Assembly (NCBI GenBank): GCA_964035545.1
Contig: OZ037772.1
Span: 744,001-808,000, forward strand
Direction of reading: 5' to 3'
Origin: Bugula neritina
Taxonomy: Eukaryota; Animalia; Bryozoa
DNA: 64,000 bases
In this document: piece by piece, positions 1 through 64,000 of the stretch
Layout of the letters: each line of letters begins with the position of its first letter
Position numbering within the stretch: position 1 is the stretch's first letter
Position numbers and translations under genes: made by a program
Notes under the pieces: generated by a model
Told to the model about the DNA's origin: nothing
The model's database searches: none
Seen by the model: the letters and a program-made list of their open reading frames with translations, nothing else

Positions 1-326
1 TAAATTTACCAAAAAAAGCAATTTGATTGAAAATTTTAGTTTGACATTTACACAACACACCACAGCAGTAAGTAATACTCATTGCTGTATAATCAGATAA
101 TTTACTTCTGTTACAACTAAAATTTCAATTATGTTACACAATGCTGTTGCTAATTGAGCAATGTTATACAATTTCATGATATCAACGGCACCAGTGAAGT
201 AGTCGTATCTAAATAAAACATGATAGACACTTTTCACATGTGTCTTTAGAACATTAGCGTTCTTCAGTGTTCAGTTACTCAATATATACAATGCAAATAT
301 TTTTGTAGAAAGGTGCCAAATATTTT

Positions 327-800
327 TTGAAGCCCTCAACAATATTCTGTGAGGATAGGGTTGTGGGGGACACGGTAAACATATCGGGACAGTCCAACAG
401 CCTCAGTGAAGACTTGGCCAACCTTCTAGAAAGTTCCAACTGCTCAGACGTCACTCTGACCATCGGACCGCGAAAGTTCAAAGTTCACAAGTCTATCCTC
501 TCCGTCAGGTCTCTTGTCTTCAATGCTATGTTTGAGCATGAGATGGAGAACAAACAGAATTTAGAATTTAGACAAGATGGTGGCTGACCTTCTCTCGGCA
601 GCAGATAAGTACGCACTAGAGAAGAGTCCCTGTTTGGTAACCTCTCCATGGACAATGTGTGTGAGGTACCATGGTTCTAGTAGACCTCCACTCGGCTAAA
701 CAACTCAAAACACACGCTCTGGACTTTGTCAACAGCCACGTCAGAGGCGTCATGGAAACCTGCCATAAAAATGTGAAAAACGTACCCTCAACATGTAGAC
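327..800 (+). pseudogene. SPOP: SPOP-like MATH-end/BTB/BACK fragment, frameshifted and internally deleted
   Basis: Frames give [58 protein letters not shown] and DLHSAKQLKTHALDFVNSH. These match recalled SPOP motifs ([74 protein letters not shown]). The segments lie in different frames with gaps between them. Confidence 0.85.
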
Positions 801-2602
801 ATTGCATTGCCAATCTGAGTTAATGTCAGAGTTTAGCTCTATTTCCTGATGATGGACTTCCTTCTTGAATATCAATTGTACTGCTATCACAAACACTAGT
901 TACATTAGTATAAAAAGATCAAATGGCTGGAATTATTGAAAACAAGCTGACGAGAAAAATTACAGCACTTGGAAGTTTAAATTCAAGTAAGTACTATAAT
1001 AAGCGCCTCTACGGCTATGGAAGTAAGCATCTCGCAGCAATTAACTTGTCAAAAGTAGGAGTTATCTCTGCTCGATGAATGTTTACTTATGGTTTAGATT
1101 GGCAATGTTATTACTGCATAAACAATATAATATGCGGTTCTATGTGTATTGTGTAACAGTTAGCACTCAGGTTACTATTCTGTGAGACAAATTTGGGATT
1201 TGCTCTACCAAAAGAATTGAAACTATAATATATATGTTTTGTATAACATGTTTATCTATTTGATGATAATATTGAAGCAAGCAAAATTACAATAACAAAA
1301 TATTACAAGACATTAACCAAACCAAAACAAAGATTATCCTAGCCATCCTTTGAAATCTTGCTGTGTAATACTAGCAAACATAAATTGATAAGTCTGACAA
1401 TCGAGATAGATAAGTTATGCAAATTAAATACATAAGAGAATTGCAGTTAGAACATCAATATTAAAATATTTCCTTCAACGGAAATTTTTGTAGCCTTAAA
1501 ATAAATTCTCCAATTCAAATATTTCTCAAATATAAAATTGTGCAGCTTCAGAAATCCAAATATTTTCTCCAATATAATTTGTGAAGACTAGAAACAAATT
1601 TCTCAATTCAAATATAAATTTGTGCAGCTTTAATATAAAATTTCTAATTCAAATATTTTCTTCAAATAAACTTATGCTGTTTCAAAATCAATAAATCAAA
1701 TCAACAATTTTTCTTTAAATAATTTATGCCGCTTAAAAATTAATAGATCAATTCAAACAAAATTTCCTCAAACAAGTTTTTGCTGCTTCTAAAGAAAACT
1801 AATACACTTGTTAGTCTAAATAACAAAAGAGGTTAAGAATATCCTTAACATAAAATTGTAACATTACTTACTGCAGCCAGTCTATATTATCGATATTTGT
1901 ATCAATTAGTCGGTTTTCTAGACGTCCCCCCCCTAATATAATTATTACTGCTGCTATATCTTCTATGCTCCAATCGTCTTTAGCTGCTTTTATCTTCTTG
2001 TATATCTATTTTCATTCGTCATTTGTCATTCATCCTTTTTCTATTTTCAGAAATTTAGCTCCTTTTGTACCAAATCTTTTTGGCAATGGTTCAGATTTTA
2101 AGGATACCGACAATAACTGGCCAATGAAAACCAGCGGCAGACTGACGTAGAACTCGGTTAGGTATGTTGGCAGCCAAGATAGGGATTGACGTAAGAAGGA
2201 TCTGTTGTTATTGGCTCATCTTTGTATATTGTGGGCTATATAATCAATAATTGTACAGCAATCCTTAATCTAAAAAATAACTTTAAAACTATAATATGAT
2301 AAAATGTATCAGTCGATGCTCACGTGTTGACCTTTGTAACAGGCTGATCAATGTCAAAAAATTTATTAGGCGTTTGAAACATTATATCATCTACATGTTG
2401 GTGTAAACAAATATTTACACATATGTTATTTCTATTTATGAACAGCATCTGCTATATGTTTCAGCTTTTTTATTCATTCCCATTTGTTCATCAATTAGTG
2501 TTTTATTTCAAAAGTCAATATTACAAATTTCAACACGTGATCATGGCATGTGGTACTATCCTAACACACAATTACTTATCTAAAAGCCACACTACTAAAT
2601 AA

Positions 2603-2735
<133 letters not shown>

Positions 2736-4111
2736 ATAATGCATTAAGCAATTTCTATGCAAGACCGAAATATTTAACTTACTCAAAACTTGTACATTTA
2801 AACTTTTAATTTCACTCAATTATTGGGCCTCATGCATCATAAAACTTTTGAACGTGTTTTATATTCTTTCTTGAATGTTGTGGATAAACTGTAGTCTACA
2901 TACCGTGGTGGAGCAGATATAAGAATTTATAATTGCATCAACCCGTTGCAGCAGCCATCTTACTGGAAATCTCAAACAAACCTCAGCATCGCCAAAGCCA
3001 TATTGTTATTGCGAGCTGACAGAATATCTCAGAGATATAACTTGTAAAGTACAGAAGTAAGAATTAAACACAAAGGGCAGTATATGTATAATCATGCCTT
3101 CCATCAAGGCTATAGCTTTTTAAAGAATTTTCTGAGAATAATGATACAAATATTACCACTTCAGCTTAACAACTTATGAAATAACGGTTACATTGAATAT
3201 CATTTTCTAGATATCATGTTCGTCTGTGTTTTAGTACTGCCAAGGTTATCACTTAGCACTAAATGGACAAAATTGCTTCTTTTAATTAAGACACTATGCT
3301 GGAGAAAGGCCAATATATGAATTAGATAAAGAAACTAGTAAATTATTCAGTGTTATAATTAAACTTTGAACGAGCTTTGCTCTGATTGGTTTTTCTGACT
3401 TATCGTAATATATATCTATATCTAGCCAGGGTTTTGTGCCTACATAGTAATGTACACGTTCTATGATAAGAGTAATTGAATGCAAATATAAATGAACATA
3501 ATTTTTTTGATTTTAGTCTAGTTATGTTATAAGCATTAGATAACTTGTTTTTGAGACAGCGGGGTGAGAGCTTTGTAAAAAATTTAGCCTAATTAGAATT
3601 TCTGTAATAGATAAACGTTACTAGCTCCTTAACAATTCAATTAAAGTTGAATAAAAATATACATCAAATTACCAGTTCAAAGTAAAAGACTTTGAAGGCT
3701 AATAACTTACTACAAAGATTTAAACCAAATAACAAGAGACTAAATCCAAAATCAATTTATAATTATTCTTAGCATATGACAAGTATGAATGCTACAGCTG
3801 CTCTTGTACAATGTACTTGTACAGCTCTTACTCATCCTAGTATGTTTAACTGGCATAGCATCCTTGTCTTTCTAGGGACTCGGTACATCGTTGGAGTGCA
3901 GAGGTCATCTCCAACAAAAGAGTTTGAATTAGAGTGGATAAATAAAAGTAAGCGCTTGTAATGTTTTTCAACTCTAATTAAAGTTCCCAAAATGTTATTG
4001 TTGGTAAGTTTCAGACTCAAGAATAATCTTGTATTTTCTTATTAAAGAACAAAAAGAGAAAAAAAAGACAAATAAGGGTCCTGAGTCGCAAAAACCAAAA
4101 GATAGCTATTC

Positions 4112-4628
4112 CAGAAGTGTGGACATGTTCAAAAGTTTCAAATTTGGGGAAGGAAAATCTAAAGAGGTTCACAAGGATGTCCTAGAAAAATTTGACAACT
4201 TTTGTAAAAAGATGTTCAAGAAAATAATCAAGAGACATCAACTGCTATCAATAGATGAGTATGTCACCAACTTACATTGTTTATGAGCTTGATAGACAAA
4301 ACTTCACTCAATACCAGAGACATATTTTTAAATATTGTTTTTTTGTGTTTGCAGGTGAAAGACCATTTCCATGTGATGTCTGTGGCAAGGCTTTCAAGCG
4401 CAGAAAAATCTGATAAAGAGGATAAAACAAAAATGGCCATTCTAATGCGGACCATTAGACCCAGAGGTGTAGACATATTCAAAAGTTTCAAGTTTGGGGA
4501 AGGAGAATCTAAAGAGGTTTACAAGGATGTCCTGGGAAAATCTGACAACTTTTGGAAAAAGACCGCCAACAAAATAATCAAAAGACATCAACTGCTATCG
4601 ACAAAACAAGAAGTCACCAACTTACATG
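4112..4628 (+). repeat. Direct duplication of a ~165-bp coding-like segment (about 4112-4278 and 4466-4628)
   Basis: Both copies encode VD(M/I)FKSFKFGEG(K/E)SKEV.KDVL.K.DNF.KK...KIIKRHQLLS...VTNLH; the family is not recognised. Confidence 0.9.
4355..4413 (+). pseudogene. Half exon of a C2H2 zinc-finger gene
   Basis: A pyrimidine tract and acceptor ttgcag are followed by GT GAA AGA CCA TTT CCA TGT GAT GTC TGT GGC AAG GCT TTC = (G)ERPFPCDVCGKAFKRRKI*. This is the TGE(K/R)P(F/Y) linker plus CxxC, with no His pair. Confidence 0.75.
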
Positions 4629-4720
4629 GGATCGCCAGAAAATGTGACCTTGGTGACATGTATGATGTCTTTTTTATGCAGGCCTTTCTTCTTGGCATCT
4701 TCTTGGCATATATAATTTTG

Positions 4721-5030
4721 TATGCTCACATGGAACTATAGAAGGAAATGTCAGCTAGAAGAGGAAGGAAATGGAGGTCAAGACCAGCAACGCAATATCA
4801 AGGTCAACTGGAAGAAAGTAGTTTTAGGTCACGACTTGTCATTCTCAATTATGGCGGCTAGTTTGAGCACACTTTTGGACTAGAAGAGGAAGGAGACAAG
4901 GAGACCACAGAACTCTCTGGGGAGGGAAGTAAACACACTTCAGCTACAAAGCAAGAGTTGAAAAGAGAAATAATTGGAAAAAGTTGAAATTTTACTCAAT
5001 TTGATCAAAAATGAACAGATATTAATAAAA
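4721..5030 (+). repeat. ~310-bp direct repeat, copy 1 (copy 2 at about 7149-7458)
   Basis: tatgctcacatggaactatagaaggaaatgtc...aatgaacagatatta is near-identical at both sites. Confidence 0.95.
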
Positions 5031-5409
5031 ACTTTTTGGATGCACATATTTGTCTTATATCCAAGTTAAAATAAATCATATGTTCTGTTACCTAATTTAT
5101 TCATTGTTTGAACAGCATGCATCTAAGTAATGTAGAATAGTCATTTGGTGTAAACATTATATGTACCTAGAGTAAATTTTTATTAAGCACTCATGTTTTA
5201 GGTTTTCATATTATTTTGGTATGCTGCTATAAACTGCAAGATTGATTGTTAAATAAGTAATATGCTAATAGCTGCAGTAACTAATCTAAACTATCTAAAA
5301 TAATATTCCAATTTTATTTGATTTGGGACAAAAAACAGTAATAAAATTATTTTCAGAGTTGATCTTTAATGAATACTCATCAACCAATATCTTTTCAAAC
5401 AACAAGAAG

Positions 5410-5537
5410 TATATTGTAATTGTAATTAATTACATTTATTTTTAACTGTAATTATAATTGTAATATTGTAATTGACAAATCTTCATGTAATTGTAATTGT
5501 AATTAATTACATTTACATGTAATTGACCCCAACCCTG
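5410..5537 (+). mobile_element. One end of the GTAATT-rich MITE family seen complete at 19437-19942
   Basis: GTAATT subrepeats end in gtaattgaccccaaccctg. Confidence 0.8.
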
Positions 5538-7148
5538 GTCACGAGCATTGCTAAATGCTAGCAGCTTGAGTTTGTGACCGTGGTGAGAGTGCTCAATCAT
5601 TTAATGTCATTGCTGAGCATTAAATGAGAGCTTAATATCTCAATCTGTGGACAGCAGCACAGAACAGAGTACTATGGCCCACACCTTCGCAATAGTAGAA
5701 ACTTATAGTCTTACTAAAGCATATTTAGAAGGTGTGTAAACCCAAGTCATATATATAATATAGCTATAAACATGCACGTACGTAAAGAAAATAACATTCA
5801 TGCGACTAGTAGTAAATACTATTTAGTATGAGCTTGTACTAATTTCACTATGGCATCATAATAAATAGCGACTCATTATACACCACTAAATAAATTGGTG
5901 GAGATCACAAAGCACTTAATAGTCTTTATGCAGAATTTTTCTTTCAGTCCAATATATGAAAGTTATAAAAATTATTTTAGAGAGAACACACACTAACCGA
6001 AAGCCAATTTGTTTTCAATAAAGTATATCATAGACCTGCATACTCTGTTCAGGAAAGAAGAGAGAGCCCCAAAGGAAGAGCCACGCCTACCATGTCTAAT
6101 GAAAACAGACCTGTCATACTAAGTAGCTACAGACCTGCTATACCAGATAAAAACAAACCTGCCATATTGCACAAAACTGAACCTGTAGTACTGAGCAAAG
6201 AGCAACCAATCAAATATTCCAAGCAAAGAGGAAACGATTCAGCATTGTGGAAAAACCTCTCCAGGCAGGATCAGCAAACTCCGACAGCTGGTCAAAGTTT
6301 TAGTTACAGAAAAGGAAGAATTGCCGAGTATTGTGATGATTTAGTGAGGAAAACCGCATGCTTACCTTGTTCTGGTAACCATTACACAACTGTGAAGAGA
6401 AAGGGCTGGAAAGCTACACAACTTTGAGACGTTTGTCACACAGACAGCTGTTCTATAAAAAGTGTTACATAAGAGTTGTGACTATTGACTATTATATACA
6501 GGGTTGTAAGGATGTGGACACAGTTTTAGGATTTATTATTTTAGGAATCCAATACGTTAGTTATGTTATGATAGCATTAACTTAGCAGAGGGTTTGGTGG
6601 AATTTGATATAATGCTTAATTACTACTCAAAGCAGGATAGTTTAGTATTTTTTTAAAAAGAACATAATATTATATTTGTATTTTCTTATAAATAGATGTT
6701 TATTATACATGCCGATCATAAAAGTCAATTCATTATATGGTATACTAAAATTACATCTGTAAATAAACATGTGCATGCTGCAGCTGAAGAATAAAAATAA
6801 AATGAAAAGGAAACAAAACGTATTCAACTGGATGAGTCATCAGATGACATTGCTGTATAAAATGACGAATTAGGAAAGAGAAAGTATGTGGAAACAAAGC
6901 AACACTGAACTACAACGTGGCTAACAAATACCAGGTCAGCAGAAATAATATCAAAGCCAATGAATAAAATACCAAGAGGTGTAAAATATCAATATAAGTA
7001 CACATAGAAAAAATAGGTAATATACAGAATAAAAAGTAACAGTTTAATATTGTTAAAGCTTTTCATTTTCACACAAACATAATATCTTTACAAGATATTA
7101 TTGTATATATAACTATTTGTATTAGGAGAGAGAAACAATACAATTTAG

Positions 7149-7458
7149 TATGCTCACATGGAACTATAGAAGGAAATGTCAGCTAGAAGAGGAAGGAAAT
7201 GGAGGTCAAGGCCAGCACGCAATGTCAAGGTCAACTGGAAGAAAGTAGTTTTAGGTCACGACTTGTCATTCTCAAACATGGCGGCTAGTTTGAGCACACT
7301 TTTGGACTAGAAAAGGAAGGAGATGAGGAGACCACAGAGCTCTCTGGGGAGGGAGGTAAAACACGCTTCAGCTACAAAGCAAGAGTTGAAAAGAGAAATA
7401 ATTGGAAAAAGTTGAAATTTTACTCAATTTGATCACAAATGAACAGATATTATTAAAA
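7149..7458 (+). repeat. ~310-bp direct repeat, copy 2
   Basis: Matches 4721-5030 with scattered substitutions. Confidence 0.95.
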
Positions 7459-10400
7459 AAAATTTCCAGAGATTTTAAAGCTGCTATGCCAGGACAACTA
7501 TAGCATATTATAATTATATTATCACCTCATTATATAATAATCATATTACATGATATATTATATTGTTTATATGCCATATTATCATTATATTATATTATAA
7601 TCATACTATGTTATAAATATATGACATCACATGTCGACTCACTCTGCACTGCGAGCGGCTGTGACAAACAGTGCTCCATACTCCGACCACCCACAGTCCA
7701 AGCACCTGGAGCACTGCCCACACATGGCAACAAGTGACAAGACAAAGTGCTGGGGATAACTAGCAATACAAAGAGAATTAACAGTCAGAGTATGAAGCTG
7801 GTACTCACGAGTTTGAAGGTGTTCCCAATATCATCTCTATAACTGGTTAGAAAGGATTGCACTTGGTTGAGTACTCTGTTAACAGCACCATAAATATCCT
7901 CTTCAGCGTGGCAGTTGCCGGCACAACATGAAATAACTACCACCTGCTATCCGTTGACATATGTGAGACCAGTTGCTAGTGACATCAAATGACAGGTACT
8001 TGGTTAGCAAATTCATACAAAGGTGAGAGTTCTACTGTCACTTGATCAAAGATTGCGACACTCTTCGCCCAGTGTGACTCATAAATTATATATGACTTAG
8101 GCTAGCAGGGGAGCATGAGCTCATTTTATAAGCTATGTAGCTCAAAACTATGCAAGCATCCTACCATAAAGAGACACCCTTACACCGCACCATTGGTATG
8201 AGAGTCTTCATAAGAACTAAAGCTACACTCAAGTCCCACCAGCATGATAGAATATATCACATACACTTCTATTGCACATATAGTCTATGAATGAGAGGGT
8301 TGCAGTTAGCTTCTCTGTAGATGTATGGATATATTGAGCAAGGGCACCTTGGGCACATGCCATGCGCACATCTGTTGACAGCTGTCAAGTACATGACAGT
8401 ACATATTGATGCACTGCCTTGTCTATGTTACCCAGCAGTGCCTGCAAACAAATATGGAAATATTACTTAGGAAATGAGCAGAATTCTTTTTATTTTAGAG
8501 ATTTTACATATTCTTACATTAACAAAGGCATAAATTTTAAACATCTACATAAAATATTGGAGATATCTTAAATTTTTCTGCAAAATCTGTAAATTGAACA
8601 CTAAAAAAAAGTTTCGGCCCAACATAAAATGTCAACCATTGGAGAATCTTCTGGCTCTATAAGTTTGTATAATGAGGTTATATTTAATACGATGTTACGT
8701 GATTATATGGAGTTGTCATCACAATACAGAATAGTGATAGTTTTGAGCAACAAATCTTATATTACTATATGAACTTATTGAGAAACAGCATCTTGGGAAC
8801 ATAGGCTTTACATTACTACATTACAATACACACACATGTATAACAGAAGTTGAACAAAATACTTTTATATTCCTATCCTAAAGATTTCAATATTTTTCAA
8901 GTCAGTTGGGTTTTACCTTTTATATGTACACTGTTCATGCAGTGGAATGCTTTTTTTAAACAAAGAAAGTGTTCTTTACATTCATTAATTTTAGTTGCTA
9001 AGACAGCTAAAGTTGCAGATAGTTTCTTTCCTTTCAGATAAGATGTGTTACATATGCATATGAATATGTTCAACTGATGATAGCAATTATAATACAAATA
9101 CCTTGCAACATAAAATAACACAACACCTGCAAAATACTGCTTACAATAGAATTTGCAGTTCAAACTGCAATATTGAGTCTACCCTGTAGTGTAATGGTAG
9201 CACGCCAGCGGGTGGAAAAGTTTTTAATTAAGTTCTGGGTTTGAAATGAAATTAGGACTCACCTGCTGACGCTGCCTTGTAGCTCTCCAGAATGCTGCCA
9301 GCAGAGATTCTACACAACTCACACTGTTGAAGTTAAACACCTTCCTGCTCCCTGCATTGGTTGCTATAAACAGTACAGAGCTACACGTATGAGATAAGAG
9401 TGGACTAACAGAGTAGTCTCTGAGAATATATACGAGGTATATAATCAGAGAGGAGATTATTCCAAAACAGCCGAAACTAGGTTGGTGTGAAAATAATTCG
9501 ACTTAATTAATGACTTTAGTAGTAAAACTACTGCTACTGTTGCAGGCACACTCAGCTCTCATGTGCCTCACAGACGTCTCAAACATAAGGTAGTGAACTG
9601 CTTTAGTAATTGAAATTTTTGTAAAAAGCGTGACAAACAATTGAGTGAAGACAGAAAGCAGAAAAAAAAACCGAATACCTTTTTTTTTTTTGTAAACTGT
9701 AGGAGACGAAATCCTTGCACATGGAGAACATGGTACTGGAAGACATGAGCTTTGACCTTGACCTGCCTCTGACCTTCATAGATGGAGACTGCTGATTGGC
9801 TGAAGCAGAGTTGAAGACTAACTCCATAGAAGTGAGTTTATTCTCAGAGCTAAGGATCTCGCTCAGACTGTCAATAGAGAAACACAGAGATAGAGCTGCT
9901 CTACTCATACGTGGTGGAAGTTGATAAATGTCAAATAAATACCAAAAATATTTCACTCATTTGTATTGGAAATTGAATGAAATCAGTAGAAAGTAAACGA
10001 CATATTTCAATTATCAAATAGCAAAGACGTTATGTTGTTGGCAATTTAATTAACTATTTTCTCAAAAAAATATTATAAATATAAAACATAGTCTTAGAAA
10101 AACTCCACTGACAAAAATTGAACTTAAATTGGTGAACGAGCCAGCCCTAACATGTAAACACTAGATTTATCCCAGTGATCAGGCCAACAGAACTAAACTA
10201 TAAGATTCCTAGGCAGATGCGAGGAGTAGTTAGTGGAACTGTTATAGTGCAGACCATACTTAGCCTTAGTAGCTAGATTACCTGGTAACCTGCTGATTGA
10301 GGGGGGTCAAGGAACTCTTCCAGCTGTCACCTAGGTTGGAGAAGACAGCCAGACACTCCTCATGAGGTGTGTTACTGTGAAGTAACTCTCACATGTCGGC

Positions 10401-12961
10401 TAGTCTCTCCTCAAACTTGGACACAGTGAGGTGTGTGTATCTATTGTGTTGTTTATCCGTTACCTTGACAACCATAACATTGTCCACTTCTTCCTGTTCA
10501 AATACCTAGAACAGACAGACGCATGGTGTGTAACATAATTACATAAATATTTATAAATGTATATATATAAATAAACAAGTGTATGTGAGTGTATGTGTGT
10601 GTGTGGTGCGTGTGTGGTCTGTGTGTGCGTGCATGTATCTGTGTGTATTATTGACACAATCAAAGGCAAAATTCAACCTAAACAATTTTATCAATAGCTG
10701 GGTAGAAAGTACGGATCACATAATTTTTGTGAAAAAAAAACTTTTACACATGATAATTGAAAAACTAAAATAAAAATGCATATTTTTAATATCATCTGGT
10801 ACATGCTTTAATTATGGCAGACACAAGGCATGCACAGAGAAAGATAATTTCTTTAGTACATACTGTGGGTAATGCTGATGTGGACACTATGAACAATGCA
10901 AGTATTATACAGGAGTTGTCTACTCTTTGAAAACAGATAACTTGCTGTAGGCATTGACTTTAATTGAATCAGTTTATTGCCTTCCCTTATAAGAAGAGCG
11001 ACCTTATAAAGGTCAGTTTTACCCGACTCTACAATAAATAGGAGTAACTCAGACTAACATTATAGGCCCTCCTGGGTTATTTTATCATGTAGTTTTCTCA
11101 TCATACGTTACAACTCATTAGGATCTGGTAGTAGGAAAATATAAAAAAGATATTTTAATTTAGGAGGAAAAACTGAAAAGTTACCAAAATCGAAGATGAG
11201 GTCTAGCGGAATATTAAGAAACTTCTCACAACAAAGTAATTAGCAATGAAGGGTCAGAGGTCAAGCATACACCAAATCTAGCAAATTTATTATCTTTAAC
11301 AGCCTCTCAATGAAACCATGCCATGCCTAGTTCATGTCATAGCAACATACAACTGAGGGGGTGGGGGGGAGCATGACTAGGTTAGGAGAACATAACTCTG
11401 AAAAGAAAACAATGAGCTGTGTAATTATGTATGTTGATTTTCCAGGTACAGCAGGTGTAGAGCTCAAAGGATTACCAAATTTTAATATTGATATAGAATG
11501 CAATATTGAGTTTTAAAGGCAGTCATAAAAATGAAAAAGAAATAAAAGTAATGGCGCTGTGATGAATACAGATAATTAAAGCTGAAACTTCTGAACTTTC
11601 TAAAACCACACTATGAGAGACTACGCCGCCGTTGCAATCAACAATTGCAAATAAATGTTGTAAAAACTCATATTTCTTTTTTATTTGCTTCCACAACAAT
11701 GCTGAAGGAGATGAAGACTATGAGTGAAAACAACACAACCCTTTCTCTCTTACAGATCTAGATTGAGTATAGATTCACCATAATCCATTAGAGGGTATCG
11801 AGACACCAAATTACCGACCCCTACTAACTGAAGCTCACCACTAGGAACTGAAGCTAGGCTCTTCACAGCCACTTCCTCTTTGCCTCCTTTTAGGTGTTTG
11901 AGTCCCGCAGACTGGAGAGGAAGCGCTGGGCCGAGGAGATGGTAGGTAAAGAGTCCGTCAGCACGGCAGTGTGTGTGCGCTGCTTTACCTGCAACGGAGT
12001 ATTTAGAAATATTCTCAGCAAAAACATTTCAATCACTGACTGTGTAGTTACAGTGAAAGTATAATAATACCATAATATATAAGTCATCATAACATTGAAG
12101 TATACAATGATAACTAAACATATATGCCGAGTGATGACCAATGTGCGTGGGAACATTAATATATACACATCAAACGACCAATATGCTTGGGGAATACTAA
12201 TGAAGACATGACTGTACACAATAAACAGGCTTACTGATCATTCTTCGCTTCCTCAATCTTAGTCTTGGCAAACAGGAAGTCCTTAGGAATGCTGGAGGAC
12301 GTGCGTTTAGATGGGTCAACGCCGGCGAGGTGATTAAAGTGGAAATAGAGATCACCACCGATAATAACTCGGTCTACCTACAGACATGATAACAGGAAAT
12401 GATTCAAGATTGAAAATATTACACTAAACTAGCATAGTAAATAAACTACAAACACTAATCTATCAGTTTCATAAGCAATTTCATCACCCATATAATTGGA
12501 TAGAATCAAGTAGAGTTTGTCACCTAATACACTTCACAATTGCTATAAAATCGAAAATGTAACGCTGTAGAAATTTTGTAAGCAAATTAGAAATGTTAAT
12601 TGACGAGTTTTATACACAATTGCATCACACATGTAACTAAAAAGAATTTAGCATGAGCAAGTGCATTCCATAATTTCTTACAGGTTATTCTAATACTTAA
12701 ACACCACAAGGTTCATATATACAGTATAAGTAATGCAGTCATACAGTGTCATTAGATGCACATAGCTAGCAGAATCTGGCCACACAGTAAGCTGGCAGGT
12801 CCACAGTCAGTGAGGTTACAGTTCACACGTCTTACGTGGTTCAGTGTCATTGAGTCCACAATCTGCTCTCCATTCACAAAAGTGGGAGCTTCCTTATCAA
12901 TAGGAGTTATCACCACCTGGTTATCTTTATGCACCAACAGACTGTAACAAGGACACTACAT

Positions 12962-13540
12962 CTGAACAGATTGACTTTTGACTTTTTTTCTTTAATATTT
13001 GTTCATGCCTACTTATATTATAGCCAGTATTTACACTGAATTTCACAACGTGTTGTCATGTCTGTGATATGCAATCAATCAATCAATCGAATCACCAATC
13101 AACTAAAACTGCGTCTTCTTTCGAGATGTGACTTAAATTTAACACTTTACTCTACACCACCACGTTCTCTATGACATAGTATTCTATTTGAAAATTAAGA
13201 AATGCTTGCTTTTTAAGTACCACATGTATACTTGGACCAAATGTAACTGTAAGAATACCGTAGATAGTAAAACAATTTGTGTCGAAAGTACAAACACGAA
13301 GAATAATACCACCAAGATCAAAAGATTTGGCAGCAAATTATACTTCATTACAATTACAAACTAATGCATAGTTACACTGATTGAAATTGAGTTATACTTC
13401 ACTTTACTAATATATTGATGGATTGGTTTATTACATATCACAGACATGAAAACATGTTGTGAAAGTCAGTGTAAATACTGGCCATAAAAAGTAGGCATGA
13501 ATAAAATTGAAAAAAGAAAAAAGTCAGAACTCTGTTGGAT
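12962..13540. mobile_element. Fold-back/MITE-like element with ~120-bp imperfect terminal inverted repeats
   Basis: catgcctact..gccagtatttacactga.tttcacaac..tcatgtctgtgatatg (13004-13071) is the reverse complement of 13434-13499. Confidence 0.75.
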
Positions 13541-13741
13541 TATTTAAAATAAAAGATCATTTAAAGCATTAACAAGGTATCTCTGCCCCATGCTTCTCTA
13601 TATTTAATGGTTTGATATCCTGGTATTGGCAGTAAGTCATATTTCACTATACTAATAAGCTGAATAAATGACAAATTTTATTAGAATTAATTAACTTTAA
13701 CCAGAAATGCTATTTCACTTTCTATAGAAAAGTTACTGTTT

Positions 13742-13992
13742 AAGGGCAGACAATCACTAATACTCACCAGTATGTACGAGGGTAGACAATTACTAGTACT
13801 CACTCTCAAGGGCAGATAATTACTAGTACTTATGAATATGATCAAGGGCAGACAATTACTAATACTCATCAGCATGTTCAAGGGTAAACAATTACTAATA
13901 TTTATCAATGTGATCAAGGGCAGACAATTACTAATACTCATCAGCATATTCAAGGGCAGACAACTACTAATATTCACCAGTATGTTCGAGGG
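13742..13992. repeat. 36-bp minisatellite (~7 units) derived from an exon end plus splice donor
   Basis: Unit is about AAGGGCAGACAATTACTAATACTCA(C/T)CAG(C/T)ATGTTC; the overlapping ORFs show 12-aa periodicity. Confidence 0.92.
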
Positions 13993-16520
13993 CGGATGCC
14001 TCTTCTCTCACATTTTCCTCAACCAGTTTCTGTTTCAACTGCCAATCTCTCTGCTGATTTTCCAAGTTCAACTCTTTCTCCTAAACACAAGCATGACTTG
14101 ATATATATAACTGTCCTACAGTAACAGCAGTAGTCACATGTATTGAGATACAAAAGAGGTATTATAAGTATAGACAACAACTTGGCAGTCAAACAGATCT
14201 GAAATTTATAGTCTTTGTCTGGTTTGTAGTCTAACATCAGCTCTAAATTAAATTAAAAAGAATGCATTACGAAATGCAATACATAGTAACCGCCTATGAT
14301 TTATTTAGAATAGACTACATTATATATATTATTGTATACATTATATAATATCATATAACATGGCAAATATCACATAATACTGTATAAATTATACAGTATT
14401 ATATAGTATATAATATTACCCCGCCACACGCGCAGGACCACGGCGGTGAAAGGTGACCAAAGATGATCATAGTAAATAATATTACATATAATTATATTTT
14501 ATAAAATTATTTTATAAAACTACTATAATGTTTACGTAACGTCATAAAACAACCGACTACAGACACGAGAGGAAGTTGTATCACCTTCAGAGCTTTGCGA
14601 AGATCCACAATCCCCTGCATGGTGGAGAGACTGTCCCGCCCTAACCTGATTGCTTGGCCCTCAGTCTACCTTTCTCAGCCCACAGCTCTCTGATCAACTT
14701 GACAATGAGATTTTTATTTACTCTAGCGAGGTTGACTATAGAACGGGCTGTAGATGTGAAGAAAACATGCTACCCAACACCAAGATTCATACCCTCAATT
14801 ATAACTTTTCAAAAGAAAAATAAAAATTGTAGAAACTTTGGAAGTTAGATGTGTTTTCAAAATGTGAAGTAAAAAACACAATCCAAAAAGAATATAACCA
14901 ATCACATGACTTGTTACATATTTAGATGCTGAACACTTTTTAAATGAAGCAGATAATCATAAGTGGGCTGAAAAGCATATTACAGTAGCTAGTTAAAAAC
15001 ACACATACTCCCACTTTTCTCATAAACTGTAAATACGCCCACACTCACATTGGTACCTGAACTCATACTGAAAGCGTTGCTCATAGCTGGTTCATATTGA
15101 TACTGATATCATGAAGTTAATAATGATATTCATCCTCAATAGTAAAGTTAGTAAATGGTATTGATTCACCCACAATGACAATTACTTGCAAAAGTTATAT
15201 ATTATTTATTTATTGACTTGGTGAGTTATTTAATTTTATCAGTTATAATGTGTATCATTCAAATGCGAATGTTGAAAATGATCTAGTCAATTTGATTACC
15301 TCATACTAATTTCGATTCATCACAATTGTCGCAATAATTTTGCCAATAATTCAGTTTCACGATGCTCATTCAGTGATTGACAGCTAGTCTTACATTGACC
15401 TTCAAGCCTAAAGCAACAGAATCTAACAGTAAGTGTAACTATAAGATTAAGTATATTTAGTTTACTATCAAGTATTAACATTACCACGTAAAATTAAAAT
15501 CTGTCAGTGTCTATAAAATTAAATTCTATAAAGCAAAATTACAAACCATTTTTATTCATGCTCTAACTTTGAAACCAGTGATACAAAAATAGTGTCATAT
15601 CACTATTTGATATTCATGATGATATTGTTCTTGTAATTGATGTTCACATTCTGTTAATGTTATTCGTATTGATATTATTATTGGTATTGTGATACTGATC
15701 GTCATTCTGATTTAGTGAATTTCACTATGATTGTGGTTGCCCCTGGCCTGGCAACTGGCTCTTCTCATTGCCACACTCAGTCAGTCACTCGTACTGAGAG
15801 TGAGTACGCCGTACGGTATTCACACTCACAGTGATTGTCGTTGGGATTGTCAATATTGTCATACTGATACTCATAGTCATTCAACCATACTCATTGTGAT
15901 TCACAGCGAATGCTTGAGTGAATTGATACTGATAGCACATTGAGCTTGACATTAGGCATTAATTGATTAATTTCAAGTGATTATCTTTTACTTCGAGTTT
16001 TACCTCGTAGTCGTTGGGTTCAGCTTCAACTTGGTGTTGGTTTCAAAGTTGAAGCATCAGGATATTGTGAATATGAAGAGAAGATGAAGCAGCTGTTTGG
16101 GGTGTAAACAAACCTAAATAGTACGCAAAAATTATAAATACTAAACGAAGAAATCAGCGGCGATGAAAAGCACCGCTTGTTACAGGGTTTCTAAATTTAT
16201 ATTGCTATAGTGATGAGAAATCGCTTGAAGCAGCATTGAATAGGTAGTCACCGAGTGTATTGACTTAAGAGCATCAAGTTTAAAATGCAAACAAATTCTT
16301 ACACAAACTTTGCACGTGGTCACTACTCATTCGGTGCTGCTTCTAGTGATCTTCAGAACAACAATAATGGTGACAGACAGTGAGCGTAACGCATGATAGT
16401 TTGAAAAATCTGTAAGTTTATAAATTTATATTGCAGTTGCTTGTAGATAGTGCTAGTATATTAATAGTGATAAATTGATTTATAATTATGTTTTATTGTT
16501 ATACTATTGTACTTGTAGCC

Positions 16521-16695
16521 TATATATATATATATATATATACTGTGAGTTATTATATTATATACTGTGAGTTATTATATTATATACTATGAGGCATTAT
16601 ACTATATACTATGAGTTATTATATTATATACTATGAGTTATTATATTATATACTATGAGTTATTATATTATATACTATGAGGCATTATAATATTA
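16521..16695. repeat. (TA)n plus short AT-rich tandem repeat (ATACTATGAGTTATTATATTAT)
   Basis: Visible tandem units. Confidence 0.9.
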
Positions 16696-17409
16696 TAAAC
16701 TGTTTCCCCAACAATGAGTGGAGACACAACTCCAACAAATGGCCAGTTGATGCTCCAATGACCACGGCTCTCTTCACAGAAGGTGTGACAACTCTACAGG
16801 GGGACTATGTCCAAGGGTTGGGCTACTACGAGTACGTCCCGCAATACTTCAGATGTTCTGCTTTTTTCTTTAAACCCTTTATACTATACTAAAATTTATG
16901 TTAGATTTCTAGTTAAGCTTCCAGGCTACGTTACATCCAGAGCCTTTGCAGACACGCTGCCTGCAGCTCAGACACATGCAGACACTTGGCAATAGCTGCC
17001 AGTGAACTGATTCACTAGTGAAATAATATTGATAGTGTCATCCATGTGTCATGTTAGATTATTGGTATAATGAGGTTACATCAGTGATGATTAAAATTAC
17101 TTGTCAGTCTAGTTCACAATAATGCCTTTGCTGTCTATTTCTCTACATTCTTTACATTCCACAACATTGCTTGGCTATTTCTTTAAACCTCTACATTATA
17201 GCCTACGGCATTCATAGTCTGTTGCATTAGATATGAAGTCATGGAATATAGAAGAACCACGTTTATGTGAATCTCACACAAGTTCTGATTGGTTCTTGTG
17301 AATCTCACACAAGCTCTGATTGGTCTCATTACCTGTCTAATTACAAATATTGACAGAAGAAGACTTTAACTAACTGAAACTCTATCTCTATATTGATAAT
17401 CTGCTTTAG

Positions 17410-18801
17410 TAAAAAGTGAGTACCTGGGGTGGAGAGAGCCAGTTCTCAGGAAGCTGATTATAGAGAGGGCTGAAGGAGCTGATTTTGTGCCAGTCTTGGA
17501 GACAGAGCAGGTTTTGGCCGGGACGGCTTTGAGAGTAACGATTAATGTGACAGCGGAGTTTGAAAGTCATCAACTTGAAGTGAGTGTGGATGCTTACCCA
17601 CGTCTGCTGATTATAAACGAGTGTAGAGTTTTATTTACTGGGAAGCGGTTTGTTTTACCCCCTCATAAGTGCAGAGAGGTAAATTTTCAGTTTCGTGGAA
17701 CAGTTGATTTAGTTTATACAAAACACTCTCAATGCACTCTTCTAGAATACAAAGTTACAAGCTACAGGCTACAAAGTTATATAAGACATGCGTTATTGGA
17801 GGTGAAAAAGGTTTTGTTTTCTCTTTTTATTTTTCTTTATTTACTGATTATAGATATTTATTTTGAAAAGTTTTTGTCAACCACTGAGAGTTCCAAACAC
17901 AGATGCGGGCGGTGACTTTAAGCAGTGTTACAAGTTCTGTACCTTTGAGGCTCAATGTCAAGGGATTCCAGGGTCCACCTGCCACCTTAGTGAGTTGTCT
18001 TCTCACAGCATACAGTTTGAAGTATGCTTATCAACTACCTAGTATGCTGAAACAAATGTGGGTTTTTAGTGTATAAGTGCTTTCTGACTCTCTTCAGTTT
18101 GTATAATACAAGAACCCAGTAGAATCACTGAATTGGTATAACATAGATATATATTCATCAGAAATGTACATGATGTAGCAGTGCAGCCCAATGAAGTCAT
18201 TCGGAAAGTTAAATGATGTTCTTTTAGACATTGCTCTGTAGAACTCAGACTGAGCATGTGACATCCAGGTTCCGAGTGTATTACCATCAGTGGTGGAGAC
18301 GAAGGAGGTTGTTGGTGTACAGGGGGTACTCACTACTACAACCGAGCTTGTGTACCTGGCATTACTAGTAAGTGTGTATCTAAAGACAAGCAGAGTGACA
18401 GATGAACTGACAAACTGACTGGCTAACTGGCTGGCTGACTGACTGACTGACTGACTGACTGACTGACTGACTGACTGACTGACTGACTGACTGACTGACT
18501 GGCTTACTGGCTGGCTGACTCACTGACTGACTGACTGACAGGTAAACAGATAGGTAAATATTGATCACATATATAGTGAAGCTACCAACTGAGACCCAGA
18601 CTGTGTTTTGATTTAGCATATACTGGTATATGATATCTTTCTACAATGTGTTTACAGTTTACTCTACAAAGTATAGTTCCATCAGATGGACTCACTCTAC
18701 TCACGTGTAAGACTCATCAAGAATGTCTACCCAATCAGATCTGTGTTAACGAGGTGTGCACACTGACGTGTGAAAGTGACTCTGAGTGTACATTCAACCA
18801 G
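17410..18801 (+). pseudogene. Exon cluster encoding cysteine-rich extracellular modules (EB/dumpy-like spacing), partly frameshifted
   Basis: GT-AG bounded exons at about 17410-17579; 17871-17989 (FCQPLRVP..QCYKFCTFEAQCQGIPGSTCHL); 18098-18135; 18228-18367 (PGSECITISGGDEGGCWCTGGTHYYNRACVPG, with a frameshift); and 18658-18801 (CKTHQECLPNQICVNEVCTLTCESDSECTFNQ). Confidence 0.6.
18410..18540. repeat. (GACT)n microsatellite
   Basis: Direct inspection. Confidence 0.98.
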
Positions 18802-19143
18802 GTTAGATACTGCATACATGTCTCTATCATAGCAGGTATTTCACAAACTATTCTGAAACCCATACTTTTATTGTTCATTGTCTACGTATTCTCCACCATA
18901 TTTTTACTAGAAGTAAACTTTATTTCAGTAATGAGTTTAAAATAAATTATTGTTTCGCATTGTACAGTTTATTATTGCCTGAATCTTGTAATAAGAATAT
19001 TGACAATATTAGAGCAGCTATGTGATTGGCTTAACAATACCAGAGCAGGGATTTGATTGGCTTAGCAATATCAGTGCAGCGATGTGATTAGTTTTACAAT
19101 ATCAAAGCAGGGATGTGATTGGCTACTCTGTTCTGTTCTGCAG

Positions 19144-22058
19144 GGCTTCAGAGGAGACGAGGGGAAACGGGATTGCCCTGTGCTGTAGGAGATGCTGGAA
19201 AACCCGGACCTCAATGTCCAATGGGAGAGAGCCGGTCGACTGGGCTCAAGAGATTCCTCGGACCAGTCGGTGCTCCTGGTTATCCTGACCTGCAAGAACC
19301 GAGGTTGGTGAATAGTATCTTTGTGGGGCTCACTGCTTGTGTGGGAGTTGTTTCCTCTGAAATATTTGGAGGTGTAGCTTGAGTTCCTTGCCTTGTGTTA
19401 TCAGTTAGCCCCGCCTAGGTGTTTCACAGGTTATTACAGGGTTGGGGTAATTGTAATTTGTAATTGTAATTTGTTGTATTTAATTACATTTTTTCAAGTA
19501 ATTGAATGTAATTTGTGATTGATGTATAAAAATGTAATTGTAATTGTAATTAATTACATATCTAATGTAATTGATTTTTACAATTACATCTCAATTACTT
19601 CAAACTTTTAAATCTTAAGAAATTCATTCTTTTTTAACATGCCTACTGTTAAATAACAAGTTCAGGTTAAGTCAATGTAGTATAGTATCAGTGTTGAGAA
19701 CAAAGGAGGTTCACCACTGTCAAAATTGCCCCTGCTAGTTGGACCCTAGAAGTGAAATTGCATAACTTCCATTTGTCCTTTGTGAGAACAAAAGTAATTG
19801 TAATTGTAATTAATTGCTCTACAATGTAATTTTGTAATGTAATTAATTACATTTATTTCAACTGTAATTATAATTGTAATTGACAAATTCTCATGTAACT
19901 GTAATTAATTACATTCACATGTAATTGACCCCAACAACCCTGGTTTATTATGGAGCTCATACTTTTATTGTTCAAGGTCTAGATGTATTCTCGTCCACCA
20001 TGTTTTTACTAGAAGTAAACTTTAATTCGGTAATAAGTTTAAAATAAATTGATTTTTCCTATTTTGCTGTTTATTGTTGCCTGAGTATTGTAATGAGAAT
20101 ATTAGCTTCACAATACCAGTGCAGCGATGTGATTGGTTTGACAATATCAATGCAGCGATGTGATTGGCTTGACAGTATCAGAGTAGTGATGTGATTGGCT
20201 ACTCTGTTCTGTTCTGCAGGGCCATGCCTACTTGTATTATGTGTTAATCTTGTTTTGCAGTGAACAGAAAGGGATAATGGGTCCTAAAAGACACCCAGGA
20301 TCTTACAGAACTGATGGAGAGGAAGGGTTCACCCGATGTTGATGGCCTGCCTGCTATATCCGGCAATCCTGGAGATGCAGGAGAAAGGAGACCACCTGGT
20401 TTCTCAGGAGATACCGGACTTTTTGGAGAACCAGGTGATGTTTATGCTCAATTGAGTTTAATTTGTCAAGTTATGTTGGGATCTTTTTCGTTTTCATTAT
20501 TTTATGTTTGTTATGTGGAAAAGGGGAAAACTCTATCTCGAAGCATTTTTGTTTTTTCAGAGAGCTTTGGATTATTTGATTATGGTCTACACAGGGGTGT
20601 AGACAAACTAAACTAGACAGGGGTGTAGACAGACTAAACTTACTACGAACTTATAACTACCCTGCGTCATGCTGTCATGAGGTCTCTATTCTCTCCTATA
20701 ATTTGACCTTTATTTAGCGAGCAGATTTCAAGTGGGCTATTCTATAGTGACCAGTCACACTGTTTATTATAGCAACAGAGAAATCAAGTTGAAAACTAGT
20801 TGCACCTGTTGTGATGCTATCACTGGGTGCTTACCGGTAGAGACGGAGTACCTGGACCTGTTGAGATAGGATATCAGGGTAAACAAGGAGATCAAGGTCC
20901 TGCAGCTAAGAATTCGGAGTTAATCACTATTGTTTGTGTATTTCTATTCTTTTTAGGTATTCTATAATATGCTGGGGTTGTCAGATTGATCTAGTGGAGT
21001 TACCTCCTCTTAAGTGAAAGATACTTTAATATTATAATTTGCTCATCAATCTGACTGATTAAAGCTACTGCTGTCAAAAAACAAGATTGTTGCAGTCTAA
21101 AAATTAACGCCAGCTATAAACTATACGCAGCAAATCTTTTAGCTTGGAGTAAATTGACCAATCTTTGATAATCAATTTTAATTTTTTAGCTTTTATAGTA
21201 TGGATGTTGATGAGTGTTGCTATAGTAACATGTTGGTTTCCTGTATGGATTGTAGTTTGAGTATCAGGCAAAGTTTTCCCGATTCAACTTCCTTCGAATT
21301 CACTCTGAGAGAGCAAAGCAAACCCTGACTCACAGGTAATAGTCACTGCTAGCAGCTTATCAAATAGTCACTAGTTGCTAGTCACCAGATATTAGTCCTC
21401 TACTATGTTGCTAGTCACTTGATAATCTGAACAATCACTGGCTTCTTCTTAAGCTGAGTGAGTTGTTGGTATGACTGTTCCTTTTGCTGATTGTAGATGT
21501 ATAAACTCAGTGGCAGTACAAGATGCATGCGAAAGGAAGAATAAGTCAGTCATTTTATATACAGCTGGTGATAAAGAATACACAGCGACAGATAGCAGGT
21601 CCCAATATTCCGTGCTGCAGGATTTTTACAAGGTATCTAAATCTGACCTATATACTGTAAATCTGACCTATATAGTGTAAATCTGACCTATAAAGTGTAA
21701 ATCTGACCTATATAGTGTAAACCTGACCTATATAGCATAAATTCGACCTGCACTTGAACATGATTGCGATAGTTGCATTTTTTTTATATTGATATACAAT
21801 ATAGCTTGCCTTTGAGGCTTTTTAACAACTACTCATGAGTTCAACCCAAAAGCCACTTTGATTTCTGTGCAAGTTTAGAGTTTTGAGTTTGCCGTCTGCC
21901 ATTTTGTAGTATTCCAAATACCATCAGAAGCTCTGACAGTGATTGAGATTGACACCAAGACCCCCACCCACTTGCATATTAATGACATTGCTCCTGGTGA
22001 CATCAGGACCACCCACAAAGAGTTTGGGGTTCAGCTTGGAGAAGTCTGCTTTTCATAG
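19144..22058 (+). pseudogene. Fibrillar collagen pseudogene, copy 1 (degenerate Gly-X-Y exons and last three COLFI exons)
   Basis: Gly-X-Y exons at 19144-19302, about 20261-20433 and about 20837-20905 (both splice sites of the last are mutated). The COLFI exons at about 21256-21335, 21498-21632 and 21910-22058 end in KEFGVQLGEVCFS*, with a frameshift in the last exon. AATAAA at 22218. Confidence 0.9.
19437..19942. mobile_element. hAT-like MITE with GTAATT subterminal repeats
   Basis: Ends CAGGGTTGGGGT...ACCCCAAC(AAC)CCTG; 8-bp flanks ggttatta / gtttatta (TSD with one mismatch). Confidence 0.85.
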
Positions 22059-22769
22059 ACTCATATCTAACAACAGTTTTATTTGTCTGATTTGTAAGAC
22101 TGTTCCTGATTAGATAATTAGTGGCCAATCAGAGAATGCAATCAATGTTTGGTTGGCTGAGACCAGCAGTCTGATTTTTATATAACCTAATTTTAAATGA
22201 AAGATTTGATTACTCTAAATAAATTTATCTGAGACTTCCAAGGCAGTGATGGTGATTTTTGTACATATAAATTTGAAGGAGTTTAGCTATAGAGTTTATG
22301 CTGTTTTTTTAATTATTCCACCATAACCTGAGATTGTGAGTAGTAATTCTAGAATGAGATAGGGAGGGTGTTATGCCCCTCCCTGTGATTTTATATATTT
22401 AGAAATTGTTGTTGATTTAGTAATTCTGTTGGTGCTACATTTTTGAATTAATTTAATCCAATCATTTCTTTAATATTGCAAAATATATTTTACCATACAG
22501 CACTACACAATTTATTTCTCAGCTTGTAAATTTCACCATCAAAATTATTATAGTACTAAAGTTGGTCACAGATTTCTGATAAGCTGCAGTTTTCAGATCT
22601 GATTATTTATCCTATTCATCCTGAAATGAGACATTGTTAGTTTAAAATGGAATTTTACATATATTTTAGTTACTTAGTTCCAACTGTGTTGACCATATGA
22701 ACATTTTAAATTTTACTTTGGCTGCTATGAAGTATATAAGCAAATGGCATTAAGTTATTAATATATAAT

Positions 22770-23105
22770 AAGGTTTGCAAAGACTTAATATACCAAGCAA
22801 CTGTGACAAGACATGCCAATAACTCCAGCCAATCATACATAGGACTTTGTTCAACTACCTTCAAAGCCAGACTCAGCAACCATAAAGCCTCTTTCCTACA
22901 TGCAGATAAAGCCAACAACACACAACTCAGCAGACACATCCGGGATTTAGAACAAAAACAACACGAAATTCAGCCTAAAATGGATCATTTTAAAAATTTG
23001 TAAATCATACTCAAAACCTAATCAACAGATGTAACTTATGTAGCTATGACAAATATGTAATTTTGAAACAACCGGAGTTATCCACTCTCAACAAACGCAA
23101 CGAGC
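22770..23105 (+). mobile_element. Penelope-like retroelement fragment (GIY-YIG endonuclease C-terminus)
   Basis: LIYQATVT..SYIGLCSTTFKARLSNHKASF..TQLSRHI..(W)IILKICKSYS..RCNLC..K..I.KQPELSTLNKRNE matches Penelope GIY-YIG and CxLC/LNKRNE motifs; frameshifted. Confidence 0.85.
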
Positions 23106-23306
23106 GAAGTGTGAGAATTCCATGCTAGTGACCTGCCACACACAGTGCGTGTGTTGCGAGTGCAAAATATTATTAGCAAATGATGTTAGCGTTAAACTTT
23201 ACTGCTCGCCTACAGACGTTTGTTTTTAAACAGCGTCACCGGGCAAAGTAATTTGGATATTATAAAAGCGGAAATGTAAAATATATAAAACTGTTTTAAT
23301 TCAGCT

Positions 23307-23792
23307 CAGTATATTATGTCATACAGCATATTATGTTATACAGTATATTATGTTATACAGTATATTATGTTATAGAGTATATACTATGTTATACAGTATA
23401 CTCTGTTATACAGCATATTATGTTATACAGTATATTATGTTATACAGTATATTATGTTATACAATATATTGTGTTATAATACAGTGTATAATGTTATACA
23501 GTATATTACGCTATACAGCATATTATGTTATACAGTATACTATGTTATACAGTATATTATGTTATACAGTATATACTATGTTATACAGTATACTCTGTTA
23601 TACAGTATAATTATTATGTTATACAGTATACTCTGTTATACAGTATACTATGTTATACAGTATATACTATGTTATACAGTATACTATGTTATACAGTATA
23701 TTATGCTATACAGTATACTATGTTATACAGTATACTATGTTATACAGTATATTATGTTATACAGTATATTATGTTATACAGTATACTGTATA
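23307..23792. repeat. 17-bp minisatellite TATGTTATACAGTATA(T/C), copy 1
   Basis: Direct inspection; explains the YSILCYTV ORFs. Confidence 0.97.
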
Positions 23793-24730
23793 CTGTCATT
23801 GAGCTGGTTTACAGTGAAGGATGATTTGCTAAATTTTGTGTTTTTATATAAGATAGGATTCCTTCAATTAATATGCTAATGGTTAGGAATCAGCAAATAA
23901 ACTGCCTTGACCTGCAAAGTGACCTACAATGTGCAGCTTGTCAAAACCCAAGTCAAACTTAAGCAAGCTGCAGCACAAATTCACCAGCTTCAGCCATAAT
24001 ATTAATAATTGAACTGCTTTGTGCTTTTTACATGCATAATATAATAATCATAATCTTATTATTATAATCAAATATACTAGAACAAATATAGACTTCTATT
24101 GTATATTATGCCTATCATTCATAAATTGCACTTTTAGAAAAAGGGGAACTTAATAGTAAACAGTTATGGAAGGGGAGATGATATGGCATGAAAAAGGTTT
24201 GGAACCACTGAGCTAAACGAACCACCATACCTCTACCATAGCATCACATCCCTCTGCCATCTTGATTGCAGCCTGCCAATTAAGAAAATTCAGGATTAAC
24301 CAGAGATTCAGTGATGTCGCTGAATATGCTAGTACTAAACAGCTCAACTTAAACAAAATAAATATATTTTACATAATGAAAGTACAAACAAAAAGATGCA
24401 AGTGCTAGCTGACACTCAAGACTACTGATAAGAGACAAATTTCTTGTAGATATTTTGCTACTATAGAGGACATTGACGTTATCGGTATATTTGTAATTTG
24501 AAAATATACATTCTAAATTAGCTCAATTGAAAAATATGTACACTTCCTGCCCTGGATAATTTTTTAGATTTCAACCTAAGAGTTGTCTATCTTCGACACA
24601 ATATAGCGATCGGCTCACTGAATGCAACATTTCTTTCACGTGATTATTATAGAGCTTTGTATCGACCTTTGTAGTCGAGTGACGTGTAATAATCCTTCTG
24701 CGCGCAGAACTTCCTCGTTATTTTGGTTTT

Positions 24731-25530
24731 ATTGTGCCTCATCTAAGTTACTACTTACTAGTAATAAATACTAGTTACCAAGTTTCTTACCAGTTTACAG
24801 ACTGACACTATTGACTCTCGTGAGGTGAGAACAGTTTGAGTTATCTCATCATTTCTCAAATTAATCAGGTACCCGTACTTTAATACTTGCAGTTAGATTT
24901 ACTATTTTACTTTTAGTTTTAGTATTTACTATTTAAGTATTTTAGTATTTAGTATTTTACTATTTTAATTCTAGATTTACTTTTACTTTTAGTTTTAGTT
25001 TTACTTTTAGCCTTTAGGCTTTAGGTTTAAGTCTAGGCTTATAACTTATATAATATCAATATAGGATTAAGCTTAAGACTACGTTATATTTAAATTATAA
25101 GTTATATAAATTAAAATTCTTACAGTTAATGTTATAATGTTAATTAAATATAATTGTTTCTCTTTCAGTCTTTGATTTGAAATTTACAATAGACATAGTA
25201 ATACCATAGCTCATAGGCATATGATCTATAATTAATTAATTATAATGATTTATCGAGTAATATAAATATGAATATCGTATTAATAATACTAAATTTATTA
25301 TTATTATAAAAAATTTAATCGACTTCAAGTTTAGGTTCAAGTTTTAATACTAAAAAAATTGATCTACTAGTAGTAGTACTAGTACTACTACTACTACTAT
25401 TCATATTGTGCCTCATCTCAGTTACTAGTTACCAAGTGTCCGACCAGTTTACTGACTAACACTATTGACTCTCGTGAGGTGAGAGCATTTTGAGTCATCT
25501 CATCATTTCTCAAATTAATCAGGTACTTTA
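24731..25530 (+). repeat. Duplicated ~130-bp segment (about 24731-24872 and 25405-25526) containing a splice donor; candidate 5' UTR exon(s) of the TRIM gene
   Basis: attgtgcctcatct..actattgactctcgtgag|gtgaga..ctcaaattaatcaggtac occurs twice; a matching acceptor ttttacag lies at 27229 just before the ATG. Confidence 0.6.
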
Positions 25531-27252
25531 CTACTTACAGTTTCCGTTAGATTTACTAATTACTTTGTCTTTTAGACTAAGAGTACTACAATATGACTAT
25601 GAGTATGACTATGAGTATAGACTATAGTGTATACTATTACTATTAGTATTAGTATTAGTATTAGTATTACTATTATAATTTGTATTGTTGTATGAGTAAT
25701 TAGTATTATCTTCTTTCACTCATTGCACTACATTTACTATAAGTATAAGTATAATTATAACTATAAACTTAAAGTGTAAGTTACTATATTAATATTACTG
25801 CACTACTATAACTGTCAGTATTACTTTTAGCGTTACAGTTGGTCTTACTGCCAGTGCCAGGTCTGCTACCAACATCATTAAATTTATTTATAATGATAAT
25901 ATTGCCATTGGTGATTATCACACAATATTATTGATTATCGACATAGCTCGACTTTGTTAAGTCAATATTTAACAAGTTGGTTTTATAATACTAATACCAA
26001 TAGGTTTATTATAACCAGTGAGTCGCTTATTTTTACTTTGTGAATTTATGATTGTAGCATTTTCATACTTATAATATTTATTGCAAATTTTTGAATTAAT
26101 GTTACACTTACTCAATTTGAATATCAGAATATCTTACCACTGGCACTAGTCAGTTATTAATTAATGACAGTGCATAGTGATCACTGCATGTGATACATTG
26201 TCATACCCTGCACATCCCAATGCACTGCCCTTCTGGATTCATTGTGAATAGCGTATTCGGTTGGCTTATATTATTTTACTCAGCTTTGATTATACAACTA
26301 ACACGTACTGCACTGCTCTAATTTATGTAACAATGCTTGCTAGTTGCTGCTATCTTTACCTCTATATTTCTGTCATTCAAAAACTAACATAATTACATAA
26401 TAGGTACATAATTGGAATTTGACTATTCTATAAATTACTGAGAATATATGGTTAGCCACATTTATATGATGTACTCTTGTTGTAGACATAAAATATGAGG
26501 TTAGTGTTAATAAATCATTTGCTAGGTAAGAGTGTAGAATAAATAATTGACTAGAGATGAGTGTAGAAGCTGCCAACTCATGAAACAACTACACCTGATC
26601 TAACAGAAGCACAAACATGTTAAATTAGTTTGTTTCACACCACCATAGTTTCTATTAGATGATTAGAATAGCAAACTAGCCGTTGATGGCATGTTTCCTG
26701 GCTGGTCAAAGGATTAGCCAATGCATCACCAATATTCCAGAGATGTTAAAATAAGTTTTTTAATTTAGATTATTAAGATAACAAATAATTTTTAACACCC
26801 AGCACAAAATATTTTATGAGACTATGTTTTCTCCCACTGCTATGTTTCCCCCTGTTTTGTGTCTTAGCGTGAGCCCACTCTACATATTAGAAACACTTGA
26901 TTAGTGATGTTCAATAGAAGTAGAATAATAGTGTTCACTGAAGCACACAACATTGCTTCATATTTACTGTATGTGGAGTTTGAGTCACCAGCAATAAACT
27001 ATTCAGTGATTACAAAGGAAACAATACAGCCTTTGTTAGAGAGTTAAAGCTGTGAGCTCAGCATGTTGTAACTGGCTATCATGTATACCAGTGTTATTAA
27101 CTGCCTTTGTTTAACATTATTTTTCACTTTATTTTGTATGGTTTGTTGTTAATGGTTAAGTCTTTGATTTGGAAACCTTCACAGATGTGGTGTGAAATAT
27201 TATGCTAAGAGTATGTGCATCTTTTACAGGATTTCCTTATTATATAACCAAG

Positions 27253-30200
27253 ATGGCAGAATCCAGAGTCGTGAAAAAGAGACTCAACAATTCGTATCGC
27301 TGTGGGTACTGCTCGCAGTACTTCAACAAACTTGAAGATCCCAGAACTCTGCCCTGTCTGCATGTGTACTGCATGAGATGTTTGAAGACTGACATAGGTG
27401 GTAGGAAGGATCATATTAGATGTGCTTATTGTAGGTGAGTTACAGTACATAACACAATATATCATGTCATAGGCTTGCGTATGATTTTCTCACTATCATC
27501 TAGGAGTTGTCTGATCTGTGTCTATGAAAAGCAAACAATACTGTATATTCTATGTGAACTCTGGTTACTAACTTGTGGAGTGTGTGGATATCTTTTCATC
27601 AGGTAGAGAAAGTAACTGTTATGTAGATTGCACCATCAGCTGTCCTCTCTTGTTGATTTGTGGTGCCGTTGGATGTCATGGGAGTCAGGTTGTCTCCCCA
27701 TTATATTATTTTGTTCTCGTACAGTACAATACTTGTTAGAGCAGTGGTTCCCAACCTTGTTCATACCATTCCCACTTTTATACATGTTTACTATTAAGTC
27801 CCCTCCATTTCGTCAATCGGAAATTTTTATGACTGTCATAATGATAATATAGATTACTATGCAATATTTTTCCTATTACATTTGAATATAATATAATTAT
27901 TTCTGATAATTATATTATGCATGTGTAAAACACAGAGCAGTTCAATTATTAATATTATGGCTGCAGCTGATGATATTGTACCAGCTTGCTTTCAAACCTT
28001 CCACCCCAACCCCTAAACCCCAACCCCAATATTGTAATTAAAAACACATTCATGTAGAAGTAGACTGAGATGGCAGAACTGGTTAAATAGATAAGCTAAG
28101 ATGAATGCTTATAGATATACATGTACATGTAACTTGCAAGAGCTCAAAAGTCTTCAACAAACTGCTTGAAATTTTCAAAATCGAAATCCAGGCTCCCCCT
28201 AAAATGCCCAAATTCCCTCTTATAGGGGGATTCTCCCAGGTTGGGAACCACTGTGTTGAATTGACTTGTGTTTACTATCTTCTTTCCTGTGATTAGAAAC
28301 ATGTATGATGTTGTCATGACAACAGAGTTGCTGTGGCACAAAGTACAGTTTACTAGTATGTAGTGATTGTGTAGTGAGAGTGGAGTGTCTGGTTATTGTC
28401 CCTGGTTATGTGTGATCTGTAAGGAGTAGAATTATATTATTTTAATATAATGTTGAGAGAGGTACTTTTATAATGGCAGTTTGCTCAATAGCTTTAGTTC
28501 TATTGCGATAGACTCATAGCTCTGGAGTCTAGCAGCTGTTACTATTACCACTAGCTGTTCAAAATTCTGCCAACATCCGGGCTGCCAAAGCATAATAGCC
28601 ATTGACAAGGCCAAGCAGTCACTAGGAAATTATTTGACTAAAGAGCAGGTCTTATGACAATTAGTAGTCAGTCCCTTAGACAGGAATCAGTGATTCTGTG
28701 ACCTATTTAGTTAAATCCAATGCTGACCTTTTGATTGATTATTAGATAGCCATCACAATTTTATTTGGTACAATATAATATTATGGGGTGTCAATCAGTG
28801 TCTAATATAGTCTGTGAATTGAGTGTCTCCTTTAGCTTTGATGAGTTGATTACTTCTTCTACCATCAGTCAGTTGTATTGAGTGTTACTTTGTATTGAGT
28901 CATGAATAGTGTTGAAGATTTGGGCCTATATTATGCCAACCCCCCCCCTCTGACTTAGACTGAGACCCAACCTGCTGCACATACATAGTAGTACTACACT
29001 GAAGATAGTTAACATGTGTATATATCATATACATATATATATATATATATATAACATAATTATATATATACATGCATATATCATCCTACTAGTAATGGAT
29101 TACTAAGTACAAGTTATCCTATGACTCACTCTTCTTATGCTAGCTGCACGAGATAGACAACACTCACACGTGACACGAACTCACAGTGCACTAGCTCTTG
29201 ACACATTGCCAAGGATGATGAAATGACAGTTTCGCGCCACTCCTAGCAGTTAGAGTGGCAGGGAATAGTTGTAGTATGTTGTAGTATTGGATCCTCAGAA
29301 TTCACTCCTCAGTAATTAGTTGCATTGCACAAACTTGCAACAATAGTGAATAATTATTGACAATATGGCCTCCACTTAGTAGTAAACTAGTAATTTATCT
29401 ATCATTTTACAATACAAGTTACAGTTGAGTCTATTTGTTGAGTAGCAGTTCTTTGTCATGAGTGACTATTTTCCAGCATATTAGTACATAATATAGTCAA
29501 GTGTGTTTTTGTGATAGCCTGTGGTCTATATAATGAATGTGTGTTGATGAGTGATGAGTATTTATTTGAGTATTTGTCAAGGACACAGCTGTGTGTGTGG
29601 ATGGAGTATTTCATTACTTGAGATATACTAAACACAGCTAACACAGATAACATACTGATTGCTATATATTGTAGGAAAGATCACTATGACATCACAGATC
29701 CCACAACACTACCAGTAGCTCAGCATGGAGACCCCTTAGAATACAAGTCTCCACCCAAACCTGCACCCATTCCCTGCGATGTGTGTAAAGGTGGAACACA
29801 AGCTGCTGTGTTTTGTCTTGAGAGTCAAAAAAAGTTGTGTCAGCAGCATCAAGAAGTGAGTCTTTCTTATATAATTTCTCAAGATTAGTTACTAAACCAG
29901 TTCTGGTTTGTATGTAGAATATTATTGAAAAGAAATGTTGAGTCTGTGTGACTTTTTATACTAAACACACAGTTTCACAGTGCAGTGAGTCAACTATGAC
30001 AGACTTGTTGGTGAAAATACAACCAACTAAACTGTTGACCTTTATTATACAGAATCACAGGGAGCTGATGGGAGATAGACATCAGTTTATTGACATTGAG
30101 GTCTACAGAGCTTCTCCCCAAAGATATACTATCACTGAATGTGAACATCATAAAGAGGAACAGCTGACAGAAGTGTGTTCCAAGTGTCACCAGATATTCT

Positions 30201-33200
30201 GTATGAGATGTGATATGAGGACTGGCTGTAAGGATAAGACAGGTATTTACTTGCTGTTTCTATTTCTGTAGAAAGAAACTGGGAAATATTACAAGAACCT
30301 GTTTATTATTTTATTATTAAAGTGAGTTATGCAACAGTAAAAGAGGAAGTCAGTTTGTCAGCATTAGGGTTTGTGTGAGACAGAAGTGGATAGTGCAGGA
30401 GTTGATATTCTCACTGTTATGTTGAATATTTAGTATATTTCATCCTTCAAGTGTCTGTTTCCTTGATAAGATGGTATAGGCATAGCTTTAACTCAGTGGT
30501 GTCTCACCTTCTTCATACCATCCTCCTTTTTATGATTATTTTCTATTAAGTTTTCCGCCTTTTTGATAAAATTGTAATTTCATTTATAAAGAAAATCTGG
30601 GACAGGTTGTTTTCCTAATAATTCATTGAATGTAGAAAAAAGCAGCTAGAGTAGAGTGAATATTAGACACATGGATGTAGAAGTAAACTTAGATTGTAGA
30701 GTGTAATGTGGATAAATAAATGAACTACATAAAATGAAGGAGTTATAATTATACATATTCATGTAACCTGGAACACAAGGCAAGAGCTCAAAAAGCTGGT
30801 AACAAACTCTGTGAAATTTTAGAAATGAAAACCCCTAAAAAACTCAAATTTCCTGTGAAGGGGAAATTCCCCAAGGTTGAGAGCCACTGCTTTAATTTTT
30901 TCAACTATTTCATTCCAAGTGCAGTGATTAATGAGCTAACCTCTGACATCTTTCTAGTCCAAGTTCAACTGTCTATAGTTATTACATAGTATGTGTGTAG
31001 TGATACATCATCAACCTGTAGGTACAAGTAGCAGGTGTAGAATAAGTACAATATCACATCTATAATAATGTTTTTATAAATAGTGTGATTTTATGTATAC
31101 AGAGGAGACAGTAGCATCCCATGACTTGGCATCTTTGAGTGATTTGTCTTGTGAGTTACGAGAAAGTCTGACTGGTGGAATAGAGACTCTGTCTGAGAAA
31201 GTTGCAAAGTTGAATGACATCTCAAAGGATGCCTGGAAAGAACTGAGTAAAATAGAAGATGAAGTGAAGAAGATGGTTGCCAGAGTAAACGCTGTAGCTG
31301 ACGCTCAGGTATGCTGACATGGTGATGCCATGTAATATTATTTCTGTTTGTCTGAAATTGGAATTTGCATTTGGTCTTTGAGTTGTAATCAGAAATGAAT
31401 TTCATTTGCCACTAGAATTAACTGGCCATTAAAGTATTATCATTCTGTGTACAAGTAGCAGTAGTCATTCATCACATGTTACTCAGTGCAGAGGAACCTG
31501 TCAATACAGATGACTCACTCATCCTTCTGCAACTGTCAATCACTCACACACAGAGGTTGGCTGGGTGAGTGATTGACAGGTGTCAGGAGGAGGAGACTAG
31601 TCACGTGATGTACTAGCTCTCTGCTGTGTATAGAGTGTCACGTGACTGAGTCATTGTCCACTCAGTGGGTGATCTGTCACTTTCATTTCCAGTGTAGAGG
31701 TTGTGAGGTACAGATGTGGTTACACTGTGTTACTATTTATTAGATAGAAAAGATTAGAAAGAGAGCTACAAACCTGAGGCTAGAAATATATGGATATTTG
31801 AAGAGCTGCACACAGATAGTGGATAATTATAGAATAGAGCTGGCCTTGAGTAAGACAATGGGCAGACAGTCTCTGCTGGACACAGTACAACATGCAGTTG
31901 ATAAGTTCAATGATGCAGGGATTGTGAGAGACTACAAAGAGCTGAGTGAGAAGGTGGAAAAGGCGTCAGATATTGGTGTAATAGAGAAGTGTGTACTTCC
32001 AGACAGCATCTTGTTACCAACATGTAGGTGGAGTCTATAAATAGTAACACTAACTATAAATAACTTTCTGCTTGTAATCATGTGAGTTGTTTTCACTGAA
32101 TATTTGAATAGTAGAATAAGTAGATAGAGTTTATTTATTAGAGAATTGAGTTTTGTTCTACTCTCACATTATGAGACATTTCTGCAGTGTTTCAGAGTTT
32201 ATGATGTATAAGTGAGCTGCTAAACTGTGTTATGCTGACTACCTGCTGTCAGTATTAACAAGATATTCTCACTTAGACCTGTGCATCACGTAGCAACTTG
32301 TAGTAACTACAGACTGCTTGTATTTAAAACATTTTTTTATTTCAAGTTTGAAAAGCTGTTCCCTACTTCTTCAGGTGATGAGATTCTCAAGTTATAGAAT
32401 TGTTATTTTGTTGTTCCAGTCAGTGAAGACAGTCTGGGACTGAAGCTGCTGCAGCCACCATCTTCTCTCCAGTCTGATGGACTTCCTGTACGTGACTCGT
32501 GTACCTCAGTAAACATCTCAGCTGATGGACATCTCATGTGTCGGACACGAGAAGGTGTAGAAGTAATAAATAGAGACACTCTGGATACTATCAGCCCAGT
32601 GAAGGACACCAACACTACAGTGTGGGGGGAGATAATCCAACCTGAAGGGGTGATGGTTGGCAGCTGGTATAACATAGAGGAGGAAACAGCTGAAGCCTCA
32701 CTTCTTGATCCGAACTCCTTTGAGAAGACTCGCTCCCTCTACAAGCAGCCATTAGGTGTACCTGCTTACTATAGAATAGCTCAGCACGACTCACTGCTCT
32801 GTATTGTAGACATGATAGAGAAACAGCTGGTAGTCTGTAACCTAGTTGACAATAAAATGCAGAAGTTCCCACTTCCTGAGATGGAGAACCCTGACCCTGT
32901 ATGCATCCTCCCAGACTCATCTCTCCTCATTGGAGACCGTACTGCAGATGGTAAAGTGAGAAGATATAAAGTGGAGAACACAACTCTCACTCTAATGTGG
33001 GAGTTTCCTCACATCTCATATCCAACTGGTATTTCCTTTGATCCAACATCTGAACTGATTCACATCTGTACATGGCTAGGACCTCTCCTCATCCTCTCAC
33101 TTGAAGGTAAATACTCTGTTTATTATAGTAAGTTTAGTTATTTTATATATAATTATGTTGTAGTAAATAATATATTTTAATAATTAACAGTAAACAACTT

Positions 33201-34240
33201 CCACTCATAAGATATATTATGATATTGTTAGTATTTATCAAGTCACTGATATTATTTTTAGCTAAAAGTTATGTAATAAAGACTGTAACATGCTGATAGT
33301 AGATGTTATATTCTTCATCACATGACTTGTAGCTAATAATAATATTATTGAATAATACTGCCTCCCTACAATAAGTTTATTTCCAGCTGCAGTAACATGC
33401 AGGATGTAAGCACAGGTAAAAGTGTATATTATATTGTATAGGTTTAAGGTGTACTCTGTGTAGTGTGCAGTGAGCTCTTAGTAAACTCTCTATTCAGTCT
33501 TCCTTTCCAAGGGTTCACCTGGTAGTGTAGAGGATAGGGACTCCACACTGCTGAGTGAGTTGGTGCTGCAAGGGGTTCAAACCCACCTATCAGCATGTCT
33601 AGTTAGTATACTATGCAAGTGTTTTACAGTAATTTTAGAGGTGCTCAGTCTAACAACTGTACAGACTGCCAGCTACACATGAGTTATGAGTTGTAGTTTG
33701 ACTTCAGTCTAGTGCTGCTATTGTTTTGGTCATCAGATAATTTAAATGTTAATAATTTGATACTTTTTGACTGCCATTACTGAGACTATGTAATTTGATG
33801 ATGGCTGGTAGAGCAGTGTTTGCTGGTGGGACTCAGGTGGCTGTGGTTGGTTCTTGTCAAGTATTTAATATGTGATAATGTTGGAGTAGCTGCAGTATTA
33901 TTAGAAGTAGACACGTGGGTGTGTTCTTGCTCAGAGCCACAGGCTAAGTTTATGGGTCAAGGTCAATATTGTTGTATAACGAGACACTGTTTTCTATTTG
34001 AGTATTTACTTCATGCATGTAACCTGCTTAGTTGCATCTTTAAAGGCAGTCTGTCTGTTTCTCTCAATACACACCAACTGATACAATATGATGCTATTAT
34101 TTACAGGTCAACTGGTGCTTACTGTTCCCAGAGAAAGTCTTGGTGTTAGTGACTGGGTGTTTGACATTGCTGCGTATAACAGAGACACAGTGTTTTTAGC
34201 ATGTGTAGATGGTCTGAGGAGATACACAATAAAATACTAA
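27253..34240 (+). CDS. TRIM-like E3 ubiquitin ligase (RING, B-box1, B-box2, coiled coil, C-terminal NHL-like beta-propeller), ~619 aa, 7 coding exons
   Basis: Exons 27253-27434 (C3HC4 RING: CGYC..PRTLPCLHVYCMRC..CAYC), 29675-29855 (B-box1), 30053-30242 (B-box2: CEHH..CSKC..CMRC), 31103-31308, 31744-32023/32027 (coiled coil), 32420/32424-33106 (propeller: PDPVCILPDSSLLIGD, PTGISFDP) and 34107-34240 (TAA). All junctions are GT-AG and phase-compatible, with no stops. AATAAA at 34418. Confidence 0.9.
27742..28253. mobile_element. hAT-type MITE in TRIM intron
   Basis: TIRs CAGTGGTTCCCAACC / GGTTGGGAACCACTG; the TSD is degenerate. Confidence 0.88.
30494..30889. mobile_element. hAT-type MITE, same family as 27742-28253
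   Basis: cagtggtgtctcacc...ggttgagagccactg; TSD ctttaact/ctttaatt; shares the internal caagagctcaaaa segment. Confidence 0.8.
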
Positions 34241-34960
34241 ACTTATCAGCTACAGTCTACTAATAATCAGCTCAGTGAGGTACTGAGAGATAAATTGGAT
34301 AATATTTGTCATCAACATAATTATATTCATTACAATTCATCAATACACACACTCTGTATTTATAGTTGGATATGAGATGTTTTACTGTATCAAATATATG
34401 TTGCTATTTTACCATCTAATAAAGTTTATTTGTTAGTGAAAACATAGTCTGTTTTCATGCCTCATTAGCTTTAGTTCAAGTTGAGTTTGGTTAGTAAAAA
34501 TAATCTATACTGGAGCAGTAACTGTAAATGACTTGTTTGTGGGAGAATTTATTCACTGAATTGACATGCAGGTGCAAGTACCTCCAACATGACTAAGTAA
34601 ATTTATTCCAACCATTCATAATATACATTCCATTGCTGTGTACAACAGCATTGAGTAGCCAATCAAATTGTTTCTTGTCACGCAATCAGGAATCTGATAA
34701 ATAATATATAAGGCAATCAACTAGATATAAACACTGTATTACTCTACACATGAGCTGTCTATGATACAGCTGTTTTGTAAACTGTGTGTAATTTGATGAG
34801 TTTAGTTCAATTGGTTGCAGTTTAATTATGACATGTTCCCCATTCACCTGGTAGAAATACCTTGTGTGCACAGACAAGTTGTAATGACTAACAGAAACTT
34901 TTTCAGTAGGTTCCAGTTCATCTTGAATATAATAGTACAGCTTGTTGTCATTTGGTCTCC

Positions 34961-35385
34961 ATAGTATTGATGGTACACTACCTTGTTTGGCCTTAATATT
35001 ATAGATGGTATATTACCTTGTTTGGCCTCAATAGTATTGTTGGTAGACTACCTTGTTTAGCCTCACTAGTATTGATGGTACACTACCTTGTCTGGCCTTA
35101 ATATTATAGATGGTACATTACCTTGTTTGGCCTCAATAGTGTTGATGGTACACTACCTTGTTTGGCCTCAATAGTATTGGTGGTAGACTACCTTGTTTGG
35201 CCTCAATAGTATTGATGGTATACTACCTTGTTTAGCCTCAATAGTGTTGATGGTAGACTACCTTGTTTGGCCTCAATAGTATTGATGGTATACTACTTTG
35301 TTTGGCCCTAATAGTATAGATGGTACACTACCTTGTTTGGCCCTAATAGTATAGATGGTACACTACCTTGTTTGGCCTCAATAGT
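34961..35385. repeat. 35-bp minisatellite, ~12 units
   Basis: Unit ATAGTATTGATGGTACACTACCTTGTTTGGCCTCA, with no unique spacers. Confidence 0.96.
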
Positions 35386-35749
35386 CTTGCTAACAGCACA
35401 ACTTACAAGATTCAACTAATTTAACTTGTTGAGATTAACATGAATATAATACATATGAAATGTGAAAATAGCATTAAAAGTCAAGCAAGGAATTCACATG
35501 TTGACACAATTATATACTTTCACTTGAAGGTAAGCTTGATGAACCAATATGAACTGTTCACAGAGTTTACTGTGTAGGATTTGCACCTAGAATATTTAGT
35601 TACATCAGAGCTAAGTGAAAAATCTAACAGTTGATTTATTCTGTTGAGTATTGATTTTATTACCCAACTTCACCCTTTTTACTGTAGAGTTTGTTGATGT
35701 AAGTTCACTTAATTAAACTATTCTCATGCAAGGGGTGGGGGTGGAATAT

Positions 35750-36144
35750 TATTGTGAATTTATGCTTTACTTGTTATTATAGGGTCTATTTAGGCAAAGC
35801 TATTTCACCAGGTTTGTGATTGCTAACACTTTATTCTATTTATTTCAAGATACTAATAAAACTGTACAACTATCAAAAACACGTTCCATAATAAAAGAGA
35901 GAATATACAAGACTTTACAATAACAATTCCAAGTGCTCTCTGCCTGCTAGTCAAATAGACTAGGGCCCACTACAAGTATTCAGCTCCGCCTACTACTAAT
36001 TATTAACAGTCACTGATTGGCCATCACGATGGCACCATCACACTAGTTGATCTGCATGCTGCAAAATGCATCATGTCCTCTAGTTAAAGTGTGTGCACGG
36101 AGTTATCATTTCGATATAATAACATAATATACAAAATCTCTGCA
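35750..36144 (-). mobile_element. Diverged solo LTR related to the Gypsy 3' LTR at 57257-57666
   Basis: Collinear motifs: gtgaattt..ttatt..gggtcta.tta..caaagc; ccaag..ctctgcc.gctag; actac.agta..agctcc.cct; ctgattgg; aaaatct..ca. Boundaries are approximate. Confidence 0.55.
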
Positions 36145-37099
36145 ATATGCCACCTGGGATATCTGTATGATAAACTTAACCAATCAACTAGCAGCATCTT
36201 CACTATTCAATGAAATTATCAAACTATATTATTTAACTGTAACATTATCCTAGTGAAACCTCTCAACTGTTCCTCCTATTCACTAATCATCAAATTATTC
36301 TCCTCTACCAAATCAATACATTGTGCAGACTCCATATTTAATCTCCTCTACATACAGTTTATATTCCAGCTATCAGAGTCATGATTCTACATCACATGAA
36401 TGTTCTCTACTTTAACAAGAGAATAGCCAACTATAAAAACCTGCTATAGCACACAATATAGCAACCTGTTATAACATGACACACAGTACATCAATATTCA
36501 TTCACTACACAAAATATCTCAATACACATAACAACTGGAGCTGCTGAAGTTCAATGGCTTATACAAGTTGAATTGAACAAAACACTACGTTGTTCTTCAG
36601 CATATCAACTAGTATGAGTAGTGTGGAGAGATCTTTTATATATATAAAAACTTGTGTTTGAAGGAAATATTAAATTATATTATTCCTCTTAGCATCACAT
36701 GTAGCATGAATATCAACTTATAGTTAGTGAGTTACTAGAAGTTTCTTTGTAACGGAAACCAGTCCGGGTTCCCCTGCAGTTCCATCTCAACGAGTCTGGC
36801 CTGAGCTGAGGTCACCGCATGATGACATCATTCACTAGGTTCTTCTTGGTGTCTGGAAATTTTCTACCAGTTACTCCAGTGACTGAAAATGAAGTACTAA
36901 TACCAGTGACTCGGTCTCAAACTTACTTACTGAGTCATTGTGATTATTAGTTGATGACTTAATGTTTTAGTGAAGTTATAGTTATAGTTAACTTATAGTC
37001 CTACTGACACTAATAGCTAATGTGCCATTCAGTCTCATCTTCATTCTCAGTAATTGTAATACTGATATTAAGACTAACTAACGCCTAATGCTAAGTTCA

Positions 37100-37206
37100 A
37101 CTACTAATTATTACACTACTAGTACTACTACTACTACTAGAAGTAGTGGTGGTGGCGGTAGCGGTAGCAGTAGTAATGGGAGTACTAGTATTATTAGTAG
37201 TAGTAT

Positions 37207-37251
<45 letters not shown>

Positions 37252-37290
37252 TAGTACTAGTAGTAGTAGTAGTAGTATTAGTAGTAGTAT
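37100..37290. repeat. (ACT)n/(AGT)n simple repeat
   Basis: Direct inspection; source of the poly-Ser/Thr ORFs. Confidence 0.95.
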
Positions 37291-37423
37291 GACAGCGCTT
37301 CTTCATAGGATCTGCCAGTCACCCAGTAGTTGTTGTCACTAAACTATGTAAAATATATAGAGGTTAAAAGGTCACTAAACTATGTGAAATATATAGAGGT
37401 CAAGAGGTCACCAGACTATCACC

Positions 37424-37585
37424 AACTTTCCATGTACCAATCTCAGATCGATCTCAGCGAGATCGATCCATGGAAAGACGCCAAAGATCGATCTCCGTCG
37501 ATCTGAGCTGGTCGGTCTGTGGAGCTCGAACTCAGATCGATCTCATGTCAATAAGACCATGGAAAGACACCAGATCGACCTGAGA
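37424..37585. mobile_element. Probable DNA-transposon (Harbinger-like) terminal remnant with GATCGATC palindromes
   Basis: ctttccatg...catggaaag inverted motif and about six AGATCGA(T/C)C units. Confidence 0.4.
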
Positions 37586-37869
37586 AGTAGAAAAAGACTG
37601 CGTGCTACAATGTTGTCTGCTAATAAAAATGATAACTTATTGATAATTACTAAGCAAAGTATTAAATAATCATGATAGCCGCCTTTTCAGATGCCAAAAC
37701 TTTGACTTTCAGTACAATGATTAAGAAAACTCAATTATATGCAGAAGAAGGTAAAAAAAAATGGGAGAATTTAAATTGAGTTCAAATGACTATATTAAAA
37801 CTCAGTTTCATAAGCTATTTCCTTTGTAATTTTAAGCCTAACAGTCCTGTAAGTTTATTAATAATCTGC

Positions 37870-38067
37870 AAGGGCCACACCCACTCCCGAAAGGGCCACA
37901 CCCACTCCAGAAAGGGCCACACCCACTCCAGAAAGGGTCACACCCACTCCAGAAAGGGTCACACCCACTCCAGAAATGGCCACACCCACTCCGGAAAGAG
38001 CCACACCCACTCTAGAAAGGCCACACCTACTACAGAAAGGGCCACACCCACTTCAGAAATGGCCACA
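37870..38067. repeat. 21-bp minisatellite AAGGGCCACACCCACTCCAGA, ~9 units
   Basis: 7-aa periodicity (KGHTHSR). Confidence 0.96.
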
Positions 38068-38360
38068 TTAGAGGGAATTCATAGTTTATCAACATAAACA
38101 TAGTCTGTGGTAAATATTAGGTCTGTGCTAAACCCACTTGCTTTCTGTAAATAACACCAGACAAAATGAAGAATGACTCATACCTCAGCCTTAGGTTGCC
38201 CCTGGATCTGCACAAAGTAGGCTGGTATTCTGTGCCCCCACCATAGCTGTCTGGAGATACACCAGCCCTTGGAGTTCCTCAGCCATTTGTACCAAGTGAC
38301 TGTGTGATAGTCTGGTATGATCTTTAGCTTGCCTGATTCTACTACCTGCATTATACATTC

Positions 38361-38632
38361 TATACTATAGATATACTATGCTATAGATATACTATGCTAT
38401 AGATATACTATACTATAGATATACTATGCTATAGATATACTATGCTATAGATATACTATGCTATAGATATACTATGCTATAGACATACTATACAGTACTA
38501 ATATATATACTACACAGTACCAATATATTATATACTATACACAGTACTAATATATATACTATACAGTACTAATATATTATATACTATACAGTACTAATAT
38601 ATATACTACACAGTACTAATATATATATACTA
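38361..38632. repeat. Two adjacent AT-rich tandem repeats (ATACTATGCTATAGAT; TACAGTACTAATATATATAC-like)
   Basis: Direct inspection. Confidence 0.9.
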
Positions 38633-38857
38633 ATTGTGAAACAGCCAAAATAGGAAAATAAGACCTTGTAGTGCAGTGAGCAAGGCAAGTTCAAGCCATA
38701 CAACTTTAACATGTTGCATTACAGAAGAAAGACCTGCTTCATTTTGGTAAACAACTATAAGTAATATTGGGAGTTACGCCACCTATGAGTAACAACATGG
38801 AGTTGTGTTTCTTTTCATAAACGCAAAAAGGTAAAAATTACTTGTTTCTTCAAGGTA

Positions 38858-38980
38858 GCATAACTCCTAATTGTGTGACATATTTCTAAGTTGAAATGGT
38901 TTTTCCTTGCATTATATAATATATAATGCAAGGAAAAACCATATCAACTTAGAAATATGTCACACAATTAGGAGTTATGC
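38858..38980. repeat. Near-perfect 123-bp palindrome (61-bp arms, 1-nt centre, 1 mismatch)
   Basis: gcataactcctaattgtgtgac...gcattatata A tatataatgc...gtcacacaattaggagttatgc. Confidence 0.95.
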
Positions 38981-39202
38981 CGCCTCTTTGTCAAAAACAC
39001 GGAATACAAGATTCACACACCAAACAGTACTCAGTGCTATATGAATAGACTCCAATATAGTTCTCCCTCCGTATCTCAGTAAGCTGAGAGACCTGACACC
39101 TCAATTCATGACACAGTAGAATTCTTACCTTAGCAGAATACCATATTTAACACACGGATCTGTTAAATTATTTTGTCCCTACACACAAAAGGCTTTGAAA
39201 AC

Positions 39203-39737
39203 ACAGGACAACAGGTTATGAATATACAGGACAACGGGCTATGAATATACAGGACAACAGGCTATGAATATACCGGACAACAGGCTATGAATATACAGGA
39301 CAACAGGCTATGAATATACAGGACAACAGGCTATAAATATACAGGACAACAGGCTATGAATATACAGGACAACAGGCTATGAATATACAGGACAACAGGC
39401 TATGGATATACAGGACAATAGGCTATGAATATACAGGACAACGGGCTATGAATATACAGGACAACGGGCTATGAATATACAGGACAACAGGCTATGAATA
39501 TACAAGACAACAGGCTATGAATATACAGGACAACAGGCTATGAATATACAGGACAACAGGCTATGAATATACAGGACAACAGGCTATGAATATACAGGAC
39601 AACAGGCTATGAACATACAGGACAACAGGCTATGAATATACAGGACAACAGGCTATGAATATACAGGACAACAGGCTATGAACATACAGGACAACAGGCT
39701 ATGAATATACAGGACAACAGGCTATGAATATACAGGA
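39203..39737. repeat. 23-bp minisatellite ACAGGACAACAGGCTATGAATAT, ~23 units
   Basis: Highly homogeneous tandem units with no spacers. Confidence 0.98.
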
Positions 39738-42395
39738 AACAGAGCACCTGTCCCAAACTCCATCTCCACAAAGTCGTCAGCCACAATAGGTATTCTCCTG
39801 TCAGCAAAAAGATGTCTCACAAATTTCCCGTGTAAGTGTTTGTATCGGCCGTCTTCAGGGTGGACAGCCACGGCAGTGTCACCTACAATAGTTACCAGAC
39901 TTTATAGTCTCTCACAGTATTGAGTATTGATATACAATTATATATTTACTGAGTGTTTACCAGATCCAACTTCACAGTCACTATACTCAGAGTACACAAC
40001 TCCCAGTAAGTTAGTATCAAGCTAATTAACCACTAACCCCTTATTCACACTTACCGTATCGTATCGTAACAGCAAATATCAGCCATTTTTACAAATGTCT
40101 GAGCTTCCTGTACGGTGTTGCGGTACGGTAGGATCAAGCACTGCTTGATTCAAATAAGTTGCGGCGGACTCCTATTGGACAGAAAAACTTTTGCGTTAAT
40201 TCATTGGATATAAATGTCTAATGTAGCGTCATAGATCGTACCTAATAGCGGACTTTGAAAACTTCAACCCGCACCTTAAACCAAAATGGAATAATAGAAT
40301 TAAAAAATTTAGGCTATCTCAAGTTCTCCACTACTGCTCCTAAGTGAGAATAGTTAGAGAAATCTACTCGAGTTACTTCAATTGGCAGCAAGAGTCAGCC
40401 ATTATTACGTTGCTAAGCAACAAAGCTATTAGTGACATTGATGTCTACTAACCCAACATAGTTTCTAATCTAGTTGTGGCCACAATAATCTTTTCGTCAG
40501 AATCTTCTACTTTATATGCAAAGGAAAGGAGAATTTCGAACTCCACCTTCTCCTTGTAGCCAGGCACAGAGAGCATAGTCCTTCCTGTCAACTCTACTTT
40601 GTCTACCTGCAATCAGTGATACAACTCTCTCAGACTATACAGGTCAAAGGTTAAACTGTAGTGTGTGCTTCTGAGTCACTGTGTTCTCATTCTTTTCTAT
40701 TAGTTCATATAATGTATATGAATGCTCGTACGAATGAATATGTGGCTGTGGTCTCATTGATGTATTCATTCGAAGATAGTCATAATGTAATATATCAGGC
40801 TGTGTCTGAATACTACTATTAGGTTAGTTACTACCAACACACAAGTCTCGCAGTGAATAACCAGTTGACGTGCACACAGTCGGGAGTCAGACTTATACTG
40901 TACGATATACCTCAATATCAGAGAAGGCAGAGTTGAGAGTACAGGACCAGTTGACCAGTCGGTTAGCTCTGTAGATCACACCTTTCTCGTGCATTCTGAT
41001 AAACGCTTTGTTCACCGCTTTCAAAGATTTCTAATAAACAATTATATATGAGTCATGTGTCAAGTGTGAACTGATTGGAGACCAGGCCTCATGATTAACC
41101 AATCATAGAGAGGATAACACACTGAGTCAGTAAACAGCCGACACGACATATAGACTCCACTACTCAAACATAATATATGTATAGAGAGGATAACTCCTCA
41201 CCTCATCCATAGTGAACGTAGTTCTGTCCCAGTCATAAGACCCGCCCACTTTCCTCAACTGATGGTAGATTCTGTCTTCTTTTCCATAGAAATTATATAA
41301 TAACACTGACCAATCATTGTGCTGCAAAACTTAGTTATATTAGCAACTTAAATAATGAGACCAATGATAGAGTGTGATGAAGTAAACCTATATTTAACTT
41401 TTTGTATATTCAATTATATATAAGAATTTCATCATATTGACGCTATTATATTATCTTATATCAAACTGTAGCAACTGAACACCAATAAGATAAAATAAAA
41501 ACTCAAACCCTAATACTAAGTCACTATGAAATGCATTTTCAAGATAAAATATTCCCTTACTGGTTCTTCCATTCCCACACTCGTCTCACAAACTCATCTC
41601 GTCCCAAATCGTGTCGAGTTTTATTCTCTTCTCTAGCGAGTTTTTTCTCGACGACAACTTGAGTGGCTATTCCTGCGTGGTCACATCCGGGTACAAACAG
41701 TGTCACCTTCCCATTCATCCGGTGCCTGACAATACAACAGAACTGACACCTGCAGACACCTGACAACACAAGCATATCAGACACCTAGAGATATTCTGGA
41801 AAGGTGCTGAAAGAAATATCTGTGGTTGAAACAACATCAATATAATAGATGAATGACTTATGCCAACCGGTACTTAACACAAATTTTATCAGCATTCAAA
41901 AAAGAATTAACAGGGGGATGTTCATAGCCTGTCTGTGGAACATCTCAAAGTGACTTGGCAAGATGCCAAAATGTCATGTAGTCACCACCAGAGGAATGGT
42001 GTCTACTGTTACATGCTATAAGCTACATACACCACCAGTTTAGTGACTAGGTAAGTACGGAGTTGTCTCATCTATATGAATGAACATCTCACCACCGAAC
42101 TATCGCATCCTCAACTGCCCCCAATCACATCTCTCTCGGTTACAAAGTAAAAAGCAACCAATCACAGTACCTGTTACAACAGAGTAACAAATCACACCTC
42201 TACGTGTTAGAAGTAACCAATCACACATTATAGACTTTACTATGATGAGAAATGTACCTTTGAGATTATACTCAGGTTTGAAGAATCCTTCCTTCTCCCA
42301 CCAAGAGCACCAGGCAGCTTCCACATAAGACGGGGAATAAGAACCAGGCATGGGAGACGTCGTGTCTAGAATAACAGAAAACTATAAAGTATAGG

Positions 42396-42525
42396 GGAGC
42401 AGCTGTGGTCTAGGGGTTAGAGCGTTTGTCTAGTGAACACGAAGCCATTGTTTGACAAAGGCCATTGGTGACGTTAGAAAGAGCATCTAGTCATAATTGC
42501 TCCTGTGCCACATCTAAATAAGTCC
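42396..42525 (+). mobile_element. Degenerate tRNA-derived SINE fragment
   Basis: An A-box-like GTGGTCTAGGGGTTAGAGCG is followed by a SINE-core-like gacgttagaaagagcatctag; there is no cloverleaf. Confidence 0.4.
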
Positions 42526-44739
42526 TTAGCCTGTTTTAACAAAAATGCTTTCCACCAGGAGTCTCTCACAAGGTTGGTGACTATACCCTGATATCTAGAT
42601 ATACTAAGTTGAGACTTGTCTTCTACTGGTCCATACAGTTCAAATATGATAAACACATGTATAAATACAATAATCTATTCATAGCCCATAGTCTAACCAC
42701 CAACAAGGACGAATAAATAAGACGTGGCCTGACACTACTACTACAACTTATATAACTTATACACAGCAGACTGTTAGGAGTATTTGAATCTGAGGCTATC
42801 CAATGTATGAGTAGGGCAGCCCTAAATGTAGGATATTGGAATACCATGTCTTATTACTTCAGTCTAAAGCAGTTCTTATACCTTCACGATTTTCAGTCAG
42901 AAATTCAATTTTGATGAGTTGCATTTCATTGTAAAAGCCAATCATCAAAATTTTTGCTTTGTGCATGCTTAATCAAATAATTTTAGAGTAACAATCAAAG
43001 GGAATGATAACTCTTTTAGATATGGGGTATTCATGTTTATAATTACATCGGCTGTCTTTTTCAATTATCACTTTTATGCTGTCAACTTAATTTATTACGT
43101 TTTCAAAGGGCATCAAATAGTGATTAAGCGAGATATATTTGAGTATTGCAGAGTGAGCTTCCTTATTAATATGATTTCAACAATTTTAAGTAAGACTATA
43201 GCGGGGCGGGAAACACTAAACTCCTTTCAGTAAAGATAGAAACGCAACTTCAGTTTAAACTGCTTACACACATAACTGTGTGTTCACTACCGAGCAGTGT
43301 ACACTGATAAATCAGTGCTATAACTGAAACTTGTAAGTAAAGGAATAAAGAGCTCAATTGAGTATAAAATGTAGAGAATAATTGAACTGAACCTTTCTTA
43401 TGGCCAACTGGTGTGTCCACGTTATACGTTACTACAGCCTTCTCCTTTTTCTCTTTCACTTTTTTCTAGAAAAAAAAATCAAATTTGAAGAAAATAAAAT
43501 GGAAATTGTTAACTACAGATAGACAACTTCCAAGTAAAAGTACAGCCATACAGTCGCAATACGAATATGTAATTCAAGTAACACTTTCATGTAGAAGTAC
43601 AACCATAAATATGAATAGAAAGTAACACAAATATATACATTTAGGAGCAGTAGTGTAGAAATCGAGATAGCCTAGGTTCTTAAATCTTATTATCAAATTT
43701 TGGTTTGAGGTTCGGGTTGAAATTCTGACAAGAACATAACTTCTTATGCTACATTTCTAATCTAGAACACAGGCTTTCTCAATTTCTCCATTACTGCACC
43801 TACCTCAGTATATATAGAATCTGTAACTAACTAAACAGACACCTCAGTAGTCGTGGCAGACTCTGCCTTCTGTTTAGCCTGCTTAGCTTGAAACTTGGTT
43901 AACTTAGCAGCTTTAGCAGCTTCTTTCTTCAACTCTTTCTCAGATTTCACCTTGACCTCGCCAGTTGGCGCATCACCAGGGGTCACTTCCGACATGTTCG
44001 TTTATTGTGAGACTTTCCTTAAAACACAATCAGCCGGCATGGAACTAATAGATATCTCAATACTAAACATACAAACTATTGACCCAGTATAGTTATAGAC
44101 AGATATCTTAATACTAATAATATAAACTAATGGCTCAGTATTGCCTTAGTTATGCGTGGGGGTTCAGTGATAAACGCCTAGAAACCACACAGTTCAATAA
44201 TGAAAGACTGTGACTTTTCACGAACAGACATCTCATCTCTGATTCTAATGAAAAATCACAAAATTTTCAGACAAACGATACTGCATTTCAACTTTGGGAC
44301 GATCACATAATAATAATCATTGTCATTTGAAAGATTCTGCTAAAATCAAAGTGCCGATGTTAATCACAAGGTCAACCATAAATGACTCAGTCTGATGACT
44401 GACGGTTATGCTTAATGATTAATTAGTAATATGAATAGATTGCAAGTGATCAGCATGATGATGGTGATGATTGCTTTTCACCATCAAAGGTCAAACTTTG
44501 TAATTGCAGCTTGAAATGTAAAATTTAATAATATTACTTTTATTTAATTATACAAGTATAACTTACTATCATAACAACATTCAACTTTATGTAGTCATTA
44601 TAAACATGATAATGGTTTACCTTTTACTGCAGGTAATCATTATACTATTCACGATTATAAATATAATTAATATAATTGTATTTATTGAAACTAAAATAAT
44701 AAGGTAAACTAAATGAATTATCGACATGAGTGTGAGTAT

Positions 44740-45135
44740 GAGTAAGCCACAACTAGAAGGTGCAGCAGCAATTTGAGATCCCCGTTTGCAATACCTCATC
44801 AAAGATATAGAACAGGTGCAAAATAATGCAATCAGATTCATTGCTAAATTGAAAGGCAGAGACAGTATCACTGTGACGCGTGACAAACTAAACCTAGAAT
44901 CTCTCCCCGACAGACGCTTCAAGCTGAGGCACAAGTTACTGTTGCGACTTCTATCTAATGAGGGAAATCAGGCATCTCTAACCAACTCCTATGAACTGAT
45001 GGACAGTAAAACCTAAAATACTAGGTTTACTAAGGCATCAAGCAGGGACGATCCCCAACCATTTTTGCAAAATCAGCAGCCTACTACAGCAGCTTCTTTC
45101 CAAAAACAGCCCGGGAGCTTAAATCTATGCTAAAT
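44740..45135 (+). mobile_element. 3' fragment of a CR1/L2-group LINE ORF2
   Basis: KPQLEGAAAI*DP..IKDIEQVQNNAIRFI..LNLESLPDRR..SFFPKT matches the RPxLEYAxxVWDP..LExVQRRAxRF..LxxRR..SFFPRT tail. Confidence 0.85.
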
Positions 45136-46489
45136 AATTAGTCAATACACCAGAGTTGTATATGTGCAACATACTGAAAATACTTGCTAGCCTGTAATCG
45201 GCAACTGTAGAGGTGTGCCTCTTGCTACATGCTCTAATGCGTGTAAGAGGTAAGAGGACTATCAATATGACTATCAATATTAGTAGAAGTACCCAAGTAC
45301 CAGTAAACATAGTAGCTGTAGAAAGTCTATCCCAATCAGTAACTGTAAGCCGTGAGGGCTGAGACTATAACTAGGAATATAAAAAACTATAACTTGAGTA
45401 TAACTAATCGAAGGTGAGTTAACATAAATTAAAAAATAATAAATATAATTACTACAACATCAAAATGAAATATGCATTATAAATATTTATATTTTAATTT
45501 TATAATAATTTTTTAATTTATTTATATCATTTTATTTAGGTTCATCACCTTTCATTATGATTAATGAAATTCATAAATCATATTCATAACGATAATCACT
45601 CGGATAATGATAATCACTTAAAAAAAATTGATAAACCCATAATCATAATGATTATTATTATCATTTATCGCTTATCAGTGATAATCATAATCAATGATTA
45701 AATCATAATGATAATCTTGATCATAATCAATATGAATATCAATATCATGTTATACTTATTCAATAATTATAATTGATTGATTCTTATTCATATTAATAAT
45801 TATAATCATAATGAATAAAAAATTATATTAACACTACAACTTACTTAATTAGAGTATCACTATTACTATTAGTATTAGTATTAGTATTACTTACAACTTG
45901 CTTATGCAAGGGAATTAAATTTTTAAAGCGTAGCATCCTTCTCAAGCAAAATAAGGATAATAAGTTTCGTCAAATTGAGTTAAAAACTACAACTTATAAG
46001 TCACAAGTATAAAGCAACTTATGCTCAGTCATCACTAATCCTAGTGGGTACGGCAAGCATATAGCATAATTTATTTCACAATGCGACAAGATTATCTAGA
46101 CGGTGCGCCTCTCATTGTACTTAAGCAATATTCAATTGTACGGTTTTTATGACTTTAAAATCCGTTTTTGAGAAGCAAGGCTAGATCGATATTGACTCGC
46201 TAAGAGTTTTCGTAAACCCGGAAACTACAACTTTTAACTTGACCGCAAAGCTGGAAGTACGATAAGCGTCGCCGTATTGATTTCAGGCGAATTTTAGTTG
46301 ATTTCTTTCAAACTGCTGAGAAGTAATATTTGCTTCCATTTTATGTCTGATCGCGATGCAATTATAAATGTTCCTAATTCAATCAATATTATGAAATAAT
46401 TAATGTAGGAAATTCAATTTTGACTATATAGAATAATCTCAATCTGAATAAGTATTATGTATTTATTGTAACACTTGCACATCGTCTTA

Positions 46490-47666
46490 GCCTAGGGCCA
46501 CACGACGCGTATTTTCGCACTCGTCGTGTGCAAAATGTCGCAAAAGTGAAAAAAGGAGTTTACTGTACGCGAATTTCATGCGTTGAAAATGCTGAACGGC
46601 AAGTGCGAAGATTTTTCTGTCGTCCTTACCTAATTGGCTGGTAGTTATTTAGCGAGCCCGGTTTTCCTAATTTGCTACTCTTTCCATTAAATTGCGCATT
46701 ATTTGTTGTATAGCGAGTAATATTTAAAAAGCAACATTTCTAGCCGTGTAAGTTTTCTACTTTCTGTGTATGTTTCTGCTATTCAGAATAGTCAAATTGA
46801 TGTAATCAAACATTTTATAGATAAAAATGAACTGGCAAGAGAAGTTGATTAATGCAGTGAGTAATTTTCTTTACAATTCTTATAAAATTTGTGATAAAAA
46901 ATGGCACTTTTTCAATTTCTCCGTGAGTTTCACTATGTCATTCATTCAAAGTCAGTCATTCAGATTCAGTTATACTTATTGGCAATACTCATACTCATAG
47001 TGATAGTCGAACTCAATCAGTCAATGTGAATGTCATAGTGATACTAGTGTTGGTCAGTACTGCACATCATCCAACACGTAATAATGGTTCAATTCATCAT
47101 TTATACTATTTGTTGTTCTAATTTCAGGTCAGGGAAAGACCATGCTTGTGGGACAAGAATCATAAACACTACATGTATAAAACTGTGAAAGAAAATAACT
47201 GGAAAGATGTTAGCAAAGAATTAGGAAATTTATTTGATGGTAGTTTATCAGTTTAATGAAGTAATTATGTCTATTGTAATCAGATATTTAATCTACCACT
47301 TTTCAAGTTTACTTTTGACTTTTATAATCTTTAGAAAAAGCATGTGCTCTGAAGTATCGGAACTTGCGGGACACCTACGTGAGACTGAAAAGAGAACAGT
47401 TAAAAGTACCCAGTGGCTCTAGTCCAATTGAACCGCCAAAATGGCCTTTTTTTCAATTGTTCAGCTTCGTGGATAATAAGAGTGGTGCAGAAAGGTTGGT
47501 TTGTCCTTACGTTAAGTAGTTTATTTATTTTTTCAACAAACAAACTTTAAAAATTATAAAATAATTTAATACACATCAAGTAATTTATTTTGCAGTAGTA
47601 TAGCTGACAATATGCCATCAGAGGATATCGTGCAAGAACTTGCGACCACTGATACAGATACAGCGA
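46490..47666 (+). mobile_element. Truncated left part of a probable PIF/Harbinger transposon
   Basis: Begins after TTA with gcctagggccacacgacg..cgtcgtgtg (Harbinger-like end) and carries a MADF gene; no transposase or right TIR is present. Confidence 0.55.
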
Positions 47667-47677
47667 CAGGGGTGTAG
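46827..47677 (+). CDS. MADF (Myb/SANT-like) DNA-binding protein, 4 exons, ~127 aa, C-terminally truncated
   Basis: Exons 46827-46856, 47128-47239, 47335-47494 and 47596-47677 splice in frame: MNWQEKLINAVRERPCLWDKNHKHY..KENNWKDVSKELG..CALKYRNLRDTYVR..SGS..KWPFFQLFSFV. This fits the MADF consensus; the gene is missed by the ORF track. Confidence 0.85.
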
Positions 47678-47975
47678 ACAGACTAAACTAGACAGGGGTG
47701 TAGACAGACTAAACTACACAGGGGTGTAGACAAACTAAACTAGACAGGGGTGTAGACAAACTAAACTAGACAGGGGTGTAGACAGACTAAACTACACAGG
47801 GGTGTAGACAAACTAAACTAGACAGGGGTGTAGACAAACTAAACTAGACAGGGGTGTAGGCAGAATAAAATACACAGGGCTGTAGACAGACTAAACTAGA
47901 CAGGGGTGTAGACAGAATAAAATACACAGGGCTGTAAACAGACTAAACTACACTGGGGTGTAGACAGACAAAACT
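47666..47975. repeat. 26-bp minisatellite ACAGGGGTGTAGACAAACTAAACTAG, ~12 units
   Basis: Only 2 units occur at the paralogous site 20591-20640. Confidence 0.96.
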
Positions 47976-48163
47976 TACTACAAACTTATAACTACCTTGT
48001 GTCATGATGTCTTTGTTCTCTCTTATAATTTGACCTTTATTTAGGGAGCAGATTTCAAGTGGGCTATTCTATAGTGACCAGTCACACTGTTTATTATAGC
48101 AACATAGAAATCAAGTTGAAAACTAGTTGCACCTGTTGTGATGCTATCAATGGGTGCTTACAG

Positions 48164-51100
48164 GTAGAGATGGAGTACCTGGACCTGTTGAGATCGGTTA
48201 TCAGGGTAAACAAGGAGATCAAGGTCCTGCAGGTAAGAATGAGGAGTTACTCACCCTTGCTTGTGTATTTCTGTTCTTTTTAGGTATTCTATAATATGCT
48301 GGGGTTTCCCTCACAGCTATTATATATGCTGGAATTCCCCTCACACCTATGATATATGCCGGGGTTTCCCTCACAGCTATGCTATATGCTGGGGTTTCCC
48401 TCACAGCTATTATATATGCTGGAATTCCCCTCACACCTATGCTATATGCCGGGGTTTCCCTCACAGATATTCTATATGCTGGGGTTTCCCTCACAGATAT
48501 GCTATATGCTGGGGTTCTCCTCACAGCTAGTCTGCACTAAGGCAGGGAGTAGGCTAAGTAATCATATTGAATCCCAGCAGTGCTTGTTACTTCAACTGAC
48601 AGGATTACTGTGTATGATAGTTACTCTGAGTGGTTTCCATGGATCATTTTTACCATATTGTTTGCCACATGATGCATTGTCTTAGTAAAAACAAGAAAAC
48701 AAAGAAATATACCAGAAATGTTGAGAATTGTGGTGTTCCAGAATTAATAAATGACCACTTGTAATGCGTACTGGTGCTGCTTGGTTCATAGGACCTGTCG
48801 AACAAGCTGGAGAACCTGGTCTGGATGGCAGAAATGGAAAGACAGGAGAAACTGCACGAACTAGTATGCCTGGTCCAACCGGCTCAAGGGGGGTCACTGG
48901 AGAACCCGGATCTGATGGAAGGTATTTTTTGTGCTTTACTCTACCCTATGCAGCTTCTTGGAACTTTTTATTTGATTTAGTTTTTATAATTTGTTATCAA
49001 TTTTTTCAGAGACGGTTTACCTGGAGTACCGGGTGCTGATGGTAGACCTGGGGAGCAGGGTGATCAAGGAGACAAGGGTGATAAGGTAAGAACATTCTTT
49101 ATTCAGTTTTCTATTTATTTCAGTTCTCTGGTTTTCCACTAGTCAATCCTGTAGTTGTTTATTTGTTTTAGTTTATTTATGTTAATACTAAAGTTGCTTC
49201 AGTGACATCACATGATGTAATATATTACATAACAGTGCAGTATAATACACCATAATATAATATGTTATACAATACAATAATATTACAGAAAATATAATTC
49301 ACTAATATCTCACAGCTAAGGTGTGTCTCCTAAATATATTCATTACTATAGGGACCAGCTGGGCCACAGGGTGCTTCTGGACCAACTGGATTGTCTGGGC
49401 CAACTGGTCCTCAGGGACCCCAGGGAGCTTCCGGGAATTCCCGGCGAACAAGGACCTAAAGGTATGAATTAAGTTGAACCAATCTTTGTCCTTAGTTATT
49501 GGCCATCAACAGAATCTTGACTCTAAGAGTTATCCTACTTGGTAAGAAGGTAAGGCAATTCCTAACTCATGATAATATGAATATCATCTGCTGTTGTAAG
49601 ACCCACTGGTTTCCAGGGACCTCAGGGATTCCTCGGAGCTCCTGGTGTTGATGGTTAAAGGGGAGATGTTGGATCAGTTGGCATTGCTGGACCACCCGGG
49701 CTACGGGGTGCTGACGGCAAAGAAGGAATAACTGGTCTTCTGGTGCTATGGGACCACCTGGACCTGATGGTGCTAAGGTAAACACTTACACTGTTAGCAG
49801 GTTATTGTTATTCATCTTGTTGGTTTAGTGGTAATAAACCAATAGTTCTAGGGTGAGCAAAGGAGAGTTGGGGAAATGGGTAGTCCTGGCAGTCCTGGAC
49901 CTCCTGGACCACCTGGTGAAGCCCCAGTATTTGGTTAGTTATTAGCAAAGCCAAGTTATTGTCCATTACTTGTATCTTTTTTTATTTTCTTTCAACTGTT
50001 TATTGGTAATATTTTGGGAATTTCATCCATAGCCTGTGGTTGAAGCTTTATTTTATTCTACCATGGGTTATGTTAGGCGCGCCCCCTATGATGATGAGTG
50101 CAATGATGTCCAACGGTAAAGGTGTACAAGCAGATGATGCAGGCGCCAACAATGAGCTCTATAATATGTACCTCAGTGAGTAATGGTCATGATGTGCTTT
50201 GATGTTGCCTGCTTTGTAGTGGAAAAGATCTTTTAAATAGTGTTTTGGAACTCAAATGACGGACCTGTTTCAAATTGTGTGTATGTTTTTACAGACAAAC
50301 AATTTTATAATTTACTGCTAGAAACTATTGTAATAAAAATATAGACAGCTGTTATAATGTATTTTTCCTCCTAGCATTGATGATTGACATTCTTGTTTGA
50401 TGAGTCACCTATTTAGTTCGTTTCTCCAGTTAAATGTTTCTACATTCTGACATATTATATAATGTTGATTTATTGCTGTTAGCTTACATAACTACTTCCA
50501 CTTTATTTCTCTAGAAACAGAAGTAAGAGACGGGTCCAAAGACGGCCCTGTTAGAGACTGTAGAGAACTCTTCACTGAAAACCCAGACTTCAAAAGTGGA
50601 ACTTATTGGGTGAGATAAGATGCTGATATGTTTCTATTTTCTCTGCTCAGAAGAAATCTGCATCCAAGTCTAATGACTGAAATTTTGTGAACATGTTTTA
50701 CATTCTACAATTACTACTCCTGAGGTGTCAATATCATGTCACGTGAAGTTTCCACAGATATTTAATGTTTAAGAATAAGAGTTTTTCCATGAGTTGCCTG
50801 TATTATATAATTCTGTATATTTAACAGCTGAACAGGTTTTAGAAGTTTTATGTGATGTTTGTATTGTGTTAGTGTGAAAAAGAGAAGTTGTATTCTCTAT
50901 TGTTTGTTGTCAGGTGGATCCAGATGGTGGCTCCATAGCTAATGCTATCCAGGCTTACTGTCGCAAGGAAAGGAAGAGCACTTGTATTAATGCCAATACC
51001 TCTGAGTTTGCCACCAAATCGTACGTCACCCAGCAGCTAGATAATCAGCCATTCGTTGCTAAACACATGGGAACAACAATTGTGAGTGTTTATCTTGCAT

Positions 51101-52087
51101 CAACCATGACTTTCTCAGTAATACTTGAGAATATTCAAAAGTTTTATGTTGAGAATTGTCGCTATAGTAACATATTTGTTTACTGTATGGATGTTGATAA
51201 GTGTTGCTATAGTAACATGTTGGTTTCCTGTATGGATGTTGATAAGTGTTGCTATAGTAACATGTTGGTTTCCTGTATGGATTGTAGTTTGAGTATCAGG
51301 CAGAGTCTTCCCAACTCAACTTCCTTCGAATTCATTCTGAGAGAGCAAAGCAAACCCTGACTTACAGGTAATAGTCACTGCTAGCAGCTTATCAAATAGT
51401 CACTAGTTGCTAGTCACCAGTTGCTAGTTGCCAATCACCAGATACTAGTCCTCTACTATGTTGCAAGTCACTTGATAATCTGAACAATCACAGGCTTTTT
51501 TAAGCTGAGCGAGTTGTTGGTATGACTATTCCTTTTGTCGATTGTAGATGTATAAACTCAGTGGCGGTAGAAGACGCATACGGTAGGAAGAATAAGTCAG
51601 TCATTTTATATACAGCTGGTGATAAAGAATACACAGCGACAGATAGCAGGTTTCAATATTCAGTGCTGCAGGATGATTGCAAGGTATGTAAATGTGACCT
51701 ATATAATGTAAATCTGACCTATATAGTGTAAACCTGATCTATATAGTGTAAATCTGACTTCTATAGTGTGAATATGACCTGCATATGCACATGATTGCGA
51801 TAGTTGCATCTTTTGTTCTATTAATTTACTGTGGAGCTTGCTTTTGAGGCTTGTAATAAATGTTTACGAGTTCAACCCAAAAGCCACTTTGAGTGCTGTA
51901 CGAGTTTAGAGTTTTGAGTTTGCCGTCTGCCATTTTGTAGTATGCCAAATCATCAGAAGCTCAGACAGTGATTGAGATCGACACCAAGACCGCCACCCAC
52001 TTGCCTATTATTGACATTGCTCCTGGTGACATCGGGACCACCCACAAAGAGTTTGGGGTTCAGCTTGGAGAAGTCTGCTTTTCATAG
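48164..52087 (+). pseudogene. Fibrillar collagen 3' portion, copy 2: broken Gly-X-Y exons but open COLFI C-propeptide
   Basis: Helix exons 48164-48232, 48792-48921, about 49010-49085, 49352-49461 (frameshift) and about 49600-49777 (TAA and frameshift). The following exons are in frame: 49852-49933, 50077-50175 (QADDA), 50515-50609 (DGSKDGPVRDC..SGTYW), 50914-51081 (VDPDGG..AIQAYC..TCI), 51288-51367 (QLNFLR..AKQTLTY), 51548-51683 and 51941-52087 (LPIIDIAPGDIG..FGVQLGEVCFS*). AATAAA at 52247. Confidence 0.92.
48290..48530. repeat. 30-bp minisatellite TATATGCTGGGGTTTCCCTCACAGCTATGC, ~8 units
   Basis: 10-aa periodicity in the overlapping ORFs. Confidence 0.95.
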
Positions 52088-52794
52088 ACTCATATCTAAC
52101 AACAGTTTTATTTGTCTGATTTGTAAGACTGTCCCTGATTAGATAATTAGTGGCCAATCAGAGAATTCAATCAATGTTGGTTGGCTGAGACCAGCAGTCT
52201 GATTCTTATATAACCTAATTTTTAAATGAAATATTTGATTACTCTAAATAAATTTATCCGAGACTTCCAAGGCAGTGATGGTGATTTTTGTACATATAAA
52301 TTTGAAGGAGTTTAGCTATAGGGTTTATGCTGTTCTTTTAATTATTCCACCATAACCTGAGATTGTGAGTAGTAGTTCTAGAATGAGGTAGGGAGGGTGT
52401 AACGCCCTTCCCTATGACTTTATATATTTAGAAACTGTTGTTAATTTAGTAATTCTGTTGGTGCTACATTTTTAAATTCATTTAATCCAACCATTTCTCT
52501 ATTACAAAATATATTTTACCATAAGGTGCTACACAATTTATTTCTCAGCTTGTAGATTTCATCATCAAAATTATTGAAGTAATAAAATTGGTCAAGAATT
52601 TGAAAGAAGCTGCAGTTTTCAGATCTGATTATTTAACCTATTCATCCTGAAATGAGACATTGTTAGTTTAAAATGGAATTTAACATATATTTTAGTTACT
52701 TAGTTCCAACTGTGTTGACCATATCCACATTTTAAATTTTACTTTGGCTGCTATGAAGTATATAAGCAAATGGCATTGAGTTATTAATATATAA

Positions 52795-53020
52795 TAAGGT
52801 TTGCAAAGACTTAACATACCAAGCAACTGTGACAAGACATGACAATAACTCCAGCCAATCATACATATCATACATACATCATACATAGCCTAAAATGGAT
52901 CATTTTAAAAATTTGTAAATCATACTCAAACCTAATCAACAGCTTTAACTTATGTAGCTATGAGAAATATGTAATTTTTAAACAACCGGAGTTATCCACT
53001 CTCAACAAACGCAAAGAGCG
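52795..53020 (+). mobile_element. Penelope GIY-YIG fragment, copy 2 with internal deletion
   Basis: Paralog of 22770-23105 lacking the YIG..HKASF segment. Confidence 0.8.
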
Positions 53021-53152
53021 AAGTGTGAAAATTCCACGCTAGTGACCTGCCACACACAGTGCGTGTGTTGCGAGTGCAAAATATTATTAGCAAATGATGT
53101 TAGCGTTAAACTTTACTGCTCGCCTACAGATGTTTGTTTTTAAACAGCGTCA

Positions 53153-53662
53153 CTATGTTATACAGTATATTATGTCATACAGTATATTATGTCATACAGT
53201 ATACTATGTTATACAGTATATTATGTTATACAGTATATTATGTTATACAGTATATTATGTTATACAGTATACTATGTTATACAGTATACTATGTTATACA
53301 GTATAGTATGTTATACAGTATACTATGTTATACAGTATATCATGTTATACAGTATACTATGTTATACAGTATATTATGTTATACAGTATATTATGTTATA
53401 CAGTATACTATGTTATACAGTATATTATGTTATACAGTATATACTATGTTATACAGTATACTCTGTTATACAGTATAATTATTATGTTATACAGTATACT
53501 CTGTTATACAGTATACTATGTTATACAGTATATACTATGTTATACAGTATACTATGTTATACAGTATATTATGCTATACAGTATACTATGTTATACAGTA
53601 TACTATGTTATACAGTATATTATGTTATACAGTATATTATGTTATACAGTATACTGTATACT
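53153..53662. repeat. 17-bp minisatellite, copy 2
   Basis: Same unit as 23307-23792. Confidence 0.97.
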
Positions 53663-56600
53663 GTCATTGAGCTGGTTTACAGTGAAGGATGATTTGCTAA
53701 ATTTTGTGTTTTTATATAAGATAGGATTCCTTCAATTAATATGCTAATGGTTAGGAATCAGCAAATAAACTGCCTTGACCTGCAAAGTGACCTACAATGT
53801 ACAGCTTGCCAAAACCCAAGTCAAACTTAAGCAAGCTGCAGCACAAATTCACCAGCTGCAGCCATAGTATTAATAATTAAACTGCTCTGTGCTTTTTACA
53901 TGCATAATATAATAATCATAATCTTATATTATAATCAAATAAACTAGAACAAATATAGCCTTCTATAGTATATTATGCCTATCACTCATAAATTGCACTT
54001 TTAGAAAAAGGGGAACTCAATAGTAAACAGTTATGGAAGGGGAGATGGTGGTATGAAAAAGGTTTGGAACCACTGAGCTAGAGGAACCACCATACCTCTA
54101 CCATAGCATCACATCCCTCTGCCATCTTGATTGCAGCCTGCCAGTTAAGAAAATTCAGGATTAATCAGATGTTCAGTGATGTCGCTGAATATGCTATAGT
54201 ACTAAACAGCTCAACTTAAACATAATAAAAATATTTTACATAATGAAAGTACAAACAAAAAGATGCAAGTGCTAGCTGACACTGAAGGAGACTAATAAGA
54301 GACAAAGTCCTTGTAAAGATTTTGCTACTAAAAAGGACATAGATGTTATTGGTATTTTTGTAATTTGAAAATATACAGGACCGGAATTGGATATTCTAAA
54401 ATAGCTCAATTGAAAAACATGCACACCTGGTGCCCTGGATAATTTGTCAGATTTCAACCTAAGAGTTGTCTCTCTTCGACGCTAAAATATAGCGCCACAG
54501 CATAGTTAAGGTCATCCCCAGCAAAGAATCATCTCATAATCTAGTCTCAGTTCTTATATGCTAATGCTCTGTGGGCGGCATGCGTATTGCCTACTTGTTA
54601 TAATTTAGTATGAAGTTGAACAATTGCTAACAAACCATCACATTAGCTAGGGCTGCGCCTATCTTTCCATTGCAACTATTATCACTATCTGTTGAGCAAG
54701 CACGTGATCGTGGCACGCCTCAGCATCACATAATTATTACATCAGGCTGGTGCATGGTTCATTTCATGTACAATATACTTGATGCACAAAAACAGATGAT
54801 TTTCATAATTTCTGTTAAGCGAACAATGTAAAACTATTTCAGATTCTGGAAGCAAGCTAAATGTTTATATTTTTACTCAATATATTTTATCGATTTGGCT
54901 AGTCTAATGAAATAATTATTGACTATAACTTTTGAAATGATAATGCAGTTATTATTTAAATAACTTAGAATGCAGATGCAACAAATAGTTTAGACTTTAG
55001 AGAGATGCTCTTTTCTCAAAACATGATGTTTTTAGGCTAGACTATTTATATATATCTGCTCAATACTATTGACTGACCTTAAACCAATTATACCTTTATT
55101 ATTAAAATCATCTTTAGTTGCATTAACTAAAAACTAAAATTGACTTCTTAGTGCTGACTCTTACTATCAGTTACAGACAGCCCAATAGCTTAGCATAGTA
55201 AAGAGACTTGTGTAGATAAGATAGTTATGTGTGTGAGAATTTATTGGTAGCTGTAAGGGGCAGATATGCAGTATTTTGTGTGACTGCTTTGAGTTTGGGT
55301 AAAGAATTTGATTGCTGCAAATTTCTAATAAAGCTATAGTACTTGTGTTGTCCCTTTGGTACTATAAGTACAAGCATTAATCAACACTCATTGAAGTGAG
55401 TTGGAACTTATATATAAAAGGTTAAAACGTGAGCCTGTGCTATAAATATTCTATTTGCTTCCTGTTGTATACAGTCTAAACTCTGAAGGGTCCAATCAAG
55501 CCTACATGGCTTCTAGCTGAGTGTCCAAATTGACTATGAGCTATATCTTGTTGCTCAACACTGAGCTACTGGGCACTGCTGGCAACTGCTAACGCAGTGT
55601 TCACTCCAGCATGATATTATGGACTTGTATGCCAACTCAGAGCCAAGATTATCAACTGTTTTATGTTTCTAAATTTAGCATCTAATAGAAAAAGCTGTGT
55701 CTAGTTAGACTGACTGACACCATGCTTGCCTGAGTTAAACAGTCAAGATGAAAAGTTTTAATCTTAGCTAGGCAAGTATTGAGATTTTGAAAAGAAAGCC
55801 TCCTTAAGATAAAATAAAAGATATCCATTGAGGATTCAGATTTCTTCCAGTCTCATAGGTGTCATTTAATCAGCTCAAATATTAGCAATGCATTAGCCTA
55901 TCTGCCATATTTTGATACTGCAGATATAACATTCCATAACAAGAATTGACTTAAGAATTTAGACATGTGTAACAAATCAACCAGATTTATTTAAACACTA
56001 AATAGCCATTACTAAAGATCACAACAAAAATCAGTGTGGATCTTAAAGCATAACATAATTATTTTATATCTGTATGATCAGGCATAGAAGTAACAAGTTC
56101 AATAAATAAATTGAACATGCAGAAGGTATAACAGCTGTGAACTATTGTGAAGAAGCAAGTCAGGTCTTTTTATAGAAATACATCCTATACGTATATTACA
56201 AACATGGGGGAAATAATAGGTTAGTTTCCTAATTGTTTTTCTCAAACGTTAAATAATGAATAATGGCAAGACTGACTTTGTAAAGAAGCAGAATCTATAG
56301 AAAATCAAGCTGCAAAAGCCTAACCAAAAGACACATTGCTAGGGTGATTAGTCCTATCGATTATTTTAAGTTTAATTTTAGTTTTTATATCCTTTGATAA
56401 AAGTCCTATTTCCACAGGTAGAGTCTTGAGATATAGGTGTCAATTGCAGAGTATTATCATTTTTGAATATAAAAAAAAAGAGTAGAGTGGAGTAGAGAAT
56501 CTAAAGATCCTATAAGAGCTGCAGCTGACATTATAGAAAGGATGTCCTGAGAAGACACACTAGCATTTCTTTGACAAAACCTGATCATCTAGTAGTCCAC

Positions 56601-57256
56601 TTCATCTAAAATACAAATACCAGTTTTCTCAATACATGCAAAAGTAATTTCCAACATTTTCAATTTGAATTAACATGCTCATACACCACAGTTAGTACTA
56701 TAATAGTCTATATTTTGTAACATCTACTCATACCGTAATTACATAAAAGCTACTGGTAACTGTTTAAAAGACACAGCTCATAATTACAATTATTACGTTG
56801 AATGCTCCCTTAAGATTGCATTTTTCAAATAATTCCCCATTATATATGGCCTGCATGATGACTATACAATTCTTTTGAAACATATGCATTGCTTATATTT
56901 TAAGTTGGTCACTCAATGTAAATGTAATTTGGTATGCTGCAAGTATAAGTACAATTAGAATTACTAAACAGAAACTCTTCAGTGCAAAAATATATTTTCT
57001 ATGTGACTATACTCATCCACAGAACTCTAAATAATTTGAAAAAAGTTATGGCTAGTAATAAATTTGGATAATTTTCTTAAAGTTAATTACATATTTATAA
57101 TAATAAAACCAACTGACAATTTTGATCTAGTTTTACATCACTATGACTATTAGTATTACTATGCATTTATTGAACATAAAACTCAAACTTGAAGTTTAGT
57201 GATACTGCACAATGCTAATAGTAATAATAATACAGTTATAATAGTAATAGTAATAC

Positions 57257-57666
57257 TGTAGTGAATTTTGCCAGTTCACTATTATTATTTGTGGGTCTAC
57301 TTAATCAAAGCCACTGCGACAGGTTGTTTACGATAAGATATTTTATTAGTTATACAAATACAAGAAGGTTATTTACTGCTAGCATGAATAGAAAATGATT
57401 ACATAATTAAAGAGCTTTAATACACAACTGTTCTAAATGAAGTCCCAAGCTGCTCTGCCGGCTAGCTACTCAGCGCACTGCAACTACGAGTAGCTAGCTC
57501 CACCTGCTATCAATTAATGTCATTGTCCTGATTGGTGGCTACTAGTGGTGCCACTACTGCCCATAGCTACACTCCGACAGTGTCGAACTCACAAGATACA
57601 TAAAACAATATAGAGTAAACCTTTTCGATTAATACCATAATACTTGTACTACTAAAATCTATCACA
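57257..57666 (-). repeat. 3' LTR (~410 bp), preceded by polypurine tract at 57667-57678
   Basis: Minus strand: PPT AGGTGAGGAGAG, then TGTGATAGATTTT...AAAATTCACTACA (TG..CA, imperfect inverted ends). It contains CCAAT (about 57530), TATTAAA (about 57420) and AATAAA (about 57345) in order. The 5' LTR is not available to confirm. Confidence 0.75.
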
Positions 57667-57909
57667 CTCTCCTCACCTATCGAAAAGTACTCTCTAGACT
57701 TAATATTTACATGACAGTAATACACGAATAATAATGAAGGTAGCATAGTGCTTTACAAAACTAGGGTACAATTGAACAAGAGAAAATATATATACAGAGT
57801 AGATAACATGAGTATAATAAATGAGTCTTCACGCCGTAGTCCATAACACTTATTTACACTGCTTGACTAGCCAGGAGGGGGGGGGGTAAATGTATAGGTG
57901 GCCGCACCT

Positions 57910-59105
57910 CTAGCACTTCTTTGCCAGCCGTTTCTCTAGTCGGGTCTGCAACTTAGCCAGCTCGGTGGTTGCTCGCTTCTGTTCCTTACTGAGACGAGCC
58001 ATACGCCGTTGTACTTTCCTAATGTCGGCTAGTAGGGATTGGTCAGGGTCGCTGTCGTTTCGGGGTGTGTTGCTAGCACCCCTCTTCTTCTTATGGGTGT
58101 GTCGGGGTACATAGGAGATTGTCGTCGTTGGGGGTTGTGAGTCCTTCGTCACAGCGCGTCCAGCACGGGTTACTATGACGCGTAGAGGTTGGGTGGTTAC
58201 GTCTGGAGGGTAGGTAGTCGTTGTTTCGGAGGGTTGGGGGTCTGCATCAGAGTCACTCTCTACTGTAGGTCGGGTAGCGGGGAAGTGGTCCAGGAGAGTC
58301 TGTCGTCGGTCCGGGTCAGTCACGTGGGGTAGTATTAGGTCCCGGAACTCCGTGTAAGAGTCTGCGTCGACTTCATACAAGTGCCCTACGTAACAGTCTC
58401 TAGTTCGTTGGTGTCTCAGTATCGTGTCCCTGCAGAAGTGGTGAACTCCGCAGGGACAGAAAGTCACAGTAAAGTGTTGTGGAACGTGTATTCTCAGTCT
58501 CCTAGTAGTCGATAGTATTCTTCTACATTCAGTGCATTGTCTATTGTCGTCCGTCCCTACTATTGCTTCTATCAATGTTCGAGTCCGTCGAGTCGTCCAG
58601 TTAGTCCGTCCCAGTAAGGCTCTTGGTAGTGCTAGAGTAGTGTCCTTGGCTACAGTCAAGTCATCAGTCAAGTCGTTGGTATCAATTTGCATCGCAGTGT
58701 GTGTCGGGGAGTCCGTAAATGTTGCTAAATGTATGTCGGACAGCATGTCTACCCCTGCTTCTGACATGCTGTCCCAGTTAGTCGTAGGCGTGTCAAGTAA
58801 TGCCTGTATCTCGTCGGATACAGGCTCAGTCTCACCTGCAATAGAGTATTTAAATTTAATTATACTCTATGCGTGGGACTCCCGTTCCAAACAATATTAA
58901 TAATCGAGTCCCACTGTCACTCACTGATCGTGTAATCAGCTGAGTTGACTGTCCCACTCCAATTATCAATATCATTCGCTGTCAGGAGTTTCAACTTTAT
59001 CATTATGACAAAGTGAGACTGCTGTCGCTACCAGAATAAATTCTAATTAATTATTATAGAATTTCTAGTAGACTTACCCCCCAAAACAGTTGCTGCATTA
59101 GACAT
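57910..59105 (-). CDS. Accessory ORF3 of the Gypsy element: spliced zinc-finger/coiled-coil protein (~317 aa; 285 aa if only exon 2 ATG is used)
   Basis: Exon 1 59105-59078 (MSNAATVLG+G, donor G|GTAAGT) and exon 2 58835-57910 (acceptor ctctattgcag|) join in frame. The protein has C-x2-C-x12-H-x3-H, C-x-C-x12-H-x5-C, HKKKR and a C-terminal heptad helix. Confidence 0.75.
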
Positions 59106-59345
59106 AATGATGCTGCTGCTTTCTTAGGGCTCGTAGATAGCCAAATTATTTATTGCAAAAGACGTGCTGCCTGTTTGCTAGCTGTAATTGAAAAGAGCGC
59201 TCACAGCTAGAGTGCTTATGTAACACCCTATACGCTGTGATTTGGCTACGCTCTGCTGACCCCCGGCTGACCTATTCAATCCACCACTGGGTCGCCTGTT
59301 ATCAATTACCTCGCTCCCCCAGACTCCTTTGTGAATGTCGCCATG

Positions 59346-62300
59346 CTACAGAATACTGTGCATGTCGACCAAGTCACACAAGAAGTCTTTTAAATAAGAT
59401 GGTGGCGCCCTGGTACGTTGGCTACGGTCCAACGGTACCGGGGAGTTTGCTGCGACTGGCGACTCTTCCACCATGGGTGGTGTCGCCAGTACGGGGGGGT
59501 CCACCAGTACGGGTGGCCCTCCCCCAGCTGCCTCTCCCTCAGTATCCTGAGGAATTTCCATCTCATCCGGAACGATGGGCCTGTCGACCGGCTCCACAGG
59601 TGGTGGGGCCGGCTCCGACAGGTCTTCAGGTGTGTCGACCTCCTCTTCCTGGGGTGGAGGAGGTTGGGGCTGGTCGGCTGACGCATCAGCCGCCCCGTCC
59701 TGGTCTGGCAGTATCTCCTCAATCTCTCGATATGCCATGGGTCGCCCCCTCATAGGAGGGCGCCTAGCTGGCTCTAAGAGAGGAGGTGCTTGACCTGCCG
59801 CATCAGGACTCGACCAGTGAGGTTTAAGCCGTGCCTCGTTCTGGACCGACACTTGTCCAGACCGTTCCACTTTGTATGTATGATTTGGCATTACCTCAAT
59901 TACACAGTAGGGACCTACGAACTTCGGCTGCAACTTGGCTGCCTGTCTGCGCCTGCGGCGATGACTGGTCATCCAGACCCAGTCCCCCACCTTGTATAAG
60001 GGTGGGTCGTCAGAGTCACCACTCCTGACCTGCCACTGCTGCTCACGTAGCACCTCGTGAGCCGTCCCCATGCGTTTTACGAGCTTGTCCACGTAGTCGT
60101 GGACATTGCTCTCTGGATTCGGAACATGATAGGTTACGTGCTCAGGAACCCTTGTTTCTCTCCCCATCATGAGAAAATTAGGGGTCTCCAGTGTACTGGA
60201 GTGAAGGGTACTACGGTACGCTCGCATGATCTGCGGCAACACCAAGTCCCACTCTTCCTGGCTCCTACCGATAAGCAGGCTTCTCAGAGAGTCCCCTAGC
60301 ATTCGGTTGTTCCGCTCCACGACCCCGTTCCCTTGCGGGTGATACGGGGTCGTCCGACTCTGGTTTACCCCCCACACTCTACAGAGATCGCTCATAAGTT
60401 GCGACTGAAACTGGGCGCCCTGGTCAGAGTGTATCTGCTCCGGCAAGCCGAAATAGCAGAACACCTGTTGATCCAGAGCTCTGGCCACCGAGGGGGCCGA
60501 CGCATCTGGAATAGCTAGTGCATCAGACCACCGCGTGAAATGGTCAGTTAATACCAGTATCCAGTTATTACCTCTCGCTGTAGTGGGCATGGGGCCTACC
60601 AGATCGACAGCAACCACCTGCCACGGACGACCGGCATGGAGGCGACGCCTCCCTGCGGTCTCAGCGGGGCGGCCATGCTTGCTAGCTTGGCACACCTCGC
60701 ACTTCCGCACCCGGAGTCGGACATCCCGGGTCATACCGGGCCAAAACCACTGGAGTTGAAGACACCTGATCACCCGGCTAGCTCCTGCGTGAGCTTGCTT
60801 ATGGGTGTCCCAGATCAACTCCCGCCGCAGAGCTGACGGGCAGACTACCCTCTCTCGTTCACTGCGATTGGTGCCGACTGCCAACGTAATCGTTAGCAGC
60901 CCATCGCTGTCGAACCTTAGGGAGTCCCAGCGGTCACAGAAGTACTTAAACTCAGTACTCTTCACTCGCTGTTCGGCCTCACTCGGCCGCCGTCCCTCCT
61001 TCTTGGCCCGGACTAGGTCAGCTACCACTCCTGGTAGCGTGGACTGGAGCCGACATAGCTCCCTGACGTTCCGAAGCAACGTGGGGTTTGCGTGAAGGTT
61101 GTTAACAGCTTTGTTGGGTGATTCGGACAGGAGTTGCCCTTCTTCCCAGCTGTACACACCCGCTTTCCCCAACTGCGCTTCGACGTCCGAGCGAGGGGGT
61201 CCACCGTCCTTGCGCTCGATATTCTGGCATTGCTTACACCCATCTGCCTGGCGGCGGCTGAGTCCATCTGCATTACCGTGTTTCTTACCGGGTCGATGCT
61301 CGATCCGATAAGAAAACTCTGCCAGGATCTCTAGCCAGCGCGCCACTTGGCTGGATGGTTCTGCCCGTCAACACAGCCATATCAGGGACGCATGATCCGT
61401 CCGAAGCCGGAATGTGCGCCCATATAGATATGGTCTAAAGTGTTTGACCGCCTTGACTACTGCCAAGAGTTCCCTCCTGGTTGTACAGTAGTTCTTCTCA
61501 GGCGCCGACAGGGCCTTGCTATAGTAAGCCACCACCACCTCGCGACCATCTTGGACCTGCGACAGCACAGCCCCCACATTATGGTTACTGGCATCAGTAT
61601 CCAAAATGTACTCCTTCGCAGGGTCAGGATACGCCAAGATGGGTGCTTCCACCAGGCGATCCTTCAGGTGGTCAAATGCCTTCTGCTCAACCTGTGTCCA
61701 CTGCCATCGCACCCCCTTTGCGGTCAGCCGATTTAACGGCTGTGCAATTCCTGCGAAGCCTGGTATGTACTGACGATAGTACCCCACCAGCCCCCAGGAA
61801 CGCCCGCAATTCAGAGAGGTCGACAGGAACAGCCCAGTCCCTCACAGCCCGTACCTTCTCGGGGTCAGTGGCGACCCCGTCTCGACCAACTACATGGCCC
61901 AGGTACTTGACCTCGCGTTGCAGTAATGCACACTTCGAGGGCTTTAGCTTCAGGTTAGCAGCTCGGAGTCTGTCGAACACCTCCCTGAGTCGACTGACAT
62001 GTGTGTCGAAGTCGGGGGAGATGACGATGACATCATCGAGATATATGAGCAAGGTCTTCCAGTGCAGCCCACTCAGGACCTGCTCCATGAGTCGCTGGAA
62101 GGTGGCTGGTGCGGACGTAAGTCCGAAGGGCAACACCTTCCATTTCCAGAGCCCATCCCGCGTTATGAACGCGGCCTTGTCCTGTGCTTCAGGACTCAGG
62201 GGCACCTGCCAATACCCGCTTAGCAAGTCCAACGTGCTGAAGAACTTGCTACCAGCTAAGGCATCGAGCGACTCATCGATCCTCGGGAGAGGGTAAGCGT

Positions 62301-63828
62301 CCTGGATGGTCACGCTGTTCAGCCTGCGATAATCAACGCAAAACCTCCAGCTACCATCCTTTTTCCGAACCAGGACGACTGGAGAACTCCAGGCCCCATG
62401 GCCTGGCTCAATCAGGTCCCGGTTCAGAAGGTCTTGCACCTGACGGCTCACTTCTCTCTCCTTCTCAGGACCTAACCGGCGGGTCGGCTGCCGAATCGGC
62501 ACCGTCCCCGCCGCCAGGGGTATCTCATGACGAACCGTCTCAGTCAGACCCATGTCATGGTCGCCGCAACTGAACACGTCCTTGTACTCAGAGAGTAGCC
62601 GCGCCATCACCAGGCGTTCTCGCTTGCTCTCGCAGCCATCACAGGCATCCTCGTACAACTCTGTTACGTGTTCAGGCACCGGCCCCCTGCCGTCTCTAGT
62701 GGGTACTCCCCGGGCACCGCCCGCTGTTTCCAGCGCGGGCCCTACATCCTCCTCTTGCACGGAGTGGAACTTCCCTACTAGAGACCCAGCCGGTAATTCT
62801 ACCGGCTCCGTGAAAGGGTTTACGCACTGGACCAGGAACTCCCTCCGCTCATCCAGTCTATTCAGACTGTTAGCGAGCTGGACGCCCCCCAGTGCACCTT
62901 CCACCACTCCGAGCTCGGAGATCTCCCTACAGTTCACTCTGCAGCGAACTGTAGCCCGGGAGCGCCCAGGTACAGTACAGCGCTGTACCACCTGCACTCC
63001 CCCCACCAAGGGTCGGCCAAATCGGTCGACACAGGCCAGCTCACGCCCCGCCATCACTACTGCCGACTTGCTAAAGTCGATGTAGCACCTGTGTCTCTTC
63101 AGAAATGGCATGCCCAAGATGGCATCCTCCTTGAGTTGACTGACGATGAAGGTCTCACTGATCATCTGATCACGGACTCTACCAGTCAACTGGATTACCC
63201 CATAGAAAGGAATACACGACCCGTCCGCCAACGTGCCGTGTTCCCCCTCATATGGTTCTAGGCTAGCCCTGTCCTTGGCACTGAGAGTGTCGAAGAGACG
63301 TCGACTCAGTAGATTTGTGGTACACCCAGTATCCAACAGGAATGTGGCAGCTTTACCAGCAATTTTGCCGGGGAGGAAATAGCTGCTTCCATATGGCTGG
63401 GCGCTCACTGAGCGATTTGTCTCTTGAGGCGACACCTCATGTGCATGGAATTGGGGATGCACCTGTGCTTTGCGGTTGCGAGGGGGTCGTCGACGTTGCA
63501 TGGGCGGGCAGGGTACGTCTCGGTCTCGCTCACGCACGGGCGGCCGAGTGAATTCTCGGACTGATGCTCGTGCGGGCAACCGAGGAAAATCCCTGTTGTG
63601 CTCCCATTCGTCGTTCACTCCCTCATCAAGCAAACCTTCAAAGCGGTTTTTGAGTGCCCAAGCCGGAGGTATTGGTGGGCCTTGCGGCCGACTCACTCTC
63701 CTTGGGACTTGCCACTCTGGCGAAGGCGGCCTCCTCACCCGATGGGGTGGGGGCCGTAGCCTTTGCCTTGGGGGGTTAAACTCGGGCCCACGGTAGGCGG
63801 AAGTTACCGTGGGCCGTCGCTGTTTAAC
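59346..63828 (-). pseudogene. pol: Gypsy pol (protease, RT, RNase H, integrase) with one frameshift and one in-frame stop
   Basis: FLLDTG; RFCVDYRRLN, LPFGL, YLDD; DTDAS..RELLA..TDH; H-H..C-C, D-D-E and GPY integrase motifs. There is an extra G in a G-run at about 61790-61795 (FLG|LVGYYR) and a TGA at 61368-61370. Confidence 0.95.
63785..63828 (-). promoter_or_regulatory. Programmed -1 ribosomal frameshift signal (gag-pol)
   Basis: Heptamer G TTA AAC, 6-nt spacer, then perfect 11-bp stem GGCCCACGGTA/TACCGTGGGCC with a 9-nt loop; pol is in the -1 frame. Confidence 0.8.
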
Positions 63829-64000
63829 CGCCTCCCACTGCCGCGGGGGCAACTTCGTAGGAAGTGCCCACCACTACCACAGCCCCAGCATACAGGGCCG
63901 CGCCTGTCGGCGACAGCTACCGACGACCTCTTGGGTCTCTCGGCTGTCGCCTGCTGGCGCAGTTGCCTGAACTCGGCGAGCAGTTCTCGAATCAAGCTCG
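63804..64000 (-). CDS. gag: gag C-terminus with CCHC zinc knuckle (partial)
   Basis: CWGCGSGGHFLRSC = C-x2-C-x4-H-x4-C. Confidence 0.9.
   Translation of the reverse strand, partial: SLIRELLAEFRQLRQQATAERPKRSSVAVADRRGPVCWGCGSGGHFLRSCPRGSGRRLNSDGPR

Follow-up and report, generated by a model that had tools for sequence, protein, structure and literature searches.

If a Gypsy-type retrotransposon carries, in the position of env, an open gene that is not env, what kind of gene is it and what does its product do? A locus in a 64,000-nt stretch of Bugula neritina DNA (the window) raises this question. The answer to which our analysis points, with a rough probability of 0.42, is that the gene, ORF3, is a conserved third Gypsy gene that is very likely spliced, and that its two-zinc-finger protein would work in the nucleus, where it would bind DNA and regulate how the element itself is transcribed.

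According to reading frames and Pfam, positions 64000-57257 of the minus strand are the 3' portion of a Gypsy LTR retrotransposon of an animal genome. The frames and Pfam also place the pol domains in the order PR-RT-RH-IN, as in Ty3/Gypsy (Metaviridae), and the closest solved reverse transcriptase is that of Ty3 (E 1e-49; best retroviral-type RT, 1e-21). The element and its third gene are laid out as follows:

63804..63998, minus strand: last part of gag, including a CCHC knuckle (the remaining gag and the 5' LTR lie outside the window)
63785..63828, minus strand: likely gag-pol -1 frameshift signal, judged by its form (heptamer GTTAAAC, 6-nt spacer, 11-bp hairpin)
61687..63873, minus strand: pol protease and reverse transcriptase; a frameshift near 61790 breaks the frame
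61368..61841, minus strand: pol RNase H frame, with a premature stop at its end (61368-61370)
59346..61367, minus strand: pol integrase (H2C2, rve, SH3, Pro/Glu-rich tail, terminal motif at aa 643-665 of the frame)
59106..59345, minus strand: non-coding spacer of 240 nt, a candidate internal promoter and leader
59078..59105, minus strand: ORF3 exon 1, with the ATG (28 nt, 9 codons plus 1 base; donor GTAAGT)
58836..59077, minus strand: ORF3 intron, GT-AG, 242 nt, ending in TTGCAG
57910..58835, minus strand: ORF3 exon 2, 926 nt
57667..57681, minus strand: polypurine tract (PPT)
57257..57666, minus strand: inferred 3' LTR, 410 bp, TGT..ACA, with its TGT at 57666 directly after the PPT and AATAAA at 57347

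Pol lies in the -1 frame relative to gag, and the hairpin of the putative frameshift signal has a z of -5.4, with an equally stable one in 0/200 shuffles. The LTR marks within the window are the PPT and a single TGT..ACA block, with no second LTR copy to compare; because the 5' LTR lies outside the window, the LTR ends are placed by these marks and by a rise in summed contig depth at the block. The same depth is about 2,100-3,600 over ORF3 and about 12,000-45,000 over pol, a difference that may reflect quicker divergence of ORF3 or relatives that do not have it. Elsewhere in the window, where the host-gene domain scan covered 60 of 149 candidate frames, a duplicated segment (~20600-23800 and 47900-53700, about 27-30 kb apart and 90-96% identical) has a 17-nt tandem array within each of its copies, and collagen triple-helix and COLFI exons lie near it (19119, 20278, 48755, 50878 and 51504). 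RING and B-box exons at 27196-27435 and 29942-30268 (+) likely belong to a TRIM-type host gene, and we also noted a BTB-domain exon (309-584, +) and an exon of a class I aminoacyl-tRNA synthetase (41560-41784, -).

The original prediction had placed a two-exon gene between the integrase stop and the PPT and 3' LTR, and our analysis reproduced its coordinates and its 317-aa product. The spliced translation has a single stop, at its end; without splicing, the frame of the ATG hits a stop after 20 codons. GC content is 0.355 in the intron vs 0.519 in exon 2, which stays open in 0/20,000 base shuffles. It is also true, as had been claimed, that ORF3 is open while pol carries two lesions, the frameshift near 61790 and the stop at 61368-61370. 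One relative, the protein record P0012, matches the start of spliced ORF3 without a gap (36/45 residues identical; exon 1 peptide, 8/8) and reads through in the spliced register, and therefore its DNA lacks an intron at exactly these ends; its source may be RNA, an intron-less copy or a retro-copied spliced RNA, or else a deletion may have occurred at a short shared word. The A-G-E peptide that results from an unspliced reading of the acceptor is kept in P0007, P0034, P0008, P0021, P0056 and P0083, in which the sequence upstream is unlike. The P0012 register, the conserved acceptor peptide and a bias of indels towards the intron (see below) agree with the predicted join of 59078 to 58835, and from these comparisons of sequence we regard splicing at these sites as very likely.

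No contig among the sibling DNA contigs joins exon 1 to exon 2, and the sibling DNA copies keep the intron, from which we infer that the genomic RNA usually retains it, as had been proposed. Two sibling contigs differ in the interior of the intron (58856-58985) but retain its final 20 bases ahead of the acceptor. Another possible acceptor, at 59182, which would give a spliced RNA started in the LTR, is disfavoured, with an AG that differs in ~57% of contig depth. That the intron is not real, and that translation begins from the in-frame ATG of aa 33 in exon 2 (a matter of gene structure only, combinable with other readings), is very improbable: database records mostly begin at the aa 33 Met or a later Met, and joined exons are absent from the DNA contigs, but such records are apparently splice-blind gene calls, judging by starts that fall inside the intron, while the codons 5' of the aa 33 ATG are conserved among relatives, the acceptor is kept and P0012 crosses the junction exactly.

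Sibling copies, read from one DNA run, were used to ask how ORF3 varies, with variants taken as the 40 best-supported of 144. Exon 2 holds 34 of these 40, with 26 synonymous changes (10.8 expected) and eight non-synonymous ones; at least 26 synonymous changes were reached in 0/20,000 simulations, and the rough omega is 0.14 for these best 40 of 144 variants. For 12 listed of 13 indels, seven fall in the intron, four upstream and one in exon 2 (p=1e-4). The check first proposed was for conservation of ORF3 in sibling copies with dN/dS<1; these counts support its standing as a real gene of the element, under purifying selection.

The protein itself can be divided into the following parts:

58252..58641, minus strand: conserved compact domain with both fingers, aa 75-204
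58474..58536, minus strand: finger 1, C2H2, C-x2-C-x12-H-x3-H, aa 110-130
58393..58458, minus strand: finger 2, C-x-C-x12-H-x5-C, aa 136-157
58081..58095, minus strand: basic patch HKKKR, aa 257-261, a candidate nuclear localisation signal
57919..58047, minus strand: terminal long helix, a predicted coiled coil

All of the motifs first read from this sequence (the C2H2 finger, the CxC-x12-H-x5-C finger, HKKKR and the terminal coiled coil, as a prediction) were found again. Finger 1 fits the C2H2 consensus C-x2-C-x3-F-x5-L-x2-H-x3-H, with Leu at the Phe site in this copy and Phe there in 55/116 family rows. Pfam returned no match for this copy of ORF3 at E<=1; its C2H2 model matches finger 1 weakly in some relatives, and the family profile recognises finger 1 too. 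With a shallow alignment AlphaFold reached a pLDDT of 46.8 and modelled only the terminal helix well (pLDDT of that helix, 96-98), and with 105 sequences it gave a single compact domain (pLDDT 93.5, pTM 0.85), in whose fold the two fingers are predicted to sit as a tandem pair. The highest 19-residue hydropathy is 0.74, as for a protein without a membrane segment, and a value above 1.6 occurs in only three of 157 relatives; together with the zinc-finger domain of the model, this upholds the view that ORF3 is not env-like.

Comparisons of structure point to C2H2 fingers. The best PDB matches of the family profile are C2H2 arrays (E 1e-6), and the modelled finger pair overlays the DNA-bound pairs of Kaiso, SALL4, ZBTB20 and CTCF at an rmsd of 2.3-2.8 A over 50-57 residues, with Z 3.0-3.6. 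Foldseek with the domain model found no match at E<=1e-3 in PDB or BFVD; none of the VIA-align matches listed covers the whole domain, which does not make the fold new. In the ESM Atlas, unnamed clusters scored 0.94 and C2H2-labelled clusters 0.92-0.93. No catalytic or known chromatin-reader domain was seen, either by Pfam on this copy and its relatives or in the structure overlay.

ORF3 belongs to a family that is broad and uneven in its conservation. A protein search gave 33 close relatives with 39-99% identity, and a profile search 186 clusters at E<=1e-3, 64 of them at 1e-10. Within the close family the core is 78% identical vs 55-59% for the N-terminus, linker and coil. Across the 116 rows spanning the core, conservation is 96-99% at seven of the zinc ligands, and the eighth position holds Cys in 65% (finger 1, 96-99%; finger 2, 97, 97, 97 and 65%), W89, T94, V165 and D166 are likewise kept, and conserved arginines stand on both finger helices (Arg122 in 92/116 rows, Arg145 in 98/116). 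The N-side is net acidic in 10/10 close and 57/67 distant members and the C-terminal side net basic in 22/22 close members; the heptad score of the terminal helix beats all 30 shuffles in 67/82 members, and a basic cluster was counted in 51/82, a count made without a control. Judged from these sequences, the layout is family-wide: an acidic N-terminus, then the two-finger domain and a basic patch, with a heptad helix at the end. No Pfam model is dedicated to the family, and no published description of it was found in the literature covered, a scope that left Repbase/GyDB and most subscription papers outside.

Where would transcription of such a gene start? A TATA-like box had been read as its promoter signal. 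The word TACATAAG does lie at 59222-59215, 117 nt upstream of the ORF3 ATG exon, but when the 240-nt region was dinucleotide-shuffled 1,000 times, 46% of the shuffles contained such a match, and because of this we count it as no evidence. No motif common to LTR and spacer stood above chance (best 6-mer, P 0.16). Of the original prediction, an element-borne, non-env gene that is under selection and very likely spliced is supported, a nuclear regulatory role is plausible, and the TATA promoter signal falls away. Internal promoters do have precedents: some Tor LTR elements drive env from one (PMC4402516, accessible text), and Grande gene23, which encodes a nuclear accessory protein, has its own promoter (PMC7264820, accessible text).

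As a regulator of the element's own transcription, ORF3 would work as follows. A short RNA starting after pol would be spliced and translated into the ORF3 protein, with the genomic RNA keeping the intron; the protein would dimerise via its terminal coil, bind a site in the LTR or in its own promoter and, as foamy-virus Tas does, activate transcription through its acidic end. A protein of this kind would act in trans, which is how ORF3 could stay intact although the pol of its copy is broken. The acidic end, the tandem fingers with conserved arginines, the basic patch and the coil together resemble a dimeric transcription factor in their arrangement, and the finger-pair overlays, the profile matches to C2H2 arrays and the kept Arg122 and Arg145 may be taken as hints of DNA binding, in part dependent on the model. 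Against this, the structural matches are weak, at Z 3.0-3.6 and with nothing from Foldseek at E<=1e-3, and C2H2 fingers bind RNA and proteins too. The TATA-like word is at chance level, LTR and spacer share no motif beyond chance, and contig depth over ORF3 is far under that of pol. An in-frame integrase-tail-like motif in six relatives fits a tether of integration better, and CERV, the one tested Gypsy analogue, serves RNA export and not transcription, according to the accessible part of PMC10309623.

Export of RNA is one rival reading. A Rev/CERV-like protein, made from the spliced RNA, could multimerise on the unspliced genomic RNA and take it out of the nucleus, and we think this rather unlikely. 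The element must export an RNA that contains a GT-AG intron, the intron being kept in sibling DNA; the C-terminal side is net basic in all 22 close members; and CERV, which performs export, combines a cysteine finger with a basic NLS and a zipper, as described in the available text of PMC10309623. However, the cysteine pattern of ORF3 is unlike that of CERV, the CERV G domain is without a counterpart here, and the fingers overlay DNA-bound tandem pairs. Distant relatives, moreover, seem to have long continuous N-termini and no trace of an intron, and therefore the domain may predate the export problem.

Chromodomains steer integrase in chromoviruses. In like manner, the finger domain could recognise chromatin or DNA and guide the integrase, as a fusion in some lineages and in trans here. 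The original prediction missed this reading, which we consider unlikely; it is raised by the domain's place in frame behind an integrase-tail-like motif in six relatives (P0031, P0079, P0115, P0137, P0138 and P0159). In all, eight relatives' protein records have pol-like pieces in frame before the finger domain. In the other two, P0164 and P0168, a piece of integrase or of the protease-RT linker stands at the start and is followed directly by the finger domain; they are probably internally deleted elements. A profile of the six motifs, run against 1,993 frames, matched solely the end of the window's integrase (E 1.8e-5), a test that is partly circular because the motifs were chosen for their likeness to the window's motif. 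The integrase-tail pattern had eight matches vs a shuffled mean of 1.3 and maximum of 4; three of the eight were dropped for positions within or after the finger domain.

The pol-tied records sit on both sides of a quick tree, itself poorly resolved, and therefore suggest an old tie to Gypsy pol; on this tree neither label clusters beyond shuffles. A separate start exon and intron would then possibly be a later feature of the present element's branch. Yet the rve domain was found in 0/50 relatives scanned, and a search for long fused forms at 558-2,000 aa and 1,300-3,710 aa found none, which is weak evidence. Scans of metagenome, viral and genome contigs confirmed no DNA locus of a relative, so that the env-slot position of relatives follows from the pol pieces in protein records alone. 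In this copy the stop at 59346 and 240 nt separate integrase from ORF3, and a chromovirus-type fusion is absent; an in-frame position at the integrase C-terminus is apparently seen in the six relatives. The present gene, in addition, starts from a separate ATG exon and encodes an acidic N-terminus, and Cer1 also shares a frame with pol, yet CERV is made by splicing (PMC10309623, accessible part).

A look-up of 30 clusters gave organism names for three, all bryozoan, one Watersipora subatra and two Bugula neritina (gene models XP_067940963.1, KAF6037488.1 and KAF6040922.1). The corresponding records (P0186/P0040, P0187 and P0194) are annotated genes, with the domain in two tandem copies in Watersipora subatra and two genes in Bugula neritina; they are either domesticated genes or annotated element copies. 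One bryozoan gene is sister to the present element's clade (support 90 on the quick tree). An anti-silencing or host-directed factor, which would block repression by binding either the element's DNA or a chromatin or small-RNA protein of the host, or a captured host transcription-factor gene that mainly benefits the host, would suit these three annotated relatives and an ORF3 that is intact although pol is broken, but no catalytic or known chromatin-reader domain was seen, the bryozoan genes are scattered at three separate places among element-linked rows of the quick tree, as annotated or domesticated element copies would be, and we hold this explanation to be quite improbable.

We return to self-regulation of transcription as the preferred reading. 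Gypsy elements are usually thought to depend on host transcription factors, and a conserved regulator encoded by the element would permit a direct test of self-regulation with one protein, a 410-bp LTR and a 240-bp spacer. A wider picture, tentative and in our judgement somewhat doubtful, is that animal Gypsy elements include a lineage, old and diverse, of 'complex' retrotransposons, in which every element would encode a dimeric transcription factor that is sequence-specific and belongs to a double-finger family not yet described; the gene would be fused to pol in some branches and would have acquired a promoter, a start exon and an intron of its own here, a Tas-like feedback switch that arose independently of retroviruses, and bryozoan hosts would have domesticated it more than once. 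Whatever its role, an intron that persists through reverse transcription makes a clean model for the balance of spliced and genomic RNA. The domain family folds well in prediction and spans at least 186 clusters, for which Pfam has no dedicated model; in bryozoan genomes its members are being recorded as ordinary C2H2 genes of the host.

How does ORF3 compare with known systems? The novelty first claimed for it was overstated: third ORFs that are non-env, nuclear or spliced are already known from CERV, Grande gene23 and the rotifer ORF3s, with non-env ORF3s of animal LTR elements in PMC5408684 and spliced, nuclear CERV in PMC10309623, as far as the accessible parts of these papers go. Bdelloid rotifer LTR elements likewise carry a non-env third ORF, there a GDSL esterase, a DEDDy nuclease, or a membrane or coiled-coil protein (PMC5408684, accessible part). 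Tor ORF3 has an internal promoter, but encodes a membrane glycoprotein and is unspliced when internally promoted (PMC4402516, accessible part). Grande gene23 and other additional ORFs of plants also sit in the stretch from pol to the 3' LTR, with a nuclear product and their own promoter, but they belong to plant elements and are antisense, and the word 'zinc' is absent from the available text of PMC7264820 and PMC11963269. It is absent as well from that of PMC13524379 and PMC8220671, which have no bearing on the ORF3 family. Troyka elements have CG..CG ends (PMC12440569, accessible part), whereas the present element has TGT..ACA.

At the level of the domain, the likeness is to the tandem C2H2 domains of Kaiso, SALL4 and CTCF, with a canonical finger 1 and a pair overlay at 2.3-2.8 A over 50-57 residues, while the short linker, the C-x-C spacing, the variable fourth ligand and the Z of 3.0-3.6 set ORF3 apart, and its flanking helices and strand have no listed match in those domains. 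At the level of function, the model is foamy-virus Tas/Bet, an accessory regulator whose gene lies close to the 3' LTR and whose RNA is spliced and internally promoted; Tas is a DNA-binding activator of the LTR and the internal promoter. Foamy viruses are Retroviridae with env, and we claim no homology (all from the accessible part of PMC13220597). The nearest counterpart within Ty3/Gypsy is CERV of the C. elegans element Cer1, which is non-env, partly encoded in the env slot, spliced and nuclear, as ORF3 is or would be; its cysteine finger comes with a basic NLS and a zipper, and its ORF, like that of some relatives of ORF3, is in frame with the polyprotein. CERV is needed for export of genomic RNA and not for transcription, has five exons, three of them shared with gag, a C4-type loop and a G-protein-like domain, and the accessible text reports no obvious homologues outside nematodes (PMC10309623). 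ORF3, set beside that description, begins with a separate ATG exon after pol and encodes 317 aa with two C2H2-type fingers, and because the described architectures differ we place it as an analogue of CERV and not as a member of its family.
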